Source: a virus (Duplodnaviria > Heunggongvirae > Uroviricota > Caudoviricetes). From it: 64,000 bases of DNA. Within the stretch, counting starts at the first letter, position 1. Each line of letters opens with the position of its first letter. The translations under genes and the position numbers were made by a program. The stretch covers positions 66,050 through 130,049 of the IMG/VR virus record IMGVR_UViG_3300028042_000002; one strand, written 5' to 3'. Of the stretch, positions 1 to 64,000 are shown piece after piece. Below the pieces are notes generated by a model. It saw only the letters and a list, made by a program, of their open reading frames with translations, was not told the DNA's origin and ran no database searches.

Positions 1-43
1 GGCAACGTCTGCTAGATTTGAATTAACTGCCTATAGTGGAATT

Positions 44-817
44 ATGGGTAAGAATTTATTTTTAAATCATAATGAATATACTTTATTTGGTAATCCTCCT
101 TTAGATATTGTTTATAATGATGGTGAAATTATAGGAGATGATGCACCATGGCAACATGAATTTCAATCTAAATCAGGTCAAACCTTCGAATTAGCATTAG
201 AAAGTGAATATTATATTAGATTTTGTAATGGATATTTAAGACCTAGTGGCAATTTAGTACGATTTGAATTTAGCAGTCCAATAATTGAGGATTGCTTCGG
301 ATGGTTCGCTTACAATGGTCAATATTCAGTACTTGATGGATTATCAACTCAAAGTGCATTACAACCTAAAATTAATTATAATGGTCAGAAAGTTAACATA
401 GATTTAACAATTCATCCACAATTATTATTAGATTTAAAATTTTATAATGGTCAAGCTTCATACATTCCCAACCATGAATATAATGTTAATTTATACAGTG
501 GTCAGGAATTAAAAGTTGATTTATATGAAGAACCATTCATAGGATTAAATGGTCAATCAATGGTATTAACAGAGTTGTCAACCGCTACACCTAATGTTAA
601 ATTTACTACTAACTATTTGATATGTTTAGAGAATTTATATTATCCACTAACAGAAGATGGAGATATTGATTATACTTATCAACAGACTGGAATAGCAGTT
701 GAAAATGAAGAATACTATACCAAAATTGATGGAACTTGTACTAATGATTATGTATATAGAACTACATTACATTTATTTGGGTATAGTAATATTATGATGG
801 ATGTTACTTTAGATTAA
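44..817 (+). CDS. hypothetical protein with YNGQ-type repeats; possibly 5'-partial, since the frame is open to the window start; possible fiber or adhesin
   Basis: Long ORF. Repeated 'YNGQ' motifs about every 30-40 aa. No stop in frame upstream to position 2. Confidence 0.45.
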   Translation: MGKNLFLNHNEYTLFGNPPLDIVYNDGEIIGDDAPWQHEFQSKSGQTFELALESEYYIRFCNGYLRPSGNLVRFEFSSPIIEDCFGWFAYNGQYSVLDGLSTQSALQPKINYNGQKVNIDLTIHPQLLLDLKFYNGQASYIPNHEYNVNLYSGQELKVDLYEEPFIGLNGQSMVLTELSTATPNVKFTTNYLICLENLYYPLTEDGDIDYTYQQTGIAVENEEYYTKIDGTCTNDYVYRTTLHLFGYSNIMMDVTLD

Positions 818-1075
818 TTTGTATAATTTTTGAAGTTCTAAATTTAAATCATCTATTTCATTACCAATAGATTTAATATATTTTTCATCATTTTTTGTTA
901 TTTTATATGATAATAATCTATGTTTCAATTTTAATTTATTTTCAATATATGAAATAGATGATTGTGCTTGTGTTGGAGAAATGCAACTAAAACTTCGATT
1001 ACCTGAAAACGGTTTAATATTTCCATTTTCATCAACTTCACATTCAATAATTAATTGTTCTATATTATTTTTCAT
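809..1075 (-). CDS. hypothetical small protein
   Basis: ORF in a co-oriented minus-strand series. Confidence 0.35.
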   Translation of the reverse strand: MKNNIEQLIIECEVDENGNIKPFSGNRSFSCISPTQAQSSISYIENKLKLKHRLLSYKITKNDEKYIKSIGNEIDDLNLELQKLYKLI

Positions 1076-1300
1076 AATTTAACCTCGATTATTATCATAT
1101 TAAATGTTGTATTACGCTAATATACTATGGTTATAAACTGAATTAGATTTTTCATTATCATCAGGTTTATAATAATTCATATTATGAGTAGCAAAGTTTA
1201 GTTTGGTGAGTACTGCAAATTCATATCCAAATTCTTCAATTTCTGAAACGGTTAAAATTTTACCTTCTGGCACACGTTTTTTCAATTTGAACACAATACA

Positions 1301-1513
1301 TTAAGTTTCATCATCTTGCTCAAATTGAATACGATTAACTTTTACGTCAATTTTTAACAATTTAGTAAGGATTTCAGCGGTTGAACTATGACCAATTGCT
1401 GATGTAATATCATTATTTTTGACAAATTGTTGAGCTTGGATTAATGTAATTTGACGATAATCAAATACGCCAAAAGAGGTTAAGATTGAAGTGTTTAATA
1501 ATGCTAATTTCAT
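1301..1513 (-). CDS. hypothetical small protein
   Basis: ORF in the minus-strand early-gene series. Confidence 0.35.
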   Translation of the reverse strand: MKLALLNTSILTSFGVFDYRQITLIQAQQFVKNNDITSAIGHSSTAEILTKLLKIDVKVNRIQFEQDDET

Positions 1514-1524
1514 AATATTTACCT

Positions 1525-1869
1525 TTATTGGTTAGTTTCAGTTACTTCTAAAATTGTTACTTGTTTTGATGATAAAACTACATAATCAGTAAATCCATCA
1601 TAATTTAATATTGCACCATCTGCATTGTTATTAATTAGATTTTCTTTACAATCATATGTATCAATTTGACCATTTGAACCGTCATCATAGTCATTATTAA
1701 TAGTAATTTCACATTTATGACAATATGATAAACCATTAGCACCGATTCCATCTAATAATTCATTATCAGATGGTTCAATATCAGTAAACCATAATCCATC
1801 ACATTTAGAACTATCAAATTTGCTAATTTTACTATCACTATAATGATAAGCTATGTAAGTATCCATCAT
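1525..1869 (-). CDS. hypothetical acidic Cys-containing protein
   Basis: ORF preceded, on the minus strand, by the conserved early promoter, 5' UTR and an AGGAAAT SD. Confidence 0.5.
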   Translation of the reverse strand: MMDTYIAYHYSDSKISKFDSSKCDGLWFTDIEPSDNELLDGIGANGLSYCHKCEITINNDYDDGSNGQIDTYDCKENLINNNADGAILNYDGFTDYVVLSSKQVTILEVTETNQ

Positions 1870-1904
1870 ATTTCCTAATTGGTTAAGTTGCTTCGATGGA
1901 TACT

Positions 1905-1932
1905 ATTATACTGAATTTTTAACTATTGTCAA
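1905..1932 (-). promoter_or_regulatory. sigma70-type early promoter (TTGACA-16-TATAAT)
   Basis: Minus strand reads TTGACAatagttaaaaattcagTATAAT. Duplicated at 2525-2552. Confidence 0.6.
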
Positions 1933-2486
1933 CTATTTATTTCAGATTTATTATATAGTTCATCAACATTTTTATATGTATTCAATATAGTAAAATCTTT
2001 ATCTGTTACATATTTAGTATTATTAAATATATACACTTTAAATGTTATTGTATTTGTATAATTATCAATCAATACATCAACTCCACTATTTAATTTCAAT
2101 ATGCCATATCTATTTACTTTTTTATCATAATATGATAAATTTATATTACCATTTTTAAATATTTTTGAAATGTAACATCTATTATTTTCAATAAATGATG
2201 ATATTAAAGTATTTTCATTTACACGTATTAAATATCCAAAATCTTGCGTATCATTCATAGCCATTGATAAATTATAACTTGTAAAATCATCAATACTTAA
2301 TGTTGACAATTTTACAACTTTAAAAAAAGTTTCATCTTTATTAAAATGATATTCTTGTTTTGCTAAGATTTTATATTTTTTCCATGCTAATTTTAAACTA
2401 GCTTTAAAAAATGTTGATGCTGGATAACCATATTTCACTGATGCTATATTTGATATTTTCCAAGCATCTGTCATAATATTTTTCAT
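1929..2486 (-). CDS. hypothetical protein
   Basis: 185-aa ORF downstream of a duplicated early promoter. Confidence 0.5.
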   Translation of the reverse strand: MKNIMTDAWKISNIASVKYGYPASTFFKASLKLAWKKYKILAKQEYHFNKDETFFKVVKLSTLSIDDFTSYNLSMAMNDTQDFGYLIRVNENTLISSFIENNRCYISKIFKNGNINLSYYDKKVNRYGILKLNSGVDVLIDNYTNTITFKVYIFNNTKYVTDKDFTILNTYKNVDELYNKSEINS

Positions 2487-2524
2487 TATAATATTATCCG
2501 TATTAAGTTAAGTTGATAAATACT

Positions 2525-2552
2525 ATTATAATGAATTTTTAACTATTGTCAA
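2525..2552 (-). promoter_or_regulatory. sigma70-type early promoter (duplicate of 1905-1932)
   Basis: Same roughly 55-bp sequence as at 1893-1945, with TTGACA-16-TATAAT. Confidence 0.6.
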
Positions 2553-2556
2553 CTAT

Positions 2557-4347
2557 TTATTTCAGATTAGGCAATTTCATTACATCTACATCATTTTTAC
2601 CTAATTTAAATGTAGTTGTATTCATCAATAAATCAATTTCATTATCATTAATTTTCATGGACTTATCTTTAAATTGCATATCATTTTTAATGTCATCTCT
2701 ACTTTTTAACCATCCTTTCAATAAACCGTGTTGAACATTTAATAATTTCATAAAATCTTGATTAAATTTAATATGAAAATTGCCATTTTTATAACTTCGC
2801 ACAGCCATGAAAATAAATTGTTCATCATTATCATATTTAGTACAGTAATAATTATGAATAGAGTTGTCATTATATGATAAAGATTTCCATGAAGTAATCA
2901 TATTAAATCCTAAATTTTCGGCAATAATCATAATATCTTTAATGAAATTAGTTGCACGTTCAGGTAAATTAGTATGATTATCACATTCATATTGTGAATA
3001 ATAGCTTGTATAACCAGTCAAAATGATACGATAATCTAATGTAACAGCACCATAACTATCTGCCTTTCTCCACATTGTATTATATTCATCAAAATATTTC
3101 TTATTACTTTTATATGCAGTAGTTGAAGCGTCATTCATCATACATTCAAAAATATTAATTAACTGTTCATCGTAATATTGATTAGCAATTTTTAATATCA
3201 TTCCTGTAATTGCATAACAATTTTCATTATTAAAATCCAGTTGATTATTATTATCCATTGTTGATAAAATCTTACTTAGTGTTACACTTGTTAAATGTTT
3301 GGTAATAGGTGTATAATTCTTAAATAATTCAGTCCAATATTGACGTTTTAATGATGATAATTTCTTCTTTAAAGTATCTGAAATATTGGTTAATTTTACG
3401 TCAAACTCTTTAAGTACATCTTTAGGAATTTGTACTAACTGTTTGTAAACATTAAACAATTTGTCATTATCTCTAGTATATAATTGGACTAAAGCTCCCA
3501 CAATTGATTGACATTTTACAATTTCATTATCTAAACGTTTGGCAAATTCATCCTCACTTGATTTAGTGTTATCAATATCTTCATTATATTGATTAGTGGT
3601 ATCATGAGTAGCCACAAAATTATTAAATAATAAATCAAATGGATTAACTTTAACCGAATTAATTTTAATATCTTTAAAATTTGAGGTGTAATCAACTTTA
3701 ATAATATCAATATTTGCCCGTGCCTTACGTTCACCATCTAAGAAATTATCAGAATGAATTACAGTTACAATTGCTTTACGTGATTTAATAGCTACATTAA
3801 TTTCATGATTATCTTTCCATCTATCTGGTACAATTAAATACATTAATTTACAATTACTTTCATTTAATAATTTAATCATAAATTGTTCATATTCCGAATA
3901 AGGTGGATTACAGAAAACAATTTCCATAGGTTTATCAACTAATGAACATGAATGTAAATCTGCACCAATAAATCTAATATCATTATCAGGGTTAGTAATA
4001 TAATTATCAATTAAAAGTTGTGATTTTTCAATAGCATATAATTCTAAATTGGGGATAATATTATTAATTGTAATATAATCCGCAAGGTGTAATAAAGCGA
4101 CACAATTACCAGCACCAATATCCAAAATTGAATAATATTCACGATCATGGAAATTATTAGATCTATAACTATCTTCAAATTGATTATAATGTTTAGAAAT
4201 ATTATCAGTAATAATATCTAACATATCAGTTGTAGTTGGGTAAAATTCAAAATCTTGGTTAGATTGTTTTAATTGTTTAACAAGTTGAACAGTTGAAGTC
4301 ATAATAATTAAATAATAAATGTGAATTAAGGAGCTGTAATAATACAA
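2557..4347 (-). CDS. SAM-dependent N6-adenine/N4-cytosine (NPPY-class) methyltransferase, large form
   Basis: Motif I 'LDIGAGNCV' and motif IV 'FCNPPY' in the N-terminal half. 596 aa. Confidence 0.6.
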   Translation of the reverse strand: MYYYSSLIHIYYLIIMTSTVQLVKQLKQSNQDFEFYPTTTDMLDIITDNISKHYNQFEDSYRSNNFHDREYYSILDIGAGNCVALLHLADYITINNIIPNLELYAIEKSQLLIDNYITNPDNDIRFIGADLHSCSLVDKPMEIVFCNPPYSEYEQFMIKLLNESNCKLMYLIVPDRWKDNHEINVAIKSRKAIVTVIHSDNFLDGERKARANIDIIKVDYTSNFKDIKINSVKVNPFDLLFNNFVATHDTTNQYNEDIDNTKSSEDEFAKRLDNEIVKCQSIVGALVQLYTRDNDKLFNVYKQLVQIPKDVLKEFDVKLTNISDTLKKKLSSLKRQYWTELFKNYTPITKHLTSVTLSKILSTMDNNNQLDFNNENCYAITGMILKIANQYYDEQLINIFECMMNDASTTAYKSNKKYFDEYNTMWRKADSYGAVTLDYRIILTGYTSYYSQYECDNHTNLPERATNFIKDIMIIAENLGFNMITSWKSLSYNDNSIHNYYCTKYDNDEQFIFMAVRSYKNGNFHIKFNQDFMKLLNVQHGLLKGWLKSRDDIKNDMQFKDKSMKINDNEIDLLMNTTTFKLGKNDVDVMKLPNLK

Positions 4348-5084
4348 TAAATTTAATCAAATTAAATAAATAATTATATGTAAATTAACAATACAGTTAA
4401 TATTTATTACATTATGGCTTACGCCTGCGTGTGATAATTCAAAGAAATAAAGTTAATTACATTATTAAGCTATTTAAAGTGGTTAAATAATTTAAATATA
4501 GCCTACTATCAATTTAATATAATAATTCCATTTAAGAGCATTTAACCTAATTAAATCGTATATTTACTATGGCGGAAATCTTATCAAATATAAATTAATA
4601 ATAAATAAATATATAATTATAAGAAATATGACTATGAACATAACAAATAATACAATAAACATGATGATATCAAGATAGATACCACTATAAACAATATAGG
4701 TTAAAGAATAATATAATCAAACATTAGAATAATAATAAATTAATATAATAACAATATAGAATAATATTTAAACAATATAGTTCACTATGGTAATGATAGG
4801 AATATAAATCATAAATGATTAACTGCTCTATACAGCAATACTATTATGTTGCTTTTTTTTATTTTTGGAGATGTTGACTAGAATGACAGCTAGACCCCCT
4901 ATATTAGCATTTACTAATGAAAACTTTCGTGGGATTTGACCCAAAATTAGAAATATTACAATGTAAGTTGTTGATTTATAAGTAATATTAAAAATAAATT
5001 AATAAAATATTGACAATTTAACCTGTATTCATATAAATAATGATATAATTAAAATTCTTATTGATAATAATTAAGGTTGATTAA

Positions 5085-5270
5085 ATGAATATTCCAGTTA
5101 AATTGAAAAAAAGTATTAAAGGTCGCCCGCGTATAGAAATTGATATTGATTTAGCAATAAAATATCTAAATGGTGGGTACAATCTTTCGAGTGTGGCGGA
5201 GGAGATGGGAATTGCAAAATCTACATTATGTTTGAAAGTTAAACAATATAAAGAAATCCATAAATCATAA
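5085..5270 (+). CDS. small HTH DNA-binding protein (module copy A)
   Basis: 'KGRPRIEIDIDLAIKYLNGGYNLSSVAEEMGIAKSTL' is a resolvase/IS630/AlpA-like HTH. Paralogs at 18316-18528 and 63163-63402. Confidence 0.6.
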   Translation: MNIPVKLKKSIKGRPRIEIDIDLAIKYLNGGYNLSSVAEEMGIAKSTLCLKVKQYKEIHKS

Positions 5271-5338
5271 ACATAAAAAAGCTAGAAAGGTAATTACATT
5301 TTACCAATCTAGCCAACATGTTCACATTAAATATTACA

Positions 5339-5655
5339 AGGCATCTATCGTAAGAGTCCCTACTTTTGCGAAAGCTCATTTTGGGCATCCCAGCCCAAGT
5401 TCGCGGCAAAAGCTTAACGGGACTAATTATAATCTTCGATGCCCCGATTCGTCCTGCGTCCGTGACGTCTTCGTACAAGTATCGTTTCACTCGATGAACT
5501 ACGACACCACTACCTCAAATGACCTTTACGGCGATGAGAGCTGTTTTTCACCTTCTTCGTCAGTTCACTCTCGTTCTCAACTACGAATGCGCTAAACAGC
5601 ATCGCCTATCGGGGACTAATCGCCTTCGTTTCACTCTCCATGGCGATCAGCGCAT
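5339..5655. other. GC-rich (about 50% GC) noncoding island; candidate structured RNA or origin with TTCACTC and CGGGACTAAT direct repeats
   Basis: Abrupt composition shift. Long imperfect hairpin (ggcatc..gatgcc, agtccc..gggact, cttttgc..gcaaaag). TTCACTC occurs three times. Confidence 0.45.
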
Positions 5656-7003
5656 GAACAAAACTTCTATTAAACATCTTCTTTTAAGCGAATTAAATAA
5701 ATATAAAACTCGTTTATCGGATGAACCATCATTATACATCAATAATACTATTTATAACAAGTTAAAAGTTGTGAATATTAATAATTTTAAGAAGTATTAC
5801 CCAAAATTAACCCGAGTTGAAATCACAAATTTATTATATCTTATTATAAATCATAACTTTATCCATTTAAAGCAAGATGATAAACAAGGTTATAATATCA
5901 TAAAAATTTATGAAGTTTCAGGAATAAACGTGCAAGTTGGCAGAAAGATATTTACTTCTAAATTATTTACCGAACTTTTAAAATTATTACTTGACAATGA
6001 AATTATTATCAAAGTTAAAAATTATCAAAGTAAGTCACACTCCAACCAATATAAATTAAATGATAATATTATTAGCAAGATGACCACATGCCAAGGTAAA
6101 ATTATTAAATTATCGCCATTCGTCCTAAAATATAAAATTAAATTTTGCACATTAAAAATAGTTAAAACTGTTAAAGATGATATATATCCATACAAATATT
6201 TATTATTAAGCACACTAAAAACTTTAAATACTGTCCAATTTCCAACCATTGAAGAAGTTGAAAAACGATTAGATGAGGCTGTTAAAAATGGTGAAAGTAA
6301 CAAAGGTAAAATATATAAAAATTATAATGATTATAGAAATCTTGTTGACAAATCTAAATATACAAACATTCAAAACATTAAAAAAGTGTTTTTATATTTA
6401 ACAACTGGATTGATATTTTCAAGGAGTGAAGAGTTTGGCAGAATTTATACATCATTTAATATGATACCAACTATCACTCGCAATATGTGTAAATTAAATA
6501 ATAATGAATTAGTTGGATTAGATTTTAATGCACTCCATCTTAATATTGCACAATCATTAGCAGTTAAACATTATGACCATGATATTAAAGATTATAATGA
6601 AATTACTCATGATAATATTGCATCCTATATGAAAATATCACGTCAAGAGGTCAAAATAGACAATTTAAGCCTACTTAACCGAAATTTGGAAGATGGGTAC
6701 GACTATAATAATAAACGTTGGGAAAAAGGCTTAATAGGAACTCCTACAGTAAATTACTTTTTAGAGTGCATCCCAGTTTTATATAATTATATTGTACAGA
6801 AAGGCGATAAAGGTATTACAAAATTTCTATTTAATATTGAAACTAAATTGATGGATAAAATTGCTATGAAATTGTTATATAGTGGTATTAATTTTATGTA
6901 TATTTTTGATGAGATAATGGTAGAGTCGAAGTATAAAATTAATGTTAGAAAGTTGATGCTGATGGAAGCTAAAAGAATGTGGATATTGGCAGGAGTTGGA
7001 TAA
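5654..7003 (+). CDS. large conserved protein of the 3-copy module (possible primase/replication-initiator component); start reset to MNKTS
   Basis: About 60% identity to the 61826-63166 ORF. The N-terminal extension in the ORF track lies in the GC island and is not conserved in the paralog. Confidence 0.55.
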   Translation: MNKTSIKHLLLSELNKYKTRLSDEPSLYINNTIYNKLKVVNINNFKKYYPKLTRVEITNLLYLIINHNFIHLKQDDKQGYNIIKIYEVSGINVQVGRKIFTSKLFTELLKLLLDNEIIIKVKNYQSKSHSNQYKLNDNIISKMTTCQGKIIKLSPFVLKYKIKFCTLKIVKTVKDDIYPYKYLLLSTLKTLNTVQFPTIEEVEKRLDEAVKNGESNKGKIYKNYNDYRNLVDKSKYTNIQNIKKVFLYLTTGLIFSRSEEFGRIYTSFNMIPTITRNMCKLNNNELVGLDFNALHLNIAQSLAVKHYDHDIKDYNEITHDNIASYMKISRQEVKIDNLSLLNRNLEDGYDYNNKRWEKGLIGTPTVNYFLECIPVLYNYIVQKGDKGITKFLFNIETKLMDKIAMKLLYSGINFMYIFDEIMVESKYKINVRKLMLMEAKRMWILAGVG

Positions 7004-7072
7004 ATTTTAGACAAAATAAAACCACCTTTTACAGTGGCTTCTGATGATGATTTAAATTTATATACTTATTAT

Positions 7073-7339
7073 TTATTTAATATTTTCTAAATATGACATT
7101 GCATTATCCAATAAATAAATTGGTGTGATATATTCAGAATTTTTACATTCATTCAACCATACTACAGATTTATTGTTAGATCTTGAAATTAATTCAGTTG
7201 AAATATATACACGATGAATAGCGAGACCATTTGATTTATTTGTTTTTGCTGTGTTGAAAAATAAACCTTTATTAGATGCTAATGTTTTAATATTTTCAAT
7301 TTTTAGGTTGATTAATTGTGCGTTAGTTAATGTAGTCAT
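7073..7339 (-). CDS. small early protein, MTTLTN family
   Basis: N-terminus is MTTLTN. Conserved promoter, UTR and SD upstream. Confidence 0.5.
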   Translation of the reverse strand: MTTLTNAQLINLKIENIKTLASNKGLFFNTAKTNKSNGLAIHRVYISTELISRSNNKSVVWLNECKNSEYITPIYLLDNAMSYLENIK

Positions 7340-7389
7340 AATATTTATTCCTGTTAGTTTGGTTTGCTTTATTGCTTAACATGCAAAGA

Positions 7390-7417
7390 AGTATACTCTT
7401 ATTTTCATTATTGTCTA
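7390..7417 (-). promoter_or_regulatory. early sigma70-like promoter (TAGACA-16-TATACT)
   Basis: Part of a conserved cassette. Confidence 0.5.
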
Positions 7418-7493
7418 GTTATTTATTCAATTATTTTAAATGAATTTAATTATTCAACAATATCAACAACTTACCAACTTAGTCATATAATAA

Positions 7494-7501
7494 TATAAAT
7501 A
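7494..7501 (+). promoter_or_regulatory. T4-late-type promoter TATAAATA
   Basis: TATAAATA lies 37 nt upstream of the 7538 ATG, in the conserved cassette 'catataataatataaatattaataacc'. Confidence 0.5.
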
Positions 7502-7537
7502 TTAATAACCATCCTCCAACCATATAATAATATAAAA

Positions 7538-7951
7538 ATGTCCGATAAAATAGCAGAATTCCTTGATATTTCAGAACTGTCAACCATTGATGAAACTACA
7601 CCCATTATGGATATAGTCACTCATACACATAATAATACTGACATAAAATTAAACAGTATTACAGATTATGCCGAAGTTCGAGCCAACCTTAAACGATTAT
7701 CAACAAAAGGTATGCAGGTGATTGATAGTCTTGCTAAAATGGCAATAGAGGCTCAATCTGCTAGAGATTATGAAGTTTTAACATTATCATTAAAGAATTT
7801 AACTGAAATTAATTTAAGTTTATTAGATGTTAATGAGAAAGCTGGTAAATTGTTGATAGATGAACGAATGTTGAATGAAAATGGGAAAGGTGTGGATGAT
7901 GGAACAATTGATGTTACAGTTGAGCAGTTGCAGAAATTATTAAAAGAATAA
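7538..7951 (+). CDS. hypothetical late protein
   Basis: ORF after a late promoter. Hairpin terminator follows. Confidence 0.5.
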   Translation: MSDKIAEFLDISELSTIDETTPIMDIVTHTHNNTDIKLNSITDYAEVRANLKRLSTKGMQVIDSLAKMAIEAQSARDYEVLTLSLKNLTEINLSLLDVNEKAGKLLIDERMLNENGKGVDDGTIDVTVEQLQKLLKE

Positions 7952-7997
7952 AAAACCACCTGTTAAAGTGGCTTGGATAGAGTTTCAAGGGGAACGA

Positions 7998-8273
7998 TTA
8001 TAAAATTTCAATAATATCATCAGCCCATTCATTTAAGGACAAATAAATTTCATTTTTTGGAATATCATTATCTTTAACATATTCCAAAAAATCATCTATT
8101 AAATCAATAAGTTGGCTATGCGAGATTACTTCCATTTTACCATATTCAGTTAATATAATTTCAAGCTCATTAATAAGTTTAATATTTTTATGATTGGATA
8201 TATGGAGAATATTTTTCAGATTATTTAATCTGTTAATTTGGATTTCAATTTTATCGAGTGTTAATGCAGTCAT
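7998..8273 (-). CDS. small acidic early protein (MTALT start)
   Basis: ORF with an N-terminus related to the MTTLTN family. Confidence 0.45.
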   Translation of the reverse strand: MTALTLDKIEIQINRLNNLKNILHISNHKNIKLINELEIILTEYGKMEVISHSQLIDLIDDFLEYVKDNDIPKNEIYLSLNEWADDIIEIL

Positions 8274-8312
8274 AATTTGGCTAGTCCTGTTTAGTATTAG
8301 TTTATTTAATGA

Positions 8313-8504
8313 TTATTTAGTAACAAGCTCAACAAGATTAGTTAAATCTTTATTTGTAATATTATCATTATCAATGTCATTTACTAAATTTTCACATAAT
8401 GATTTAAGTTGTTCAATTTCATCATTAATATTACTAACTTTACGATTTAATTGAATTTTAAGAGTGGTTACTACAATTTTATTACTTTGAGATATTTTAG
8501 TCAT
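8313..8504 (-). CDS. small early protein
   Basis: ORF with the conserved 'cctgttag' SD region upstream. Confidence 0.4.
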   Translation of the reverse strand: MTKISQSNKIVVTTLKIQLNRKVSNINDEIEQLKSLCENLVNDIDNDNITNKDLTNLVELVTK

Positions 8505-8596
8505 AATCTTAATTCCTGTTAGTTGTTTAAGTTGTTTCGATATGAAAGAGTGTACTCTTATAATATCAACAAGTTACCAACTTAGTCATATAATAA

Positions 8597-8604
8597 TATA
8601 AATA
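8597..8604 (+). promoter_or_regulatory. T4-late-type promoter TATAAATA
   Basis: Conserved cassette upstream of 8632. Confidence 0.45.
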
Positions 8605-8631
8605 CTTAATATCACACCGCACTAGCACAAT

Positions 8632-9156
8632 ATGCCATATTTCAGTCAATTTAATAAAATTAATTACACGTTTGACAGTAACCATAAAGCAACCTTAGTT
8701 AATATCACTCAAAATATAATTCTTAAAAATAATCAAATACGTGATACAACTTTATATTTTAATTATAATATTCAAGATGGTGAAAAAGCTGAACATATTT
8801 CTAATAAATTTTATCGTACACCTGAATACCACTACATAATTTTATTATTAAATGACATCATCAACCCATATTTTGACTGGTGTGTAAGCGGACGAGAGTT
8901 AGAAAGTTTTATAAATGATAAATATGGTTCAACCGTAAATGACGTGCATCATTATATAGATTTAGCTGATAATAATAGGCAGATTGATGATTATGATAGT
9001 GTGAAAATTGGAGAAATGGCAACTATACCAGCCAATATATCAATAGTTACAAATAGAGACCATGAAATAGCGTTAAATGAAGGTAGAAGGCTGATAAAAC
9101 TTATCTCAAGTGATTATATTCTTGAGATAGTGGAAGAGTTTGAAGGATTGTTTTAA
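8632..9156 (+). CDS. hypothetical late protein (possibly structural)
   Basis: 174-aa ORF after a late promoter. Confidence 0.5.
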   Translation: MPYFSQFNKINYTFDSNHKATLVNITQNIILKNNQIRDTTLYFNYNIQDGEKAEHISNKFYRTPEYHYIILLLNDIINPYFDWCVSGRELESFINDKYGSTVNDVHHYIDLADNNRQIDDYDSVKIGEMATIPANISIVTNRDHEIALNEGRRLIKLISSDYILEIVEEFEGLF

Positions 9157-9242
9157 CTTTTAGACTATGAAAAGTGACTTTTAGGTTTAAACTGATTAGA
9201 TGAATTACAATTAATTCAACACATTGATTGTCGAGTGATTAT

Positions 9243-9539
9243 TTAAAACGATTTATAACTTTTACATTCAATTACACCATTAATAAAATCTCTATACGTT
9301 TTAATAATATTATTTAATCGAATTTCTTGTACATCAAAATCAATTTCATTTAAATTATATAAAAATCTTTCACAACTTTTATCACCATTTAATAAAATAT
9401 CTATTTCATATGCTACCAAAGTATGATAACCTTTTTCATTTCCCATTGAAATCATCGTGAATATTAACAATTCAAGTTGGTCAATAATTGTATGATTAGA
9501 TGTTTCAACACTTTTAATACATTTTCTTGAGATTTTCAT
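9243..9539 (-). CDS. small early protein
   Basis: ORF with the conserved SD cassette. Confidence 0.45.
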   Translation of the reverse strand: MKISRKCIKSVETSNHTIIDQLELLIFTMISMGNEKGYHTLVAYEIDILLNGDKSCERFLYNLNEIDFDVQEIRLNNIIKTYRDFINGVIECKSYKSF

Positions 9540-9624
9540 AATATTTATTCCTGTTGGTTAATTCAAGTACCTTATTATAATGATTTTTAAGGTAATGTCC
9601 AGATTTATTTAATTATTTTTGAAA

Positions 9625-9918
9625 TTAGATTAAATCTTCGGCAATACTTTCAGCACTATTGTAAACAATTTCATCATCTTCATTGTAATAATAAAAACTA
9701 TCACAACATTGTTCAGTATCATCAATCCAAATTTCATCATCTAAAATATCATCTTTTGGGTCATCAGTTGGACAATATGTATTAGTGCATAAAAATTCAT
9801 ATGTTACTTCACCGTAACCATTAACACCAATTCTTGCTGATGTTGAATTGTTATCCATTAAATCTAAATAAATTTGAGCAACTTGTAATGCAATTTCAGA
9901 GTTTGTTAATGTAGTCAT
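9625..9918 (-). CDS. small acidic Cys-containing early protein, MTTLTN family
   Basis: N-terminus is MTTLTN. Conserved promoter cassette. Confidence 0.5.
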   Translation of the reverse strand: MTTLTNSEIALQVAQIYLDLMDNNSTSARIGVNGYGEVTYEFLCTNTYCPTDDPKDDILDDEIWIDDTEQCCDSFYYYNEDDEIVYNSAESIAEDLI

Positions 9919-9968
9919 AATATTTAATCCTGTTAGTTAGTTAGGCTTTATTGCTTAACTTGGATACT

Positions 9969-9996
9969 ATTATACTCATTTTTTAATACATGTCAA
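9969..9996 (-). promoter_or_regulatory. early sigma70 consensus promoter (TTGACA-16-TATAAT)
   Basis: Minus strand reads TTGACAtgtattaaaaaatgagTATAAT. Identical to the one at 13316-13343. Confidence 0.6.
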
Positions 9997-10070
9997 CTAA
10001 ATTATGAAATTAATTAAAGTTATTTTAATTATCTAATAATATCAACAACTTACAAACAGTCATATAATAA

Positions 10071-10078
10071 TATAAATA
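10071..10078 (+). promoter_or_regulatory. T4-late-type promoter TATAAATA
   Basis: Conserved cassette upstream of 10119. Confidence 0.45.
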
Positions 10079-10118
10079 TTAACAACCATCTCCACACCGT
10101 ATAATAATATAATCAAAT

Positions 10119-10769
10119 ATGGCTACTAATTTTTATTTAAATCATTATGAAAGCAAACCTGAACAAAATTTAATAGAAAGTTTAACTATTGAAGCTATCA
10201 AATATTGGGGAATGGATGTATTTTACCTACCTCGCACCAGTTTAGAACGTGATAATATTTTGGGTGAAGACATTAAAACAGTATTTAAAAATTCTCATAT
10301 GATTGAAGTATATTTTGAAAATGTTGATGGTTTCGAGGGTCAAGGCAACTTTTTATCAACTTTTGGAATGCAAATTAAAGATAATGCAACATTAATTATA
10401 AGTAAATCAAGATTTCAACAAGTTGTATATGGTAAAGTAAGACCAATGGAAGGGGATTTAATTTATTTACCATTATCCAATTCAATATTTGAAATTAATT
10501 TTGTCGAGCATGAGAACCCATTTTATCAAGTTGGTAAATTATTCACATATAAATTAACGTGTGAATTATATACACATAGTCATGAAGATTTTGAAACTGG
10601 TAATGTTAATATAGATGGGATAATGGCGGACTTTGATGATGTTAAAATGGTGAATAGTGCAGATAATATTGATATTCAGAATGAAAGTGATGTAATAGTT
10701 AAGGATATTGAAAATCCTAAAGATGAATTTGAGAATATTGCGGATAATGACCCATTTAATGGATTTTAG
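10119..10769 (+). CDS. hypothetical late protein (possibly virion-associated)
   Basis: 216-aa ORF after a late promoter. Confidence 0.5.
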   Translation: MATNFYLNHYESKPEQNLIESLTIEAIKYWGMDVFYLPRTSLERDNILGEDIKTVFKNSHMIEVYFENVDGFEGQGNFLSTFGMQIKDNATLIISKSRFQQVVYGKVRPMEGDLIYLPLSNSIFEINFVEHENPFYQVGKLFTYKLTCELYTHSHEDFETGNVNIDGIMADFDDVKMVNSADNIDIQNESDVIVKDIENPKDEFENIADNDPFNGF

Positions 10770-10774
10770 GCAAA

Positions 10775-10800
10775 ATAAAACCACCTGTTAAAGTGGTTTC
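10775..10800. terminator. bidirectional hairpin terminator (AAACCAC-loop-GTGGTTT)
   Basis: Stem aaaccac/gtggttt with a T-run on the minus strand. Member of a recurring hairpin family. Confidence 0.5.
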
Positions 10801-10828
10801 ATGATGTTTCACTTGGAATAATTAATAA

Positions 10829-11419
10829 TTATAAATTCATTAAACTTTTTAAATCATCATTTGCAACGGCTAATTTCATTGCTTCAAGTTTATCATTTTG
10901 TAATTTTACAATTTCTTCTTGTTGATTAATGATTTTATTTACAAGTTGTTGTTCCATATCAGATAATTCAACTTTAGTTGTTACTTCTTCGTCATTATTA
11001 AACATTTTATCAAATTCAATCATGAATTCATTAATAATTGAATATAGTGCATCATCCAAAGTATTCCATTTTTCTTCACAATCCATTGTTGGTTTCTGAT
11101 AATTATCATTAGTAATTTCTTCATTATCATTTTCCCAATCTTCAAAAAATTGTTTATTATCTAATTCAATATTAAACCTTTTCATAATTTTTAACAAGTT
11201 AATGCCACTTTCACTATTTGATAATTCACTCATTTCAAAAAGATTAATCATTTCATTATGTAAAGTTAATTCTTCAACATTAGCACCAAAACACCCATTT
11301 CCATTGGTATCACAACCATTTGAGTAATATTGATAATGTCCACCCTTATTTACTTGATTTACATAATTTGATAATAAAGTTTCTAAACGAGTTGTTTCAG
11401 TTGTAGTTAATGTAGTCAT
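10829..11419 (-). CDS. acidic early protein, MTTLTT family
   Basis: N-terminus is MTTLTTTE. Conserved cassette upstream. Confidence 0.5.
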   Translation of the reverse strand: MTTLTTTETTRLETLLSNYVNQVNKGGHYQYYSNGCDTNGNGCFGANVEELTLHNEMINLFEMSELSNSESGINLLKIMKRFNIELDNKQFFEDWENDNEEITNDNYQKPTMDCEEKWNTLDDALYSIINEFMIEFDKMFNNDEEVTTKVELSDMEQQLVNKIINQQEEIVKLQNDKLEAMKLAVANDDLKSLMNL

Positions 11420-11471
11420 AATATTTATTCCTGTTAGTTAATTAGTTGTTTAAGTTGCTTCGATATAAAAG

Positions 11472-11499
11472 AGTATACTCCCATTTTCACTATTGTCTA
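11472..11499 (-). promoter_or_regulatory. early promoter (TAGACA-16-TATACT)
   Basis: Conserved cassette. Confidence 0.5.
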
Positions 11500-11621
11500 G
11501 TTATTTATTCAATTATTTTAAAATAAATTAATTATCTAATAATATCAACAAGTTACCAACTTAGTCATATAATAATATAAATATTAATAACCATCAAATC
11601 ACTTTATAATAATATAAAACT

Positions 11622-11909
11622 ATGTCAAAACCTGCTCATCGCACCACCGATTTATGCACTGGTCATTCATGTTACCCGCCACGCCGAAGTAAAACAGGTT
11701 CACCAGATGTCATAATAAATGATAAATTGGCTCATAGATTAGGTGATAGTTGGAATACTCATTCATGTGGGAGGTATGGTCATAAAGGTGAAACTGTAAC
11801 CGCATCTATGTATGTTATTATAAATGATAAAGGGTGCGCACGAATTGGGGATGATGTGAGTTGTGGTAGTGTGATAATGACAGGTTCAAATGATGTTATA
11901 GTTGATTAA
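11622..11909 (+). CDS. gp5.4: PAAR-repeat tail-spike tip protein (T4 gp5.4-like)
   Basis: 95 aa. PAAR-like motifs: 'AHRLGDSW', 'ARIGDDVSCGSVIMTGSNDVIV'. Cys/His-rich. Late promoter upstream. Confidence 0.7.
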   Translation: MSKPAHRTTDLCTGHSCYPPRRSKTGSPDVIINDKLAHRLGDSWNTHSCGRYGHKGETVTASMYVIINDKGCARIGDDVSCGSVIMTGSNDVIVD

Positions 11910-11911
11910 TA

Positions 11912-11940
11912 AAAACCATCATAAAAGGTGGTTTTTTTAT
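11912..11940 (+). terminator. rho-independent terminator
   Basis: aaaacca-N10-tggtttt followed by a T-run. Confidence 0.55.
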
Positions 11941-11957
11941 TGAAAAATAATTATTAA

Positions 11958-12650
11958 TTATCTAGCTAACATTACATATCTAGCATAATCATAACCTTGT
12001 GTATCAATATAAATAGTTTCTCTGTCTGTTGATACTAATGCAAATCCTGTCCAATAATCAATATTATCAGTTTCTTCATTATAACCATCATCAATATATG
12101 AAACATTAAACTTTTTACGACTTTTAAGTAAATTATTTACAATTTTATCATATTTTTTAGTTTTAACATTGATAATTTTAATCACTTTAAATTTAGTTTC
12201 AATGAATTTCTGCTCACATTCAAACCGAACCTCACCAATTGTACAATTTTTATTTAACCATGGATTTTTAACATTAACAATTTGATTAAGTTGTGGTAAA
12301 TATGATACACATTCACAATTTTGTAATGCTTCTGTACGGTTAATTCTATATAAATCTTTAGCTTTTTGTTCATCATCTTCCCGCTTCCAAATTTTAAATA
12401 AAAATTCATATTCAGTATCTAAAATATTTTGAAGATTAACTTTAACATCAGCTAAAGTTTTAAATGTCTCTAAATATCCCATACCATTCATTAAATATTC
12501 TTTAGTATCAGGTTTTAAATTAAAAAATATACACCAACCTCCAAATTGTTTTTGGATATAAACATCGGCGAAATATTTTGTGTCTTGAGTTTCATATTTA
12601 CAACTGCTTTCATCATATTTAGCTTTAATTCTAGTATAAGTACGTTTCAT
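11958..12650 (-). CDS. hypothetical protein
   Basis: 230-aa ORF with an early promoter cassette upstream. Confidence 0.5.
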   Translation of the reverse strand: MKRTYTRIKAKYDESSCKYETQDTKYFADVYIQKQFGGWCIFFNLKPDTKEYLMNGMGYLETFKTLADVKVNLQNILDTEYEFLFKIWKREDDEQKAKDLYRINRTEALQNCECVSYLPQLNQIVNVKNPWLNKNCTIGEVRFECEQKFIETKFKVIKIINVKTKKYDKIVNNLLKSRKKFNVSYIDDGYNEETDNIDYWTGFALVSTDRETIYIDTQGYDYARYVMLAR

Positions 12651-12801
12651 AATTTTTAATCCTGTTAGGTTGCGGTTAAAAAGTTAACTAATTTGCTTAA
12701 CTTGGATACTATTATACTCATATTTTAACTATTATCTAGTTATTTATTCAATTATTTTAAAATGAATTTAATTATTCAACAATATCAACAACTTACCCTC
12801 A

Positions 12802-13197
12802 TTATCTCAACCTTTGCAAATATAAATTAGTTGTAATATTATCAATTTGATTAAATATTTTATATACTATCTCAATATTATAACCATCGACACCGTCCGC
12901 AAATACATCAATTTTTATTAAATTTATTCTATTTATATACTTATTAATAAGAAAATCCAAACTAGATTTAATAGACAATGCTGTTATGGTGGTTGCAGGC
13001 TCAAATAATAATGATTTCAATGATTTACTATAATCAATATTAAATTTAAAATCACGATAATCAGACATAATTATATGTTTTAATTGTCTATTTATAGATG
13101 TTTCATTGGTTAAAATATTGATATCATTGTTAAGCGGGTGTACATTGAAATTTAAATCCACGTCTGTATATATAATAGAGTTGATATTATTGGGCAT
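12802..13197 (-). CDS. gp25: baseplate wedge protein, gp25/GPW-like
   Basis: The pattern 'YTDVDLNF..HPL..DI..L.N..SI..SLK.LL..' and 'LLFEP...INRINLIKIDV' resembles the T4 gp25 family. Late promoter on the minus strand upstream. Confidence 0.5.
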   Translation of the reverse strand: MPNNINSIIYTDVDLNFNVHPLNNDINILTNETSINRQLKHIIMSDYRDFKFNIDYSKSLKSLLFEPATTITALSIKSSLDFLINKYINRINLIKIDVFADGVDGYNIEIVYKIFNQIDNITTNLYLQRLR

Positions 13198-13233
13198 ATT
13201 GCGATAAGAAATAAGGTGATTAGAGGTTATTAA

Positions 13234-13241
13234 TATTTATA
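13234..13241 (-). promoter_or_regulatory. T4-late-type promoter TATAAATA (minus strand)
   Basis: The reverse complement tatttata is followed by 'ttaataacc', as in the other cassettes. Confidence 0.45.
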
Positions 13242-13315
13242 TTATTATAAATTTGATTGTAAGTTGTTGATATTATTAGATATTTAAATTCATTTAAAAT
13301 AATTGAATAATTTAG

Positions 13316-13343
13316 TTGACATGTATTAAAAAATGAGTATAAT
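13316..13343 (+). promoter_or_regulatory. early sigma70 consensus promoter
   Basis: TTGACAtgtattaaaaaatgagTATAAT, followed by the conserved leader 'agtatccaagttaagca' and an AGGAAT SD. Confidence 0.6.
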
Positions 13344-13394
13344 AGTATCCAAGTTAAGCAGTAACCAATTAATCAACTAACAGGAATAATTATT

Positions 13395-13535
13395 ATGAAC
13401 ATGAATAACTTTGTTAAAATGGCGTTAGAAACTGCAATTGAAATTACAGGTAAAGATGGTAAAGATGAAGAAACACAAAAAATTGCATTTGAATTAGCAT
13501 GTGTAATGATGGCTGATGAATTAGCAAATAATTAA
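13395..13535 (+). CDS. small ORF (about 46 aa) upstream of parB-like gene; not in ORF track
   Basis: ATG 8 nt after the AGGAAT SD. Encodes 'MNMNNFVKMALETAIEITGKDGKDEETQKIAFELACVMMADELANN'. Confidence 0.35.
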   Translation: MNMNNFVKMALETAIEITGKDGKDEETQKIAFELACVMMADELANN

Positions 13536-13622
13536 ATAACTATTGACAGTACCTTAAAAATCATTATAATAAGGTACTTGAAACATTAAGTAACAATTAA
13601 CTAACTAACAGGAATTAATAAA

Positions 13623-14516
13623 ATGGCTACACAAATCAAAGGTTTAATCGGTGGTACTCGTGCAACTAACTTTTTCAAAATTGACCCAGAATTAATTATT
13701 ATTCAAGAAGGGTTTAATCCTCGCGATAGTTCTAACATTGACCCACTTGAATTATATGAAAGTATTAAAGAAAATGGTGTAGTATCTCCACTTATCATCA
13801 AATTAGATAAAGACGGTAATGTACTTTTAGTTGACGGTGAACGTAGATTAACTACGGTTTTAAAATTGATTGAAGATGGTGTAGACATTCAATCTGTGCC
13901 ATGTTTAAAAATTAACAAATCTCAAGATAACGAAGTTGATTTGTTAATGATGGCAATGATTGCAAACGATAGCAAACAATTAACACCATTAGAATTTAGT
14001 GAGACCTTCGCTAGATTGTTAAAATATGGGTTAAAACCTGCTGAAATTGCTAAAAAAGTAGGTAAAAGTCGGGGATGGGTTGATAATATGATTATCTTAA
14101 ATAACCTTAATCCATCTTTGAAACAAGAATTAAGAAATGGTGTAATTACGTTAAATATTGCGTTGGATATTGTACGTGAAAATCAAGGTGATTATGAAGC
14201 CCAAAATGAAGATTTTAAAATCATTACTGAAAATGCTGAAATTATTACTGAAACTGTAATAAATGAAGATAATGAACCAGTTGAAAAAGTTGTTAAAACT
14301 AAATTATATTCAAAAGGGTCAATGAAGCCTGTTAAATTGGGTGTTGCTAAAGAAATTCTTAAGGCAGTTGCATTCAATGATGAAGAATTAGAAGATTTAG
14401 CCAATCTTAAACAACTTATTGATAAATATACAACCGATGATAAAAGTATTTCGAATGTTGAAATGAAAGCATTTGCACTTGGAATGATGGCGGCTAAAGG
14501 TAAATATATGGTTTAA
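13623..14516 (+). CDS. parB: ParB-like nuclease/partition domain protein
   Basis: N-terminal ParB box 'VDGERRLTTV', then an HTH 'KPAEIAKKVGKSRGWVDNMIIL'. 297 aa. Confidence 0.7.
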   Translation: MATQIKGLIGGTRATNFFKIDPELIIIQEGFNPRDSSNIDPLELYESIKENGVVSPLIIKLDKDGNVLLVDGERRLTTVLKLIEDGVDIQSVPCLKINKSQDNEVDLLMMAMIANDSKQLTPLEFSETFARLLKYGLKPAEIAKKVGKSRGWVDNMIILNNLNPSLKQELRNGVITLNIALDIVRENQGDYEAQNEDFKIITENAEIITETVINEDNEPVEKVVKTKLYSKGSMKPVKLGVAKEILKAVAFNDEELEDLANLKQLIDKYTTDDKSISNVEMKAFALGMMAAKGKYMV

Positions 14517-14535
14517 AAAAAGATTGAAAGAATTG

Positions 14536-14561
14536 TACACTTTGATAATAATGTTAAAGTG
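14536..14561 (+). repeat. stem-loop ACACTTT-N12-AAAGTGT in a repeated regulatory cassette (second copy at 14936-14960)
   Basis: Perfect 7-bp inverted repeat. Both copies are followed by 'ttaaaaatataggaataaattATGaaa'. Confidence 0.5.
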
Positions 14562-14600
14562 TAATTATGATGTGTTAATTTAAAAATATAGGAATAAATT

Positions 14601-14918
14601 ATGAAACCTCAATACGTTAATATCATATTAACATTTGCAATTTTACCATTTTTATTAATTATGGCAAAAGTATATAATATAATTGAAGCTGAACGATTGG
14701 CTATTGCATTATTAATAGCATTCTCAATATCATTTATTGTTTTGGTATACAGTAAACATTTTAAAAATTATGAATATCAATCTAATAATTATAAATTAAT
14801 TTATTTTGGGTTAATATGTATTATTTTGTTAATGTGGGGATGGTATTTTACGTTTACATTATTAACATTTTCAATACTTTCGGCGTATGGCGATAAATTA
14901 AATAAATCAATCAAATAA
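14601..14918 (+). CDS. small membrane protein (paralog of 15568-15882)
   Basis: 3 predicted TM helices. Shared motif 'YNIIEAERLA'. Confidence 0.5.
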   Translation: MKPQYVNIILTFAILPFLLIMAKVYNIIEAERLAIALLIAFSISFIVLVYSKHFKNYEYQSNNYKLIYFGLICIILLMWGWYFTFTLLTFSILSAYGDKLNKSIK

Positions 14919-14990
14919 TATTAAACTATATAAACACTTTGATAATAATATTGAAGTGTTCCATCAAATTTAAAAATATAGGAATAAATT

Positions 14991-15206
14991 ATGAAAGTCC
15001 CACAAGGTAACATTAAAGTATTATGTACTAATCAAAAAGGTAAATTTATTATTGCCAAAAATACAAACAGTAAAGAATTTAGAATAGTTTGCCCTAGTGA
15101 AACTACTGCTTGGAAATTGCTACAAGAATATGTTTATATTAACTTACAATCTCAAACGTTATTATTCCGTGGTAATGTTTATCAAGTTAAAATTAAAATG
15201 GTGTAA
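14991..15206 (+). CDS. hypothetical small protein
   Basis: ORF after the second stem-loop cassette. Confidence 0.4.
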   Translation: MKVPQGNIKVLCTNQKGKFIIAKNTNSKEFRIVCPSETTAWKLLQEYVYINLQSQTLLFRGNVYQVKIKMV

Positions 15207-15211
15207 TAAAA

Positions 15212-15592
15212 ATGAATATATTTGAGCAGTTTTATATTGATACCAATAAACCAGTTTACCATCATGAAAATAAAAAATATTATGATGTTAATAATACACT
15301 TTATGAATTTGATGATATTGAATGCACGTTAACAGAAATTTTAATGGTTCAACAAATTCATAATATTGACGTATTGGAATTTATTATTGAAAATGAATAT
15401 ATTATTAGTGGTATTTATTATGGGGAATATGGTGTACTTATTCATAATCCTGATGCACATGAAATTTTATTATATATTAGAAATTATCGTAATAAAGTTG
15501 AAGCGACTGTCAAATCATATAAAGAATTAAATTATGAAATTAATCCACTTAAAAAATATCAAAACTTTTGGAACTTGCGGAGAATTACCTAA
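15212..15592 (+). CDS. hypothetical protein
   Basis: 126-aa ORF. Confidence 0.45.
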   Translation: MNIFEQFYIDTNKPVYHHENKKYYDVNNTLYEFDDIECTLTEILMVQQIHNIDVLEFIIENEYIISGIYYGEYGVLIHNPDAHEILLYIRNYRNKVEATVKSYKELNYEINPLKKYQNFWNLRRIT

Positions 15593-15882
15593 CAATGAAA
15601 ATATTATTTAAACAATCATTAATTTACACCACAATAACCATTTTACTATTTAGTTCACATTTTTATAATATTATAGAAGTTGAACGGTTGGCAATGGTTA
15701 TAATTTGGATATATTCGTTGACTTTTATGGATGATGATATAGACGATATCCCATATTTCACATTAGTATATTTTTATTTATTATTAATCCCATTGGCAAT
15801 GTTTGGGTGGTGGTTTACATTAACATTATTATTAATTTCATTGGCAATCAATTCAGATATTGAGGCGTTTACAAATGATTAA
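15568..15882 (+). CDS. small membrane protein (paralog of 14601-14918); true start probably downstream of 15592
   Basis: 'YNIIEVERLAM' and a Trp-rich TM segment shared with the paralog. Confidence 0.45.
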   Translation: MELAENYLTMKILFKQSLIYTTITILLFSSHFYNIIEVERLAMVIIWIYSLTFMDDDIDDIPYFTLVYFYLLLIPLAMFGWWFTLTLLLISLAINSDIEAFTND

Positions 15883-16084
15883 ACTAACCCACAATCAAAA
15901 TTATTTATTATACATTGGAAGAATACCTAATCATTGCAATTATGATGCCATCCGTGAATTATTTAAAGACCAACACGATGGTACAAGATTTACGGTTGAG
16001 TACTGTAAGCAAAATAAAATTAAGATTTTAGACTGTCGCATTCCTATTAAATGTAAACCAATTAAAGAAGGTAATAAAATATGA
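15860..16084 (+). CDS. hypothetical small protein
   Basis: ORF. Confidence 0.35.
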   Translation: MRRLQMIKLTHNQNYLLYIGRIPNHCNYDAIRELFKDQHDGTRFTVEYCKQNKIKILDCRIPIKCKPIKEGNKI

Positions 16085-16235
16085 AACCAACAGAACAATC
16101 ATTATTAGTAACAGTAAATATAATGTTAAAATGTGGTACAATTGCCACTTTTGGAACGTTTAAAAGTTTAACTTATGATAAGCAACAATATAAAGATTTT
16201 ATCAAAAAGTATCCAATTAGCTGGTTATCATTTAA

Positions 16236-16478
16236 ATGAGCAGTCAATCAAAATTAGAAAGCCTTGTCGAAATTTCAATTAATATTTTCAGTGGGTTTAT
16301 ATTATCATTATTGATATGGATATATATTATCACACCGTATTATGATATTAATGTTACCATGCATGAAAATTTATCAATTACTGGTATATTCACCATAGCG
16401 GCAGTCATTCGTGGCTACTTTTGGCGAAGGTTTTTTAACAATAAACTACATAAAATTATTATTAAATGGTTAAAATAA
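16236..16478 (+). CDS. small membrane protein
   Basis: 2 TM helices. Confidence 0.4.
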   Translation: MSSQSKLESLVEISINIFSGFILSLLIWIYIITPYYDINVTMHENLSITGIFTIAAVIRGYFWRRFFNNKLHKIIIKWLK

Positions 16479-16479
16479 T

Positions 16480-16773
16480 ATGAATATAATTGATATAGAA
16501 CGTGCTATTGATAATGCTAAATATGAAATTATCCAAACGTGGCAACTTAAAATTACTATAACTAAAGATTTAGATTTTATTTTTAAAGTGGCGCAAGGTA
16601 ATGAAAATAGATATCATTTTAACGAGATTATAAAAAGTATATTAAATGATAAAAAAGTAATAAACTGTGATGATACATTACATGGCACATTATATCCAAC
16701 AAGTTCAATGGTATCATTATTTACTCGAAAGGGTGGAATTAAATATTATGTTACAACGGTTAAAATAATATGA
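16480..16773 (+). CDS. hypothetical protein
   Basis: ORF, translationally coupled. Confidence 0.4.
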   Translation: MNIIDIERAIDNAKYEIIQTWQLKITITKDLDFIFKVAQGNENRYHFNEIIKSILNDKKVINCDDTLHGTLYPTSSMVSLFTRKGGIKYYVTTVKII

Positions 16774-16961
16774 AATTATCAGAATTTAATAAAAGTAATG
16801 AAGATGCAAATCATCCATGTTATTTATGTAGAAATAGAATTATACATGATAATAAATATTGTAATTTTCATCCTAAATACGAACCTCATTGTATAATGTT
16901 GGTGTCACCATTTGAATTTTTAAATATGAATAAACTTTGTGATGCTATATCCTCTTCTTAA
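16770..16961 (+). CDS. small Cys/His-rich protein
   Basis: 'CYLC...CNFH' zinc-ribbon-like. Confidence 0.35.
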   Translation: MKLSEFNKSNEDANHPCYLCRNRIIHDNKYCNFHPKYEPHCIMLVSPFEFLNMNKLCDAISSS

Positions 16962-17400
16962 TACCTAATTCATATTCAGTCATTATCTTAAAATTTATGC
17001 CATGTTTAGTACAATATTCATTGGCATATTTCCATTTATCAGTATTCTTACGATAAGTCAATAATTCTTTTAATAATATTACTTTACGTTTACCTTTTTT
17101 TGGAACTGGTTCAATAGTTTCATGATATGGCTTAACTTCGATTAAATCTACTACAATTTCATCACTTTTATTACGATATTTTACTATAAAATCAGGGAAA
17201 TAACGTCTAACCTTTTTATCAACAGATGAATAATATCTTATTACTATGGTTTCACTACCCCACTCTAGGATATTTGGGTCTATGTCAAATCGTACCATCA
17301 ATTTCAATTCCCATGATGATCTATAGATTATATTTTTAACATTGCCTTTATATTTATCAGGATTTGAAGGTGTAAATCGACCTTTTTTAGCTTTATTCAT
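16945..17400 (-). CDS. PD-(D/E)xK-type nuclease-like protein (possible free-standing homing endonuclease)
   Basis: 'YFPDFIV...DLIEVKP' is a D...E.K motif. Lone minus-strand gene after plus-strand genes. Confidence 0.4.
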   Translation of the reverse strand: MNKAKKGRFTPSNPDKYKGNVKNIIYRSSWELKLMVRFDIDPNILEWGSETIVIRYYSSVDKKVRRYFPDFIVKYRNKSDEIVVDLIEVKPYHETIEPVPKKGKRKVILLKELLTYRKNTDKWKYANEYCTKHGINFKIMTEYELGIKKRI

Positions 17401-17628
17401 AATAATATTTATAATTATTTAATGGTTTAAATTTAATAATGATTTTAAAGTGGATAAGTTATTGAATACTATTTATTACTATGAAAAGATAAAACCTGCG
17501 TGTGATAATTCAAAGGCATTACTATATATTAATATAAATTTAGTACTGGATTAATATTGGGAATGGTTTTAAATTGGTTAATGTGTTAATAATATTTATT
17601 AAAATTATAATGTAATCCAGTTGAACAA

Positions 17629-17952
17629 TATTTATTACTATGGACGCTTCGCTTAGGTGTGCAAAATTCAAGGCATTATGATAAATTATTAGTTGATTAA
17701 TATTAAGCCATTTAAGCCAGTTGAATTATAATATCTACTACTTACTATTACTTTATGATTATGATTAAATTTAGCAATGGTTTTATAGTTGTTTGATATG
17801 GTAAAAGTTAGGTCATTATATTACATTGTAAGAATTGTATAATATTTATCAAAATTAATTAATATTAATAGAAGTAAGTCAAGTGGAAAATGTAATCAAT
17901 ATTATTCTTTCGAATTATCACACCAAAGCGAAGCGTCTAAAGTAATAAATTA
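17629..17952. repeat. about 320-bp noncoding element bounded by 45-bp inverted repeats (ATTTATTACT.TGGACGCTTCGCTTAGGTGTG.AAATTC); related direct copies at 17471-17521 and 4400-4445
   Basis: 17642-17661 'ggacgcttcgcttaggtgtg' pairs with 17921-17940 'cacaccaaagcgaagcgtc'. No ORF inside. Confidence 0.5.
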
Positions 17953-17969
17953 GTAATATGACCATTAAA

Positions 17970-18218
17970 GGGTCATTAATATTAAAATGGGTCATTGTCT
18001 CTAGCTGTTGATGTTATTAGTGTTTACTATACATAATGACCTAATGACCATATAAATTAATAAATATAATAATAATATAGTAGTAGTAAAACATATAACG
18101 TAAGTTGAATGGATATTATAGTCATTGGGTCATAATAACATATAAGTAGTTGATTTATATCATGTTTATATGATGACCCATTATTAATTTACTAACTATA
18201 TTAAATTGAAAGGGTCAC
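17970..18218. promoter_or_regulatory. cluster of at least 7 GGGTCA(T)/TGACC(C) repeats upstream of HTH gene (candidate operator/iteron array)
   Basis: Motif copies at 17970, 17989, 18035 (rc), 18044 (rc), 18127, 18175 (rc), 18212. Confidence 0.4.
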
Positions 18219-18315
18219 TAAATAATTTATATTGAAGATATTTATAATTTATTAAAGGTAATAATCATATTTATTATAAATACTGTTATAATAGAGTTTC
18301 ATAATAAAACGATAG

Positions 18316-18528
18316 GTGATAAAAATGGCTTTAGATGTTAATAAATTAGTAAAAAATATAAAAGGTGCAGGAGCTTATAAAGATGTTGATATGGTGGAGA
18401 TTATGGAGTTAAAGAAACAAGGTTACACATATTCAAGTATGGCAGAGCAATTAGGTATCACAAAAGTTACACTTTCTAGGAAAGTTGCAGAATATAAAAA
18501 AGAATTATTAAAACGTAAAGGAAATTAA
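18316..18528 (+). CDS. small HTH DNA-binding protein (module copy B)
   Basis: 'QGYTYSSMAEQLGITKVTLSRKVAEYKKE' is paralogous to the 5085 and 63163 proteins. Confidence 0.6.
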   Translation: MIKMALDVNKLVKNIKGAGAYKDVDMVEIMELKKQGYTYSSMAEQLGITKVTLSRKVAEYKKELLKRKGN

Positions 18529-18531
18529 AAC

Positions 18532-19725
18532 ATGATAAACCAATCAAATATGATAGATAAATCAGCATTAGAAATTTTTGAAATATTTTTAGATGATAAT
18601 TCACATAAAGCAGGTTATGAAAAATTCATTCATCCTGATGGAAATTATATTCCAATATCTGAAATACACGCAGAATTTGACGCATGGTGTTCCAAACTTG
18701 GAGTGTCTGCTAAAGTTTATACCAATAGAAAATTTAAACATACAATGGTGTTATACTACGTGAAATGGCTAAAGGATTATAAATTATATTTAAGTGAAAA
18801 ATTATCAAAATGTCCAATCTCAAACAATCAAACAGAGTGGAAAAAACTCCAAAAATTGACAGAATTTACAGATAATGACATCATCATTTATAAGGCGTTA
18901 ATATGGAAAATTAAAACCCAACTTATAACAAATAAACAAATCAAGATACAATTTCCAATGCCAGTATTATTCAGTACTAAACAAGGCTTGGGTAAATCAT
19001 ATTTTAATAAATTATTATGTGAACCATTAGGCGAACTTTCAATTGAACGTGATATTTCAGTTTTAAACGATGAAAATAATTCTAAATTATTTAAAGATAT
19101 GTTACTTATCAACTTTGATGAAATGGCTAGTCAAACTAAGGAAAGCTTAACAAACCTTAAGAGTATTTTAACTAAAGATGATATCCAATTTAGAGAAATT
19201 TATACAGCTAATCAGATTACAGTAAAAAAGATGTTTTGTAGTGTAGGTTCATCTAATAAATCATTACATGAAATTTTAAATGATACGACAGGCTCGCGTA
19301 GATTATGGCAAGTTAGTTTAATTAAATCAATATATAAGACTATTCATAGTATTGATTTTCTTGAACTGTATCGAGAAGTTGATCACAATAAACCATGTGA
19401 ACTAATGAATGATGAATGTTATACTAAAATAATGGATATTCAACAATCAACCCAGCGTAAAAAGGATATTGTTGAATATTGGATTGAAGCTTGGAATTGT
19501 AATATTAATTATGGTGATATGATAGAAGTTGATATTCCATTAAATAATAGTACATATACTTCTATGTATTTATATAAACATTTTGAAAATTGGTGTATAA
19601 TTAACAATGAAAAAGTATTATCACATAATAAATTTGGTAGAAGTGTTAAAAATTATTTATCAACTGTTTTTATTAAGCACCGTACAAGTAAATTTAAAGG
19701 TTACAAATTTATCACACCACAATAA
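18532..19725 (+). CDS. D5_N-like + VirE-family P-loop NTPase (P4-alpha-type primase-helicase C-terminal module)
   Basis: 'LYAEFDAWC' D5_N-like region. Walker A 'KQGLGKSYF', Walker B 'INFDEMAS', VirE signature 'NDTTGSRRLWQV'. Confidence 0.65.
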   Translation: MINQSNMIDKSALEIFEIFLDDNSHKAGYEKFIHPDGNYIPISEIHAEFDAWCSKLGVSAKVYTNRKFKHTMVLYYVKWLKDYKLYLSEKLSKCPISNNQTEWKKLQKLTEFTDNDIIIYKALIWKIKTQLITNKQIKIQFPMPVLFSTKQGLGKSYFNKLLCEPLGELSIERDISVLNDENNSKLFKDMLLINFDEMASQTKESLTNLKSILTKDDIQFREIYTANQITVKKMFCSVGSSNKSLHEILNDTTGSRRLWQVSLIKSIYKTIHSIDFLELYREVDHNKPCELMNDECYTKIMDIQQSTQRKKDIVEYWIEAWNCNINYGDMIEVDIPLNNSTYTSMYLYKHFENWCIINNEKVLSHNKFGRSVKNYLSTVFIKHRTSKFKGYKFITPQ

Positions 19726-19739
19726 ACAGGCACATTAAC

Positions 19740-19982
19740 ATGAACCAAAATCAATTAAAAATAATAGAAATTTCTTCATTTACATCATCTTTATATTGTT
19801 CTCAAGTATTATTTATGAATTTTATTAGTAGCAACTTTACCGACTATTTAATATTATTTTTAGCCATTGTACTTACAATTTTAACCATATTAAATTTAAA
19901 ATTAAGAAATGATATCAAGAAATTAGATATGGAATTAGGAGGGTTAGATTTACAACTTAATAATTATGCAAAAAAGTTGTAG
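19740..19982 (+). CDS. small membrane protein
   Basis: One TM segment with a coiled C-terminus. Confidence 0.4.
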   Translation: MNQNQLKIIEISSFTSSLYCSQVLFMNFISSNFTDYLILFLAIVLTILTILNLKLRNDIKKLDMELGGLDLQLNNYAKKL

Positions 19983-20110
19983 TAATTGTCAATGGTGGCA
20001 AAAAGTAAGACAAATTAAAGGTATTTGCAATCGTTATGATTATGGTTGGGTTAATTCTGATTATAATTGTAACGGGTGGCAAAGAATTAAAACTTATAAA
20101 AAGGTAAATT

Positions 20111-20413
20111 ATGATAAAAAATTTAAAAATTATGATTAGTGCAAATAGATTTAAAGGTGATTATAATGATACAATTATTTATGAATGCACCAAACCTAAA
20201 CATATTCATAAATTAATTAATTTTTTTGGAGTTGAAAAAAGTTACGATGATATTGGATATTTTGACGATAATATACCATTATTAGATGATAAAGGTGATA
20301 TTATAATTGATGAGCAAACCCTTAGACATTTAAAAACAGTTGAATTATTATTAAACGATGTGGAAGGTAATTATAATGCAACATATAGTTTGATTGTATT
20401 ACTCAAATATTGA
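20111..20413 (+). CDS. hypothetical protein
   Basis: ORF after an AAAGGTAAAT RBS. Confidence 0.4.
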   Translation: MIKNLKIMISANRFKGDYNDTIIYECTKPKHIHKLINFFGVEKSYDDIGYFDDNIPLLDDKGDIIIDEQTLRHLKTVELLLNDVEGNYNATYSLIVLLKY

Positions 20414-20578
20414 TATATAAAAAAGGTAAATCATGATGAAAATTAAAAAACAATGTAAAAATTGCTCTCATTGGGTTGAAAAATGTGAAATTGGATTATG
20501 TTTAAAGTATCCATACAAATGGACAGATTATAACCATAGTTGTATAAATTATAAACAAGTTAATAGAGGTAATATGTA

Positions 20579-20890
20579 ATGAGCATTCATAAATGTATCC
20601 AGTGTAATACCATAAAAGAATGTTATTCAAGCCTTAATAAAATTAACGATATAGTTGATTGTTGGATTTATATATGTAAAGATTGTCGAGATGATAATAT
20701 TAAATCAAATATTGAAAATTTTAATGATGACACAAGTTACACAAATGAAATAATATGCCCTCATTGCGGCTACGTTGAAGATGTTAGCTGGGAATATGCT
20801 GATAATAATGATAGAATCAATTGTCCTGAATGTGATAACAACTTTAATTATAATCGTAATATTGAAGTAACATATTCAACTAATAAATAA
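20579..20890 (+). CDS. zinc-ribbon protein (4 CxxC)
   Basis: CIQC, CKDC, CPHCG and CPEC motifs. Confidence 0.45.
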   Translation: MSIHKCIQCNTIKECYSSLNKINDIVDCWIYICKDCRDDNIKSNIENFNDDTSYTNEIICPHCGYVEDVSWEYADNNDRINCPECDNNFNYNRNIEVTYSTNK

Positions 20891-20900
20891 GGTAAATACA

Positions 20901-21182
20901 ATGATGAAAAATGGTAAACTGTCTGCCGAAGAATGTACAATGAAATTAAAAGATAACGATATTAACAATAATTTTTCATATTCAAACTGGTTTATATATA
21001 GTAATGACGAATTTAATTATGCTTTTTATCGTAATTATGGTTATATTAAAGCATGGGTTACACCTAAATCATTATTATTAAAATATTATAACACTTTTAA
21101 AGCTAAATGTTTACATGATAATAATTTCCCCGTTTACATAATGAATGAACAAGCTAACCAATATGAACTAAAACTAAAATGA
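20901..21182 (+). CDS. hypothetical protein (domain shared with 21196-21798)
   Basis: 'NYAFYRNYGYIKAWVTPKSLLLKYYNTFK' aligns with 'NNAFYKYYGYIKSKFTPNFILLKFYNRFK'. Confidence 0.45.
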   Translation: MMKNGKLSAEECTMKLKDNDINNNFSYSNWFIYSNDEFNYAFYRNYGYIKAWVTPKSLLLKYYNTFKAKCLHDNNFPVYIMNEQANQYELKLK

Positions 21183-21195
21183 AAAGGTAAATAAA

Positions 21196-21798
21196 ATGAA
21201 AAATATTCAATATTATTATATTAAAATTGAAGTTTATTCTGATGGTAAAGCATTAGTAACCTACAATAATCAAAAAAAATTAGATTATTGTTATAATAAA
21301 TTAACGTTAGAAAAATGTATTGAAGATAAAGGAAGATTTTCAGATGAAGAAATAGGATATAATTCATTCATTAAAAATAGGTATAAATTATATACACTAA
21401 GATTGAATGTAATAGAACGTGAAAATTATGTAGAATTTGATATCAATCTCAATGATAGTCCAGTTGATATTTATTTTAATATTTGTGAAAATTTAAGTCA
21501 TATTAAAATTGAAAATACTATTAAAAATATGAAGAAAACTAAAATTGAGGCGGAAGAACATTATATGAGATTAGTTGATAATACAACTTTAGAATTAAAA
21601 ACGTTTATATCATCAAATGAAGATTTTAATAATGCATTTTATAAATATTATGGATATATTAAATCGAAATTCACACCTAATTTCATATTATTAAAATTTT
21701 ATAACCGATTTAAATATAATGCTTGCTATGTACCTTCAAATATTCGTATAATGGAACAACAATATTACAAATATAAGTTAAATGATTTACTCAAATAA
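21196..21798 (+). CDS. hypothetical protein with duplicated domain
   Basis: C-terminal domain is paralogous to the previous ORF. Confidence 0.45.
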   Translation: MKNIQYYYIKIEVYSDGKALVTYNNQKKLDYCYNKLTLEKCIEDKGRFSDEEIGYNSFIKNRYKLYTLRLNVIERENYVEFDINLNDSPVDIYFNICENLSHIKIENTIKNMKKTKIEAEEHYMRLVDNTTLELKTFISSNEDFNNAFYKYYGYIKSKFTPNFILLKFYNRFKYNACYVPSNIRIMEQQYYKYKLNDLLK

Positions 21799-21937
21799 TA
21801 GCGAGAATAATTAAAATGACTAAATTGTTAATAAATACTTACACTTTTAGTGTTGTTGTTTATATCAACAATATAACTAAAATAATGTAACTTGACAATG
21901 GAAGTAACATATTCAACTAATAAATAAGGTAAATATT

Positions 21938-22162
21938 ATGAATAAATTTTCAGAACTACCAAATTTTAAATGTCTTTATTGCGACACAAAAATATATATT
22001 AATAATACTCAACTTAAAAAATATTCTGTAACTTGTCCCACATGTCATACTGAAATAATAGCAACGTTAACTATATCTAAAAATTGTGCAACTGGTAAAG
22101 ATTATTATATCTTCACCAAAATTAAATTATATAATAAACATTTAAAAGTTTTTATTGAATAG
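21938..22162 (+). CDS. zinc-ribbon protein
   Basis: CLYC and CPTC motifs. Confidence 0.4.
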   Translation: MNKFSELPNFKCLYCDTKIYINNTQLKKYSVTCPTCHTEIIATLTISKNCATGKDYYIFTKIKLYNKHLKVFIE

Positions 22163-22163
22163 A

Positions 22164-22655
22164 TTAAACATTAACCCACTTTTCAAACGTAAAAGTAACT
22201 GTACTAATAATAACCTCATTTAACATGGAATATCCCATATTTATCTGGGGGGCATCAAGTGGATAAGCATTAATTAATTTTATAGCATAATCCACACTCC
22301 CATCTAATTTATCAAGATGTTCAATTGTAATATCCTTAACATAATCATCGTAGAATTTAATTAAACCTGTATTATTATCAATAACATCATTAAGCCAGTT
22401 ATCAAAGAATAACTTTTGTGGCAAACCTTTCGTATTAATAAATGAAAATGTAACATCTTGAAATACATTACTAATTGGTAATTTAAATTTATTATTATAA
22501 TGTTGATTATTAGACGTTAAAAAATTTCTACTTGGTAATGATGAAGTGTTGCACATCATAGTTAAACTTTCATCGCCATTTGGAAATATAATATTATATC
22601 TTGATGGACTTGCTAACCCTTCACTAATGTTGGCTATAAATTTATCAATATTCAT
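22164..22655 (-). CDS. gp3: tail-tube-fold protein (gp19 paralog; gp3-like tail completion/sheath stabiliser by size and neighbourhood)
   Basis: N-terminus 'IDKFIANISEGLASPSRYNIIFP' parallels the gp19 N-terminus 'INEFIANFQGGGARPNLYRISF'. 163 aa. Confidence 0.45.
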   Translation of the reverse strand: MNIDKFIANISEGLASPSRYNIIFPNGDESLTMMCNTSSLPSRNFLTSNNQHYNNKFKLPISNVFQDVTFSFINTKGLPQKLFFDNWLNDVIDNNTGLIKFYDDYVKDITIEHLDKLDGSVDYAIKLINAYPLDAPQINMGYSMLNEVIISTVTFTFEKWVNV

Positions 22656-23284
22656 GAATTTTTAACCATTGCTCGACTATCCTTCCACACTTCACGTTTA
22701 TCAGCTTTCTTAAATTGTTCAACGGGTAAAAATACGACAATTTCCCATTCATCAAAATCAACTTGAACAAAATTAGACCTAACGTGAGACCATAAATACC
22801 TTTTAATAGTAGGTTGATATGGAGTACCCTTTAAACTTTGTAATAATTGATAGCTTATTTTAATATAATCTTCATTTTTACCACGGTCAATAGTTTTAGA
22901 TTTTAACTTTAATAATTCATCAAGTAATTTAGCTCTTAATAAGTTAGGCAAATAATGAAAATTTAACCCTAAAAAACCATTATCAGTATATCCAATTGGA
23001 ATAACTAGAGGGAAAGTGTCGTAATATTTCAATACTTTTTTCCACTTTGGGTCATAAATATAAAAATACATAAATCCTATTCTTGGTAATGAATGAAATG
23101 TAAATTTATCACGACTTGATTTATCTGCTCCACCTTTTTTAATTATACTAAAAAACCATGAATTGCCTTTCTTTTTACCTTTAATTTTATCGGTGAACCA
23201 CGATTTAGCATTTTTTATCTTCGCACGAATGCCATTATTGGTTAAACTTTTTAACTTATCTGATAGTGATTTAGTTTTCTTCAT
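22652..23284 (-). CDS. gp2/gp4-like head completion / DNA end-protector candidate
   Basis: Adjacent to the gp3-like gene, as in the T4 3-2-4 cluster. Motif 'YDPKWK..YYDTFPLV...GFLGLNFHYLP'. Assignment is from memory of the family, not verified. Confidence 0.3.
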   Translation of the reverse strand: MKKTKSLSDKLKSLTNNGIRAKIKNAKSWFTDKIKGKKKGNSWFFSIIKKGGADKSSRDKFTFHSLPRIGFMYFYIYDPKWKKVLKYYDTFPLVIPIGYTDNGFLGLNFHYLPNLLRAKLLDELLKLKSKTIDRGKNEDYIKISYQLLQSLKGTPYQPTIKRYLWSHVRSNFVQVDFDEWEIVVFLPVEQFKKADKREVWKDSRAMVKNS

Positions 23285-23357
23285 GTTTTTAATAGTATTT
23301 ATATTAATAAATCTGATATAATTAATTTTTAATAATTATAATTAAATAGGTAAAATA

Positions 23358-23585
23358 ATGAAAAATGTACAAGAAATGACAATTGATGAATGGTTAAATA
23401 AATTAGGATATTATTCTAATAAATATGGAAAAACTACTGATAAAAGGTGTTATGCTGACTACTTTAGAAAACATAATATAGATAAAAACTGTATCACAAC
23501 ATGGAAACGTGAACAATATTCAGTTATTGGCAATGATGAAAATGGTTGGAAATTGGTTACATGCAGACGAGTATTGAATATATGA
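23358..23585 (+). CDS. hypothetical small protein
   Basis: ORF. Confidence 0.35.
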   Translation: MKNVQEMTIDEWLNKLGYYSNKYGKTTDKRCYADYFRKHNIDKNCITTWKREQYSVIGNDENGWKLVTCRRVLNI

Positions 23586-23933
23586 TAAATAAATTAAAAA
23601 ATATATTAGGTTTACCGAATAAAGATATTATTAAAATTGTTGAACATCAATCTAGTGCAAGTATTAATACAGTTTATAATATTTTAAATAATGTCTTTGA
23701 TTTTAGTCCAGCATCATTAAGTAAAACATATTTAATAAATGGTAATACTTTATTTGAATTATTAATTAGAGATAACCTTAATTTCTTATTGATTACTCAT
23801 CATTCAATTATATTAAATAGATTAATGAATGATAAAGCTAGTACGATAAATTTACATTATATAAATTAACACGACATTTCCTTAATATTATAAATAATAA
23901 CGACAATAAACTTATAATTTTAAGGAAATAAAA

Positions 23934-24413
23934 ATGAATATATCTACAGCAGAAATTAATCAATATAGAACATGGTTAACTGACTATTTAGCAACCCACA
24001 AACTTGAAGATAGTGCAACAGTAAAAACATCATTAGGTAATTATTATTTTTCTAACCAAGATGCTAGAATTAAAAATTTATTAATTGAATTACAATCTAA
24101 TATACCATTTCAATCGGCTCAAGGTGGAATAATTGATGTGGTTACTATTACAAACGGTGGCACAGGTTATTCTATTGGTGATAAAATTGTAATTACATCA
24201 TTAACAGGTGAAAATGGTGGAATTGTTGTTGATGGTGTAACTTTAGGTGTTATTACATCTGTAAAAGTAGTGAATAATGGTACAGGTTACGAAGATATTA
24301 CGTTAGATGCTACAAATATTGGCAATGGTGATGCGGTATTAACTGCTACATTTACTGCAACTACTGCAAAATCTCAAGTATCGGTAGTACAAGGTATTAT
24401 TGATACATTATAA
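23934..24413 (+). CDS. Gly-rich NGGTGY-repeat protein (surface/decoration candidate)
   Basis: Repeats 'VTITNGGTGYSIGDKIVIT' and 'VVNNGTGYEDITL' are also present in the gp18 insertion. Confidence 0.5.
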   Translation: MNISTAEINQYRTWLTDYLATHKLEDSATVKTSLGNYYFSNQDARIKNLLIELQSNIPFQSAQGGIIDVVTITNGGTGYSIGDKIVITSLTGENGGIVVDGVTLGVITSVKVVNNGTGYEDITLDATNIGNGDAVLTATFTATTAKSQVSVVQGIIDTL

Positions 24414-24436
24414 AAATAATTAAAGGTTATATAAAT

Positions 24437-24703
24437 ATGAATACAATAAAAGAAGATTTACTTAAATTTTTAAAAAGAATGGAACGAGATAACCCAAGAA
24501 ATAAATTTAAAGTTACTGATGGTGTAAATTATTATAAAATAGAAAATGATAATCAAACATGGGGATTTATGGATAAAAAAGGTTATATATGGGCTTCGTT
24601 GAGTGCAAATAACCCAAACCCTAATTATTCTCGTGGATATGTTGATGATTTAATGTGGAATTATAAAAAATATTCTAAAAAATGGGAATTGGCGGTAGAA
24701 TAA
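24437..24703 (+). CDS. hypothetical protein
   Basis: ORF. Confidence 0.4.
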   Translation: MNTIKEDLLKFLKRMERDNPRNKFKVTDGVNYYKIENDNQTWGFMDKKGYIWASLSANNPNPNYSRGYVDDLMWNYKKYSKKWELAVE

Positions 24704-24954
24704 TATGATAAATACAGATAAAAGTTCAACCTACAAATTTAGACCAGCTTTAGACAGTGAATGGAAAGAACGACAACACAATCGCAACTTAAATCCATTT
24801 TATACTCCTAATAAACGTAACGATAATAATAAATATAATAATACACAAAAAGATTATATTGAACAATATCCTTACATGTAATAATTGGTATAAATATGAA
24901 TTTTTCAAAAGCTTTACAAGAATTAAAAAATGGTAATAAAGTTAGTCGCACAAT

Positions 24955-25407
24955 ATGAAAATTTTAAAATACGTAGAAACTTCATTTAGAGGTAAACCAA
25001 GTTTCATCATTAAAATGAATGGAATTAAATATTTATCAAATGGTTGTGTATTTGTTGAATATAATAATAAAAATGTTAAGAAGTTAATTAATAAATATGA
25101 TTGTAGAAGTTTTATTGATGAATTAATGCAAAGTAAATCTATTAAATTTAAAAATTTAACAAATGGTCGTTATATGTTCTATGGTTGTACATTACCGGAC
25201 AATTTTAACCCTAATTTAGAAAAGTTAACATGTGGTTATTCGATGTTTGAAGGTTGCACATTACCTGACAATTTTAATCCTAATTTAGAAAATTTAACAG
25301 ATGGTCGTTATATGTTCTATGGTTGTACATTATCTGATAAATTTAACCCTAATTTAGAAAAGTTAACAAAAGGTCTTTTCATGTTTGAATGTTGTACACG
25401 TTATTAA
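24955..25407 (+). CDS. BspA-like leucine-rich-repeat (LRR_5-type) protein
   Basis: 3.5 tandem 23-aa repeats 'NLTNGRYMFYGCTLPDNFNPNLEKLT'. Confidence 0.5.
   Translation: MKILKYVETSFRGKPSFIIKMNGIKYLSNGCVFVEYNNKNVKKLINKYDCRSFIDELMQSKSIKFKNLTNGRYMFYGCTLPDNFNPNLEKLTCGYSMFEGCTLPDNFNPNLENLTDGRYMFYGCTLSDKFNPNLEKLTKGLFMFECCTRY
25153..25404 (+). repeat. 69-bp tandem repeat, about 3.6 copies (encodes LRR units)
   Basis: Near-identical DNA units visible directly in the sequence. Confidence 0.7.
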
Positions 25408-25430
25408 TTTATAATAATATAATTTTAATC

Positions 25431-25466
25431 AACCACTATTTAACTTTTAATAGTGGTTTTTTATTG
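25431..25466 (+). terminator. rho-independent terminator
   Basis: aaccactat-loop-atagtggtt followed by tttttt. Confidence 0.55.
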
Positions 25467-25527
25467 CCACAAATTTATTATAATGATAATATACATATTC
25501 ACTAATTAAAGGTAATAACATAATAAT

Positions 25528-26667
25528 ATGAACAATTTATATAATGGTTTAATGAAATTACAACATGATAATCCAGCATTTTATTACTCTGACCAAAATT
25601 ACAACGATAAAACATTAATTCGAACATTTAATTATAGACTAGCAACTTGGACAGATTTTCAACTTCCTTATGCGTTGGATAGTCGCGGAACTTCATTCAT
25701 TTTAAGAGATAATCAAAAACCTAAATTATTTTGCCGAGGGTATCAAAAGTTTTTTAATTTGGGTGAAGGTATTCCAAAAGACGAATTTATTAAAAATAAT
25801 AGAATAGTTTCAGTATTTGAAAAAGTTGACGGGAGTTTAATATCAGTTGGTATGATTGACGATAACTTAAAATTATTAGCTAAATCTAAATCAACAATTC
25901 ATTCAGACCATGCTATAACTGCACAATCAATTATTGATAATAATGTAGAATTACAACGATTTATTGCTAATAAGATTACTCGGGGATACACTCCACATTT
26001 TGAATTAGTTGGTAAAGATTTTAGAATAGTTTTGAATTATAAAGAAACTGAATTAATTTATTTAGGGTGCGTAAATAATCTTACAGGTGAATTAGTAGAA
26101 TTACCACCAATCAGAGGTTCATTTAAATATAATAGTTTTAAAATGGTTAAAGATTATTTATATACATGGAAAGATTTATTAGATATTCAAGCCAATCATC
26201 CAGCTAATATTGAGGGATTTGTAGTTAAAGTTGATGACGGTTCATTAGTTAAGGTAAAATTAAATAGTTATTGTCATATTCATCATTTAAAAGATAATAT
26301 TTATAATTCTAAAAATTTAGTTGCATTAATATTAGACAGAAAACTTGACGACCTCTATGATATTTTTAGTGATAATAATGAAGCATTGGCGCACATTAAA
26401 AACTGTGAAAAATTGATATCCAATCATTATAATAATTTAATCATAGAAATTAATAAATTAGCAAGTTCTTATATTGATGATTATAATTCAAATCGGAAAG
26501 AGTTTGCAATTAAGAACCACACCAATACAATATTTCATATAGTAATGAAAATAATTCATGTTAGAGATGATATACTTATTGAAAGTATGTTAACTGATTA
26601 CATTAAAAAACAATGTTCAACTAAAGATAAAGCGGATTTATATTTAAGAAAAATGATAGAATTATGA
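25528..26667 (+). CDS. rnlA: RNA ligase 1 (T4 Rnl1/gp63-like)
   Basis: Motif I 'KVDGSL', motifs IV/V 'EGFVVKVDDGSLVKVK'. Collinear similarity to T4 Rnl1 from the N-terminus ('LYNGLMKL...FYYSD'). Confidence 0.85.
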   Translation: MNNLYNGLMKLQHDNPAFYYSDQNYNDKTLIRTFNYRLATWTDFQLPYALDSRGTSFILRDNQKPKLFCRGYQKFFNLGEGIPKDEFIKNNRIVSVFEKVDGSLISVGMIDDNLKLLAKSKSTIHSDHAITAQSIIDNNVELQRFIANKITRGYTPHFELVGKDFRIVLNYKETELIYLGCVNNLTGELVELPPIRGSFKYNSFKMVKDYLYTWKDLLDIQANHPANIEGFVVKVDDGSLVKVKLNSYCHIHHLKDNIYNSKNLVALILDRKLDDLYDIFSDNNEALAHIKNCEKLISNHYNNLIIEINKLASSYIDDYNSNRKEFAIKNHTNTIFHIVMKIIHVRDDILIESMLTDYIKKQCSTKDKADLYLRKMIEL

Positions 26668-27014
26668 AAATAATTATAGTAAATGTATTGAAATCTAAAT
26701 CAACTCATTATTGTGGCAGACCCTCATATTATAAATTAAAATATGGTGAAAATTGTTCAACGTTAGGTAATCCTTTTTTAATAACAAAATATGAAAATAG
26801 AGATAATGTTTGCGATAAATATGATGAATATTTCAACAATAATATATCTAATAATGGTAATATGATTAATACGTTAAATAATATGGTTAAATATTTGGAA
26901 ATTGGTAATGATATAAAATTAGGTTGTTTTTGCACCCCAAAACGTTGTCATTGTAGTACAATTAAAACATATTTAGAAAGTAAAAATATTACTAAATATA
27001 ACACATTTTTTTAA
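26664..27014 (+). CDS. DUF4326-like small protein (HYCGRP...LGNPF motifs), translationally coupled to rnlA
   Basis: ATGA overlap with the rnlA stop. Motifs recalled from the DUF4326 family. Low certainty. Confidence 0.35.
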   Translation: MKIIIVNVLKSKSTHYCGRPSYYKLKYGENCSTLGNPFLITKYENRDNVCDKYDEYFNNNISNNGNMINTLNNMVKYLEIGNDIKLGCFCTPKRCHCSTIKTYLESKNITKYNTFF

Positions 27015-27035
27015 CATTAAAAAAGGTAAAATATT

Positions 27036-27239
27036 ATGAATGACAGACGTAAAACATATTCTGAATTACTGAATGAAAACGACCAATTAAATTTTAAAGT
27101 TTTAAACCTTGAAATTGTTATCAATGGTGTTGAACTTTATATATCTACATTACGGGAAAGCTCATTGACAAGAGTTAATATTACTAATAAAACTTTAATC
27201 AAGCATCAAGAATATTTAATTAAAGTTTTATTCAAATAA
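27036..27239 (+). CDS. hypothetical small protein
   Basis: ORF after an AAAGGTAAA RBS. Confidence 0.35.
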   Translation: MNDRRKTYSELLNENDQLNFKVLNLEIVINGVELYISTLRESSLTRVNITNKTLIKHQEYLIKVLFK

Positions 27240-27421
27240 TATCCAAATTTAAAGATTATTACGATTATTCTGTATGTAATAATTATTGCTGAGATGATTG
27301 ACATATTTATAAACGATTTACAACTATTGCAGAATTACCAACTGATAAAGTTAGATTATTAAAGCATAGTAAATTTAATGATTATAAAAGTATTACAGAA
27401 TTTATTAATATCAATAATAGA

Positions 27422-27964
27422 ATGGTTGAACGGGTGACCGAATATCATTATGATTTATATATTGGTTTTTGTGGTGAAATATATCATTGTTATGTGGTAA
27501 AAATGCCTCGTAATTATACACAATGGTCTAAATATTTAGATTATCATCATTATGATTTTTATTATAATGTAAATGATTTTATTGATGGTAATATTAAAAC
27601 TAAAGATAAAAATATTATTAAATTATTTAAACGTGATGAAAATTTAAAAATTAAGCATATGTTAAATATTATCAAGAAATTTAACTTATTTGCCAAATAT
27701 AAGACACCAGTGTTTATGATGTATACCCATAATTATGATAAAGAATATAATGTAATTATCAATCCAAAACTTGAAGATGTACAATTTCATAAATTATTTA
27801 ATGGTATGCAAACGTATCAAGAAATTGAAATGTATATTGGTTCTATGATGCTTCAACGTGAAATGAATGGTAATATTACTGATGATAAAATATTAGCATT
27901 AAATCATGGTTTTGATAAATGGTCATTTCGTAAACGTCCTAAAAATTTAACAAAAGGTAATTAA
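27422..27964 (+). CDS. hypothetical protein
   Basis: 180-aa ORF. Confidence 0.45.
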   Translation: MVERVTEYHYDLYIGFCGEIYHCYVVKMPRNYTQWSKYLDYHHYDFYYNVNDFIDGNIKTKDKNIIKLFKRDENLKIKHMLNIIKKFNLFAKYKTPVFMMYTHNYDKEYNVIINPKLEDVQFHKLFNGMQTYQEIEMYIGSMMLQREMNGNITDDKILALNHGFDKWSFRKRPKNLTKGN

Positions 27965-27966
27965 AA

Positions 27967-28320
27967 ATGAATAAAACATTCGAATTAAGAGATATTTTAA
28001 CGGTAACAACTGGTAGATTATTAACAAAATCTAAATCAGATAAAGATAATGGGATTAGTTCGTTATATATAATATTGGATTATTTAACAGGTGTATCAAA
28101 TTTTACACACCAATTAGGTCAAGCCTCAACTAAAGTTAAACCAACTTTATTATCATTACACCCCGAATTAGGTAATGTGAATTTAGATTACCTAGATGAG
28201 TTATTACAAGATGATGATAAAGGATTAGCAATTTTAACATGGTTGGATTATTGTATTTCTGATTGTAAAATGAAAGCTGAATATATATTGTCACCATTAA
28301 ACATCAGTAAGATAAGATAA
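27967..28320 (+). CDS. hypothetical protein
   Basis: 117-aa ORF, coupled to the previous one. Confidence 0.45.
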   Translation: MNKTFELRDILTVTTGRLLTKSKSDKDNGISSLYIILDYLTGVSNFTHQLGQASTKVKPTLLSLHPELGNVNLDYLDELLQDDDKGLAILTWLDYCISDCKMKAEYILSPLNISKIR

Positions 28321-28321
28321 A

Positions 28322-28531
28322 ATGAATAATCACAATCAACAATTTAAATATGATGGTACTATGACTAAAGATAAAATTATTCATCATATTATTAAAGATT
28401 TAAACGGTGCTAAATATATTTATGAAAATTCAATTATTGGATTATTTGAATATTATAATGTAAGTGGATTATTTTATGAAAAGGTTAAACCTGATTTATA
28501 TAAAATGATTAAACAAGTTTATAATTATTAA
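28322..28531 (+). CDS. hypothetical small protein
   Basis: ORF. Confidence 0.35.
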   Translation: MNNHNQQFKYDGTMTKDKIIHHIIKDLNGAKYIYENSIIGLFEYYNVSGLFYEKVKPDLYKMIKQVYNY

Positions 28532-30096
28532 TTATATCCAACAGTAGGGTCATTATAAAATCCTACTGGTGGTAAATCATCTTCAATATTATTACTTTTA
28601 ATCAACTCAGCCCGTGTATTATTATTATACATATCTTTAAAGTATTCCTCATTAGTCAACCATCCAAAACTTACCAACGTCATTACAATATCATCATTTT
28701 TACCTTTTTCGGCACTATAGCTATCTTTATTATTAATTGAAAATGTTTGCAGCTCTGAAATTGTATTTTCATCTTTAATAATAAGTATTTCATTTTCTAT
28801 TAATATTTTAAGATTTGCACACCCAACCTTTTTACTACTTTTAGTCATTTTTAATCCATATTGAATATTTGAACAAAAACCACTACTAATTTTAACTTTA
28901 CCGCCTTTGGAAACAGTAATAATCATGTTTTCATATTCATAATCATAGTATAAACTTCGTGCAACTTCTGCACCAATTGTATTAGTTTCAATAATGGTTA
29001 ATGCCTCGTTATATTCTAATGCAAAATTATTAACAACTTGAGATAATAAAATAGGGGAGATTAGATTATTTCGATATAATGCAACTTGAGTATAAGGTGA
29101 TGATGTAATATCCATAATATTAATAACACTATAATCTAATCCTACACCTTCTGATACGTCAACACATGCTACATAATTATGACCAGCAATAGGTTTTTCA
29201 TATATAGTATAATTATCATTTAATAATAACGGTTGAATATGAGTTAAGTTTTCAATTTTTGAACCTTCTATTAATGTGTTACTACTGCCGAAAAATTCAT
29301 TACCATATTCACGTCTAAATTTAAGTAATCCAATATTTTTAATGGTTTCAGCTTTCCAATCATCATCATAACCTTCATTCTCCCAATAATCGACACGAAT
29401 AGGATTAAATGTGTTATTACCTTGAGTTGCCTCTGTCCACAATTTATAAAATAATTCCATACCATTTGGAGTAGATGAAATTATAAGCTTGGATGTTTTA
29501 CCACTTGAAATCACTGGATATGTAGATGAGTAAAATTCACTAGCATTATCAACCTTAGAAAATTCATCTAAATATAATAAATTATATGCATTACCAACTG
29601 CACTATCAGATGATGTTGCAGATGATAATATTCTTGAACCATTGCCAAATTCTACATCAGTTTTATTCCATATTTCAACCCCACATTGTAAAAAATGAGG
29701 TAAACTTTCATACATTAACTTGATGCCACGTAAGATTTTTTTAGAAACATCTCCTTTATTAGCTAATATTCCTATATATTTATCACTATTAAATATAGCA
29801 TAATGTAAAATATAGGTCATTGTTGTGGTAGTTTTACCCGTTTGCCGAGATGCTAATAATATATTAAATCTATTAGCATTATATTTATTAATAATACGTT
29901 CTTGATATTTCCTCATTACAAACTTTTGAACGCCTTGGTCTAAAGTATGAATTTTGCAATAAGTTTTAGCAAAGTATATAATATCATTAGAGCATTTAAT
30001 ATACTCTGAAATTTGTTTTTTGGTAAGTTTAACCGTTACCCCAGCTTTTTTGAGGTGTGGATTACCATTATAAAATGTATTATTTTTTATAGCCAT
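28528..30096 (-). CDS. gp17: terminase large subunit (T4 gp17-like)
   Basis: Walker A 'SRQTGKTT'. Conserved 'GILANKGD', 'LPHFLQ', 'ISSTPNG' and a C-terminal nuclease region, aligned to T4 gp17. Confidence 0.9.
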   Translation of the reverse strand: MAIKNNTFYNGNPHLKKAGVTVKLTKKQISEYIKCSNDIIYFAKTYCKIHTLDQGVQKFVMRKYQERIINKYNANRFNILLASRQTGKTTTTMTYILHYAIFNSDKYIGILANKGDVSKKILRGIKLMYESLPHFLQCGVEIWNKTDVEFGNGSRILSSATSSDSAVGNAYNLLYLDEFSKVDNASEFYSSTYPVISSGKTSKLIISSTPNGMELFYKLWTEATQGNNTFNPIRVDYWENEGYDDDWKAETIKNIGLLKFRREYGNEFFGSSNTLIEGSKIENLTHIQPLLLNDNYTIYEKPIAGHNYVACVDVSEGVGLDYSVINIMDITSSPYTQVALYRNNLISPILLSQVVNNFALEYNEALTIIETNTIGAEVARSLYYDYEYENMIITVSKGGKVKISSGFCSNIQYGLKMTKSSKKVGCANLKILIENEILIIKDENTISELQTFSINNKDSYSAEKGKNDDIVMTLVSFGWLTNEEYFKDMYNNNTRAELIKSNNIEDDLPPVGFYNDPTVGYN

Positions 30097-30101
30097 AATT
30101 A

Positions 30102-30563
30102 TTAATCTTTTAATCTTTCATAATATTCATGACAATTTAATATGAATGGTTTTAATATTGGTAAATTGTTAATATCACCTTTAAACTCTGTTGATAATGT
30201 AATATGAGGATTATAAGCTGGGTATGGATGAGTAAAATTATACTTAGTTTTCAAGTAGTTATGACGTTTTTGTAATGTAACACTTTCAAAACTAATAACA
30301 AGAGTATTCTCACCAAATATCTCATAATTAGGGTTATTAATTTTAATACCTTTATTATAGTAATCTAATTCTATAACATGATTTATATGATGGTTTACAT
30401 TGAAAAAGGTTGAACTTTCATCATAAATAATTGTAGTGTGGATATCATTAATATTTGATAAATTTTCTATATTTTTATAAGGTGATAAGTCAAAATTAGT
30501 ATATTTAACGGCACAGTAAAATCCTAAAGGTGTATAATTCATGGCTCTCGTGTTGAATAACAT
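30102..30563 (-). CDS. 2H phosphoesterase (two HxT motifs); Acb1-like anti-CBASS cyclic-nucleotide phosphodiesterase candidate
   Basis: 'IHTTIIY' (H42) and 'PHITLST' (H120). 153 aa, close to the T4 Acb1 size. Sits where gp16 would be expected. Confidence 0.55.
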   Translation of the reverse strand: MLFNTRAMNYTPLGFYCAVKYTNFDLSPYKNIENLSNINDIHTTIIYDESSTFFNVNHHINHVIELDYYNKGIKINNPNYEIFGENTLVISFESVTLQKRHNYLKTKYNFTHPYPAYNPHITLSTEFKGDINNLPILKPFILNCHEYYERLKD

Positions 30564-30605
30564 TTAAAAAGTAGTATTAATATTTATAATAAGAGGCTTA
30601 AGATA

Positions 30606-33600
30606 TTGAAACAGTACTTAAATATAACCCAAATTAAGAATAAAATTTATCATAAATATATTGATGAAAATGCTCAAAGGCAGGTAGAATTTACAGATAT
30701 TAAACCTGAATTATTCGTTAAAACCAATAGTGATTATGAAACAGATTATAAAAGTTTTAATGGTGGATATCTTGATAAAGTTGATTTTAATTCTATTAAA
30801 CATGCTCAATCATTTGTATATGAATATAAAGACCATATAGGATTTGATATTTACGGCAATCGTAACTACTGGGCGCAATTTATACATGAATACTACCCTG
30901 ATATTATTAATTATAATAAATCATTATTAAATGTAGTTTCATTAGATATTGAAAATTTGATAGGAGATGGTCGAACGTCACCAACAGAAAGTGCAATGTT
31001 AGCTAAAAATGAAATCACAGTAATTACACTTGGATATAATGGTAAATATTTCACTTTTACAACTAAACCATTTGAAAACAATGATAAAAATGTAATCCAT
31101 ACTCAAGCAAAATCGGAACAAGAATTATTATATAACTTTTTAATGAAATGGCGTGAAATTGACCCCGATATTATTACAGGGTGGTTTATAGACCAATATG
31201 ATATACCATATATTGTAAATAGAATTAGAAACTTGTTAGGTGATAAATATGTTAAATGGTTAAGTCCAAGCGGTAAACAATTTGTGGGGGATGATAGTGT
31301 AAAATACAATGATTATATTCATGATAATAAACATTATGATATATTAGGTATTACAACTTTAGACTACCTTGCAATGTACAAGAAATTTACATTCACTAAA
31401 CGTGAAAAATATTCATTAGATTTTATATCTCATATTGAATTGGGTAAAAATAAGCTAGATTATTCGGAGTATAGTAATTTAGATGATATGTATAATAATA
31501 ATCCACAAAAATACTTTGATTATAATATTATAGATGTAAAATTAATTGATGAGCTTGATGAAAAGTTAAACCTTATCGAATTATGCTTAAACCTTAGCTA
31601 TAAAAGTAAGATTAACTTTGATAAAGTATTTTCACAGGTTCAAATGTGGGATAGTTATATTTATCATGAATTAATGAAAGATAATATTATTATACCACCA
31701 AAGCAAGACCATAATAAATCAGAAAAATATGAAGGTGCGGCAGTAATTGAACCTAAAATTGGTTTGCATAATTGGGTAGTATCATACGACCTTGATGGAC
31801 TTTATCCACATTTAATGATGCAATATAATATTTCACCTGAAACAATCAGAAAAATATTGGATGGTGTAACAGTTGATAAATTGTTAAATAAATCTATAAA
31901 TGTTAATGAATTATTAGAAGGTGATGACGATTTAACATTATGTGCCAATGGTGTGACATTTAGTAAAACTGGTGGAATTATTCCTAAATTAATGAGGGAT
32001 ATTTATAAAGAACGGAAAGAAGTTAAGCAACAAATGTTGAAATATGAACAAATGTTAACAAATGATAAGAATAACAAAGAGTTACAGAATTTATATAGTA
32101 AATGTAAGGTTACTCAAATGGGATTAAAAGTATTTTTAAATTCATGTTATGGGATGCTAGGTAATCAATATTCAAGGTATTATAATATTAATATTGCCGA
32201 AGCTATCACTTTAAGTGGACAATTATCATTAATGTGGATTAAAAATGATATGAATACACAATTAAATAAAGAATTTAAAAATGTTGATGCTGATTATATT
32301 ATTGCGGGTGATAGTGTAGGTTATGAAAGTGAAGTTCATATTAGAAAACTTTTAAATAATGGTAATTATGATTATAAATCTATTAAAATTAATGAATTAT
32401 TTAATATGGTTGATATTGATAATAAATATTTAAATGATGATAAAGGTAAGCAAAGAATATTCAATATGCAAGGTTGGGAGACTTTAACTTACGATGAAAC
32501 AATTCATGAAAATTGCTATAAACCTATTAAATATATTTATCGTCATAAAGTAGATAAGCCAATTTGGAAAGTAAATATTAATAATTGCGAACATATTATT
32601 GTTACGGATGACCATAGTTTAATGGGATATGTCAATACTAAAAATAGATTAAATCATAAGTCTTCAATATTTAAGCGTGTTAAAGTTAAAGAATTAAACA
32701 AGACATCCTTAATTCAAAATAAACATTTGAAAATTCCATTATTAGAGTATGATAATATTGATAGTGATGAAGTGTTGAAATATCAATTCTTAGGTTACAT
32801 GTTGGCTGATGGTAATTATAATCATAAAATGTGTGAATTGAGTGTTGGAATTCAAGATGTTAATGAAATTGAAATTAAATTATTTAAACCATTATTAAAA
32901 GCTAACTTAATTACACGATATACAATCAGAGAAAATCGCCACGATGTTAGGATATATGGTGTAAATATGTTTAATTTTTGTGGTGATATTTGCAATAGAA
33001 CTGGAAAGTTAGAAACTTTGACAAATATTGAAAATTTAGAAGAATATAAAATTAAAGCTTTTTTAAGCGGGTATTTCACTGGAGATGGTCATGCTGGAGT
33101 AACTAACATAAAAGTTTCATCTATACATAAAAATATAATATTAAAAATTAAACGATTATTATTATTAATTAATATTTCTAGCACAATCTTTAAAGATAAC
33201 ACTGAAAATTCTTATAATGGCGTATTTAGTGGAACATTTAATTATGTATTAGTAATAAAAAGTGATTTTAATGAGGTTGCATTTATCTTAAACCGTAAAA
33301 ATGATTATAAAGATTATAATGATACCCCACGTAGAAGATATTTTAAAAAAAATGGATATAATTTTACTCTATCAACAATTAAAAATATAACACCTGTTAA
33401 TAATTACAATGAATTTGTTTATGATATTGAAGTTGAAGACACCCATACATTTTATGCTAATGATTTATTAGTTCATAATACCGACAGTATTTACACTACA
33501 TTTAACCCAATAGTTAAAAACTATGATGATAATTTATCTAACCATGAAATCACTATTAAATTAGATAAATTTTCAAAGTCTAAAATTCAACCAATGATTA

Positions 33601-34295
33601 ACCAATCTTACATAAATTTAGCAGAATATATGCACGCTAAAGAACAAAAAATGAATATGAGTAGAGAAGTTATTGCTAGTCGTGGAATTTGGAGAAAGAA
33701 GAAAAATTATGCTTTAGATGTTTATAATAGTGAAGGTGTAATTTATAATCCACCAAAATTAAAAATCATGGGGTTGGAAAGTGTAAAATCATCAACTCCT
33801 CAATTATGCAGAATTGCTATTACTAAAATTATTGAAATCATGTTACGTGAAGATGAACTAACTTTACAAGAATTTGTATCAAAATTTAAAATAGAATTTA
33901 ATAATGCTCCACTTGAAGATATTGCCAAACCAACAGGGGTTAATGATATCGTAAAATGGGATTATGATGATAAATTTAATAAATGGGGATTTACAACTAG
34001 AACACCTGCTCACGTTAAAGCTAGTATTACATACAATAGATTAATTGATGAATTAGATTTATACACTAAATATAAAACTATTAATAATGGTGATAAGATA
34101 AAATATTTATATTTATTAAAAAGTAATCCACTTTTCACAAATACAATAGGGTTTCCTGATGTTCTACCATCTGAATTTAAACTTAATGAATATATTGACT
34201 ATAATAATCAATTTTATGTTACATTTAAAAAGCCATTGGATAGTTTATGCAATATAATAAATTGGAAATCTGAAAAACTTAAAACATTTTTTTAA
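30606..34295 (+). CDS. gp43: family B DNA polymerase (T4 gp43-like) containing an intein
   Basis: Exo motifs ('LDIENL'), 'GWFIDQYDIPYIVNR', 'SLYPHLMMQYNISPETI'. Motif C is split: ..IIAGD|intein|TDSIYT. Confidence 0.9.
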   Translation: MKQYLNITQIKNKIYHKYIDENAQRQVEFTDIKPELFVKTNSDYETDYKSFNGGYLDKVDFNSIKHAQSFVYEYKDHIGFDIYGNRNYWAQFIHEYYPDIINYNKSLLNVVSLDIENLIGDGRTSPTESAMLAKNEITVITLGYNGKYFTFTTKPFENNDKNVIHTQAKSEQELLYNFLMKWREIDPDIITGWFIDQYDIPYIVNRIRNLLGDKYVKWLSPSGKQFVGDDSVKYNDYIHDNKHYDILGITTLDYLAMYKKFTFTKREKYSLDFISHIELGKNKLDYSEYSNLDDMYNNNPQKYFDYNIIDVKLIDELDEKLNLIELCLNLSYKSKINFDKVFSQVQMWDSYIYHELMKDNIIIPPKQDHNKSEKYEGAAVIEPKIGLHNWVVSYDLDGLYPHLMMQYNISPETIRKILDGVTVDKLLNKSINVNELLEGDDDLTLCANGVTFSKTGGIIPKLMRDIYKERKEVKQQMLKYEQMLTNDKNNKELQNLYSKCKVTQMGLKVFLNSCYGMLGNQYSRYYNINIAEAITLSGQLSLMWIKNDMNTQLNKEFKNVDADYIIAGDSVGYESEVHIRKLLNNGNYDYKSIKINELFNMVDIDNKYLNDDKGKQRIFNMQGWETLTYDETIHENCYKPIKYIYRHKVDKPIWKVNINNCEHIIVTDDHSLMGYVNTKNRLNHKSSIFKRVKVKELNKTSLIQNKHLKIPLLEYDNIDSDEVLKYQFLGYMLADGNYNHKMCELSVGIQDVNEIEIKLFKPLLKANLITRYTIRENRHDVRIYGVNMFNFCGDICNRTGKLETLTNIENLEEYKIKAFLSGYFTGDGHAGVTNIKVSSIHKNIILKIKRLLLLINISSTIFKDNTENSYNGVFSGTFNYVLVIKSDFNEVAFILNRKNDYKDYNDTPRRRYFKKNGYNFTLSTIKNITPVNNYNEFVYDIEVEDTHTFYANDLLVHNTDSIYTTFNPIVKNYDDNLSNHEITIKLDKFSKSKIQPMINQSYINLAEYMHAKEQKMNMSREVIASRGIWRKKKNYALDVYNSEGVIYNPPKLKIMGLESVKSSTPQLCRIAITKIIEIMLREDELTLQEFVSKFKIEFNNAPLEDIAKPTGVNDIVKWDYDDKFNKWGFTTRTPAHVKASITYNRLIDELDLYTKYKTINNGDKIKYLYLLKSNPLFTNTIGFPDVLPSEFKLNEYIDYNNQFYVTFKKPLDSLCNIINWKSEKLKTFF
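32313..33479 (+). mobile_element. intein (389 aa) with LAGLIDADG homing endonuclease, inserted in DNA polymerase motif C (DTDS)
   Basis: Starts with Ser after AGD. Block B 'IIVTDDHSLMGY'. LAGLIDADG motifs 'FLGYMLADGNY' and 'FLSGYFTGDGH'. Blocks F/G 'VYDIEVEDTHTFYANDLLVHN', followed by +1 Thr. Confidence 0.85.
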
Positions 34296-34308
34296 AGGTA
34301 AATAAATT

Positions 34309-34602
34309 ATGAAAGAATATAGAATTAAAGTAACAGTAAAAAATATATCATATGGTGATATATTATATATAAGTACCTATTATATTGAACATTTAACATG
34401 GTCTGTTGATAATCTTAATATTTGTAAAAATAATCTTAAAATATTAAAAAATGGATATTTAGAAAATTTAAATATGATTAGTATACTTGATAATAAAGGT
34501 AATTTAGTTAAAGTTCGGCAAATTTGGCGTGATTATGATAAGCAATTAATTAGATTTGATATAGAATTAATTGATGATGACTTAACATTTATTGTAGAGT
34601 AA
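34309..34602 (+). CDS. hypothetical protein
   Basis: ORF after an AAAGGTAAAT RBS. Confidence 0.4.
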   Translation: MKEYRIKVTVKNISYGDILYISTYYIEHLTWSVDNLNICKNNLKILKNGYLENLNMISILDNKGNLVKVRQIWRDYDKQLIRFDIELIDDDLTFIVE

Positions 34603-34802
34603 ATAAATTATGAAATAATTACTTCCAATCGATACATTAATAACTAAACTTGAATTATTTAAAATCACTTACATTCAAGCAGAAATTGATAGATTATCAA
34701 CTCGTCAACGAAAATTAAAATCTTAAAAGTGAAAGGAAATTTAACATATATTTATTAATGTATCAAGTAGAATTTAAACGTAAAATTCTAGACAAAATCA
34801 AC

Positions 34803-35273
34803 TTACTTTAAATCATAATATTTACCATAATTATCAACCCTACTTTCATTTAGTTTTGGATTATGGTAATAAACTCTACAAATATTTTCATTATAATAAA
34901 CACGTTCCCCATTTGTATCAACCTTCTCCAAAACTTCTAATAATATTTGTAACCGCACTTCATTATAATTTAAATCTCCCCTATCTGAATGTAAGCTAAT
35001 TATTTCACGTTTAAAATTACCTTTACCAAATTTGGTAATATCATCATTTAAATATTTACAACTTCCATAATATTTTTCCCAGTTTGATTGCTTTACAACT
35101 CTTCTTTTACGTTTATATCCTTTCAATGGTGGTAATAGTTTTTGACTATGGAATAACTTTTTGCCAATATATTTCATACCATTAACTTTATTAGTGATAA
35201 TATATATAAATCCTTTATAATTATTAATGTCATCTATAGTGAAATCTTGATTATTATATTGCCACGCTTTCAT
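34803..35273 (-). CDS. GIY-YIG homing endonuclease (Seg-like)
   Basis: 'GFIYIITNKVNGMKYIGKK' GIY-YIG motif. Lone minus-strand gene between plus-strand genes. Confidence 0.55.
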   Translation of the reverse strand: MKAWQYNNQDFTIDDINNYKGFIYIITNKVNGMKYIGKKLFHSQKLLPPLKGYKRKRRVVKQSNWEKYYGSCKYLNDDITKFGKGNFKREIISLHSDRGDLNYNEVRLQILLEVLEKVDTNGERVYYNENICRVYYHNPKLNESRVDNYGKYYDLK

Positions 35274-35383
35274 AAATTAATTACCTTTAAATTGTGATTA
35301 TTGTCTTAATATTTATAGTAATAATGATAAAATATTATATACTAATGGTTCATTATATCACACACAAAGAGAGTACTTAAATA

Positions 35384-35677
35384 ATGAAACCCACATTAAT
35401 ACTACAAACATATAATAAAAATGATGAATTATGTAATCACAATAAACAAACTGGGTTATTTAATAATATTATTAAATTTGAACTTGGCGTAGATATTACA
35501 TGTGAAGATGAATTTATCATTAAAGTAAATTCAAATAGTCATAATTCTAATTATTATATAAATTTAGTCCCATTTGATTGGGATATTGGTGTAAATGATA
35601 TAGAATACAGTAAAATAAATAATATGATTGAATTAATAATTATGGCTAAAACTGAAAGATTTTCTATTACGTACTAA
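35384..35677 (+). CDS. hypothetical protein
   Basis: ORF. Confidence 0.4.
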   Translation: MKPTLILQTYNKNDELCNHNKQTGLFNNIIKFELGVDITCEDEFIIKVNSNSHNSNYYINLVPFDWDIGVNDIEYSKINNMIELIIMAKTERFSITY

Positions 35678-35689
35678 AGGTGTATTAAA

Positions 35690-36844
35690 ATGAAACAAAG
35701 AATGATTAAATTTCCAAAAATTACAGATTTTATTTCAACTGTTAAAAATATCAGATTTATGGCTCAATACAATGGTCAAGATGAAATCAATAAAGCAATT
35801 ATTGATTATAATACACCATTGCCATCAAATTTAAAATATCATGCAACTGAAAAAATTCATGGTACTAATGCAGGTGTGTCATATAATAATAAATTAGGAT
35901 ATTGGGTTCAAAGTCGTAATAATATTTTAACAATTGAACGAGATAATGCAGGATGTTATTTATTTTCAATGAAACGTAAATCTAATTTTATTAATATTAT
36001 CAATAACTTAGCTGAATATTATAACATTGATTTAGATGTTGATATTATTACAATATTTTTTGAATTTGCGGGTGGAAATATTCAATCTTATAGTGCCTTA
36101 TCAAATTATGATGATAAAGTTGCAATTATATTTTCACATTTTAAAGTGTCTCCAATAGTTGAAGAAGTTAATGGACATACAACTAAATATTCACAATTAT
36201 ATAATGGAAGATGGGAAAGTACTAAAGCTTATAATGATAATGAAAATTCTATTTATAATATCAATAATTTTAAAAGTTATGAAGGTGTAATTGACGTTAA
36301 TGATATTAATAAAAGTGTCGCAGAATTTAATAATATTATCGCAAAGTTAGAAGATAATTCGCCCGTTGGTCAATCATTTGGAATTGATGGCAATATTGGT
36401 GAAGGTGTCGTAGTATCATTAATTTATAATAATAGATTAATCAGATTTAAAGTAAAAGGAAGTAAGCATAGTAAATCCAAGGTTAAAACATTAACACCAG
36501 TTGATGATAAATTAGAACAACGTAAAATTGACTTTTGTAATAAGTTTACTTGCACACCCGAAAGATTAGAACAATTTTATCAACAATTATTACATGAAAA
36601 CAATAATGATATATCTATGAAGAATTTCGGTAGTTATATTAAATATGTAATGAAAGATATTGCAGTTGAAGAATGCGACAACCTTATTGAAAATGAATTA
36701 AATATGAAAATGATTAATAAGTATGCGGTAGGAATGATTAAAAGTTATTATGTTGACCAGCTTTACGCTAATATTGCAATTAAAAATATTAATGAAGGGT
36801 TAGTCAGTGAAGAAGAAAGTAAAAATCTTATGAATGGTATTTAA
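35690..36844 (+). CDS. rnlB: RNA ligase 2 family (T4 Rnl2-like)
   Basis: Motif I 'EKIHGTN', motif IV 'GEGVVV', motif V 'KFKVKGSKHSK'. Confidence 0.75.
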   Translation: MKQRMIKFPKITDFISTVKNIRFMAQYNGQDEINKAIIDYNTPLPSNLKYHATEKIHGTNAGVSYNNKLGYWVQSRNNILTIERDNAGCYLFSMKRKSNFINIINNLAEYYNIDLDVDIITIFFEFAGGNIQSYSALSNYDDKVAIIFSHFKVSPIVEEVNGHTTKYSQLYNGRWESTKAYNDNENSIYNINNFKSYEGVIDVNDINKSVAEFNNIIAKLEDNSPVGQSFGIDGNIGEGVVVSLIYNNRLIRFKVKGSKHSKSKVKTLTPVDDKLEQRKIDFCNKFTCTPERLEQFYQQLLHENNNDISMKNFGSYIKYVMKDIAVEECDNLIENELNMKMINKYAVGMIKSYYVDQLYANIAIKNINEGLVSEEESKNLMNGI

Positions 36845-36930
36845 TATCATCAACTCCAACAAAATTAAAGGGTAAATTAAAAATGAATATTAATATTATT
36901 GAATTATCATATACAAGAAAAGATTAAAAT

Positions 36931-37422
36931 ATGAAAACTTTATTATTCCACAAAGAAATATCATTTAAACGTGCTATCAAAATTCCAATATTTAAATCTA
37001 CATTAATAAATAAATTGCACCCGTTTATAGATTGGGAATTATGTACATTTGATATTAAAATACATAAACTTAATAAAGGTGATTGTCCATGTCGTCCAAT
37101 TTGGCATTATGATGGACATAATGATCCATTTAATACACCTTTAAATTATTATATGTTATTTTTACAGGGCAATGCTGAGTGTAAAACTAAATTCTTTAAG
37201 AATGAACCACCATTAAAATGTGAAAATACTGAACGTAGTATCCACAATTTAGCCAAGTTTTATGAAAATATAATAGGTAAAACTGGTATAATACAACTTG
37301 ATTACAATAAATGTAATTACTATACAAATAAACAACTTCACCAAGCTGATTATAGTCAAAATAATGGTGAAAGGTTGTTAATCCGAGCAAACTTAAAAAG
37401 GTTAATAAAAAATGAATATTAA
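36931..37422 (+). CDS. hypothetical Cys/His-rich protein (weak 2OG-Fe(II) oxygenase-like HxD)
   Basis: 'IWHYDGHND'. Low confidence. Confidence 0.3.
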   Translation: MKTLLFHKEISFKRAIKIPIFKSTLINKLHPFIDWELCTFDIKIHKLNKGDCPCRPIWHYDGHNDPFNTPLNYYMLFLQGNAECKTKFFKNEPPLKCENTERSIHNLAKFYENIIGKTGIIQLDYNKCNYYTNKQLHQADYSQNNGERLLIRANLKRLIKNEY

Positions 37423-37777
37423 TATTATTGCATTATCATATACAAGAAAAGATAATCTTATTGAAGTGTCAAGAGATATGGCAAGACTTATTTTTAATAC
37501 TAAACAATATAATAATGTACATTTATTTGGAAGGGTGCTTATTAAAGAGGTTAGTATTATTGATAGTATTATAATTAAATATCCATTATTGGATAATAAT
37601 ACTTATAATATTTTTATTGTGGAAAATGAACCAGATATGATTATTAACATCAACTCGTTAAATATTAACTATTCTAATTATACAATTATTAATGTTGCAG
37701 ATTATGAAATCCATAACACAGATGCACTAACAACAATTACTGATATTATTTCTCAAAGTGAAGGTAAATTAAAATGA
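37412..37777 (+). CDS. hypothetical protein
   Basis: ORF. Confidence 0.4.
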   Translation: MNINIIALSYTRKDNLIEVSRDMARLIFNTKQYNNVHLFGRVLIKEVSIIDSIIIKYPLLDNNTYNIFIVENEPDMIININSLNINYSNYTIINVADYEIHNTDALTTITDIISQSEGKLK

Positions 37778-38295
37778 ATGTAGAACAATTTAATAAAGAA
37801 AATAAATTAAATTTAGAGTTATTGATTTCTAAAATTATAAACAAAGTTGTAAATTTAAAAGAGGTTGCCAAGTTGAAACAATTAGTTCCATCATTAAATA
37901 ACATTATTATTGGTTATGGTTGGTCAGGTTTCAATGATGGTGATGCTGAATATCCAATTATCCAAGGATTATTTAATTTTGATATTGATTGTGATTATGA
38001 TATTGGAGTTATCGATGATTTAGATGATATTAGATACAGGTGTGTTAATGGTGATGGGTTTGAAGTGTTTCAACATGTTAAGTTCGGTAAAAGATTTGTA
38101 TATGAATTATCAAAATTAACCAAATCAGATAAAACTAGATTTTGTAAATTATATGAAGATATTTCAGACGCATTAATATTTGTAGTTGAGAATACAAAAG
38201 AAGTTGGTGAATTATTAACAATTAAGATTGGTAAAAACTTAAATAAAAATGGTAAGTTTGTAAATTCTGTATATGTTAAAAATAAAATAAATTAA
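37774..38295 (+). CDS. hypothetical protein
   Basis: ORF. Confidence 0.4.
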   Translation: MNVEQFNKENKLNLELLISKIINKVVNLKEVAKLKQLVPSLNNIIIGYGWSGFNDGDAEYPIIQGLFNFDIDCDYDIGVIDDLDDIRYRCVNGDGFEVFQHVKFGKRFVYELSKLTKSDKTRFCKLYEDISDALIFVVENTKEVGELLTIKIGKNLNKNGKFVNSVYVKNKIN

Positions 38296-38306
38296 GGTAA
38301 ATTAAA

Positions 38307-38897
38307 ATGAACAAAATAAATAAATTATTAGTATTGGTAGATGATGATTACCAAACAGTCGAACTTAGAAATTATTTAGATGATTTTAAAAATGTAAAAG
38401 ACTATTCAATTTACAATTATAATGATTATAGTGGTGATTATTGGTTAGACACTTTATTTATTATTATAACAAAAAGAATTGGAGTAGTTAATGATGTAAA
38501 AAATCATAGTAATATTGTAACCATTAATGAAAATGATATAAAAAATGATGAACTTTACAATATATTACTTGACATTATAAAGCCATTTGAATTTAACCAA
38601 CTTAAATCGGGTATTAAAAATGATGAAAATAAACTAAGATGGTCATTATTACCAATCAAGCAAGTTGAAACAGTTGTAAAAGTTCTTCAAAAAGGTTCAA
38701 TTAAATATAGTGATGATAATTGGCAGAAAGTTGATAATTTTGAAAATCGTTATTATGATGCAATGATGAGACATTTAACATCTTGGAAGAATGGGGAACG
38801 GTTAGATCCTGAAACTAAATTACCACATTTGGCACATGCTATTTGTAATGGATTATTTTTAATGTGGTTTGATGATAATAAAAAGGTGAATAAATAA
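38307..38897 (+). CDS. DUF550/dATP-dGTP pyrophosphohydrolase-like (MazG-like all-alpha NTP-PPase) domain protein
   Basis: 'RWSLLP...KYSDDNW...RYYDAMMRHL..W..GERLDPETKLPHLAHAICNGLFL'. Confidence 0.45.
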   Translation: MNKINKLLVLVDDDYQTVELRNYLDDFKNVKDYSIYNYNDYSGDYWLDTLFIIITKRIGVVNDVKNHSNIVTINENDIKNDELYNILLDIIKPFEFNQLKSGIKNDENKLRWSLLPIKQVETVVKVLQKGSIKYSDDNWQKVDNFENRYYDAMMRHLTSWKNGERLDPETKLPHLAHAICNGLFLMWFDDNKKVNK

Positions 38898-39151
38898 TGG
38901 TAAAATTTATAAATATAGCAGGTGTAACATTAATTAAAACTTGCAATCTTATTGAAATATCATTAACTCTTGAAAATTCTTTAAGATTTTTGTATAGTGA
39001 TACTGAAAAGATTACGGTTATTGAATGTCCTTCAAGTGTTGATAATGTAAAAGAGCTTGAAAGAATTAATAAACTTTTAAATTATGTTGATAATATTGAA
39101 GATGTTCCGTTGGAAGTTGAAGCACCTAAATTTAGTGTTTTTCGGTGGTAA
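38897..39151 (+). CDS. hypothetical protein
   Basis: ORF. Confidence 0.35.
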   Translation: MVKFINIAGVTLIKTCNLIEISLTLENSLRFLYSDTEKITVIECPSSVDNVKELERINKLLNYVDNIEDVPLEVEAPKFSVFRW

Positions 39152-39435
39152 ATTATAACAATGAAAAAAGAAATAAAGTTATCAAGATTATCACGGTTAA
39201 ATTTCATAGTTATTTTGACTATTATTTTATATTTACTGGTATTGATATGTCTGATAATATAGAATTAACTATTTCAATTGGTGGTAATTCCAAATTAATT
39301 GAGAATATAAAACCCATATACCAATCAGATGAAGTCCCTATTAATGAAATTTTTAATAAATATGGACAACATATTCAAACTGGTGTTACTTCATATGTAT
39401 ATAGTCATAGTATAATTGATAAATATATTAAATAA
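39145..39435 (+). CDS. hypothetical protein
   Basis: ORF. Confidence 0.35.
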   Translation: MVNYNNEKRNKVIKIITVKFHSYFDYYFIFTGIDMSDNIELTISIGGNSKLIENIKPIYQSDEVPINEIFNKYGQHIQTGVTSYVYSHSIIDKYIK

Positions 39436-39468
39436 AGGTAACAATCATTAAAACAATTTAACAATAAG

Positions 39469-39798
39469 GTGAATAAAAAAGTGAAATACACTATTACAGA
39501 TACAACAATAAAAATGAAAGTTAAAAATGGTGAAAATAAAATTATAAATTGCCATGTTGGAGACCCTTTACGAAGCTTGATATTGATTGCCATAAATGAA
39601 TGTAATCATAAAAAGGTTAAATATTATTTCAATAATCAATATCACACCAACTGGTCTGAACGTGGAGAAATGGTAATTGATAATATTCAATATGACAATG
39701 AAACGGATAACCTTACAAATATTGAACAGTCCTGTAAAACTTTATACAAACTTGGTCAAGATTTATATGGTAACAACTGGTTAGATGATATAAGATAA
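39469..39798 (+). CDS. hypothetical protein (GTG start)
   Basis: ORF after an AAGGTGAAT RBS. Confidence 0.35.
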   Translation: MNKKVKYTITDTTIKMKVKNGENKIINCHVGDPLRSLILIAINECNHKKVKYYFNNQYHTNWSERGEMVIDNIQYDNETDNLTNIEQSCKTLYKLGQDLYGNNWLDDIR

Positions 39799-39992
39799 TG
39801 ATATATTTTAAAGGTGTTAAGGTTAATAATCATATTGAAAATTTATCACATAGAGAATTTACTGACTATATAAACAAAAAATATTCATATATGATAGATA
39901 ATGAATATAATCATAATTGTTACAATCAAGAAACCGAAAAATTTAATCATATACAACCCTCAAGAGGGTTTAAATTATATGATAATGAATAA
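39798..39992 (+). CDS. hypothetical small protein
   Basis: ORF. Confidence 0.3.
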   Translation: MIYFKGVKVNNHIENLSHREFTDYINKKYSYMIDNEYNHNCYNQETEKFNHIQPSRGFKLYDNE

Positions 39993-40401
39993 ATTTACTA
40001 AATATTTCATGTCTATTGCGATATTAACTTCAAAGTTATCCCATTGCAAACGTAAGCAAGTTGGTGCAATATTAGTTAAAAATAATTCAATTATATCAAT
40101 AGGTTATAATGGTACTCCTAGTAATGAAGATAATAATTGTGAAGATGATGAAAATGGATTGACATTAAATAATGTAATCCATGCAGAGGATAATGTATTT
40201 AGAAAGTTATATAATTCTCATGAAACTGCAAAAGGTGCTGAATTGTATTGTACTTTATTTCCATGTTGTCGATGTACTGATATTTTAATTGATAGTAAAA
40301 TTAAAAAGTTGATTTATCTTGATGAATATGGTAATAGTGAAGTAAATATTAAGAAATTAAATGATAATAATATAGAGGTTATAAAGTATGATAAATTATA
40401 A
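39979..40401 (+). CDS. cd: dCMP deaminase
   Basis: 'HAEDNV' and 'PCCRCTDIL' zinc-binding motifs. Start chosen at MIMNKF. Confidence 0.75.
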   Translation: MIMNKFTKYFMSIAILTSKLSHCKRKQVGAILVKNNSIISIGYNGTPSNEDNNCEDDENGLTLNNVIHAEDNVFRKLYNSHETAKGAELYCTLFPCCRCTDILIDSKIKKLIYLDEYGNSEVNIKKLNDNNIEVIKYDKL

Positions 40402-40918
40402 AATATTACAACGGGAATTAGATGATATACATTTACATTCATTTCATAGTTTTTTTATAGATGATGTTAAAGAAATTATGAAATATAAAGGTAATGAAGA
40501 ACACCTTTTAGCAATGTATTTAAGTCGAAAAACAATACCAAATATTGATTATTATAATTCAGGTTTAGAAGGTAAATATGATGGATTGTATTTTAAATAT
40601 ACTAATTTATATGGTTATTATACTGATATAAATTTATCAATATATGTATTGAAAGAATTAGATGAACATGATAGTGATGAACCAGCAAAGTATTATAATA
40701 TTGAAGAGTTTAATAGTTTCAATAAAAATAATTTAGTTAAGGTGTATGAAAATGGTGAATGGTTACACCTTGGTAAATGGGTTATTGATATTATCAGATT
40801 GTATGATAGTAAAAACCATTCGAAAATAAACCAATGGAAATATAATAGACCTGATAAATTTATTTTAGATAATCAGCAGTCAATCCTTAGTAATTATATA
40901 AATAATATTACAACATAA
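40388..40918 (+). CDS. hypothetical protein
   Basis: ORF. Confidence 0.4.
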   Translation: MINYKILQRELDDIHLHSFHSFFIDDVKEIMKYKGNEEHLLAMYLSRKTIPNIDYYNSGLEGKYDGLYFKYTNLYGYYTDINLSIYVLKELDEHDSDEPAKYYNIEEFNSFNKNNLVKVYENGEWLHLGKWVIDIIRLYDSKNHSKINQWKYNRPDKFILDNQQSILSNYINNITT

Positions 40919-40941
40919 CTAACAATTTAAATAATATTATA

Positions 40942-41184
40942 ATGACAACTAATTACACTACAACACCTCCAACATTTGCCAAAGATGCTAAACCTTCAAA
41001 ATTAGGTTGGCACGATAAATCAACTGGTGAATTGTTGGTATCTAATCGAAATATTAACCCCGATTTATACGCTAAGAAAAATATTAAAGTTGAGAAGGAA
41101 GTTAAAGTAGTTAAAGCATCTCAAACCACAATTAAGAAAAAAGTTGTAACAACTAAAAAGAAAGTTACCAAAGCTAGAAAATGA
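40942..41184 (+). CDS. small basic Lys-rich (histone H1-like tail) protein
   Basis: C-terminus 'KKKVVTTKKKVTKARK'. Confidence 0.4.
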   Translation: MTTNYTTTPPTFAKDAKPSKLGWHDKSTGELLVSNRNINPDLYAKKNIKVEKEVKVVKASQTTIKKKVVTTKKKVTKARK

Positions 41185-41537
41185 TAACAGATGATAAATC
41201 ATTTTTAGAGTATTGCCTTAGTCATTATAAAAATTCTTATTATACCCACGATGAATTTATTGATGATATTAACCAAATTGTAGTAATTAAAAGGTTATTT
41301 AGTCGATACTCTAAAAGTAATAAAATTAACGAGAGATTAGTATTAAATATTATTATAACCTTATTAAATATATTTGATATTGAAACTGTTAATATTATTT
41401 TATTCTATAAATTACCATCTATTTATTATCCTCAAATTAAACCATTTCTAATCCACTTAAATTCTTACGCGCCAAATAATGTTGCCGATAATATCCAATC
41501 TGACATCAATATAATTAGATTATTAGAAGCAATGTAG
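41181..41537 (+). CDS. hypothetical protein
   Basis: ORF. Confidence 0.4.
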   Translation: MITDDKSFLEYCLSHYKNSYYTHDEFIDDINQIVVIKRLFSRYSKSNKINERLVLNIIITLLNIFDIETVNIILFYKLPSIYYPQIKPFLIHLNSYAPNNVADNIQSDINIIRLLEAM

Positions 41538-41580
41538 TATAATTACTGCATATTTTAACATTCAAGGTAAGTTATTTAAG

Positions 41581-42597
41581 ATGTATATAGATTTAAAATA
41601 TGTAAAATTATTATCACCACAATTAAAAAACTTTAAACAAACTGATAGCCATACTTTTAATTTTAGTTGTCCAATTTGCGGAGATAGTAAAAAAGATACT
41701 AAGAAGGCTAGAGGTTATTTATTTGCTGGTAAATCTAAACTATTTTATAAATGTCATAATTGTGGCACTCCGTCAACATTTAAAAAAATATTACAAAGTA
41801 TTGATGATAATTTATATAATGAATATGTCGATGAATGTAAATCGGATTTAATGTATGGTAAAATAGATTTAACACCTCAACGAATTATATCTGAACCTAA
41901 AATTAATAATAATTATCTATTAAGTTGCACCGATAATATTACATTATTATCAGATGACCATATTGCTAAAAAGTATATAAATAATAGACAAATTCCCGAA
42001 AGCTCACAATATGATTTATATTACATTAATGATTTAAATGTATTAGCAAATCAGTTAGATAAATATAAAATTAATAAAAGTAAGTTTTATAGTACAGATT
42101 ATATTATTATACCAATAAGGAATAAGTTTGATACAATTACTCATATTCAAGCACGACTAATAACGCCTACTAATGATAAATTTAGGTTTATTACATTGCA
42201 AGTTATTAAAAATACTGTTAAATTATATGGTATTAATAATATTGATAAGAATAATGAAAATATCTATATTGTTGAAGGTGCTTTCGATAGTATGTTTATT
42301 GATAATTCAATGGCAATGATGGGAAGCTCTGTAAATATTAAAAATATTAAAGGCAATCTTATATTTATTTATGATAATGAGCCTCACAATGATGAAATTA
42401 TGAAACTAATGAAACGTAGGATCGAAAATGGGTATAATGTGGTAATTTGGGGTACGTTAGTTGGTGCGATAAAAGATATAAATGATATGATATTGGCTAA
42501 TGTATTTAAAAATAAATTTAATTTATTAGAGTATATTAAATTACATACGTTTAAAGGTGAGAAAGCAATGATTAAATTTGAAGAGTATATAAAATAA
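41581..42597 (+). CDS. gp61: DNA primase (T4 gp61-like)
   Basis: N-terminal zinc ribbon 'CPICGDS...CHNCG'. Toprim-like 'IVEGAFD'. 338 aa. Confidence 0.75.
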   Translation: MYIDLKYVKLLSPQLKNFKQTDSHTFNFSCPICGDSKKDTKKARGYLFAGKSKLFYKCHNCGTPSTFKKILQSIDDNLYNEYVDECKSDLMYGKIDLTPQRIISEPKINNNYLLSCTDNITLLSDDHIAKKYINNRQIPESSQYDLYYINDLNVLANQLDKYKINKSKFYSTDYIIIPIRNKFDTITHIQARLITPTNDKFRFITLQVIKNTVKLYGINNIDKNNENIYIVEGAFDSMFIDNSMAMMGSSVNIKNIKGNLIFIYDNEPHNDEIMKLMKRRIENGYNVVIWGTLVGAIKDINDMILANVFKNKFNLLEYIKLHTFKGEKAMIKFEEYIK

Positions 42598-43701
42598 ATG
42601 ACAAAAATACTAGACTTAGAACACATTCAGAATAATGTTAAAGACCGTAAATTATTCATGGGACATTATTCAGGATATCAACGATTTGACCAATATAAAT
42701 ATCAAGATATAAAATCATTAGAGTTCATAATGCGTAAAGCATATTGGACACCAGAAGAAGTCAACCTCACTCAAGCTAGAATTAATTTTAAAACTTTACC
42801 ACAACATCATCAAGATATTTTAACTGTAAATTTATTATTTCAAACTTTAATGGACAGTGTGAATTCTCGTTCACTTGATTTAATATTATCACAATTAACC
42901 ACGTCTAATGAACTTGAAGCATTATTCAAAACTCAAGCATTTTTTGAACTTATTCATAGTTTTTCATATTCTCATATTATCCGTGAAGTATTCCCAAACG
43001 CGACAGCAGAATTTGATAAATTATATAATATTCCTGAAATTACCAATAGATTGACAGGTGAAGTAGAATTATTTAACATTTATTCAACTGGTAAATATTA
43101 CTTACTTTCTCACGATGAAAAACGTCATTATATTGTTAAAATATTATTAAAAACTTACATTTTAGAAAGTATTAAATTTTATGTATCATTTTTAATTACT
43201 TATGCTATTGACCATGCTAACGATAATAAAATATTACCAATTTCTCATATTATTAAATTAATTAATTTTGATGAAGATAAACATGTTGATGTATTTTCCA
43301 AAATTATTAATATTTTAACCAATAATAAAGATGAAGGATTTAGTGATATATTTAAGTCAGACTGGTATAATGATTTAGTAATTTCATCCTTTAAACAATG
43401 TTATGAAGATGAATTAGAATGGGGTAAATTTTTATTATCTTATGGACGTATTCCATCTATCACAATTGAAGTTTTAGAAACCTTTATTAAATATTGGATT
43501 GATGAAAGATTGGGTAGAATTAATCAACCTAAAATTTATAATGAAAAATCTAGTGATATTATTACTTGGTTTAACCTTTTCCGAGATGTTGACAAAGATA
43601 ATACAGCATTTCAAGAAGGTGATGGACTGGCTTATAATATTGGTATTTTGGTTAATGATTTAACTGAAAATAAATTAACTTATAATGAGAATATAAAATG
43701 A
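42598..43701 (+). CDS. nrdB: ribonucleotide reductase class Ia beta subunit
   Basis: 'FFELIHSFSYSHIIR' iron-ligand motif. Tyr radical region. Confidence 0.85.
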   Translation: MTKILDLEHIQNNVKDRKLFMGHYSGYQRFDQYKYQDIKSLEFIMRKAYWTPEEVNLTQARINFKTLPQHHQDILTVNLLFQTLMDSVNSRSLDLILSQLTTSNELEALFKTQAFFELIHSFSYSHIIREVFPNATAEFDKLYNIPEITNRLTGEVELFNIYSTGKYYLLSHDEKRHYIVKILLKTYILESIKFYVSFLITYAIDHANDNKILPISHIIKLINFDEDKHVDVFSKIINILTNNKDEGFSDIFKSDWYNDLVISSFKQCYEDELEWGKFLLSYGRIPSITIEVLETFIKYWIDERLGRINQPKIYNEKSSDIITWFNLFRDVDKDNTAFQEGDGLAYNIGILVNDLTENKLTYNENIK

Positions 43702-43970
43702 TTAATAAATACCCAAAATTTAAACTGTTGATGGAATTGTTTGATATTAAACCTAAAGTAACTAATGTAATAATTTGTAAATATTGTTACTCAAATGGTT
43801 ATAATTTTTATTTCAATTTAAATGAAATAAAACGTGATACATATTTCAACATATTTAAATATGATAATATTATAAATTCTCGACAGTTTGAGACTAAGAG
43901 TTTTATGTTAGACGAGATAAAAGCTTATCAAAATGTAGATTTAATTCTAATCCACGGTGACCCAAAATGA
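43698..43970 (+). CDS. glutaredoxin/thioredoxin-like (NrdC/NrdH-like) protein
   Basis: 'CKYC' redox-motif candidate. Lies between nrdB and nrdA. Confidence 0.4.
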   Translation: MINKYPKFKLLMELFDIKPKVTNVIICKYCYSNGYNFYFNLNEIKRDTYFNIFKYDNIINSRQFETKSFMLDEIKAYQNVDLILIHGDPK

Positions 43971-46279
43971 GTAAAAAATTAATCACTTTAGAAGATGTTA
44001 TTCAAAATTATAACACTAAAAACCTTAATATTATTAAACGTAAAGGTCATACAGAGCCATTTAATGTGACCAAATTATTAAAGGTTATAAATTGGGCTAC
44101 TCAAGATAATGAAAACTTTACTAAAGAATTATTATTAGACACTAAAATTAAATTATATAATGATATTCGTATTGTTGACTTATATAATGAATTAATTAAT
44201 ACTGCTAGTAATAAAATTTCATTAATGTACTCACAATGGGAATATATTTCAGCACGTTTGTTTTTATTAAAAATTTATAAAGACGTGTGGCAAATCGAAA
44301 CGAAAGATTATCCAAATTATTCAGATGTAATTAAAAAAGGTTTACGTCATCATATTTATGACCATAAAATTATTAATACATTTACAGATGATGAAATTGA
44401 CCAATTGGATATTGTTATTAAAGCTTCTCAATCTAACGACCTTTTATTCACATGGAAAAGTTTAAATACAATTTATGATAAATATTGTTTAAATTATACC
44501 AAGACTAAAAAGCTTGAATTACCACAACATGTGTATATGAGAGTGGCTATTGCATTACATTATAAATCTAATAATAAAATATCTAAAATTATTGAATGTT
44601 ATAATAATTTAGCCACTCATAAATTTACTGTATCAACTCCTATTGCATTAAATGGATTAACAATAAATTCAAACTATGCAAGTTGTGTACTATCTCAAAT
44701 GGATGATGATACACATAATATTTTAGATGTTAATAAAGATATGGGGATTTATTCAAAATATAAAGGTGGAACTGCGTGTGATATTACTAGATTAAGAAGT
44801 AAATTATCTTATATTAAAGGTAATCAAGGTTATTCAAGTGGTACAGTTCCATTTATTAAAATAATTGAAAGTACATTAAAAGCATTTAATCAAGGTGGAA
44901 AACGTACAGGAAGTTGTAATATATTTTTTCAGTGGTGGCATCATGATTTTAAAGATTTAATTGTGCTTAAAAGTAATACTGGTACTGATGATAATCGTGC
45001 AAGGTCATTAAAATATGCTGTAAAATTGAATAACTTATTAATTCATCGTGTAATTAGAGATGAAGATATTACATTATTTGACCCCAAAGATGTTCCAAAA
45101 TTATTCAATATTTATGGTGATGAATTTGATAAACAATATATTGAATATGAAAATAAAGTAGGCATTCGTAAATCTAAAATGAAAGCCAGTGATTTATGGT
45201 ATATGATGATGAAAGAACGTGCCGAAACGTCTAATATTTATCTTTTCCACGAAGAAAATGTTAATAATCATTCAATGCTAAAAAGGTATATTAATAGTTC
45301 TAATTTATGTATGGAAATTTTAGAACCCTCAAGAGCATCCAAACTTATTAATGAAACTTATCATACTGATGAAAATGGTAAGGTTACTATAAATAAATCT
45401 TATCAGGCTGGTGAAATTGCATTATGTAATTTATCATCCATCAATCTATTAGAATATTTTAAACTTTCTGAAAGTGGAAGAGCTAAATTAATCTTTAATA
45501 TTGTTGAAACACTTGATAATAGTATTGATTTATCATATTACCCTGTTAAAGAAGGTAAAATATCTAATTTAAAATATAGATACCTTGGAATAGGTGTTAA
45601 TAATTATACAAATTATCTTGCTACGTTAGGGATTATTATTGATAGTGAAGAAGCTTTAACAGAAACTCATAGAATATTTGATGAAATTTCATATAATATT
45701 ATCAATAGTTCAATGTTATTAGCTAAAAGTAAGGGTAAATTTGCAGGGTATAACGATACAAAATGGGGAGATGGTGTATTACCTGTTGATATTTGTAATA
45801 AACGTGCATTAGAATTGGGTGATTATAATCAAAGTTTATCAATGAGGTTAAAATGGGATAAATTACGTATAGATATTAAATATTATGGTGTGAGAAATGC
45901 TTTAATGTTGGCTATTATGCCCACTGCAACATCAGGAAAGTCAATTAATGCTACAGAAAGTATTGAACCTATTTCAAATTTATTATATAAAGAAAGTGGA
46001 ACTAAAAATATAACTAGCCTTGTTCCAAATTTTAGAAAGAATAATAAATATTATAAAAATGGTTTTGAATGTAATCAAGAAATGTTAGTTAAATTAGCCG
46101 CTATTAGACAATGTTACATAGACCAGTCTCAATCATTAAATTTATACTTTAAGCACCCCGACAGCCTATATGAGCTTAGTAGGATACATTTATTAGGCTT
46201 TGAATATGGTGTTAAAACTTATTATTATATGAAACAGCTTAAATCTAGTGATGAAGAAATATGTGAAAGTTGTTCTTAA
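43967..46279 (+). CDS. nrdA: ribonucleotide reductase class Ia alpha subunit
   Basis: 'ASCVLSQ', 'SNLCMEI', 'GEIALCNLSSINL', C-terminal CxxC. Aligns along its length with E. coli/T4 NrdA. Confidence 0.9.
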   Translation: MSKKLITLEDVIQNYNTKNLNIIKRKGHTEPFNVTKLLKVINWATQDNENFTKELLLDTKIKLYNDIRIVDLYNELINTASNKISLMYSQWEYISARLFLLKIYKDVWQIETKDYPNYSDVIKKGLRHHIYDHKIINTFTDDEIDQLDIVIKASQSNDLLFTWKSLNTIYDKYCLNYTKTKKLELPQHVYMRVAIALHYKSNNKISKIIECYNNLATHKFTVSTPIALNGLTINSNYASCVLSQMDDDTHNILDVNKDMGIYSKYKGGTACDITRLRSKLSYIKGNQGYSSGTVPFIKIIESTLKAFNQGGKRTGSCNIFFQWWHHDFKDLIVLKSNTGTDDNRARSLKYAVKLNNLLIHRVIRDEDITLFDPKDVPKLFNIYGDEFDKQYIEYENKVGIRKSKMKASDLWYMMMKERAETSNIYLFHEENVNNHSMLKRYINSSNLCMEILEPSRASKLINETYHTDENGKVTINKSYQAGEIALCNLSSINLLEYFKLSESGRAKLIFNIVETLDNSIDLSYYPVKEGKISNLKYRYLGIGVNNYTNYLATLGIIIDSEEALTETHRIFDEISYNIINSSMLLAKSKGKFAGYNDTKWGDGVLPVDICNKRALELGDYNQSLSMRLKWDKLRIDIKYYGVRNALMLAIMPTATSGKSINATESIEPISNLLYKESGTKNITSLVPNFRKNNKYYKNGFECNQEMLVKLAAIRQCYIDQSQSLNLYFKHPDSLYELSRIHLLGFEYGVKTYYYMKQLKSSDEEICESCS

Positions 46280-46384
46280 ATTTAATTAATATATTTTAGA
46301 ATATTTAAGGGTATAATTTAATTATTATATCCTTTTTTTAATGTATAATAAGTTTTAACAAATTAACCAATAGGCAAACAAAAG

Positions 46385-46678
46385 ATGGGATATTATACGA
46401 ACCATAAAATTATAATTGAAAACGACGAAAATGAAACAATTTTAAATGAACTTATTGAAATTGTTGGATATGACCCATTTGATGATGATTGTAAATGGTA
46501 TGAAGAACCTAATGATATGAAATTAATTTCAAAAAGATACCCAAATGTATTATTTACATTAAATGGCGAAGGTGAAGAATCTTTTGATATATGGGTAAAA
46601 TACTATAAAAATGGTAAATGTCAAGAATGTATAGCCGAACTAACATTTGATAAATTTGATGAAAGTAAATTAAAATAA
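46385..46678 (+). CDS. hypothetical protein
   Basis: ORF. Confidence 0.4.
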   Translation: MGYYTNHKIIIENDENETILNELIEIVGYDPFDDDCKWYEEPNDMKLISKRYPNVLFTLNGEGEESFDIWVKYYKNGKCQECIAELTFDKFDESKLK

Positions 46679-46689
46679 GGTGATAAAAA

Positions 46690-47076
46690 ATGATTGATAT
46701 ATACCAAAATATAAAAAATGATGAATATGAAAATAAACTACAATACCCAAAAAATATTAGCAGAAAATGTGAATGTGGAAATTTATTAAGTAAAAACGAT
46801 AAATATTGTAGTAAATGTGGTTTAAAATCTGATTATGATAATAAATTGAAATTATATCAAGTTGAGAAATTAAAATATAATAATGAAGACGATATTATAT
46901 ATAACCAATTTAAAAAAGATTTAATTGAATATTTCGAATGGGGTAATTATAAAAGCAAATTAAAATTATTTGATATTGCATGGCAAAATGGTCACTCTAA
47001 TGGATATTGGGATGTTATTAACTCTGCTGCACATATTAACAATATTATAAAATTAATTAATGATGATAAAGGTTAA
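46690..47076 (+). CDS. zinc-ribbon protein
   Basis: 'CECGN...CSKCG'. Confidence 0.4.
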   Translation: MIDIYQNIKNDEYENKLQYPKNISRKCECGNLLSKNDKYCSKCGLKSDYDNKLKLYQVEKLKYNNEDDIIYNQFKKDLIEYFEWGNYKSKLKLFDIAWQNGHSNGYWDVINSAAHINNIIKLINDDKG

Positions 47077-47440
47077 AATAATGACTGAAAATGAAAAATA
47101 TAGAACCGGTAATCGTAAATATTTATATAAATTGGTTATTGATAATTTAGGTGACATTAATATTGATGAATATAGTAAACATTTATCAAATATAAGTATT
47201 CGCAATTTACATACACCTTTTTATATGTATAATATTGATAAAAGTATTATAATATCAATAGCAGAACAAGATGATACTTTATATATACATAATGACCAAT
47301 GTTACGATAAAACTAAATTAAAAATAAACTTACACAAAGTATTAATTTCAGAAGATAAGAACATTGAAAATGAAATTGTAAATATTATCACATTTAAAGA
47401 AAGTGAATTAGTTGAAAGATTTATAAATTTATTAGGGTAA
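47060..47440 (+). CDS. hypothetical protein
   Basis: ORF. Confidence 0.4.
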   Translation: MMIKVKIMTENEKYRTGNRKYLYKLVIDNLGDINIDEYSKHLSNISIRNLHTPFYMYNIDKSIIISIAEQDDTLYIHNDQCYDKTKLKINLHKVLISEDKNIENEIVNIITFKESELVERFINLLG

Positions 47441-47450
47441 TAATAATAAC

Positions 47451-48014
47451 ATGAAACAAATAAATAGAATTATAAAAAGACTTAATAGTTTAGGAGAACC
47501 ATCAACTCGTGAAGATGTTTGCGATGACATGTGGAGTAATTTTCCAAATATCAGAACATTTGATAAGGCTATAAAAATTGGTAAATTGTATAAATGTAAT
47601 GATTTATATGGTATTAGAAATTATGAAGATACAATTACATTAGGTCAATTTATCGCGAAGTGTAAACATAAAAACTTACCAAATTTTCCAGTATATTATT
47701 ATCATGATTATGGCATTTCATCAGGTATTGAAAGTTGGAGAGGTGTATATGATGAATTAGCTTTAGATGTTGCATCTGATTATGATAAAAATATTAAACC
47801 TTTAATACTTAATGAATTTATTTTAATGTTAGAAGAATGTAACGGTGAAACTTATGATGGGTATAAAGGTGGTGAATTTACAATGAATTTAGATACTAAA
47901 GTATGGGTTGATAATTATGGCGAAAGTTCTAATCCATCTACAACAATTCAAGATGTAATTCATATTGCAGATAAAATATTTATTCTTACATGCCCATTAG
48001 ACGAGGGATATTAA
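47451..48014 (+). CDS. hypothetical protein
   Basis: ORF. Confidence 0.4.
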   Translation: MKQINRIIKRLNSLGEPSTREDVCDDMWSNFPNIRTFDKAIKIGKLYKCNDLYGIRNYEDTITLGQFIAKCKHKNLPNFPVYYYHDYGISSGIESWRGVYDELALDVASDYDKNIKPLILNEFILMLEECNGETYDGYKGGEFTMNLDTKVWVDNYGESSNPSTTIQDVIHIADKIFILTCPLDEGY

Positions 48015-48015
48015 A

Positions 48016-48552
48016 ATGATTAAAATTAAACCATCTTATTATAATGCATTATTATCATCATTAGCTAATAAGAACGACCCACGATATTATTTACATGGTA
48101 TTAATTTAACCAGTAATTATATTGTTGCAAGCGATGGTGTATTACTTACTAAAGTTATTATTGATACATGTATAGAAATTAATGATGATGATAATATTAT
48201 AATAATCCCAATTTCAATTAAAGCCAAACGAGCTAATAAAAATTTAAAATATATCTTAATTGATATAGACGAGTTACAAGCTCAACATATTGATAAAAAT
48301 GATAACATTATCCATATTGAAATGTTTTCAAATATTGAAGATAATTATCCCAATATTGATAGAATATTACATAAAAATAATAAAGATATTGAAATTGGAT
48401 ATATGCTTAATATTAAAAGTATTAATAAAGTTTTATCATCAATGTGGGTTGATAATGCTGAAATATCACCACTAAATGAAAGATGTGTTAATGTCAATAT
48501 AAATGATGATAATATTGTAATAATTTCAACAATCATACAAAAAGGTAAATAA
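48016..48552 (+). CDS. hypothetical protein
   Basis: ORF. Confidence 0.4.
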   Translation: MIKIKPSYYNALLSSLANKNDPRYYLHGINLTSNYIVASDGVLLTKVIIDTCIEINDDDNIIIIPISIKAKRANKNLKYILIDIDELQAQHIDKNDNIIHIEMFSNIEDNYPNIDRILHKNNKDIEIGYMLNIKSINKVLSSMWVDNAEISPLNERCVNVNINDDNIVIISTIIQKGK

Positions 48553-48743
48553 AATGGTTACATATAGCTTAATATTAACAACTTTAATATCATCCTTATT
48601 ATTTTACATCAATGGTTCTAATGATAATGCGATATGGTGTATATTTATTGGAGGTGTAATATTTTCAATGCAACATTTAATTGTTAAATTGTGGAATGTT
48701 TATGAAATTTATTTATCTTCTAAAATGTAAAAAGGTTAAAATT

Positions 48744-49115
48744 ATGAAATTTGAAAATATAAAAGTCGGAGACTATGTTTTAATTAATGTAGATTTAGAT
48801 TATGGTTGGCGTATGCACTATAATAATTATAATATTAAACTGAAAATTGAACGGTTGACACCTAAACAGATGGTTGTTGGTGGTTGTAAATATTGGAGGG
48901 AAGATGGAAAAGGTTTGGGAGGTTTATATAATGATAAACTTTATCATATTGATGAATTTGATGATGATACAGAACAATATAATAAAGATAAAATATTAAT
49001 TGATAATTACATATATATGAATAATTATACAAAATTTAAAATTGATATTCGTAATCCTAATATTGATAAAATTATTGAAAGGTGGTTAGAGTTTAAAAAA
49101 TTGATAGATTTATAA
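48744..49115 (+). CDS. hypothetical protein (start reset to MKFENIK after AAAGGTTAAAATT RBS)
   Basis: RBS-consistent start. Confidence 0.4.
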   Translation: MKFENIKVGDYVLINVDLDYGWRMHYNNYNIKLKIERLTPKQMVVGGCKYWREDGKGLGGLYNDKLYHIDEFDDDTEQYNKDKILIDNYIYMNNYTKFKIDIRNPNIDKIIERWLEFKKLIDL

Positions 49116-49122
49116 CAATAAA

Positions 49123-49154
49123 AAACCACCTAACAACTTAATGAAAGGTGGTTT
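49123..49154. terminator. hairpin terminator (AAACCACC-loop-GGTGGTTT), T-run on minus strand: terminator of gene 23 transcript
   Basis: Stem 8 bp. On the minus strand it is followed by ttttttatt. Confidence 0.55.
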
Positions 49155-49180
49155 ATAATTATAATACGTTTTAAATGATA

Positions 49181-50407
49181 TTACAACAAATTAGTTACTT
49201 TAACTTTACGGTAATAAACATTTTGACCAGCATTTAAGTTTGTAAAAGGATTTGCAACAATGCCGTATCTAGTACGAAAGCCGATAATAGGTTGCATTGA
49301 CGCAGTGTCCATAACTTGAACTTGTTCTAAAGGACGATATGGACAATAGAACATTCCTGCATCATATTGATGTTGACCTTTATAACCAACTACATAAAAA
49401 TCAACAGTTGCATAAGGGTCAATATATACACGAACTTTACCACGATAAATACCTACAAATGTATTACCTTGTGGATCAACGTCTAAATTTGTACCTTTAG
49501 CTAAAGCTGGACTATAATCTAATGCACCTGCTAATTCTAATGCTACTGCTACATCACTAGAACAAATTAAAACATTACCTTTACCGCGTCTAGTATCAAT
49601 CCCAATTTGATTACAATCTCTATCAATTTGGAAACATAATCCCTTAACTTTTTCACCCAACCAACGTCCATCACTATCAACATCTAAATCAAATGTTCCT
49701 GCCACTGTGGTATTAGTTGCACCAGCTTTAGAAATACTGTAAATAGTACGAATAACTTCACGATTAATTTCAGAAATTAATTCATTACTTAAAATATTAG
49801 ATAATTCACTTTTAGCATCTAAACCATGTACAGCTCGTAAATCATCTTCCAATTGTTTAGAGTATGACGCACGTAATTGACGACTACCAGCAGTAACAGT
49901 AGTTCTATCAATATTAAATTTCATTTCTCGCCAAAAATCGCTACCTTCTGCCTCAGCTGTTGATAATGCTGTACCAGTAGTTTGACCCGTATTAGGATCT
50001 GTTCCAGCGTGAGTACCTTTACCCGAATATGCAGTGTCAGCTTCATTAAATAATGCTTCATCTGTAATTGCACCAGCCGCATCAACATAATCACTATGGA
50101 TACTGAAAATAGTTTGAGTAGGTGCACGCATAGGTTGAATACCACATACATCAAATGCAATTAATTTAGTTGACAATCGTCTAATTAAACTAATTAAAAC
50201 TGGGTCAGTGTATTGAATATCACCACTTCCCATATTATTAACAGGTTCACCAGCTTCTTTAAGCATTTCTTGAGTATTTTCAAGTAATTGTGCAACTACT
50301 TTCTCTTTGCCAATACTTTCAATTTTTGGCATTTTATCAGATTTTAATACACCATCCCACTTTTCAATCAATAAATCTAGTGTTGGTTTATTATCATTTG
50401 TTCCCAT
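49181..50407 (-). CDS. gp23: major capsid protein (T4 gp23-like)
   Basis: 'LIAFDVCGIQPM', 'AVHGLDA', 'YKGQHQYDAGMFYCPY' and 'GFRTRYGI' align to T4 gp23. Start reset to MGTND after an AGGAGA SD. Confidence 0.9.
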   Translation of the reverse strand: MGTNDNKPTLDLLIEKWDGVLKSDKMPKIESIGKEKVVAQLLENTQEMLKEAGEPVNNMGSGDIQYTDPVLISLIRRLSTKLIAFDVCGIQPMRAPTQTIFSIHSDYVDAAGAITDEALFNEADTAYSGKGTHAGTDPNTGQTTGTALSTAEAEGSDFWREMKFNIDRTTVTAGSRQLRASYSKQLEDDLRAVHGLDAKSELSNILSNELISEINREVIRTIYSISKAGATNTTVAGTFDLDVDSDGRWLGEKVKGLCFQIDRDCNQIGIDTRRGKGNVLICSSDVAVALELAGALDYSPALAKGTNLDVDPQGNTFVGIYRGKVRVYIDPYATVDFYVVGYKGQHQYDAGMFYCPYRPLEQVQVMDTASMQPIIGFRTRYGIVANPFTNLNAGQNVYYRKVKVTNLL

Positions 50408-50429
50408 TTTAATATCTCCTATGATATTG

Positions 50430-51137
50430 TTATACAAGTTGTTCAGCTAATTTATCCATACTAGATTTATTGCTTTCAAATAATGGTGTTTCATTATTAG
50501 CATTATGCTTTACAGTATTACCATTAAAATACTGGTCTTTAATTAATCCTAATTGAACCAAAGTTGTACTATCATCAATATAATCAATATTTTCAGATAA
50601 TCCTTTAAACTTTTCAGCTTGAGTTTCGGTTAAATTACTTTTAGAGAGGTAACTACTAATAACATTTTCTTTATGAAGATTATCAACATGTGAGTGTAAG
50701 GTTGAGTTCATTTCAATAAGTGTATTAATTTTATTTTCAAGGTTTTCAATTTTAGTATCAGCTTCACCAAGAATATCCACATATTCAGTAGGCATATCAA
50801 TATGACACTCATTGAATACATCTTTCATTTTACTGACAAATTCATTAAGTTTTTCAACTCTTAAACCATGGTCAAGTTCAACTTTATTATTTTCAATCCA
50901 TTCATTAATGGCATAATCTGAATATTGTTTAACTTTTTCATCTAATGTTTCAGATTGTTTTTCTAAAGCTTCGGAAAGGATTTCAAGGTTTTTAATTTCC
51001 AACTCTGATTGAATTGTTTTAACCTTTTCAGATAATAATTCATCTAAACCAGTAATAAATTTATCTTGTTCACTTTCAGATAATTGTACATCTTTGAAAA
51101 TAATATTCTTATCTTCATTTGTTAATAATGTGGTCAT
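50430..51137 (-). CDS. gp22: prohead core scaffold protein (gp22-like)
   Basis: Acidic coiled-coil protein between gp21 and gp23. Late promoter TATAAATA and GGAG SD upstream. N-terminus is MTTLLTN. Confidence 0.7.
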   Translation of the reverse strand: MTTLLTNEDKNIIFKDVQLSESEQDKFITGLDELLSEKVKTIQSELEIKNLEILSEALEKQSETLDEKVKQYSDYAINEWIENNKVELDHGLRVEKLNEFVSKMKDVFNECHIDMPTEYVDILGEADTKIENLENKINTLIEMNSTLHSHVDNLHKENVISSYLSKSNLTETQAEKFKGLSENIDYIDDSTTLVQLGLIKDQYFNGNTVKHNANNETPLFESNKSSMDKLAEQLV

Positions 51138-51188
51138 TTATGACAACTCCATAATTCTATTTTTATTAGTATTTATAAGTATTAAAAT

Positions 51189-51845
51189 TTATAATGTATT
51201 CTTAATACTTTGCATTAATTTATCTATTGAAACCTTTGAAAATCTGTTATATTTTACTTCATTATCAATATACTTTTTAGTAGCTTCTAATGATTGTTCA
51301 GTTAAAATACCATCGACAATAATCCATTCTTTGCCTTCCATGATTCCATTTACAAATGCTGATGGAGCTGATGGATCTTGTACAACATCCCAACATTTTA
51401 AAAAGTAATCTTCTTGGACTATATCAACATTGTTACTATTTTTTACAGTACCAACCCCGCGTGTAGAAACCCCTAATTTAATACCATCGTCAATAACTAA
51501 ATTACGAACCAGATTTCCTAATGGTGTATTAGTTAATTTACTTTTACCATAAATATCACTTTCATTAACCCATTTCAACTCTACCATTTTATGACAAATT
51601 CTTTCAGGGTTAATAGTTAGATTTTTCGGATGATTTAATTCACCTGTTGCCTGATTATCATTAATTATAATATTATATTTATTAACTTCCCGTTCCATGA
51701 TAGGCTTAGGGTACATTCTATTATTACGATTTAATACTGTTTGAGCATAAATACCTTCAATAAATACATCTTTACGATTAGTACTTTCATTTAAAGGTGA
51801 TACAGTAGATTTAATATCATTATAATTCTCTACTATTAATTTCAT
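51189..51845 (-). CDS. gp21: prohead core protease (gp21-like)
   Basis: 'IEGIYAQ..LNRN.RMYPK', 'GELNHP', 'STRGVGT' align to T4 gp21. Confidence 0.85.
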   Translation of the reverse strand: MKLIVENYNDIKSTVSPLNESTNRKDVFIEGIYAQTVLNRNNRMYPKPIMEREVNKYNIIINDNQATGELNHPKNLTINPERICHKMVELKWVNESDIYGKSKLTNTPLGNLVRNLVIDDGIKLGVSTRGVGTVKNSNNVDIVQEDYFLKCWDVVQDPSAPSAFVNGIMEGKEWIIVDGILTEQSLEATKKYIDNEVKYNRFSKVSIDKLMQSIKNTL

Positions 51846-51851
51846 TGTTTA

Positions 51852-52505
51852 TTATCCAACCATAGACTTACGTTTTTTAAGAGCTTTATTACGTTTTTTA
51901 ATCATATTCTTCAAAAATCCACTACCTTTAGCTTTCTTAGTTTTAACAGCTTTACGGATTGCTAATTTACGATTAATACGTTCTTTACCAGTAATCTGAA
52001 CACATTTACCATTAGTGAACTTAAACCCTTTTTTACATTGCATTTTAATTCTGCGTTGACCTTTGGAGTTTACTTTGATTACACGTTTAGCTTCATTAAT
52101 TTCTGCATCATCAGGTAATTCATTATTTTCATATTCAGCATTATACAAACTAATAACCATAGTAAATTTATCATCACCATGTTCATCAAATGTCATCAAA
52201 TCTTCTAATGATAGTTCTTCACCTTCATAAAAAATCATATAATCAACATAATCTTTATAGTATTCATCAAATTCAACTATTAATGATAATGTTTTAGTAT
52301 AATCAGTAGTAATTGTAATTGTATCATCTTCAATACTATATGGAATATCTTGATTTTGAATAATAGTAGCGATGTCTAATTTATCAGCATAACCTTCCGT
52401 GAAAATAGTTTTAATTACATTATCAATATGAGGCTCTACGATAGTTTCAACACTTTCATTGACAACAGTTCTGCAAATATTTAAAAGGTGTTCATCTTGT
52501 TTCAT
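51852..52505 (-). CDS. prohead core/internal-protein-like protein (acidic N-terminus, very basic C-terminus) at gp67/68 position
   Basis: Lies between gp20 and gp21. C-terminus 'KKAKGSGFLKNMIKKRNKALKKRK'. Confidence 0.4.
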   Translation of the reverse strand: MKQDEHLLNICRTVVNESVETIVEPHIDNVIKTIFTEGYADKLDIATIIQNQDIPYSIEDDTITITTDYTKTLSLIVEFDEYYKDYVDYMIFYEGEELSLEDLMTFDEHGDDKFTMVISLYNAEYENNELPDDAEINEAKRVIKVNSKGQRRIKMQCKKGFKFTNGKCVQITGKERINRKLAIRKAVKTKKAKGSGFLKNMIKKRNKALKKRKSMVG

Positions 52506-52509
52506 TTTA

Positions 52510-52830
52510 TTACTTTCCTAATTGTGGGATTAATTTTAAACTATTTTGTAAAGTATCAATCAGTTTACCTTGATTTACATCTGCATTATTAACACTTTTC
52601 ACACCTTGTACCGAACTTTTAAATGCACATTTTTCATTTAAATCTAATGTAGCAAAATCAACAGGTTTACCACTTGTTACACTAATTTCACATTTAAAAT
52701 CTTTATTAGAGTGTATAATTCTATAAGTTGATGCACCTGCTACAGATGATTGATTATCTCCACGAATTGTAGAAAATTGTGAACATGCTGATATCATAAA
52801 TAACGTTAATAATAATATAAAATATTTCAT
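52510..52830 (-). CDS. small lipoprotein encoded inside head-gene cluster
   Basis: Signal peptide with lipobox 'MISAC|S'. Conserved Cys pair. Confidence 0.5.
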   Translation of the reverse strand: MKYFILLLTLFMISACSQFSTIRGDNQSSVAGASTYRIIHSNKDFKCEISVTSGKPVDFATLDLNEKCAFKSSVQGVKSVNNADVNQGKLIDTLQNSLKLIPQLGK

Positions 52831-53456
52831 TTCATATCCACTTTATTGTTAAGTTTATTTATGATACTTTCAACACTATCATTAGGGTTCGATATAATAT
52901 TACATTCTTTACCATTGACACTTACACATAATTTAACACTTTTACCATACTTCTTAGTATTTAAAAATATCATATTAGGTTGGTCATTAATATATTGCTT
53001 CATTCCAATATCATAAAATTTTAAATTTGGTGGAGTGTAATCAACATCCATCATAGTCATCATTTCATTAATATTATTATCACCATTAATTCGGTCTAAA
53101 ACTACTCTAATATCAACAACTTTATTAACTTTAATATCTTTATCTTTATTGTTAACTTTCACGCAAAGATTATATACTCGACCATCTTTAACTGCCTTGA
53201 CAAATTTTAAACCTTTTAATTGGTTGATTATTTTCTTAAATTTATCACTTGTAATATCAATTAAAAATTTTTCATCACGACTATAAATATTAGCTTGCTT
53301 AGCATCAGATATTTTATAAAATGAAACCTTCTCTTGCATAATTTCATCAATATTTAAAGATGTTTTATAATTTTTAACTTTTTCATTAAGGTATTGTGAT
53401 ACTAACCCACTGAATTTACTAGGGTTTTTATTCTGAATATGTGTACTAAAAGTCAT
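52827..53456 (-). CDS. hypothetical head-module protein
   Basis: 209-aa ORF, coupled to the portal gene. Confidence 0.45.
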   Translation of the reverse strand: MTFSTHIQNKNPSKFSGLVSQYLNEKVKNYKTSLNIDEIMQEKVSFYKISDAKQANIYSRDEKFLIDITSDKFKKIINQLKGLKFVKAVKDGRVYNLCVKVNNKDKDIKVNKVVDIRVVLDRINGDNNINEMMTMMDVDYTPPNLKFYDIGMKQYINDQPNMIFLNTKKYGKSVKLCVSVNGKECNIISNPNDSVESIINKLNNKVDMK

Positions 53457-54999
53457 TATTAGGCTCTTCTATTTTAAATTGTGGGTTACTTTTTTCAGCT
53501 TTAATTAACTTATCTTCATGTTCAATTTCTATATCAGATTGTTTAAATATATTCCTTCGGATTGTGTCATAAGAATACAATGTTCCAATTACACCACTTT
53601 GAACGTACATTCCATATAATTCAATACGATCTTGAGCAATTTCAAGTTCTTTCAATTCTGAAAAATAATTATCTTTTAAGTATTTATAATTTATTAAATT
53701 TTCAATGCTATTCCACTCTGATAATGTGATTACATTTCTTAAAATTAATTGGGTTTTTAATAATTGGGTAAATAATGAATTAAATTTAATCCGTTTATGA
53801 ATAATAAATTTATTAAACCTTATTTCATCTCGTGAGATTTCACTACTTCTGCCAATATTAAATCCTGTACCAGTTTCAAACCGTGATAATGGTATATTTA
53901 ATGCACGATATAATTTATTTTTAAAATATTCAACATCGGTTAATTCTCCTAAAGCATCGCCACTTGGCAATGTTGAAACCTCTGTTCCACGTCCACCTTC
54001 TCGTCTAGGTAGCCAATAATCTTCTAATAATGATTGAAATTTAGACCTATTTTTAATTGCACCCGTATTAACATCATAACTAATATTAGATTTAAATTTA
54101 TCCATTACAGATTTAATGTATTGGTCAGCTTTACCGCTTTGCATTGAACCTACATCAACATAAAATATTCTACGTTCAGGTGCGCGTGAAACTCGATAAA
54201 TAATGATACTATCTTCCATCATTTTTAAATTATTATAAGGTTTAATTACTTTATATAATTCTGATAAATTCATATTACCATCGGGTGATAATAATCCACT
54301 CGTAACGTATGTTATTAATGATTTAGGAATTTTTAAAGTATGTGAATTTCCTTGCCTATAATTAGAATTTGTAATACCCTTACTTGAATATATATAATAT
54401 TCCTTGACATCCTTAACATTATACAAATCTAATTCAATATTTTTATTACTTTTATTAGATTTTATTTCCCTTACAGATAATATATTAAGTGGATTTACTT
54501 TAACCAATTTAATAATACCATTTTTAATATTTTTACTATCTATAACACTATGATACACCAACTTACCATCAACATACCATCTTTTAAATATTTCATTACC
54601 ATTCTGATTGAAATTTAATAATTTTAAAATTGTATCAAATTCTACTATTATTTTATCTTTAATATTATCACTAAGAGTTTCAATCTTATCTAAATTCAAT
54701 TCAACTAAATTATTATCCGAACTATCCATGATAATGGCTTCATTTGTAATTTCCTTTACTGCAATATCAATATCATGGTTTAACATCATATTTCGATAAG
54801 TATTAATTAATCCACTTTCATCTTTTGGAAGTTCATCTAAATCTATACTATAATCATTATAAAAGCTATTATTTCCACCATTATCAACAATCAATTCATG
54901 ACTATCATCTTCGGCGGATGGTGGTATAAAAGTTTCACCTTTTTCATCTTCAACTTTGAATATTTTGAATACATTGTTAAATATTTGAGATAATTCCAT
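53446..54999 (-). CDS. gp20: portal vertex protein (gp20-like)
   Basis: 'FKRWYVDGKLVYHSVID' and 'IIYRVSRAPERRIFYVDVG', 'DYWLPRREGGRGTEV' align to T4 gp20. Confidence 0.9.
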   Translation of the reverse strand: MELSQIFNNVFKIFKVEDEKGETFIPPSAEDDSHELIVDNGGNNSFYNDYSIDLDELPKDESGLINTYRNMMLNHDIDIAVKEITNEAIIMDSSDNNLVELNLDKIETLSDNIKDKIIVEFDTILKLLNFNQNGNEIFKRWYVDGKLVYHSVIDSKNIKNGIIKLVKVNPLNILSVREIKSNKSNKNIELDLYNVKDVKEYYIYSSKGITNSNYRQGNSHTLKIPKSLITYVTSGLLSPDGNMNLSELYKVIKPYNNLKMMEDSIIIYRVSRAPERRIFYVDVGSMQSGKADQYIKSVMDKFKSNISYDVNTGAIKNRSKFQSLLEDYWLPRREGGRGTEVSTLPSGDALGELTDVEYFKNKLYRALNIPLSRFETGTGFNIGRSSEISRDEIRFNKFIIHKRIKFNSLFTQLLKTQLILRNVITLSEWNSIENLINYKYLKDNYFSELKELEIAQDRIELYGMYVQSGVIGTLYSYDTIRRNIFKQSDIEIEHEDKLIKAEKSNPQFKIEEPNNDF

Positions 55000-55031
55000 A
55001 AATTTGGTTAGATTGTTGTTATATTTGTATA

Positions 55032-55039
55032 TATTTATA
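55032..55039 (-). promoter_or_regulatory. T4-late-type promoter TATAAATA for portal operon
   Basis: Reverse complement tatttata lies 33 nt upstream of the gp20 start. Confidence 0.4.
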
Positions 55040-55089
55040 AAATATTCTTATATAATTAGACTTTAATAATATTAAATATAGGTGAAACT

Positions 55090-55791
55090 GTGCAAGAAAT
55101 AATAAATATGACAATGAAAATGATAATGAGACATGAAAAATTAACATCATTTTTAACAGAACTTAATCTTCATGACAGTTATAATATATTAATTGTTGAT
55201 GAAAATGGTGATGCTTTGGTACATGAGACTAATTTAATACGTGAATTTTCTGCCATTAACACAAAACGTAAAAATATGCTAGATAAAATTAAAAAAGAAT
55301 ATTATGATTATTTTACAGTATTAGATTATGTAAAATTGTTACATGGTAATAGCGATGATTATGCTAATACACATAATAAATTTTATTATGACATCGAATA
55401 TAATTATCAATTTTCACCTGATTTATTTACAGATGCCAATCAAGAACGTTTTATTATTATCGAAACTACTCATAATGACAGTCATAAAACATTAAATACT
55501 ATTCATCGTGTTGATGATGATTGTGAATTATTGGGATATGGTAGATATGTAACAATCAGCGTTAAATTATATTATGATGATAATGCAGAATATGAATGTT
55601 TACGATTTTATGTAACCAGTGCAGATGATTTAAATATGAGTTTCAATTATAATGTTACCACTTTGGATGAATATAATAAAATGTATTTAGAATGCGTAAA
55701 ATATTTAAGAAATGTTAAAGATTTGCCATCTATTACAGAATTTGAAAAATATTGGAGGGTTTTAAATGTTGTAGAATTTGATTATAATTAA
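55090..55791 (+). CDS. hypothetical protein
   Basis: 233-aa ORF. Confidence 0.45.
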   Translation: MQEIINMTMKMIMRHEKLTSFLTELNLHDSYNILIVDENGDALVHETNLIREFSAINTKRKNMLDKIKKEYYDYFTVLDYVKLLHGNSDDYANTHNKFYYDIEYNYQFSPDLFTDANQERFIIIETTHNDSHKTLNTIHRVDDDCELLGYGRYVTISVKLYYDDNAEYECLRFYVTSADDLNMSFNYNVTTLDEYNKMYLECVKYLRNVKDLPSITEFEKYWRVLNVVEFDYN

Positions 55792-55880
55792 AGTAAATCT
55801 TGACAACATTTAAAATTTGATTATACTTAGCTACATGTTGAGTATGTTACTTAACTTAAATTCAATTAGGAATTAAAATT

Positions 55881-56543
55881 ATGTTAAAAAATATCACAAT
55901 CAATAAAATCAATCGTAAATATGCTAAAATCACTATCTCAAATGGTTTTGAATGTAAATTAATCGTAGATGATGCAGTTAAAAGGTTGGGAACTGGTACA
56001 TTTGATTTGGATATCAAAGATGTTTCAATTAAAACTAAATATGGCACAAATTGTATTTATGAATTGGTTAGTAATGGTGAAATTAATGAAAATAATATAG
56101 TTTTTCTTAAATCTGATTATTATAATCAAAATTTAGTTAATGAATGTCATAAATTAGGTGGACGTTATGATAGTACAACTAAAGTATGGGATTTTCCATC
56201 ATATATTGAAGATAAAGTCGAAGAATTGGATTATATTTATAATAGTCCATTAAAACCTTATCAAATTACTGTAAATTATAAATTTTATGAATACAATCAA
56301 CCAATTGAAATTATGGGATTTACTATTGCAACTGCTTATGATAGAGATGGTGGGGCTAAAGTAAATAATGATGAAATGTTAAGAATTTCAGTATTGCAAG
56401 GCGGATTTACAAGTGGTGGAAGTCATAAAAATTGGAAAACAGTTGCTAAAGAAGGTACAATAATCAGATTATATTTACCATCTAAATTAGTTGAAGAATT
56501 TGGAAATTTTGATGATGATGTTTATAAAATTGAGGAAGTTTAA
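55881..56543 (+). CDS. hypothetical protein
   Basis: 220-aa ORF. Confidence 0.45.
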   Translation: MLKNITINKINRKYAKITISNGFECKLIVDDAVKRLGTGTFDLDIKDVSIKTKYGTNCIYELVSNGEINENNIVFLKSDYYNQNLVNECHKLGGRYDSTTKVWDFPSYIEDKVEELDYIYNSPLKPYQITVNYKFYEYNQPIEIMGFTIATAYDRDGGAKVNNDEMLRISVLQGGFTSGGSHKNWKTVAKEGTIIRLYLPSKLVEEFGNFDDDVYKIEEV

Positions 56544-56545
56544 TA

Positions 56546-56734
56546 ATGAAAATTATCAATAATGGTGAAATTAAACCAAAATATCTGTACGAAGGAAAAT
56601 GTAATGAATGTGGATTTCATGCTCATTTAACTGAAAATGAATGTGTTAGGAATTATACACAAGATAAAGTATTTACAGGGTTGTCTATCGATTGTCCAAC
56701 ATGTAAGAACTTTATCAATGTGAATCCACTTTAA
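56546..56734 (+). CDS. zinc-ribbon protein
   Basis: 'CNECG...CPTC'. Confidence 0.4.
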   Translation: MKIINNGEIKPKYLYEGKCNECGFHAHLTENECVRNYTQDKVFTGLSIDCPTCKNFINVNPL

Positions 56735-56744
56735 TTAATAATGA

Positions 56745-56775
56745 AAAAGGTTATCTAAATTGATAACCTTTTTTA
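56745..56775 (+). terminator. rho-independent terminator
   Basis: aaaaggttatc-loop-gataacctttttt. Confidence 0.6.
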
Positions 56776-56798
56776 ATGCTTAAATTATATTATTATAT

Positions 56799-57320
56799 CT
56801 ATTCTGAAATAGTATCACTAAACCAATAATTATATTCAAATGTTACTTGAAATTCTTCAACTGTATCATTTTCTGCGTATCCTAAGCTAATCTCACCAAC
56901 TTCTGTAGGAAAAGCATTTTTAATGGTATAAGTATATAAAACTTTTCCACCATCTCTATCAAGTTGTTCAACTATAATATCACTATAGTAATCATTGGGA
57001 TTTGTTGACCCTACATTACTTTCATGAGTATTCATCAATGCTGACCAACGTTCAAAAGATGACTTACTTACAAAATCTGTATCTTCATAAATTGTAACTG
57101 TCCATGGTTCAAAAGTTTTATCACCCGCAATTTTAATCTTACGTCCCATATATGATACATCTGCTACACCCATTGTTGAAGGTGGTAATGATGCGGCTTT
57201 ACACATAAATGATGTTTTTTGAGGATTATCCATAAATTTCGTAAATGAAATACGGTATAAATTTGGTCTAGCTCCGCCACCTTGGAAATTTGCAATAAAT
57301 TCATTAATTCCTATTGCCAT
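56799..57320 (-). CDS. gp19: tail tube protein (gp19-like)
   Basis: 'ARPNLYRISF', 'KIKIAGDKTFEPWTVTIYED', 'FPTEVGEISLGY' align to T4 gp19. Confidence 0.85.
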   Translation of the reverse strand: MAIGINEFIANFQGGGARPNLYRISFTKFMDNPQKTSFMCKAASLPPSTMGVADVSYMGRKIKIAGDKTFEPWTVTIYEDTDFVSKSSFERWSALMNTHESNVGSTNPNDYYSDIIVEQLDRDGGKVLYTYTIKNAFPTEVGEISLGYAENDTVEEFQVTFEYNYWFSDTISE

Positions 57321-57353
57321 TTTGTATTACTCCTAGTTTATATTAATATAAGT

Positions 57354-59582
57354 TTAAATATTTTCTGACAATACGCCAATTACTTCACTAAATTCAACAT
57401 TGCCACCAACTGCCACAAAATTTAATTGAATATAATTAATTGAATAAACTGGTTTGATGTAAATATCACAAATAAATTCTGAATTTTGGATAACTTGTGG
57501 AGTGTTATTACTTTCATCACAAACCACTTTAAAATCACTAATTCCACGTCTACCTTGAACAGTGCGTAAAAATGGTTCAACTTGTGATACAAAAGATTGG
57601 CGAGTAAATCTATCATTAAATTCAAATAATTTATATTTAGCTGACTTTGCAATACTCTTTTCTAAAGTAATGAATAATCGTCTAATATTCAACTTTTGGA
57701 ATGCTGATGGACGAGCTAATAAAGTTTTATCACCAAGTAAAATTACGCCTTCACCAACTTCACTAATAATTGGATTGATACCATTTTTATAAAGGTTATC
57801 ACGTTGTCCTTTATTTGGATTATATGCCAATTTTACAACGTTTTTAATTTGCCCACGCTCATAACCAGCGGGAGACCACCAAGTATCACGATTAAAATCA
57901 GTATAAGCACATTTTCCAGCGACATCAGCATTTAATGGTAACCAGCGATATTTATCATTATATTTATCATATTGATATTTCCAATTGCAATCCATAAAAG
58001 CGTAACTTGATGAAATATTCACATCTTGTCTAGTGTTAATTACATTTGCATTAGCATTAACATCATTAATACCAACAATATCACTATATTTAGGTGAATA
58101 AAACATGACACAATCTTTACGAACTGTTGCAATATTATCATTTACATATTTAACAATAGTTTTAAAAGTGTTAACGGTTGCACCTTCACCAGCATCACCT
58201 ACAATTAATAATGATACGTCAACTACTTCACTATTTACAAATAAATCCCATCCACGAGTTAATTCATCTTCACCAACTGTTGCACTATTAATACCACCTG
58301 ATAAAGTTTTATCAAAGGTTGCGGATAATGATTTAAAATTTTGACCACTGGCAATTGTATTCCAAGGGTCATCAAAATTAGCATCAACTACAATTACAGT
58401 ACTTGCTAATGCTTGAGTACCATTGGCAGGTGCATCAATAGTAATTACAGTTGTTGCAGTAATATAATTTTGACCACTTGAACCGACTGCAACACTTTCA
58501 ACACTTTTACTAATTGTGGATGTTGCTGTAGCATCGCCATTACCCGAACCAGTTGTATCAATATTAGCAGTTGAATATCCTGTGCCAGCATTTGTAACAG
58601 TAATAGTATCAATTACTCCACCAGTTACCGAACCTACAGCCGCACTTGCACCATTTCCATCACCAATAATTACAATTAAATCACCAAGGGTGTAACCTGT
58701 ACCACCATCTGTAACAATAATACTATCAATAATACCAGTGGATGATAATGTTGCTGTCGCTGATGCAAGAGTTCCATCACCAGTAATTACCACATTTGGT
58801 ACACTTGTATAACCATCACCACCATTATCAACAGTAATATTAGTAATTGAACCACCTACAGCATAATCACCACTTTCAGGGTCAGTTAAATACCATACAT
58901 AATCTGATTGATTATTAATTACAGTTCCATAAAAGTTAGGAGTACCGTCTAATTCTTTACCATCCTTAGCTTTTGATAAATATGCAAACCGTTCTAATAC
59001 TGTATCAGGAATACCCGTAAATAATCCTAATTTATCCACAATTACAACATGAATTTCATCATTAGAACCATTTACACTTTTAACATATTCTGAACTACTA
59101 GGCGCACCATCAAATAAGTTTTCATAACTTTTATAATTAGGATTAGTTCCCCATGTTGCACTATCAATTAAGATAATTTCTAATGAATTACCTAAATTAC
59201 TTGGATATTTTGAGGCAAATATAGCAGTATTGCCAGCCGATGTACCAATAATTTGACTATGTGAAGTTTCATTTTTAATTAGTAAACCAGTTCCATCTAC
59301 TGTAGCATTTTTAGCCACCGTATCATCAACTACCCTAACTACATTGATATTATTTGAATAATCTAAAAAGTTTGATACGCTGAACCAGTCTCTATAATTT
59401 ACATCATTAGGTTTACCAAGTTTAAACTCTAATTGACTTTTATTATTAAGGTTGATATATTCTTCTACAGCTCCCCATTCAAATTGACCTACAAACGCTG
59501 CACCAGTTGTGGCTACATTTTGAATAAATCCACTAAAATCAAATTCACGAGTTACTACACCTGCTGAAAGTTGAAATCCCAT
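57354..59582 (-). CDS. gp18: tail sheath protein (gp18-like) with Gly-rich repeat insertion
   Basis: N- and C-terminal sheath domains. Central 'NGGxGY' repeat insertion. 742 aa. Confidence 0.8.
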   Translation of the reverse strand: MGFQLSAGVVTREFDFSGFIQNVATTGAAFVGQFEWGAVEEYINLNNKSQLEFKLGKPNDVNYRDWFSVSNFLDYSNNINVVRVVDDTVAKNATVDGTGLLIKNETSHSQIIGTSAGNTAIFASKYPSNLGNSLEIILIDSATWGTNPNYKSYENLFDGAPSSSEYVKSVNGSNDEIHVVIVDKLGLFTGIPDTVLERFAYLSKAKDGKELDGTPNFYGTVINNQSDYVWYLTDPESGDYAVGGSITNITVDNGGDGYTSVPNVVITGDGTLASATATLSSTGIIDSIIVTDGGTGYTLGDLIVIIGDGNGASAAVGSVTGGVIDTITVTNAGTGYSTANIDTTGSGNGDATATSTISKSVESVAVGSSGQNYITATTVITIDAPANGTQALASTVIVVDANFDDPWNTIASGQNFKSLSATFDKTLSGGINSATVGEDELTRGWDLFVNSEVVDVSLLIVGDAGEGATVNTFKTIVKYVNDNIATVRKDCVMFYSPKYSDIVGINDVNANANVINTRQDVNISSSYAFMDCNWKYQYDKYNDKYRWLPLNADVAGKCAYTDFNRDTWWSPAGYERGQIKNVVKLAYNPNKGQRDNLYKNGINPIISEVGEGVILLGDKTLLARPSAFQKLNIRRLFITLEKSIAKSAKYKLFEFNDRFTRQSFVSQVEPFLRTVQGRRGISDFKVVCDESNNTPQVIQNSEFICDIYIKPVYSINYIQLNFVAVGGNVEFSEVIGVLSENI

Positions 59583-59622
59583 CTTTTATACTCCATAAAA
59601 AATATTAATTAATTTTTAATAG

Positions 59623-59630
59623 TATTTATA
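59623..59630 (-). promoter_or_regulatory. T4-late-type promoter TATAAATA for gp18
   Basis: Reverse complement tatttata. GGAG SD precedes the ATG. Confidence 0.5.
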
Positions 59631-59663
59631 AATTAGGGAATTATAATAAATTTTAGACAATAA

Positions 59664-59700
59664 AAAACCACTCTAATAATATTAACTAGAGTGGTTGCTA
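59664..59700 (-). terminator. rho-independent terminator (minus strand)
   Basis: aaccactct-loop-agagtggtt, with ttttttatt on the minus strand. Confidence 0.55.
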
Positions 59701-59728
59701 ATAGGTTTTATCTATTAGTCAGTGTAAG

Positions 59729-60592
59729 TTATTGATTTTGTTGATACATTCTCATTCTAGCACCACTATCATTAAAGGCTTCAAATGGCATAAACACTGT
59801 TGATTTATTTTCTGCCATTTTCTCTTGAACTTCTAATGCTCTTAATTTTAATAATGCTGGAGTAATACCTTCACCAATAATTTTATTACTATCTCGAACA
59901 GCCTTAGCCATAGTTAATTTAATTTGATAGTCGGCTTCTGCTAATAAACGTTCATTCTTTTTCTTAATTAATTCAATTTTGGCTTGACTTTCTTCTTTTT
60001 TAATAGCTAATTCACGTTCTTTAACCATATTAACAACATCTGTCACAACTTTAGGATATGAAATGTCACCTAAATTAATATCACTAATTTCAATTGGTGT
60101 ACCTTGTAATCCATCTTGAATACTTTTTCCAATTTCGGCAGATAACCTATTATAGTTTTTATGAATATCATTTACATTATATTGAGATAATACACTTCTA
60201 GTGCGGTTTCTAATGGTTGGTTTACCATAAATTCTATAAACATCATCAAAATCAACTGTATTAGTATCATGATCAACTTTAATATCATTGAACATACTAT
60301 CAATAATTTTATCAGTTGCTGAAATCCTACCTCTAAATCGTACATCAACATTTAATGTAAGTTTATCTGAAAGGATTACTTTTACAGTTTCTTTATATGT
60401 ATCAGTATTAACATTTAATAAAATTAGCTTATCTCGACCCCAAATTGTATATTTTCCACTTGGTAAAGTTTCGGGATTATATCCACTTGTTGTTAAAATT
60501 TTACCTTTGGTTGCAGGTGGTACAGTTTGAAATGAACAAGCTTGAATTAATGTAAAGGAAGTAATCAATACTACAATTTTAAATACTTTCAT
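59729..60592 (-). CDS. SPFH/band-7 domain lipoprotein
   Basis: Lipobox 'LIQAC|S'. C-terminal Ala/Glu-rich coiled-coil typical of HflK/C-prohibitin. Confidence 0.5.
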   Translation of the reverse strand: MKVFKIVVLITSFTLIQACSFQTVPPATKGKILTTSGYNPETLPSGKYTIWGRDKLILLNVNTDTYKETVKVILSDKLTLNVDVRFRGRISATDKIIDSMFNDIKVDHDTNTVDFDDVYRIYGKPTIRNRTRSVLSQYNVNDIHKNYNRLSAEIGKSIQDGLQGTPIEISDINLGDISYPKVVTDVVNMVKERELAIKKEESQAKIELIKKKNERLLAEADYQIKLTMAKAVRDSNKIIGEGITPALLKLRALEVQEKMAENKSTVFMPFEAFNDSGARMRMYQQNQ

Positions 60593-60875
60593 TTTTACTA
60601 CTCTCTTTTAGTTTATTTAATTCTGATTGTTGGAAATCATTAAAATCAATTTCAGGTACAATCACACGGGGGTTAATATTGTTAAATTTACTATCAATAT
60701 CTTCAAATCTACTCATATTAGATTGAACCACTTTTACAGGCATTGCAATTATTGAAATAATTCCAATAATTAAGCAAAATATACCCATTTTATTATATTT
60801 AATCCAAAATAAATATATTGTTAAACAAATTAAACCTAATGGTATTAATTGAAATATTGTAAATTCTATTGTCAT
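60579..60875 (-). CDS. small membrane protein (2 TM)
   Basis: Overlaps the SPFH gene start, suggesting an operon. Confidence 0.45.
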   Translation of the reverse strand: MTIEFTIFQLIPLGLICLTIYLFWIKYNKMGIFCLIIGIISIIAMPVKVVQSNMSRFEDIDSKFNNINPRVIVPEIDFNDFQQSELNKLKESSKNESI

Positions 60876-60902
60876 AAATAATCCTCACTTTCGTCTTCTC
60901 TA

Positions 60903-61031
60903 CTTACCTTTATCACATTGTTTATTATTTGAATTGCCATAAAAAGTACATTCAATATCATATTTAATATCGTAGCATGCTTGCAATGATAATAATATTA
61001 AAATCACCATTAACAATTTAATTCTCTTCAT
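60903..61031 (-). CDS. mini-lipoprotein (about 42 aa), not in ORF track
   Basis: 'MKRIKLLMVILILLSLQAC|Y' has a lipobox. Confidence 0.3.
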
Positions 61032-61256
61032 CATAATCAGAATTTAACGGTCTTGGTAATGGCATATCATTGATGATATTATCACATTCTTCAAATGGTA
61101 ATCCAGTTTCCAATAATCCATCTTTTAATAGTGAGTAAATATCATCACATTGGTTTTCATCTTCTTGCATTGTTTATTACCTTTAATTAATTTGTTTGAG
61201 TGATTTAATTATTCTATCATAAAGTATTATTTATTAGTTACAATAATCAACTATTT

Positions 61257-61802
61257 TTACATTTTAGATATAAATTTAAAGCATCTTAAACCGCCCTTTC
61301 GACATTTATTAAATTGACCACTTAAATAATTATTTAAATCTCGACTAAATTTAATATTACTAATAATTTTAATATTGCCAACTGTACACCCGTTTTCGAA
61401 ATGTTTATATAAGTTGGAGGATGAATAAATTTTATTAGGTTCTGCTTGAATAATTGGTTCACATTCACCATAATTTACATTATCAAGCCAATCTATATAC
61501 AATAATTCAACAATAGTCTTTTTACGTTGGGTTTCATAATTCTTTAATTCATCTTTATGTTCCTTTAACCATTCTTTATGATGTAAAACAAGTGTAAGTT
61601 TAAACTTAGTTTTATTATAATATTTACGGGGCACTTTAAGGTCAAAACACCACGCATCAAATTCTGCATAAAGTTCGGATTGAAAAATTTCATCATCATT
61701 TAAATCTATAAATTTTAAATATCCTGTTTTATATTCACGAAAATCCAAAAAAGTTTGAAATATTTCTAATGGTGTTTTATTTTCTATTGTTGTCATATTC
61801 AT
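61257..61802 (-). CDS. truncated D5_N-like fragment (paralog of N-terminus of 18532-19725; helicase part missing)
   Basis: 'LYAEFDAWCFDL' is shared with the paralog's 'IHAEFDAWCSKL'. Ends before the Walker A region. Confidence 0.5.
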   Translation of the reverse strand: MNMTTIENKTPLEIFQTFLDFREYKTGYLKFIDLNDDEIFQSELYAEFDAWCFDLKVPRKYYNKTKFKLTLVLHHKEWLKEHKDELKNYETQRKKTIVELLYIDWLDNVNYGECEPIIQAEPNKIYSSSNLYKHFENGCTVGNIKIISNIKFSRDLNNYLSGQFNKCRKGGLRCFKFISKM

Positions 61803-61825
61803 TAACCTATATTAATAATCATAAA

Positions 61826-63166
61826 TTAGCTTACATTGGATAAAATATTTAAATTTCTGCTACAGTTAATCATCGTATCATATAGGACTATTTTATTTTT
61901 AATTTCAACCATTAATTCATCAAATACATATAAAAAAGACATACCTGAATATAATAATACCTTGGCAATCTTATCCATTAATGAACTTTCATTATTAAAT
62001 AAAAATTTAGTAATACCTTTATTACCCATTTCCAATATATAATTATATAAAACTGGAATATGACGTTGAATATAATTCATAGTTGGAGTATTTAATGAGC
62101 CTTTCTCCCATCGTTCATTTTTATAATCATAACCATCATTTAAATTTCTATTAAGGATGCTAAGATTGTCTATTTTGACTGATTGGCGGGTAACATTCAT
62201 AGAGTTTGCAATATTATCATGAGTTATTTCATTATAATCATTTATATTATGGTTGTAGTGATTAACTGCCAAAGCTTGTGCGATATTAAGATGTAAACCA
62301 TTAAAATCTAATCCAACTAATTTATTATTGTTAAGTTTGCACATGTTACGGGCAATGGTTGGTAATAAATTAAATGATGTATAAATTCTGCCAAAGTCTT
62401 TACTAATTGAGAATATTAAATCATTGATTAAGTAGTTGAAAGTGTTTTTAGAGTTTTCAATATCAATATATTTACTTTTATCTTCCATTTTAATATATTG
62501 TTTATGGTTTAAATATACTCGACCCTTGTTAATTTCGCCATTCTCAACCGCTAATTCTAACCTTCTTTCAAATTCTTCAATAGTTGGAAATGTAATATCT
62601 CTGTAAGTATAAATACAACCTAATAATAAATGTAAATATTTGTACTCTGCGTTTGCAATAATATTATTTAATTTTAATATAGAGGATTTAGTTTTATATT
62701 TAGTTACTCGTGGTGATAATCTAATATCTTTATGTTTACAATTATAACGTTTACTTATGATATTATCATTTAATTTATATTTATTTGAACTTTTACCTAC
62801 TTTATACGATGCAGTCTTATAAATAATATTGTTATTGGTTAATAATTTTAATAATCGTGGAAATAATATCCTATTGAATATATTTTTACCATTTTCAAAA
62901 TTTATTCCAGCCTCTTCTGCAATAATAACATTTGTATCTATGCGTTCATCTCTTTTTACGCTAATAAAATTATTCTGAATTAATAGATACATCATATCGG
63001 TAACATCTTTCTTACTATATGAAGTGTTACCAATTTTAAATTCTTTAACTTTAATCTTAAATAATTCCCTATATATTGCATTATTAGCATATATGTAATT
63101 ATTTTTATCCAATGTCTTTTTATATTCAATTACAGCATTTTTTAATTTGTGTTTAATATCAATCAT
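61826..63166 (-). CDS. large conserved protein of the 3-copy module (paralog of 5654-7003)
   Basis: About 60% identity over about 330 aa ('GRIYTSFN..PTI.RNMCKLNNN.LVGLDFN.LHLNIAQ'). Confidence 0.6.
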   Translation of the reverse strand: MIDIKHKLKNAVIEYKKTLDKNNYIYANNAIYRELFKIKVKEFKIGNTSYSKKDVTDMMYLLIQNNFISVKRDERIDTNVIIAEEAGINFENGKNIFNRILFPRLLKLLTNNNIIYKTASYKVGKSSNKYKLNDNIISKRYNCKHKDIRLSPRVTKYKTKSSILKLNNIIANAEYKYLHLLLGCIYTYRDITFPTIEEFERRLELAVENGEINKGRVYLNHKQYIKMEDKSKYIDIENSKNTFNYLINDLIFSISKDFGRIYTSFNLLPTIARNMCKLNNNKLVGLDFNGLHLNIAQALAVNHYNHNINDYNEITHDNIANSMNVTRQSVKIDNLSILNRNLNDGYDYKNERWEKGSLNTPTMNYIQRHIPVLYNYILEMGNKGITKFLFNNESSLMDKIAKVLLYSGMSFLYVFDELMVEIKNKIVLYDTMINCSRNLNILSNVS

Positions 63167-63402
63167 TTTTTTAATTTTCCTAAATTTGGTTTCTTTGCTT
63201 TCATTGTTCTTTTTGGTTTTAAATTATGTTCCTTTCTATACGCATGAACCCTCTTATATAACGTGCATTTATTTACACCTAATGCATCGGCAATACTTTC
63301 ATGAGTATATCCTTCGTCCTTCAATTTCATAACCAATTCAATATCAATAACAACACCCCATGCAGTTTGTTTTAATTTACTTCTATCTAAATCCGAATTC
63401 AT
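63163..63402 (-). CDS. small HTH DNA-binding protein (module copy C)
   Basis: 'EGYTHESIADALGVNKCTLYKRVHAYRKE' is paralogous to the other two HTH proteins. Confidence 0.6.
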   Translation of the reverse strand: MNSDLDRSKLKQTAWGVVIDIELVMKLKDEGYTHESIADALGVNKCTLYKRVHAYRKEHNLKPKRTMKAKKPNLGKLKK

Positions 63403-63904
63403 AATATTACCTAATTTGTTTAATTGTTATGGTATTATAACAGTATTTATACATATTGAATTTAAAGTTGAATATAAAGTGTAAAAAATTATATAATAAT
63501 ATAAATATCTACCAATTTTGAAAAGTTTTAATAAATTAATTATTATATAAATCAATGACTTATAATTTTGTAATTCTGAACGTTTTATTATTACAAAAGT
63601 TGAAAATGTATAGTCTAGCTGTCATTCTAATAATGTTTACCCAAAATTGAAAATGACCCACATTATATATATGGGGCATATGTAAATATGCTTTATTAAT
63701 TTGTTTCATAAAGAAACATAATTATCAAATATTCTTTAAGAAAACATTGTACTACTATGATAAATATTATTGATATGATTATTGTCTTACTATACTGTTA
63801 AATATTGAATGGATTATCTTGATAGTACTAATCTTGATTATTATGATAATAAATTTAATTTAAATTTTGATTATATGTCAGAATATAGTGAATATATAGT
63901 GAGA

Positions 63905-63994
<90 letters not shown>

Positions 63995-64000
63995 TACTTT

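Follow-up and report, generated by a model that had tools for sequence, protein, structure and literature searches.

The DNA polymerase gene of an uncultured T4-like phage raises the question of what has been inserted into its catalytic motif C, and of how a working replicase could be made from the interrupted gene. An earlier note, made from the sequence of the window (the whole 64-kb stretch of DNA analysed here), had read the insertion as a 389-aa LAGLIDADG intein splitting motif C. The coordinates it gave for the element proved exact, and Pfam, AF2 and Foldseek agree with the assignment. The features of the gene and of the insertion are collected in Table 1.

The ORF for the polymerase precursor encodes 1229 aa without a break, and the same call is found in the public ENA assembly (ERZ27262682). 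Masses computed from the sequence are ~144.5 kDa for the precursor and ~98.8 kDa for a spliced polymerase of 840 aa. Pfam recognizes the DNA_pol_B_exo1 and DNA_pol_B domains in this ORF; RB69 gp43 (1clq) matches it at E 1e-116, with the alignment starting at residue 3 of the N-terminus (MKQYLNITQIKNKIYHKYIDEN), and identity to gp43 of T4-like cyanophages is ~40%. The N-extein carries DIE at 114, YDIPY at 198, YNIIDV at 306, DLDGLYP at 395 and KVFLNSCYG at 508, and the Exo I-III and motif A, B and C residues of the polymerase are all intact. The gene is best annotated as one gp43 precursor giving a mature 840-aa polymerase and a 389-aa intein, neither as a 1229-aa "giant" polymerase nor as two genes.

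Table 1. Features of the interrupted gp43 gene, in window coordinates.
Feature	Position	Strand	Basis or remark
Shine-Dalgarno AAGAGG	30591..30596	+	9 nt 5' of gp43 TTG start; read in sequence
gp43-type family B DNA polymerase precursor gene	30606..34295	+	ORF list, Pfam, RB69 gp43 match
N-extein, 569 aa: exonuclease domain, motifs A and B, first motif-C Asp (D569)	30606..32312	+	
Intein, 389 aa, ~45.8 kDa, pI 8.6, pol-c allele, Ser1...His-Asn	32313..33479	+	
HINT N-terminal lobe, aa 1-136, all beta-strand, holds Ser1	32313..32720	+	AF2 secondary structure
NX motif R77-H78, signature His of Ser1 (oxyester) inteins	32541..32546	+	H78 in 79/80 allelic inteins
Block B V-T98-D-D-H101-S (TxxH = T98-H101)	32604..32615	+	T 78/80, H 80/80 allelic inteins
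LAGLIDADG homing-endonuclease domain, ~aa 150-335, two alpha-beta-beta-alpha-beta-beta-alpha halves	32760..33317	+	Pfam, AF2, Foldseek
LAGLIDADG motif 1 LGYMLADGN, aa 160-168, catalytic D166	32790..32816	+	
LAGLIDADG motif 2 LSGYFTGDGH, aa 251-260, catalytic D258	33063..33092	+	
Blocks F and G VYDIEVEDTHTFYANDLLVHN, aa 369-389 (D371, H378, H388, N389)	33417..33479	+	sequence
C-extein, 271 aa and stop: Thr+1 nucleophile, then motif-C D-S, then thumb domain	33480..34295	+	

The insertion adds 1167 nt in frame between the GD and TDS of motif C. The GAT codon of D569 ends at 32312, Ser1 is encoded by AGT (32313-32315) and Asn389 by AAT (33477-33479), and the ACC codon of Thr+1 follows from 33480. 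With slashes marking the splice junctions, the context reads ..DYIIAGD/SVGYESEV..DLLVHN/TDSIYT, exactly the extein, the initial Ser and the HN before Thr that had been noted before. When the insert is removed, the polymerase aligns without a gap over motif C to RB69 gp43 (..dyiiagdtdsiy.. against ..fvlYGDTDSIY..). The intein-less alleles that the earlier note had suggested looking for in relatives give the same picture: nine of them align gap-free across motif C with the spliced sequence, at sites reading IIAGD/TDS or IASD/TDS. The site IIAGD/TDS conforms to the classical pol-c insertion point of Thermococcales and Mimivirus, defined as the D/T of motif C within (Y/A)GD/TD(S/G), where slashes inside brackets separate alternatives. 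The earlier placement at the catalytic Asp pair, equivalent to pol-c, is supported by the pol-c alleles of Thermococcus sp. AM4 and Mimivirus, with the refinement that the element parts the first motif-C Asp from the TDS with the second one, within the pair and not next to it (D/TDS). At the DNA level, the predicted intein-less target at motif C, given as the spliced junction, is GTTGATGCTGATTATATTATTGCGGGTGAT/ACCGACAGTATTTACACTACATTTAACCCA, and the corresponding P0153 and L001-type site is GCTGGTGAT/ACGGATTCT. GC content of the intein is 23.6%, and its GC and GC3 equal those of the host gene and flanks, which fits long residence rather than recent invasion.

The splicing domain has the features of a class-1 intein: Ser1, H388-N389, Thr+1, the TxxH of block B, and the Asp and His of block F. 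Blocks B and F/G had been called canonical, and T98-D-D-H101, D371, H378 and H388-N389 bear this out, a combination that chance would not plausibly produce. Among 80 full-length allelic inteins, D371 and N389 are invariant, as are S1 and H101 (100% each), H78 and T98 are conserved at 99% and 98%, and H388 and H378 occur in 76/80 and 69/80. The NX motif, defined for Ser1/Thr+1 "oxyester" inteins by Pasch et al. 2023 (PMC10189870) as a His that follows Arg or Lys ~20 residues upstream of block B, is found here as R77-H78. The intein contains five internal Cys and hence is not strictly cysteine-less. Pfam Intein_splicing (PF14890) scores 52.3 bits (E 7e-14) against a curated cut-off of 35.8 bits, and PDB sequence matches to Aes123 PolB1 (9hth) and PI-PkoII (2cw7) map to the HINT N-terminal lobe. 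From sequence and fold, we infer a class-1 intein and predict that this protein splices autocatalytically.

The intein belongs to a populated allele family. A HMMER search of 1.84 billion proteins with the 389-aa segment, for which the earlier note had suggested InBase/BLASTP, returned 106 matches at E<1e-10, the best at 1e-92. The same site, in the form xD/S[VIC]...HN/TD[SGA], is present in 109/151 of the matches listed, including PolB of Thermococcus sp. AM4, and inteins at other sites appear only in the weaker part of the matches listed (P0087 and below, E >= 5e-14). A related intein occupies the exact site in at least 109 metagenomic protein clusters, several of them on T4-like contigs, and ~30 allelic relatives are mini-inteins that lack the nuclease. 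The allele occurs in very different polymerases, and the intein is often more similar than its hosts: it is 45% identical to that of P0005 and 43% to that of P0020, against 27-29% and 24-29% for the respective host polymerases, which points to horizontal spread.

By tblastn of phage records, with the window intein and the more consensus-like P0032 intein as queries, no full-length pol-c intein was found in deposited phage polymerases; only weak matches were obtained, to terminase- and RNR-gene inteins and to Lak and Salicola jumbo phages. An IMG/VR scan with the intein returned no relatives, while a scan with the N-extein returned 80 T4-like loci at 35-46% identity, of which 0/80 hold a related intein. 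Likewise, 0/119 other closest gp43 clusters carry a related intein at the pol-c site. PHROGs has no family for the intein, and near-identical DNA is absent from 50,697 phage records. That gp43 inteins are uncommon in T4-type phages, as the earlier note stated, is true of the deposited genomes and of the closest relatives. There are precedents all the same, in the annotated inteins of Aeromonas phages Aes123, Aes508 and AS-gz and Campylobacter phage CP21 and in the metagenomic clusters. The intein is a member of the known pol-c family and is new mainly for its T4-type phage host. Within the window, a profile of the allele family matches the polymerase ORF only (E 1e-97) and detects no other intein; no tRNAs were found in the same 64 kb. 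A 75-aa antisense ORF (32852-33079) was dismissed, as it lies wholly within the conserved intein coding frame.

Both LAGLIDADG motifs reported earlier are present, and Pfam LAGLIDADG_3 (PF14528) scores 45.2 bits (E 1e-11), above its curated cut-off of 22.5 bits. The motif 1 Asp column holds D in 57/80 and N in 18/80 allelic inteins, and the motif 2 Asp is present in 74/80. The AF2 model of the intein (pLDDT 90.8, pTM 0.90) is confident throughout the nuclease domain, with a pseudo-dimeric alpha-beta-beta-alpha-beta-beta-alpha fold over residues 151-315. The top PDB matches by Foldseek are endonuclease-bearing inteins: TliVMA (9e-17), PI-PfuI, PhoVMA, PI-PkoII and PI-SceI. The nuclease half is matched by I-DmoI (E ~2e-7, target TM 0.6-0.69), and the HINT half by Aes123 PolB1 or Mvu TFIIB. 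These results suggest a double-motif LAGLIDADG endonuclease, for which site-specific cleavage and homing are predicted, with indirect support from the mismatch between intein and extein similarity.

It is possible, if on balance doubtful, that the intein is domesticated or "stuck": it would still splice, as replication of the phage demands, its endonuclease would be inactive or decaying, and it would be inherited only vertically in this lineage. The intein departs from the family consensus (threshold >=85%) at 10 positions, one of them the K-x-I-P of block D, in which K232 is kept and I-P is replaced (K-L-E-T-L), a loss that could weaken the nuclease. The same block D replacement is seen in the closest relative, P0001, whose second LAGLIDADG motif also reads GDR instead of GDG. 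The fully ameliorated composition fits such a history, and the ~30 allelic mini-inteins indicate that nuclease loss is common in the family. A degenerate pattern for YIIAGDTDSIYT gave no match to an intein-less allele of the same lineage in metagenome and viral contigs; with no close empty-site allele in the collections searched, where the nearest polymerase is 51% identical, current mobility is a prediction. Against decay, the nuclease keeps both catalytic Asp residues (D166, D258) and its block-D Lys, and the confidence of the model extends across the whole nuclease domain. The nuclease is also no less conserved than the HINT domain in comparisons with P0001, P0004 and P0005; for P0001, identity is 53% in the nuclease and 38% in the splicing domain.

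Taken together, the in-frame insertion, the catalytic residues, the fold, the membership in the allele family and the empty-site relatives make it very probable that gp43 of this 25%-GC phage carries a canonical class-1 pol-c intein with a LAGLIDADG homing endonuclease, for which splicing and homing are predicted. Translation would yield a 144-kDa precursor that is unable to polymerise because its two motif-C aspartates lie 390 residues apart. Splicing would begin with an N-O acyl shift at D569-Ser1, helped by T98 and H101 of block B and by the NX His78, followed by trans-esterification onto Thr+1. Cyclisation of Asn389 would then be helped by H388 and the block-F residues D371 and H378, and an O-N shift would restore ..IIAGD-TDSIY.., giving an active 99-kDa polymerase and a free 46-kDa intein. 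In a mixed infection, the free intein or the precursor would be expected to cut an intein-less gp43 at its motif-C DNA, and recombinational repair of the T4 type would copy the intein into the cut gene. The intein's own gene would be immune, as its target is interrupted.

Other replisome inteins have been proposed to splice conditionally, and a comparable role here, in which temperature, redox or the binding of nucleotide or DNA would time activation of the replicase during infection, has these proposals as precedent. The position inside the catalytic motif would also make polymerase activity strictly dependent on splicing. We nevertheless consider this role improbable, given that the sequence indicates no sensor, that the Ser and Thr nucleophiles leave no redox-sensitive Cys at the junctions, and that the same allele occurs in very different hosts, as expected of a selfish element. 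Still less likely is a non-splicing insertion, either a HINT/BIL-like domain or an intein that no longer works, inside a polymerase pseudogene or inactive paralogue. The 64 kb seen belong to a genome of 130 kb or more, and a second polymerase could lie elsewhere. However, the 1229-codon ORF is intact with a good ribosome-binding site, the exonuclease and polymerase motifs are all intact, and no splicing nucleophile or helper residue is missing. The site is moreover the single most constrained hexapeptide of PolB, where only a precisely excising element would be tolerated. BIL domains are not known to have an embedded LAGLIDADG domain or a +1 nucleophile context, which also speaks against such a domain here. 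Finally, a foreign intein mis-joined into the phage contig is the least probable explanation of all: the source is a metagenome assembly, but two contigs, one of 58.6 kb from ENA and one of 130 kb from JGI, encode the identical 1229-aa protein, both junctions keep the reading frame and coincide with the canonical pol-c site, the insert does not differ from its flanks in GC or GC3, and related phage contigs show the same arrangement.

As a pol-c intein, the element can be compared with several known systems. The archaeal PolB inteins of Thermococcus sp. AM4, PI-PkoII (Tko Pol-2, 2cw7) and Psp-GBD Pol share its D/TD(S/G) motif-C site, and have Ser1, His-Asn, Thr+1, the NX His and an embedded double-LAGLIDADG nuclease in common with it. 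The AM4 intein (LYAD/SVTGE..VHN/TDGFF) is of similar size at ~389-390 aa, while PI-PkoII, which matches the window intein in sequence at E 2.6e-4, is longer (537 aa) and carries additional domains. Identity to the archaeal inteins is only ~30%, with P0039 and P0024, likewise recognizable by sequence, at ~32-34%, and the archaeal hosts are hyperthermophilic whereas the window host is a mesophilic, AT-rich T4-like phage. A viral pol-c allele has been described in Mimivirus PolB (YGD/TDS, Ser1, Asn, Thr+1, LAGLIDADG nuclease; Ogata et al. 2005, PMC549080). By that published description its site and residues are the same, but it resides in the delta-like PolB of a giant virus that infects eukaryotes, and not in the gp43-type PolB of a tailed phage. 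PI-SceI, PI-PfuI and the Tli and Pho VMA inteins share the two-domain plan of HINT and LAGLIDADG nuclease and match the model best in structure (E 1e-10 to 9e-17, TM 0.55-0.66). They occupy other sites in other host proteins at 10-16% identity, and the 389-aa window intein shows no sign of the additional DNA-recognition or stirrup domains found in PI-SceI and PI-PfuI.

The phage inteins of Aes123, Aes508, AS-gz and CP21 are annotated as split gp43 inteins in motif C. Aes123 PolB1, known from a crystal structure (9HTH), is the best PDB sequence match to the window intein (E 1.9e-5), and its type resembles the window intein in Ser1 chemistry, a "MKH/RHK" NX motif and an ..ILVHN end. However, this type sits two residues downstream (DTD/S with Ser+1), is naturally split, and has, where the window intein has its internal LAGLIDADG domain, a free-standing ORF between its halves, which in Aes508 carries a Vsr-like endonuclease domain and in CP21 lacks annotation. 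Its host gene, moreover, comes in two pieces, 43A and 43B, and contains a group I intron. Membership in this split type was rejected, as the window intein sits at D/TDS and is encoded, nuclease included, in a single uninterrupted ORF. Further relatives, from uncultured phages, are four undescribed metagenomic predictions with the same site and architecture on T4-like contigs: P0001 (contig L001), P0004 (L007), P0032 (L008) and P0005 (L009), with intein identities to the window of 52%, 46%, 37.5% and 45%; none exceeds 52% in the intein or 57% in the extein. These contigs carry gp32, RNase H, UvsX, a gp41-like helicase, clamp loader and gp25. On L001, gp43 is divided into 43A and 43B at a point shortly upstream of motif C; on L007, a stand-alone 43B is present. 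At ~50% amino-acid identity, synonymous sites between the window and L001 are saturated.

The window intein does not overturn current understanding; it enlarges a family so far described chiefly from archaea and giant viruses by a contiguous pol-c intein that bears a nuclease and resides in a T4-type phage. The >100 metagenomic clusters, together with the window intein, suggest that phages hold much of the pol-c allele diversity, and the phage share bears on how inteins cross between distant hosts. We tentatively suggest, as a reading that is less likely than not, that T4-like and related tailed phages form a large, essentially undescribed pol-c reservoir and shuttle linking hyperthermophilic archaea and giant viruses, the "cascade of transfers mediated by DNA viruses" postulated in 2005. 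The window phage would then be an active node with a functional nuclease, its intein homing through recombination-dependent repair of the T4 type. More speculative still is the rider that the phage times the activation of its replicase through splicing within the catalytic motif. On the practical side, mesophilic Ser1/Thr+1 inteins are wanted as ligation tools under oxidising conditions (PMC10189870, PMC11923092). Use of the window intein as such a tool would call for removal of its five internal cysteines, and the family at the pol-c site offers many candidates, natural mini-inteins included.

The insert interrupting the gp43-type DNA polymerase, described in the earlier note as a LAGLIDADG intein, matches that description exactly in the sequence. 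On its N-terminal side GAT (Asp569) ends at 32312 and the insert opens with AGT (Ser); on its C-terminal side CAT AAT (His-Asn) closes it at 33479, followed by ACC GAC AGT (Thr-Asp-Ser). Its 1167 nt form 389 in-frame codons with no stops, and its GC content (23.6%; third positions 13.9%) is indistinguishable from that of the flanking polymerase sequence (26.2% and 25.2%) and of the whole window (25.3%). The flanks match Pfam DNA_pol_B_exo1 and DNA_pol_B, and without the insert the 840-aa product aligns to RB69 gp43 (E 1e-116) unbroken across the junction (..dadyiiagdtdsiyttfnpiv.. vs ..geafvlYGDTDSIYVSadkii..). The polymerase retains intact Exo I-III motifs as well as motifs A and B. The TTG start is supported by alignment of the N-terminus to RB69 gp43 from residue 3 on.

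The insert scored above the cut-offs for Pfam Intein_splicing (52.3 bits, cut-off 35.8) and LAGLIDADG_3 (45.2 bits, cut-off 22.5), and its best sequence matches among solved structures were the Aes123 PolB1 intein (9HTH) and PI-PkoII (2CW7). With 44 homologues as input, AlphaFold2 gave a confident model (pLDDT 90.8, pTM 0.90) in which a beta-rich HINT domain (residues ~1-136 and ~336-389) encloses an inner domain of helices and beta-sheet (~150-335). In a Foldseek search of the PDB the top matches were exclusively nuclease-bearing inteins (TliVMA at 9e-17, PI-PfuI, PhoVMA, PI-PkoII, PI-SceI); below these, I-DmoI matched the nuclease half, and the HINT half was matched by mini-inteins, Aes123 PolB1 among them. 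The splicing residues are complete: Ser1, T98-x-x-H101, D371, H378, H388, N389 and Thr+1. The "NX" motif, a signature of Ser1 inteins that is required for their splicing (PMC10189870), is R77-H78. The finding is real and its interpretation as an intein correct; residues, fold and site are shown by computation, the splicing chemistry is inferred, and the insert is very probably a splicing-competent pol-c intein. Both LAGLIDADG motifs keep the catalytic Asp (D166, D258) and block D keeps its Lys, with the usual K-x-I-P replaced by K-L-E-T-L; the nuclease is somewhat more probably still active than not.

To place the insertion site, 1.84 billion representative proteins were searched with the intein by HMMER, giving 364 matches (106 at E<1e-10, 30 at E<1e-30). 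Among the 151 matches listed, 109 have the boundaries xD/S[VIC]....HN/TD[SGA] (slashes mark intein junctions); one of these clusters is the Thermococcus sp. AM4 PolB (LYAD/SVTGE...VHN/TDGFF). The pol-c allele has been defined as YGD/TDS with Ser1, Asn and Thr+1 (PMC549080, on Mimivirus), so the equivalence to pol-c proposed earlier stands, and the element is a class-1 LAGLIDADG intein of the well-known pol-c allele. Allelic relatives among the matches listed comprise ~80 full-length inteins (340-425 aa) and ~30 mini-inteins without a nuclease. Several matches (P0003, P0085, P0091, P0119, P0122 and the truncated P0023 and P0127) have motif C interrupted twice in tandem, by one mini-intein at GD/TD and by a second at DTD/S. 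The dipeptide Thr-Asp alone separates them (..VHN/TD/SV...VHN/S..), so both must splice to restore GDTDS.

Intein-less alleles, which the earlier note proposed to look for in relatives, are present: the closest polymerases (P0153, 51% identity; P0154, 48%; P0155-P0157, 44-45%) have an uninterrupted ..IIAGD/TDS... The nearest deposited phage polymerases, T4-like cyanophage gp43s at ~40% identity, always match in two pieces and thus lack the insert. Of the 120 gp43 clusters nearest in sequence, one alone has an intein, that of the window protein itself; none was found in 80 IMG/VR relatives, and no related pol-c LAGLIDADG intein was found in the polymerases of deposited phage genomes. A search of metagenome and viral contig collections for the same local peptide in an intein-less allele found nothing. 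Given the empty sites in relatives and the lack of a related pol-c intein in deposited phage polymerases, the description of inteins as uncommon in T4-type gp43 is fair for the neighborhood of the window, but annotated gp43 inteins already exist.

These are the split gp43 inteins of Aeromonas phages Aes123, Aes508 and AS-gz and Campylobacter phage CP21, which lie at DTD/S, two residues further downstream than the window intein, and have their halves separated by a free-standing ORF (in Aes508 with a Vsr-like endonuclease domain). The polymerase gene of Aes508 has five interruptions: a 43A/43B split, a Seg-like GIY-YIG gene, a group I intron, the split intein at DTD/S and the Vsr-like-domain ORF between its halves, showing motif C and the region around it to be heavily targeted. 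The modest novelty here lies in the host, a T4-type phage whose pol-c intein is contiguous and bears a nuclease, which no deposited phage genome shows, and in the size of the metagenomic pol-c family uncovered.

The two motif-C aspartates bind metal in RB69 gp43 (D621, D623). Since the intein separates them in the precursor, the latter should be inactive and splicing obligatory. Splicing would follow the oxyester route, with an N-O shift at Asp569-Ser1, attack by Thr+1, succinimide formation by Asn389 and an O-N shift. Once released, the 46-kDa intein would be expected to cut intein-less gp43 DNA as a LAGLIDADG endonuclease; in a co-infected cell the intein-bearing genome would then serve as the template for repair of the double-strand break.

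Similarity of related inteins to that of the window often exceeds that of their host polymerases to the window polymerase (P0005, 45% vs 27-29% identity; P0020, 43% vs 24-29%; P0018, 44% vs 26-35%). Their host polymerases include close marine T4-like gp43s, distant gp43-like enzymes and, at the far end, archaeal PolB. Conservation of the nuclease domain matches that of the splicing domain. These observations are what repeated homing into the unvarying DNA of motif C would leave, without proving that the window copy is still mobile. The block-D K-x-I-P is kept in ~90% of allelic inteins; the closest relative, P0001, has K-I-S-H-T-L there and GDR in its second LAGLIDADG motif. These changes in the two inteins may be a sign of nuclease divergence or weakening in this subclade.

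The metagenomic relatives P0001, P0004, P0032 and P0005 lie on T4-like contigs. In L001, the contig of P0001, gp43 comes in two parts, 43A (606 aa) and 43B (677 aa), resembling the arrangement in Aeromonas phages 44RR and 25. The split falls ~27 codons ahead of that for the motif-C aspartate, with a short unique tail on each side, and 43B additionally carries the pol-c intein, beginning at its residue 28. In L007 the ORF that holds the second-closest intein, P0004, is 43B-like and stands alone, lacking a 43A directly upstream; a 618-aa ThyX ORF with Intein_splicing and HNH matches shares the contig, so this phage group appears intein-rich.

Coordinates of the polymerase, its intein and neighboring genes in the window, and of related loci
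Feature	Sequence	Coordinates	Strand	Remarks
Large terminase gene	window	28528-30096	-	upstream of gp43
Acb1-like gene (2H phosphoesterase, anti-CBASS family)	window	30102-30563	-	upstream of gp43
gp43 ribosome-binding site AAGAGG	window	30591-30596	+	9 nt upstream of TTG start (30606-30608)
gp43-type polymerase ORF	window	30606-34295	+	1229 aa, TTG start
Intein	window	32313-33479		
Nuclease block D, K-L-E-T-L	window	33006-33020		intein aa 232-236
SegE-type GIY-YIG homing endonuclease gene, free-standing	window	34803-35273	-	~500 bp downstream of gp43, opposite strand
43A	L001	8181-10001		joined to 43B by ATGA stop/start overlap
43B	L001	10001-12034		
43B-like ORF	L007	793-3012		with P0004 intein
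ThyX ORF	L007	6336-8192		
Aes508 polymerase locus (L004)	JN377894	16296-24484		

T4-like genes near the window gp43 encode gp19 tail tube, gp2, Rnl1, large terminase, RNR subunits, dCMP deaminase and a SegE-type endonuclease, the last being a second, independent mobile element beside the polymerase. The Acb1-like and terminase genes lie directly upstream and are transcribed divergently from gp43, a gene order unlike that of T4.

Follow-up and report, generated by a model that had tools for sequence, protein, structure and literature searches.

The window analysed here, i.e. a whole stretch of 64,000 nucleotides, derives from a very AT-rich (~25% GC), uncultured, marine-type, T4-like phage, and no tRNA genes hinting at the host were found in it. 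Four ORFs are encoded on its minus strand between the tail sheath and tube genes on one side and a repeated HTH/446-aa/181-aa module on the other, which is where an earlier sequence-only reading had placed them, between tail genes and the repeated module. In transcription order, these are an acidic ORF of 50 aa without a TM segment or signal peptide (61018–61170), a mini-lipoprotein ORF of 44 aa (60900–61034), a gene for a small membrane protein of 98 aa with two TM segments (2-TM gene; 60579–60875), and a gene for an SPFH/Band-7 lipoprotein of 287 aa (59729–60592). The ORF call recovered all four ORFs claimed in that reading; the start of its span (59729–61171) was correct, but the end lies one base earlier, at 61170, and the two small ORFs stand beside the other two genes, as described, but precede rather than follow them.

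The acidic and mini-lipoprotein ORFs overlap by 17 nt. The 2-TM gene has a GAGGA ribosome-binding site (60886–60882), and by the ORF coordinates its stop overlaps the start of the SPFH gene by 14 nt (60579–60592, minus strand), in line with the overlap reported earlier; through this overlap, the SPFH gene is probably translationally coupled to the 2-TM gene. Co-transcription of the four ORFs is plausible because no terminator was found between them. An intrinsic terminator with a 12-bp stem, a 7-nt loop, and a T-run is located just 3′ of the SPFH gene (59696–59666, minus strand) and is part of a terminator-promoter element, a second copy of which precedes the RNA ligase gene at 25528. Upstream of the acidic ORF, a candidate sigma-70-type promoter (TTGTAA-16-TATGAT; 61216–61243, minus strand) agrees with the consensus at 9 of 12 positions; this is a weak consensus match, and 30 promoter-like sites were found in the AT-rich region compared with 22 expected, so that an enrichment is not clear. 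Nor is the T4 late-promoter motif TATAAATA enriched in the AT-rich window (43 found versus 49 expected), and its copy before the sheath gene is weak evidence for that reason.

The SPFH lipoprotein and its hairpin partner

Profile searches confirmed the SPFH/band-7 identity that had been proposed for the largest ORF, and place the protein in the SPFH/Band 7 superfamily and among the PHROG 200 phage lipoproteins. Pfam Band_7 (PF01145) matched residues 24–207 (E = 1.6e-16; 61.3 bits; gathering cut-off, 23.6), and PHROG 200, annotated as 'lipoprotein', matched residues 2–277 on profile positions 82–351 of 379 (E = 1e-40). Homologues with 20–46% identity were found in 127 phage records, with at least 80% of the query covered in 125, and all of the nearest relatives (up to 73% identity) come from metagenomes. 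The presence of SPFH/Band-7 genes in phages was noted as early as 2006 (PMC1524935), and their function was described as poorly understood or unclear in genome papers of 2020 and 2026 (PMC7760394, PMC13239085). Many phages already have an annotated member of this family, and the window protein adds one more.

The protein consists of a signal peptide with the lipobox IQA|C19, an SPFH domain (residues ~21–178), a 60-residue helix (181–240), a second helix (245–261), and a conserved C-terminal FMPxEA motif. Cys19 is invariant in 21 diverse homologues, and a [GAS]C lipobox is present in 58 of 59 distinct SPFH sequences, the exception being N-terminally truncated; in the C-terminal motif, F267 and P269 hardly vary, even among members of the distant clade. 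When a signal-plus-lipobox filter was run over the 486 ATG-started ORF candidates in the window, only three were selected, namely the SPFH gene (IQAC, Cys19), the mini-lipoprotein ORF (LQAC, Cys20), and an ORF at 52510–52830; both lipoboxes named from the sequence were thereby recovered.

In AF2 models, all of which were made as monomers, the SPFH protein was predicted with a pLDDT of 80, and its first beta-strand begins two residues past Cys19. Foldseek matched this model over its full length (257–298 aligned columns; probability, 1.00; lowest E-value, 4e-14) to subunits of cages with solved structures, namely those of prohibitin, HflK/C, stomatin, erlin, QmcA-YbbJ, and flotillin. As modelled, the protein has the alpha/beta SPFH fold, long helices, and C-terminal segment of the cage-forming members. 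From this complete architecture and the C-terminal motif, we infer that it assembles into a membrane-attached ring or cage.

The product of the 2-TM gene contains two TM helices, a K-rich loop, a tail with the conserved motif PVK.TQ.N...E...KF..IP.KV, and a C-terminal helix. In a charge analysis of 36 partners, K/R residues averaged 3.75 in the loop versus 0.11 in the N-terminus, and the positive-inside rule predicts a cytoplasmic loop with both termini in the periplasm. The AF2 model comprises a TM hairpin, an extended segment, and a helix. A word-indexed protein search with the 2-TM protein gave only the protein itself, and an exhaustive HMMER search revealed the family: 19 other cluster representatives of ~85–109 aa matched over nearly their full length at E ≤ 1e-3, with one local match to a 928-aa protein being set aside. 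The partners of the close and distant SPFH clades show no profile-level homology (hhalign probability, 12%), though the architecture is common to both, and they may be analogous rather than homologous. An identity as NfeD was rejected: PF01957 was not found in the window partner or in any of 29 partners at E ≤ 1, and the model, which lacks a beta-barrel, also contradicts an NfeD/OB-fold reading.

In 55 of 58 sequences, the residue following the lipidated Cys (+2) of the SPFH protein is Ser or Gly; a single sequence has Asp. Under the sorting rule for Escherichia coli lipoproteins, Ser or Gly at this position predicts transfer to the outer membrane, and by this rule the SPFH protein and its partner would reside on different membranes, which counts against the cooperation of the two proteins proposed below. 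The SPFH protein may reside on either the inner or the outer membrane.

A two-gene cassette conserved across phages

The SPFH gene is accompanied by a gene for a hairpin protein of ~95–130 aa in all 28 testable independent loci, which span T4-like, T5-like, jumbo, PAK_P3-like, and metagenomic phages. In 27 of these the partner gene immediately adjoins the SPFH gene, the other being Boevelstad, with one intervening gene; in the reverse look-up, partner homologues found by sequence adjoin Band_7 genes in three of three cases. Relative to the SPFH gene, the partner gene lies upstream in close-clade loci and downstream in those of the distant clade, and overlaps of 4–17 nt are seen in the close-clade loci L004, L005, L016, L017, L019, L021, L037, and L038. 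The flanking genes vary and are unrelated, e.g. genes for sheath, a CCA/polyA polymerase, an RNA ligase, and a PRPP synthetase-like protein, baseplate genes, and a pilin-like ORF; in the Vibrio phages nt-1 and 6E35.1a, the pair lies antiparallel among baseplate genes. The SPFH lipoprotein and its hairpin partner are a conserved two-gene accessory cassette. The large phages of Gram-negative bacteria that carry it belong to groups known as virulent. The adjacent 2-TM partner is a feature proposed here, outside the published definition of PHROG 200, and with it a vague phage SPFH annotation becomes a defined two-gene module that is accessible to deletion or expression in the tractable PAK_P3 (gp040-041), pf16 (gp166-165), and KVP40-like phages.

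The sequence-only reading had treated all four ORFs as one system. It is highly improbable that the acidic protein, mini-lipoprotein, 2-TM protein, and SPFH protein form a single functional system specific to this lineage, although the ORFs lie on one strand, tightly packed or overlapping, with a single downstream terminator, and in other phages, too, the cassette has small ORFs for secreted or membrane proteins as neighbours (L017, pilin-like; L022; L024). The mini-lipoprotein carries a genuine-looking lipobox (LQA|C20), from whose lipidated Cys a mature peptide of 25 aa with two further Cys residues would begin, and its codon score of 0.28 bits/codon is borderline, near that of the validated 2-TM gene (0.34). 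At 0.65 bits/codon, the acidic ORF scores like a genuine gene and higher than any of the 143 spurious ORFs. Against the larger system, neither small ORF precedes the pair in those closest relatives whose flanks are long enough (L017, L019, L021, and L005), the SPFH identity of the relatives without either small ORF beside the cassette being 55–71%. No homologues of either were found in a search with the two ORFs concatenated into one query, by tblastn against phages (E ≤ 10), or, for the acidic ORF, in an IMG/VR pattern scan, and no clear ribosome-binding site was found for the mini-lipoprotein ORF. Since no paralogues of either ORF exist in the window, including at the other module copies, they were also ruled out as parts of the neighbouring repeated module. 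Both are probably real, co-transcribed, lineage-specific genes, and on the comparison of these sequences they are neighbours outside the conserved cassette. The four-gene claim is reduced to a two-gene core, which stood, plus two lineage-specific orphan small genes.

Expression and possible roles at the envelope

In the RNA-seq data for Pseudomonas phage PAK_P3 (S5 table), the SPFH gene gp041 has a mean of 25,101 normalised counts, ~10–17 times those of its four nearest neighbours, gp039, gp040, gp042, and gp043, and does not change significantly between 3.5 and 13 min (log2FC, −0.51; PMC4933390). Directly upstream of the cassette in the Vibrio phages nt-1 and 6E35.1a, we found TTGACA-N17-TAATAT or TTGACA-N17-TACTAT, and these promoter motifs suggest that the cassette would be expressed early and throughout infection. 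For Erwinia jumbo phages, mass spectrometry has detected SPFH proteins in crude lysates and in preparations of virions (PMC6034870, PMC7760394), so that their association with virions is possible.

The reading that we favour, and consider more likely than not, is that the cassette encodes a periplasm-facing SPFH ring or cage and a hairpin partner, which together organise a membrane patch in the infected cell. The SPFH protein would be exported and lipid-modified at Cys19, with its SPFH domain placed directly on the periplasmic face of the membrane, and would oligomerise into a ring or cage fencing off a membrane patch, as do HflK/C, prohibitin, stomatin, and QmcA. Its translationally coupled partner would be an inner-membrane protein with its basic loop in the cytoplasm; its periplasmic tail, conserved and for the most part extended, would most likely dock on the SPFH protein, and the hairpin could be either the integral-membrane anchor of the cage or a client enclosed by it. 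Judging from the PAK_P3 homologue, the cassette would act from early infection onward, and its role may be to condition or insulate the infected cell's envelope, either through stabilisation of a membrane microdomain or through sequestration of membrane proteins. Cage formation, docking of the partner, and this biological role are deduced from the features described above; an envelope-associated or envelope-remodelling role would fit both the periplasmic topology and an SPFH fold of the cage type.

A superinfection-exclusion function, one of the roles suggested in the sequence-only reading, appears unlikely. In this case, the periplasmic SPFH lipoprotein and its partner would prevent later phages from using the receptor or getting their DNA into the cell, in the manner of T4 Imm/Sp or T5 Llp. 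The predicted location in the periplasm and inner membrane would suit it, as would the early and continuous expression indicated by the PAK_P3 homologue and the Vibrio-phage promoters and the patchy, accessory-like distribution of the cassette across the sampled phage groups. Known exclusion proteins of virulent phages are, moreover, small membrane proteins or lipoproteins. However, no exclusion family in Pfam or PHROG matched the four ORFs or 29 partners, and no PADLOC defence model matched. The cassette occurs in myoviruses, siphoviruses (T5-like), and reportedly podoviruses (N4-like), whose entry machines are very different, which argues for a more general role. The annotated 'superinfection exclusion protein' beside the SPFH gene of the Vi01-like phage PhiSH19 was rejected as a lead: it is a soluble protein of the P22 gp17 type, encoded 205 nt away, and unrelated to the partner.

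Equally unlikely, in our estimation, is a broader protective function, in which the pair would be an unrecognised, widely shared device that builds a periplasm-side cage above part of the envelope and shields the infected cell from later DNA injection, membrane-disrupting abortive-infection effectors, or envelope-sensing defences; in one variant, the inner-membrane hairpin would be bridged to an SPFH ring anchored in the outer membrane. If true, the pair would represent an organiser of membrane microdomains that is encoded by phages and serves anti-defence or exclusion.

The overlap of genes for an inner-membrane protein and a lipoprotein also recalls Rz/Rz1, and the pair could be a spanin-like link across the envelope or a holin/antiholin-type pair for lysis timing. 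The +2 Ser or Gly, for which the E. coli rule predicts an outer-membrane lipoprotein, and the holin-like appearance of the partner (small, 2-TM, with a charged tail) accord with such a function, which we nevertheless regard as very unlikely. No spanin or holin profile in PHROG or Pfam matched. I-spanins combine one TM segment with a long coiled coil, and o-spanins are small proteins, whereas the cassette encodes two TM helices and a 287-aa SPFH lipoprotein. The partner was also rejected as a class II holin, the termini of which are cytoplasmic, because its predicted topology (loop in, termini out) is the opposite. The PAK_P3 homologue is highly expressed already at 3.5 min, and the cassette is missing from many related phages, unlike an essential lysis function. 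We do not think that the cassette is a virion or lysis component.

Comparison with known systems

The closest known counterparts are the PHROG 200 lipoproteins of named phages, e.g. gp131 of Erwinia phage RisingSun, gp041 of Pseudomonas phage PAK_P3, gp165 of pf16, and the 'SPFH-domain membrane protein' of Klebsiella phage Miami, which share 39–46% identity with the window protein over the full length and resemble it in the lipobox Cys, length, C-terminal motif, and adjacent hairpin-protein gene. Unlike in these phages, the window cassette is located in an AT-rich, uncultured, T4-like phage next to the tail sheath gene.

HflK/HflC, the E. coli modulator of FtsH (PDB 7vhp, 7vhq, and 7wi3), shares with the phage protein the SPFH domain, long helices, C-terminal segment, and a full-length structural match, but consists of a paralogous K/C pair with N-terminal TM helices, whereas the phage cassette has a lipid anchor, one SPFH gene, and a non-SPFH neighbour. 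A mimic of this complex, whose SPFH ring would capture or displace host FtsH or another inner-membrane protease from the periplasmic side and thereby alter the turnover of membrane or regulatory proteins during infection, is decidedly improbable. By sequence, no solved structure matches better than HflC (E = 6e-5), which also leads the NCBIfam matches; HflK/C cages rank near the top of the structural matches, and HflK/C faces the periplasm, as is predicted for the phage protein. However, the NCBIfam scores fall far below the cut-offs (24.7 bits versus 427 for HflC; 21.9 versus 134.4 for TIGR01932), and the single SPFH gene and the lipid anchor in place of a TM helix also speak against a mimic. 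Prohibitin and stomatin match equally well, which suggests a resemblance generic to the SPFH fold.

A similar gene arrangement is seen in the SPFH-NfeD operons, e.g. QmcA-YbbJ of E. coli (PDB 8z5g) and PH1511-PH1510 of Pyrococcus, in which an SPFH gene forms a co-transcribed pair with a gene for a small multi-TM protein. They differ in that the phage partner has no NfeD/OB-fold domain and that the phage SPFH protein is predicted to be exported, whereas QmcA faces the cytoplasm.

A further pair is found in the Kuttervirus PhiSH19, whose Band_7 lipoprotein (AER70219; lipobox LLSGC) is, at 263 aa, shorter than the window protein and shows no BLASTP similarity to it. An unannotated 72-aa 2-TM ORF, whose product has a very basic loop and whose stop overlaps the SPFH start, precedes the lipoprotein gene, but this hairpin protein lacks the periplasmic tail. 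The Imm and Sp proteins of T4 and Llp of T5 are membrane proteins or lipoproteins that these virulent phages express early and that act at the envelope. They are small, single exclusion proteins rather than SPFH scaffolds, without sequence or profile similarity to the pair described here.

Arrangement and genomic setting of the four ORFs

Four ORFs are arranged head-to-tail on the minus strand: a small acidic ORF (50 aa, 61018-61170), a mini-lipoprotein ORF (44 aa, 60900-61034) overlapping it by 17 nt, a gene for a 98-aa protein with two transmembrane helices (2-TM; 60579-60875) and a GAGGA ribosome-binding site, and a gene for a 287-aa SPFH lipoprotein (59729-60592), which overlaps the 2-TM gene, as the sequence-only reading had noted, by 14 nt. 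Only a weak sigma-70-like site was found 5' of the acidic ORF, and a terminator (12-bp stem and T-run; 59696-59666, minus strand) lies directly 3' of the SPFH gene. The terminator and ~45 nt beyond it recur 5' of a T4-type RNA ligase gene (25528-26667). Each copy, at 59636-59700 (minus strand, between the SPFH and sheath genes) and 25425-25490 (plus strand, before the RNA ligase gene), consists of the terminator hairpin and then a conserved 'TTTTTTATTG.C..AAATTTATTATAAT' stretch, and looks like a reusable terminator-promoter element. When a signal-plus-lipobox filter was applied to the 486 ATG-started ORF candidates of the window, only three loci passed, namely the SPFH gene, the mini-lipoprotein, and a 106-aa ORF (52510-52830), and both lipoboxes of the four-ORF array are therefore not background noise. 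The 106-aa ORF (minus strand), located among head/neck-region genes, has a clear lipoprotein signal (MKYFILLLTLFMISAC) and matched no Pfam family.

The window is very AT-rich (GC content, 22-32%), and no tRNA genes were found in it. T4-type portal (53446-54999), tube (56799-57320), and sheath (57354-59582) genes are all on the minus strand; the sheath is closest to those of Xanthomonas, Acidovorax, and Stenotrophomonas T4-like phages and the portal to those of cyanomyoviruses, and the virion proteins share at most ~46% identity with proteins of cultured phages. An identical SPFH protein is carried by a 58.6-kb ENA metagenome contig, and the longest contig in the SPFH protein cluster is 130 kb. 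The low identity of the virion proteins and the occurrence on metagenome contigs indicate that the window derives from an uncultured T4-like myovirus.

Upstream of the four ORFs are 181-aa, 446-aa, and 79-aa HTH ORFs belonging to a repeated module, copies of which are located at 61257-63402 (minus strand), 18385-19725 (plus), and 5100-7003 (plus). The 79-aa HTH ORF has paralogues at 18385-18504 and 5100-5261, and the 446-aa ORF shares 54% identity with ORF 5519-7003. The 181-aa ORF matches only aa 1-83 and approximately aa 306-395 of a 397-aa VapE/D5-like ORF (18532-19725), the central NTPase domain seemingly being missing. Other repeats include a ~66-nt intergenic family (1883-1948, 2503-2568, 9947-10012, 11450-11515, and 12689-12754), which reads TTGACA-N17-TATAAT on the opposite strand and is likely to represent strong early promoters, and a 69-nt unit in three tandem copies (25143-25398) within a 150-aa ORF (24955-25407).

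The four ORFs had been proposed to form one membrane-associated operon. Their common strand agrees with this proposal, but the two small ORFs do not behave as conserved components: no homologue of either was found in our searches, no paralogues are present at the module copies in the window, and in relatives with 55-71% SPFH identity the positions upstream of the pair are occupied by unrelated genes. Codon-usage scoring supports coding by the acidic ORF and is borderline for the mini-lipoprotein, near the score of the validated 2-TM gene. Both ORFs are best treated as lineage-specific neighbours, with co-transcription with the pair being probable.

Identity, fold, and distribution of the SPFH lipoprotein

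The 287-aa protein clearly belongs to the SPFH superfamily and to the phage family PHROG 200, as it matches Pfam Band_7 above the gathering score (E = 1.6e-16) and PHROG 200 ('lipoprotein') over nearly its full length (E = 1e-40). Its assignment as a lipobox lipoprotein also held, the cysteine being invariant in 21 diverse members. In the AF2 model (pLDDT 80), a beta-rich SPFH domain begins two residues past the lipid-modified cysteine and is followed by a 60-residue helix, a second helix, and a low-confidence C-terminus containing a conserved FMPxEA motif. Foldseek aligned nearly the whole chain to solved subunits of prohibitin, HflK/C, stomatin, erlin, QmcA-YbbJ, and flotillin assemblies. 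The protein is thus predicted, from sequence and model, to be exported and lipid-anchored with a full cage-type architecture. The nearest solved protein by sequence is HflC (E = 6e-5); an HflK/C equivalog was rejected, the score being far below those of the HflC equivalog models.

Homologues were detected by tblastn in 127 phage records, at 39-46% identity in the ~300-kb Pseudomonas jumbo phages PA1C, Psa21, and RVTF4, Erwinia RisingSun/Joad, Klebsiella Miami, pf16, and the PAK_P3/KPP10 group, and at 18-28% in Acidovorax ACP17, T5-like Aeromonas and Vibrio phages, and KVP40-like Vibrio phages. Metagenomic matches number ~295 proteins at E <= 1e-10 (top identity, 73%). The distribution of the cassette is accessory-like across the sampled phage groups. 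Among 'genome' records, it was seen only in MAG contigs, i.e. L034 (CP070728.1, a Planctomycetota MAG 'chromosome'), L032 (Colwellia), and L033 (Tenebribacter). One of them has an identical counterpart among the IMG/VR viral contigs, and they probably represent either prophage-like regions or phage contigs that were binned into MAGs.

Conserved pairing with a hairpin membrane protein

The SPFH lipoprotein gene is coupled to a gene for a hairpin membrane protein, which was found beside it in all 28 independent testable loci (locus L020, cut by a contig end, was excluded). The partner is upstream, often with a 4-17 nt overlap of the two genes, in a close clade comprising RVTF4, pf16, Ab03, RisingSun, PA1C, IMG/VR loci L005-L007 and L022-L030, metagenome loci L017, L019, and L021, and MAG contigs L032 and L034, and downstream in a distant clade comprising ACP17, AhSzq-1, 4L372XY, VspSw_1, nt-1, and 6E35.1a; in Boevelstad it lies one gene away. 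Since the flanking genes vary by locus, the adjacency has been selected for and is not simply inherited. When the 98-aa protein was used as query in an exhaustive HMMER search, one local match to a 928-aa protein was set aside and 19 more cluster representatives (85-109 aa) remained, each matching near full length; in reverse look-up, all three of those examined immediately preceded a Band_7 lipoprotein gene.

The partners (~95-130 aa) have a fixed layout, in which a basic loop joins two hydrophobic helices and a hydrophilic tail of 50-65 aa follows. In the AF2 model of the 98-aa protein, the transmembrane hairpin is followed by a conserved extended segment and then by a C-terminal helix. Partners of the two clades share this architecture, whereas profile homology between them was not demonstrable. 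Charge statistics of 36 partners predict a cytoplasmic loop and periplasmic termini, which places the tail in the compartment of the SPFH domain.

A 56-aa type-IV-pilin-like ORF with an N_methyl motif is present in loci L017 (2045-2215) and L018 (2821-2991), where it immediately follows the SPFH gene of a relative with 71% identity. The ORF numbering of Aeromonas phage 44RR puts ORF097c, which has the N-methylation motif, beside the SPFH ORF098c.

Possible function and comparison with known systems

Expression of one homologue is early and continuous: in PAK_P3 RNA-seq data, SPFH gp041 was highly expressed at 3.5 and 13 min (log2FC -0.51, not significant), at ~10-17 times the level of its nearest neighbours, and the partner gp040 was expressed below gp041, likewise without temporal bias (PMC4933390, S5 Table). 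The cassette of Vibrio phages nt-1 and 6E35.1a is inserted antiparallel to the surrounding baseplate genes, and a conserved promoter-like TTGACA-N17-TA(A/C)TAT immediately precedes it.

The SPFH protein may assemble into a ring or cage at the periplasmic side of a membrane, with the hairpin protein serving as its integral-membrane anchor or client; the membrane microdomain organised in this way by the two proteins would condition the infected-cell envelope. The evidence on which membrane is involved points both ways. In E. coli, serine or glycine at position +2 favours lipoprotein sorting to the outer membrane; the SPFH lipoproteins mostly have Ser/Gly at +2 after the lipidated cysteine, and by this rule outer-membrane sorting would be favoured. 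The lack of a linker between the cysteine and the fold and the inner-membrane partner favour the inner membrane. The specific role could be to exclude later phages, as the sequence-only reading had considered, to modulate a protease, to time lysis, or to protect against defences that target membranes.

The pair is neither a spanin pair nor a known exclusion protein. An SPFH-NfeD pair was rejected, as no NfeD or other Pfam domain was detected in the partner. In the Vi01-like Salmonella phage PhiSH19 (L035, JN126049), the start of an SPFH lipoprotein gene is overlapped, as in the window, by the stop of an unannotated 72-aa ORF with two transmembrane helices and a very basic loop (1432-1650, minus strand), although BLASTP showed no similarity between that SPFH lipoprotein and the window protein; a nearby gene product annotated as 'superinfection exclusion protein' is soluble and of the P22 gp17 type. 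The phage SPFH/band 7 family has been in the literature since 2006 (PMC1524935), and PHROG 200 members are already annotated as 'SPFH domain/band 7' or 'lipoprotein' in many GenBank records. In the literature searched, no function was assigned to the family and no mention of the constant SPFH-hairpin pairing was found. This pairing is a useful added detail, not a new kind of system.

Follow-up and report, generated by a model that had tools for sequence, protein, structure and literature searches.

A gene cassette lying in inverted orientation near the end of a phage genome segment could be a decaying duplicate or a working member of a paralogous set, and the locus studied here raises the question of which of the two it is and what such a set could do for the phage. 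The segment (the window) is the whole stretch of 64,000 nucleotides that was analysed, from IMG/VR record IMGVR_UViG_3300028042_000002; its carrier is a T4-like myovirus, probably with a host in Flavobacteriia. Three cassettes, modules A, B and C, are present in the window. Module C, regarded as decayed in a preliminary description, is an intact three-gene cassette, an inverted paralog within the set, and probably belongs to a known type of replication-priming module that has received little study.

Layout and noncoding motifs of the cassettes

Module C is carried on the minus strand and comprises, after the upstream noncoding motif 1 (63613..63667, with the core TAGAATGACAGCTAGAC at 63613-63629), genes for a 79-aa HTH protein (63163..63402), a 446-aa polymerase of minimal family-A fold resembling the TV-Pols (61826..63166) and a 181-aa protein with N- and C-terminal Pox_D5-like domains (61257..61802). 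Module A, on the plus strand, has motif 1 at 4842..4895, a 61-aa HTH protein (5085..5270; Pfam HTH_7, E 6e-4) and a 449-aa TV-Pol-like polymerase starting from the ATG at 5654 (5654..7003). Module B, also on the plus strand, consists of a 70-aa HTH protein (18316..18528) and a complete D5/VapE-type SF3 helicase of 397 aa (18532..19725). The order of motif, HTH protein and large protein in A (4842-7003, plus strand) is thus repeated in C (61257-63667, minus strand), and the earlier reading of copy C as an inverted paralog of copy A stands, the two lying about 55 kb apart. The large proteins of A and C are 55% identical over 444 aa (E 4e-159) and their HTH proteins 37% identical (E 8e-10); the HTH protein of C is likewise a paralog of that of B (45% identity).

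At the DNA level, 5921-6924 and 62908-61905 form an inverted repeat with 70.7% identity over 1010 nt (E 3e-134). Nucleotide similarity between the two copies is confined to the polymerase gene and the noncoding motif 1, none being detectable elsewhere; the likeness of the two HTH genes is found in the proteins only. The layout of module C is the tighter one, the stop codon of the HTH gene overlapping the start of the polymerase gene (ATGA) and the 181-aa gene following 23 nt downstream of the latter. It is copy A that is interrupted, by a GC-rich insert of 383 nt (5271..5653, no strand assigned; up to 49% GC) between its HTH and polymerase genes, which module C does not have. Since the insert has no stop codons, the polymerase ORF of module A is open from 5519. 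No match to Rfam at gathering thresholds or E <= 10, no tRNA or tmRNA genes and no match in phages or IMG/VR were found for the insert.

The sharing of an upstream noncoding motif by A and C was borne out by the alignment of 4842-4895 with 63667-63613 (75% over 56 nt) and by the exact 16-mer AGAATGACAGCTAGAC, which occurs in the window solely at 4880 (+) and 63613 (-), in equivalent upstream places; the exact shared stretch around the core is 16-17 nt, and from composition a second exact copy of the 16-mer is expected about 1e-5 times. In a three-way alignment, a third version of motif 1 was recognised in inverted orientation upstream of copy B, at about 18000-18030. A search of IMG/VR for motif 1 gave one exact 17-mer match in an unrelated coding region, which was judged a chance match. 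Directly upstream of motif 1 in module C is a terminator-like hairpin (63657..63675, minus strand; 7-bp stem followed by a T-rich tail), which probably ends the preceding transcription unit. The inverted motif 1 of module B lies inside an iteron-like cluster of eight GGTCAT/ATGACC sites (17811..18178, no strand assigned), so that 8 of the 34 GGTCAT sites of the window fall within 370 nt. Another motif, motif 2 (ATTTATTAC...GTGTGATAATTCAAAG), is present upstream of module A at 4396..4470 (+) and in three further copies upstream of module B, at 17464-17535 (+), 17624-17695 (+) and 17880-17955 (-).

Integrity of module C

The 181-aa protein had been described as keeping only a D5_N-like N-terminus of the copy-B helicase, and this was taken as a sign of decay. 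The copy-B helicase has a Pox_D5-like N domain, a P-loop core (GLGKS) and a Pox_D5 C domain, and both of its ends are represented in the 181-aa protein, residues 1-83 matching residues 2-84 of B (47%) and residues 91-179 matching residues 307-395 (45%). Only 7 residues of the 181-aa protein stand between the two aligned parts, where B residue 84 is followed by 307. Judged from this alignment, residues 85-306 of B, which make up the ATPase core of about 222 aa and contain GLGKS, have been lost in frame, and the Walker A/B motifs of the P-loop core, by which D5/VapE SF3 helicases are defined, are absent from the 181-aa ORF. The derivation of the third gene by sequence loss from a helicase of the copy-B type was thus correctly seen, and the D5_N label was not, as Pfam D5_N gave no match in the copy-B helicase at E <= 10. 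The Pfam matches of that helicase are VapE-like/DUF5906 at 143-267 and Pox_D5 at 344-386 (E 2e-8 in the whole protein); Pox_D5 was also matched by the C-terminal 97 aa scanned alone (E 1.2e-4) and by the N-terminal 100 aa (E 8e-4). The 181-aa protein itself had no Pfam or PHROG match, and a word-indexed search of 5.8 billion proteins returned only the protein itself. That the difference between 181 and 397 aa goes back to an intein or a domain inserted into the copy-B helicase was considered and rejected, the extra segment being the canonical VapE/DUF5906 ATPase core.

If copy C were a decaying, non-functional inverted duplicate whose main effect is to provide homology for genome inversion, the loss of the ATPase core from the third gene, the weaker-looking constraint on the C-terminal half of the 181-aa protein (pN 0.37 vs pS 0.49) and the inverted arms of 1 kb would be accounted for. 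However, all three ORFs of copy C are open despite a stop frequency of 9% per codon, the chance of 181 open codons at the local composition being 4e-8, and the HTH and polymerase genes are still coupled by their overlap. The polymerase pair of A and C has been under purifying selection (pN 0.29 vs pS 0.63; pN/pS about 0.46, corrected dN/dS about 0.27 with dS saturated), and all eight residues that are invariant in the 92-member family alignment are kept in both copies. Moreover, the helicase deletion is in frame and takes out exactly the core between the two kept domains. Genome inversion through the arms, as proposed in the preliminary description, is unlikely because the longest exact match between them is 27 nt, at just 71% identity. 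Just one other assembly was available, which is collinear with the window and 100% identical over the approximately 12 kb compared at each end; going by its sequence it probably comes from the same sample and therefore says little on inversion polymorphism. A decaying copy C is consequently very improbable: the copy is no pseudogene and would be a poor substrate for inversion.

The polymerase family and the possible role of the cassettes

The structure of the 446-aa protein was predicted with AlphaFold (AF2) from an alignment of 92 sequences (pLDDT 92.2). In Foldseek searches against the PDB the matches were all PolA, with E values down to 3.5e-5, and the fold matches in BFVD were phage proteins of 400-450 aa, some of them named DNA polymerase. 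As modelled, the protein is a minimal family-A polymerase fold of thumb, palm and fingers with no exonuclease domain, and for its N-terminal region an alpha/beta structure that includes a winged-helix-like part is predicted. The motifs are GRIY at 259, D287-x4-H292, R327xxxK331-x7-N339 and FD416E. Residues R273, D287, H292, H316, K331, N339, E393 and D416 are invariant in the 92 sequences, including both window copies, and R260 is nearly so; strands are predicted at 261-263 and 281-288, and R273 may be equivalent to the template-contacting Arg before the palm. The spacing between motifs A and B is 44, compared with 47 in T7 DNAP, 43 in Ma-LMM01 gp030 and 94 in T7 RNAP. Motif C reads YDA in the family consensus and not HDE, the Glu of DNA polymerases being absent, and the steric-gate position (D287+5) and the O-helix Tyr position (K331+8) are occupied by an invariant His and an invariant Asn, respectively. 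Activity as a primase/polymerase, with synthesis of DNA rather than RNA, is predicted; with the His at the steric gate, the substrate may be dNTPs or NTPs.

The family comprises at least 415 cluster representatives (E <= 1e-3), some members of which carry HNH, GIY-YIG or NUMOD inserts. Pfam DNA_pol_A gave no match for any of the 92 members, and sequence searches with the 446-aa protein were empty in Pfam, PHROGs, NCBIfam, PDB sequences and INPHARED (blastn and tblastn). The word-indexed search of 5.8 billion proteins returned itself, copy A and one distant relative only, and the 92-sequence profile found 6 proteins in the same set. No signal was obtained with hhalign between the family profile and the single sequences of T7 DNAP, T7 RNAP and Ma-LMM01 gp030, or with the family HMM over the first 50 kb of Ma-LMM01. 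By a profile search of genome contigs with a 25-sequence alignment, relatives were found in 80 Bacteroidota genomes. In 21 of these 80 loci a resolvase gene is nearby, and GIY-YIG and type I RM genes are among the other neighbours; the relative at locus P0066 adjoins resolvase, methylase and RM genes, another adjoins a clamp loader and a 5'-3' exonuclease, and a relative of the D5/VapE-type helicase is present at one locus of the 80 (L043). In small phage contigs a long intergenic region is usually followed directly by the polymerase gene. The HTH protein of module C matches HTH_23 (E 1.4e-6) and HTH_7, the resolvase HTH (E 1e-3), and the HTH proteins in general resemble the C-terminal HTH of resolvases/invertases. 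The distant polymerase relatives have no homologs of the window HTH proteins; with tblastn and phmmer, no homologs of the window HTH proteins or helicase were detected beside them, apart from one VapE-like gene. A reading of HTH protein and large protein as IS3-like orfA/orfB was rejected, a transposase fold or domain being absent.

The explanation that we favour, and consider somewhat more probable than not, is that A, B and C are three paralogous replication-initiation cassettes of a T4-like phage, of which C is an intact member, with priming by a TV-Pol-like enzyme. Each cassette opens with a small resolvase-type HTH protein, followed in A and C by the minimal polymerase and in B by the complete D5/VapE SF3 helicase, and C adds a helicase derivative with two putative DNA-binding Pox_D5 domains only. 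By analogy with the CCPol-MP-Cch2 system of SCCmec and with the role predicted for TV-Pols, the HTH proteins and/or the Pox_D5 domains may recognise the common upstream motifs and the GGTCAT repeats, the DNA would be opened by the helicase of module B, and primers would be started and extended at the motifs by the exonuclease-less polymerase, which probably acts as a complex with the HTH protein to which it is translationally coupled; from these primers the phage's own PolB replisome could take over. The pairing of proteins with motifs and the benefit to the phage are what we infer from this arrangement. On the other hand, several findings speak against such a role, i.e., the lack of a profile link to a named polymerase (Pfam DNA_pol_A, NCBIfam, PHROGs, PDB sequences), an upstream HTH partner in place of the CCPol-type OB-fold, the missing helicase motor in module C, the YDA form of motif C with the invariant His at the steric gate, and the distant relatives with no HTH homologs and with a D5/VapE relative in 1 of 80 loci.

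The main alternatives differ in what the polymerase is for. The 446- and 449-aa proteins could be minimal single-subunit RNA polymerases, with the HTH proteins as promoter-specificity subunits of two phage-encoded transcription systems. The motif C lacking the Glu of DNA polymerases, the His replacing the steric-gate Glu, the translational coupling to the HTH protein and the usual first position after a long intergenic region in small phage contigs would agree with this, whereas the A-to-B spacing is DNA-polymerase-like, DNA polymerases rank first in Foldseek, the genes are linked to a D5-type helicase and replication genes, motif 1 stands at the cassettes and before no other gene in the 64 kb, and CCPol, which was placed in TV-Pol by Iyer et al., takes dNTPs only (PMC7581432); we regard transcription as improbable. 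Rather unlikely, too, is that the cassettes represent selfish mobile elements of the TV-Pol type, or immobilised remnants of such elements, which arrived by three invasions or an internal duplication and spread for their own sake. TV-Pols are typically found in mobile elements, including one inside phage Ma-LMM01, with duplicates in Brucella (PMC2579912), the bacterial relatives adjoin resolvases and RM islands, the HTH resembles that of resolvases/invertases, endonuclease-type inserts occur in some family members as noted above, and the phage is rich in selfish DNA, having a PolB intein and a TnsA-like endonuclease near module B. Yet neither in modules A and C nor in their immediate surroundings was a recombinase or transposase catalytic domain found; the nearest gene that could be of this type, that of the TnsA-like endonuclease, is about 900 nt upstream of module B. 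In addition, the cassettes have no bounding terminal repeats, and the copies are old (45% amino-acid divergence, dS saturated) and were kept open over that time. A selfish origin would also be compatible with domestication and so overlaps with replication initiation by the cassettes.

A more specific form of the initiation model, which we offer as a tentative suggestion and hold doubtful, is that HTH protein and polymerase together are sequence-specific primase-polymerases, in which the HTH and not an ssDNA-binding OB fold targets the origin motifs and NTPs may be accepted besides dNTPs, with the ATPase-less Pox_D5 protein as an origin adaptor or regulator. If true, a T4-like phage would have two inverted, protein-programmed origins independent of transcript R-loops, and would provide a tractable experimental model for the ancestral polymerase state proposed by Iyer et al. 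Two diverged intact polymerase copies in one phage, each with a paralogous HTH protein and a common upstream motif, and a complete helicase partner beside an ATPase-less one constitute a natural experiment, and the arrangement allows direct tests of the priming of DNA synthesis, of the substrate and of targeting. The clade is widespread in Bacteroidota and their phages, and no Pfam, NCBIfam or PHROG model matched any of the members scanned; such genes stay hypothetical where annotation relies on these resources.

Comparison with known systems

Classical family-A polymerases have the same fold and the same order of catalytic motifs, with a similar A-to-B spacing in T7 DNAP, and in T7-like phages split genes for the polymerase part are found, the polymerase domain alone being encoded in some phages (PMC10201439). 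In contrast to the classical enzymes, the window polymerases have no DNA_pol_A match and no adjoining exo gene, the steric-gate Glu and the O-helix Tyr are replaced, and the total of about 450 aa includes an unrelated N-terminal domain. The RNA polymerases of T7-like and N4 phages have far longer fingers (A-to-B 94 vs 44) and gave no sequence match; the context in the window is replication and not transcription, and the likeness in fold to T7-like RNAP is also common to DNA polymerases.

In the CCPol-MP-Cch2 operon of SCCmec, an exonuclease-less A-family polymerase is encoded together with a helicase of the D5/Primase_Cterm type and a small accessory protein. Primase-polymerase activity has been proven for the A-family CCPol-MP, and the C-terminal domain of Cch2 binds iterons (PMC7581432, PMC10061031); CCPol uses dNTPs only (PMC7581432). 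Likewise present in the window are a polymerase with a small partner, a protein of Pox_D5 domains and a cluster of GGTCAT repeats, and the iterons bound by the terminal domain of Cch2 lie beside the operon, to which the Pox_D5-domain protein and the GGTCAT cluster may be compared. CCPol, however, is recognisable as PolA by sequence and retains a piece of the exonuclease domain, neither of which is true of the window polymerase. The gene for its partner MP, an ssDNA-binding protein with an OB fold, stands between those for polymerase and helicase, whereas the window partner is an upstream HTH protein; in module C no OB-fold gene stands in that place, the Pox_D5-domain gene coming next. Moreover, the carriers of SCCmec are Bacillota islands with serine recombinases and not a lytic-type T4-like phage, and in the window the functions are split over three loci.

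[quoted passage not shown] 2008; PMC2579912). They are proteins of 400-600 aa with the thumb/palm/fingers core only, never linked to an exonuclease, with two conserved palm Asp, an absolutely conserved Arg on a pre-palm beta-hairpin and a fingers-helix RxxxK; genes linked to theirs code for D5 helicases, resolvases and transposase-type HTH proteins, and they usually reside in mobile elements with resolvases, integrases and transposases, and are predicted prim-pols (PMC2579912). In the window, unlike in TV-Pols, the partner is an HTH protein standing by itself and the neighbouring helicase derivative lacks the ATPase, and TV-PolN is all-helical, in contrast to the alpha/beta prediction for the N-terminal region here. 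The RxxxK motif is RQSVK or RQEVK in the window copies, and among the 92 family sequences K331 is invariant whereas the R varies. In other respects the window polymerases and their relatives agree with TV-Pols: a minimal core of TV-Pol size with no exonuclease, two conserved Asp (D287, D416), a conserved pre-palm Arg (R273), a Lys in the fingers helix, gene linkage of the same kinds (D5-like helicases in viruses; resolvases, transposase-type HTH and RM hot spots in bacteria), occurrence in genera of Flavobacteriia, with Psychroflexus and Polaribacter common to both lists, and multiple copies in one genome. Ma-LMM01 gp030, which from its size and IS605-type neighbours is probably the phage example of the TV-Pol paper, shares the grammar D-x4-H-x2-IA / VK-x7-N / D(G)AL and the A-to-B spacing with the window polymerases, with no match at the profile level. 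As there is no profile link to a named polymerase, membership rests on fold, motif grammar and context, and the window polymerases best fit the TV-Pol family in their motifs and size, in their linkage to D5 helicases, in their distribution over Bacteroidota and in the resolvase/RM neighbourhoods.

Paralogy and integrity of modules A and C

The minus-strand cassette at 61257-63667 (module C) repeats the plus-strand cassette at about 4842-7003 (module A). Module C comprises an HTH gene (79 aa, 63163-63402, -), the gene of a large protein (446 aa, 61826-63166, -), the ATG of which overlaps the HTH stop codon, and a 181-aa gene (61257-61802, -). Module A contains an HTH gene (61 aa, 5085-5270, +) and a large-protein gene whose conserved part runs from the ATG at 5654 to 7003 (+). 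The large proteins shared 55% identity over 444 residues (E 4e-159) and the HTH proteins 37%. At the DNA level, 5921-6924 aligned with 62908-61905 (70.7% over 1010 nt) and the upstream stretch 4842-4895 with 63667-63613 (75% over 56 nt), and the 16-mer AGAATGACAGCTAGAC was exact in both upstream stretches and absent elsewhere in the window. Motif 1, the noncoding element upstream of the modules, precedes the HTH start by about 190-210 nt in both A and C, so that the positions are collinear. Beyond this upstream motif, no further noncoding similarity between A and C was detected, and the HTH genes were similar at the protein level only. The protein, DNA and motif matches thus confirm, far beyond chance, the order, opposite strand, distance and motif that the preliminary description had given for this repeat of copy A.

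Although the paralogous module was correctly recognised there, its interpretation as decayed, read from the truncated 181-aa ORF, was mostly not borne out. With a stop probability of 0.09 per codon, the chance of an open frame is 4e-8 for 181 codons and 7e-19 for 446 codons. Nonsynonymous differences were less frequent than synonymous ones both in the A/C pair of large-protein genes (pN 0.29 vs pS 0.63) and in the helicase-derived 181-aa gene (N domain 0.30/0.56, C domain 0.37/0.49), and all residues invariant in the 92 members of the large-protein family were kept in both copies. Moreover, the junction between the HTH and large-protein genes is compact and overlap-coupled in C, and it is in A that a 383-nt insert occupies exactly this junction. 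A decaying duplicate is therefore very improbable.

The insert in module A (5271-5653) is a GC-rich island reaching 49% GC, higher than anywhere else in the window (25% GC overall), and both its strands fold better than shuffled sequences (z -4.4 and -3.8). It had no match in Rfam, phages or IMG/VR, and may be either a small mobile insert or a structured RNA of unknown type. Module C is preceded, about 500 nt upstream, by a near-perfect poly-T tract (63908-63993; 35 T, one A and 50 T on the plus strand), which could be real or an artefact of assembly or library preparation. An ENA assembly, probably from the same sample, breaks at 5352 within the island, and its contig terminates within the poly-T tract.

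The flagged sequence is also carried by a 130-kb JGI contig and by this 58.6-kb ENA contig. The latter covers 5352-63927 of the window collinearly and probably derives from the same sample, because it is 100% identical over the approximately 12 kb compared at each end. It had been suggested that the inverted arms could mediate genome inversions, for which no evidence was obtained: the sole second assembly is collinear, though probably from the same sample, and the arms are 71% identical with a longest perfect match of 27 nt, in the GRIYTSFN codons. The expectation of inversion between them is accordingly low.

The gene content of the window is that of T4-type structural and replication genes, including a tail sheath (57354-59582), an RNR (43967-46279), a T4-type terminase and an RNA ligase, and the ENA contig encodes Portal_T4, gp19, gp68 and an S77 protease. 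No INPHARED record was similar to the flagged region at the DNA or protein level. The family-B DNA polymerase gene (30606-34295) is split by an intein that carries a LAGLIDADG homing-endonuclease domain, and a ParB-like protein (ParB_N and HTH_ParB, 13623-14516) is encoded within this lytic-type T4-like genome. Several families of direct and inverted intergenic repeats (40-150 nt) flank a run of small genes at 7300-13650 and carry TTGACA/TATAAT-like boxes, reminiscent of the repeated early-promoter cassettes in T4-like phages.

Fold of the large protein

Sequence searches with the large protein against Pfam, PHROGs, NCBIfam and PDB gave no match, and an indexed search of 5.8 billion proteins returned, apart from the query, only copy A and one protein from another phage contig with 30% identity. 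When 1.84 billion cluster representatives were searched exhaustively with a profile, 415 relatives emerged, of which 169 had E <= 1e-30; most are 400-600 aa long. In the family alignment eight residues were invariant (R273, D287, H292, H316, K331, N339, E393 and D416), and the consensus motifs GGRVxDSFxLMPSWIR, DYxCLHPNIA, VKxEHLSFFNK and YVYDAL resemble, in family-A polymerases, the 'GRxH..F' segment that precedes motif A and the motifs A, B and C themselves. This likeness was tested by structure prediction with AF2, in which pLDDT was 38 with 3 input sequences and 92.2 (pTM 0.90) with 92. The top 50 Foldseek matches in PDB were exclusively family-A DNA polymerases (apicoplast Pol, Bst, Klenow, T7 and Taq; E from 3.5e-5), and the best BFVD matches were phage proteins of 400-450 aa, one of them named 'Putative DNA polymerase I' (TM 0.62/0.67). 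By the model and these matches, the large protein, about 450 aa long, is an exonuclease-less polymerase of the PolA/ssRNAP fold whose N-terminal domain is unrelated. HNH, GIY-YIG or NUMOD modules are fused to or inserted in a few family members.

Module B, the 181-aa protein and noncoding elements

A tblastn search of the window with the module proteins located a third HTH gene (18316-18528), followed directly by a gene for 397 aa (18532-19725), together module B (+). The 397-aa protein matched in Pfam a VapE-like/DUF5906 P-loop core (residues 143-267, E 8e-18) and a C-terminal Pox_D5 (344-386), with no Pfam match to D5_N, and is labelled DNA helicase/primase in PHROGs. Residues 1-83 of the 181-aa protein aligned with residues 2-84 of the B protein (47%) and residues 91-179 with 307-395 (45%), so that both terminal domains are kept and exactly the ATPase core (about 222 residues) is missing, through an in-frame deletion bridged by 7 residues. 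The origin of the ORF from the helicase by loss, as previously proposed, was thus upheld, but not the claim that only a D5_N-like N-terminus remains. Since Pox_D5 was matched by the N-terminal 100 residues of B scanned alone (E 8e-4) as well as by its C-terminus (E 1.2e-4), the two retained domains are, as judged from these profiles, copies of a single type of DNA-binding domain. In the related helicase Cch2, which adjoins CCPol-MP in SCCmec, a terminal domain of this type, the C-terminal one, binds origin iterons (Bebel et al. 2020, PMC7581432). About 900 nt upstream of module B, a stand-alone gene for a TnsA-like endonuclease (16945-17400, -; Tn7_TnsA-like_N, E 1e-20) is another possible selfish element.

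Motif 1 has the same orientation in A and C and the opposite one in B. A second element, ATTTATTAC...GTGTGATAATTCAAAG, occurs once upstream of A (4396-4470) and three times upstream of B (17464-17535, 17624-17695 and 17880-17955; one inverted), with the exact 16-mer core at 4429 and 17500. Of the 34 GGTCAT/ATGACC hexamers in the window, eight fall within 370 nt (17811-18178) upstream of the module-B HTH-helicase pair, an iteron-like cluster and candidate origin or operator, and one more GGTCAT lies beside motif 1 of C inside a terminator-like hairpin. All three kinds of site are candidate operator or origin sites, which the HTH and/or Pox_D5 domains may recognise. The extended -10-like sequence ATACTGTTATAAT precedes the HTH genes of both B and C, which suggests their transcription by host RNAP.

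Proposed role and comparison with known systems

The most likely reading, somewhat more probable than not, is that the modules are replication-priming cassettes of the Transposon-Virus polymerase (TV-Pol) type. The exonuclease-less polymerase, targeted by the HTH protein, would start DNA chains at cassette-associated sites, the module-B helicase would assist, and the 181-aa two-domain protein may be a non-motor origin binder or regulator. The remnant of a selfish mobile element, a reading that partly overlaps with priming cassettes, is unlikely. A minimal RNA polymerase that uses the HTH protein as specificity subunit is rather improbable: the motif A Asp and the motif B Lys are 44 residues apart here, 47 in T7 DNAP and 43 in Ma-LMM01 gp030, but 94 in T7 RNAP; DNA polymerases rank first in Foldseek; and relatives adjoin clamp loader and 5'-3' exonuclease genes. 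The evidence on substrate therefore leans towards DNA.

TV-Pols were defined as proteins of 400-600 residues that consist solely of a thumb, a hairpin bearing an Arg, a palm with two Asp and fingers with RxxxK; they are never linked to nucleases and were predicted to be primase-polymerases (Iyer, Abhiman and Aravind 2008, PMC2579912). Viral members are linked to D5-like helicases, and bacterial ones to mobile elements in RM hot spots, with resolvases, integrases, transposases and transposase-type HTH proteins; they occur in Flavobacteriales, Polaribacter, Psychroflexus, Cytophaga, phage Ma-LMM01 and SCCmec (PMC2579912). The window polymerases agree with this definition in fold, in both palm Asp residues, in the Arg and in gene context. 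RxxxK is present in both window copies but not across their wider family. Comparison of the window-family profile with Ma-LMM01 gp030, probably the phage TV-Pol of that study, showed no profile link. Gp030 (506 aa, beside IS605-type transposases) does, however, have the motif spacing and the unusual signature of D-x4-H and K-x7-N in common with the window polymerases. This Microcystis phage gene (22746-24266), with the motif grammar D-x4-H-x2-IA, VK-x7-N and HDGAL, is still annotated 'hypothetical protein'.

Scanning GTDB species genomes revealed 80 loci with relatives, almost all of them in Bacteroidota (Flavobacterium, Psychroflexus, Polaribacter, Lutibacter and Chitinophagaceae). In 21 of these loci a resolvase is encoded no more than four genes away; other neighbours are GIY-YIG/NUMOD1 endonucleases (directly downstream of the polymerase gene in 13/80), DUF3871, AAA_24 and type I RM genes. 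One metagenomic relative sits between a resolvase/methylase and an RM cluster. For SCCmec, CCPol was shown to prime DNA synthesis de novo with dNTPs together with MP, its small partner (Bebel et al. 2020, PMC7581432), and polymerase-SSB pairs were extended to other Bacillota elements (Rice 2023, PMC10061031). Assignment to the CCPol type was rejected because an OB-fold partner is absent. Based on the fold, the two Asp, the Arg, the gene context, the likeness to gp030 and the Bacteroidota loci, the large protein is a probable TV-Pol, and the modules belong to a known but poorly studied kind.
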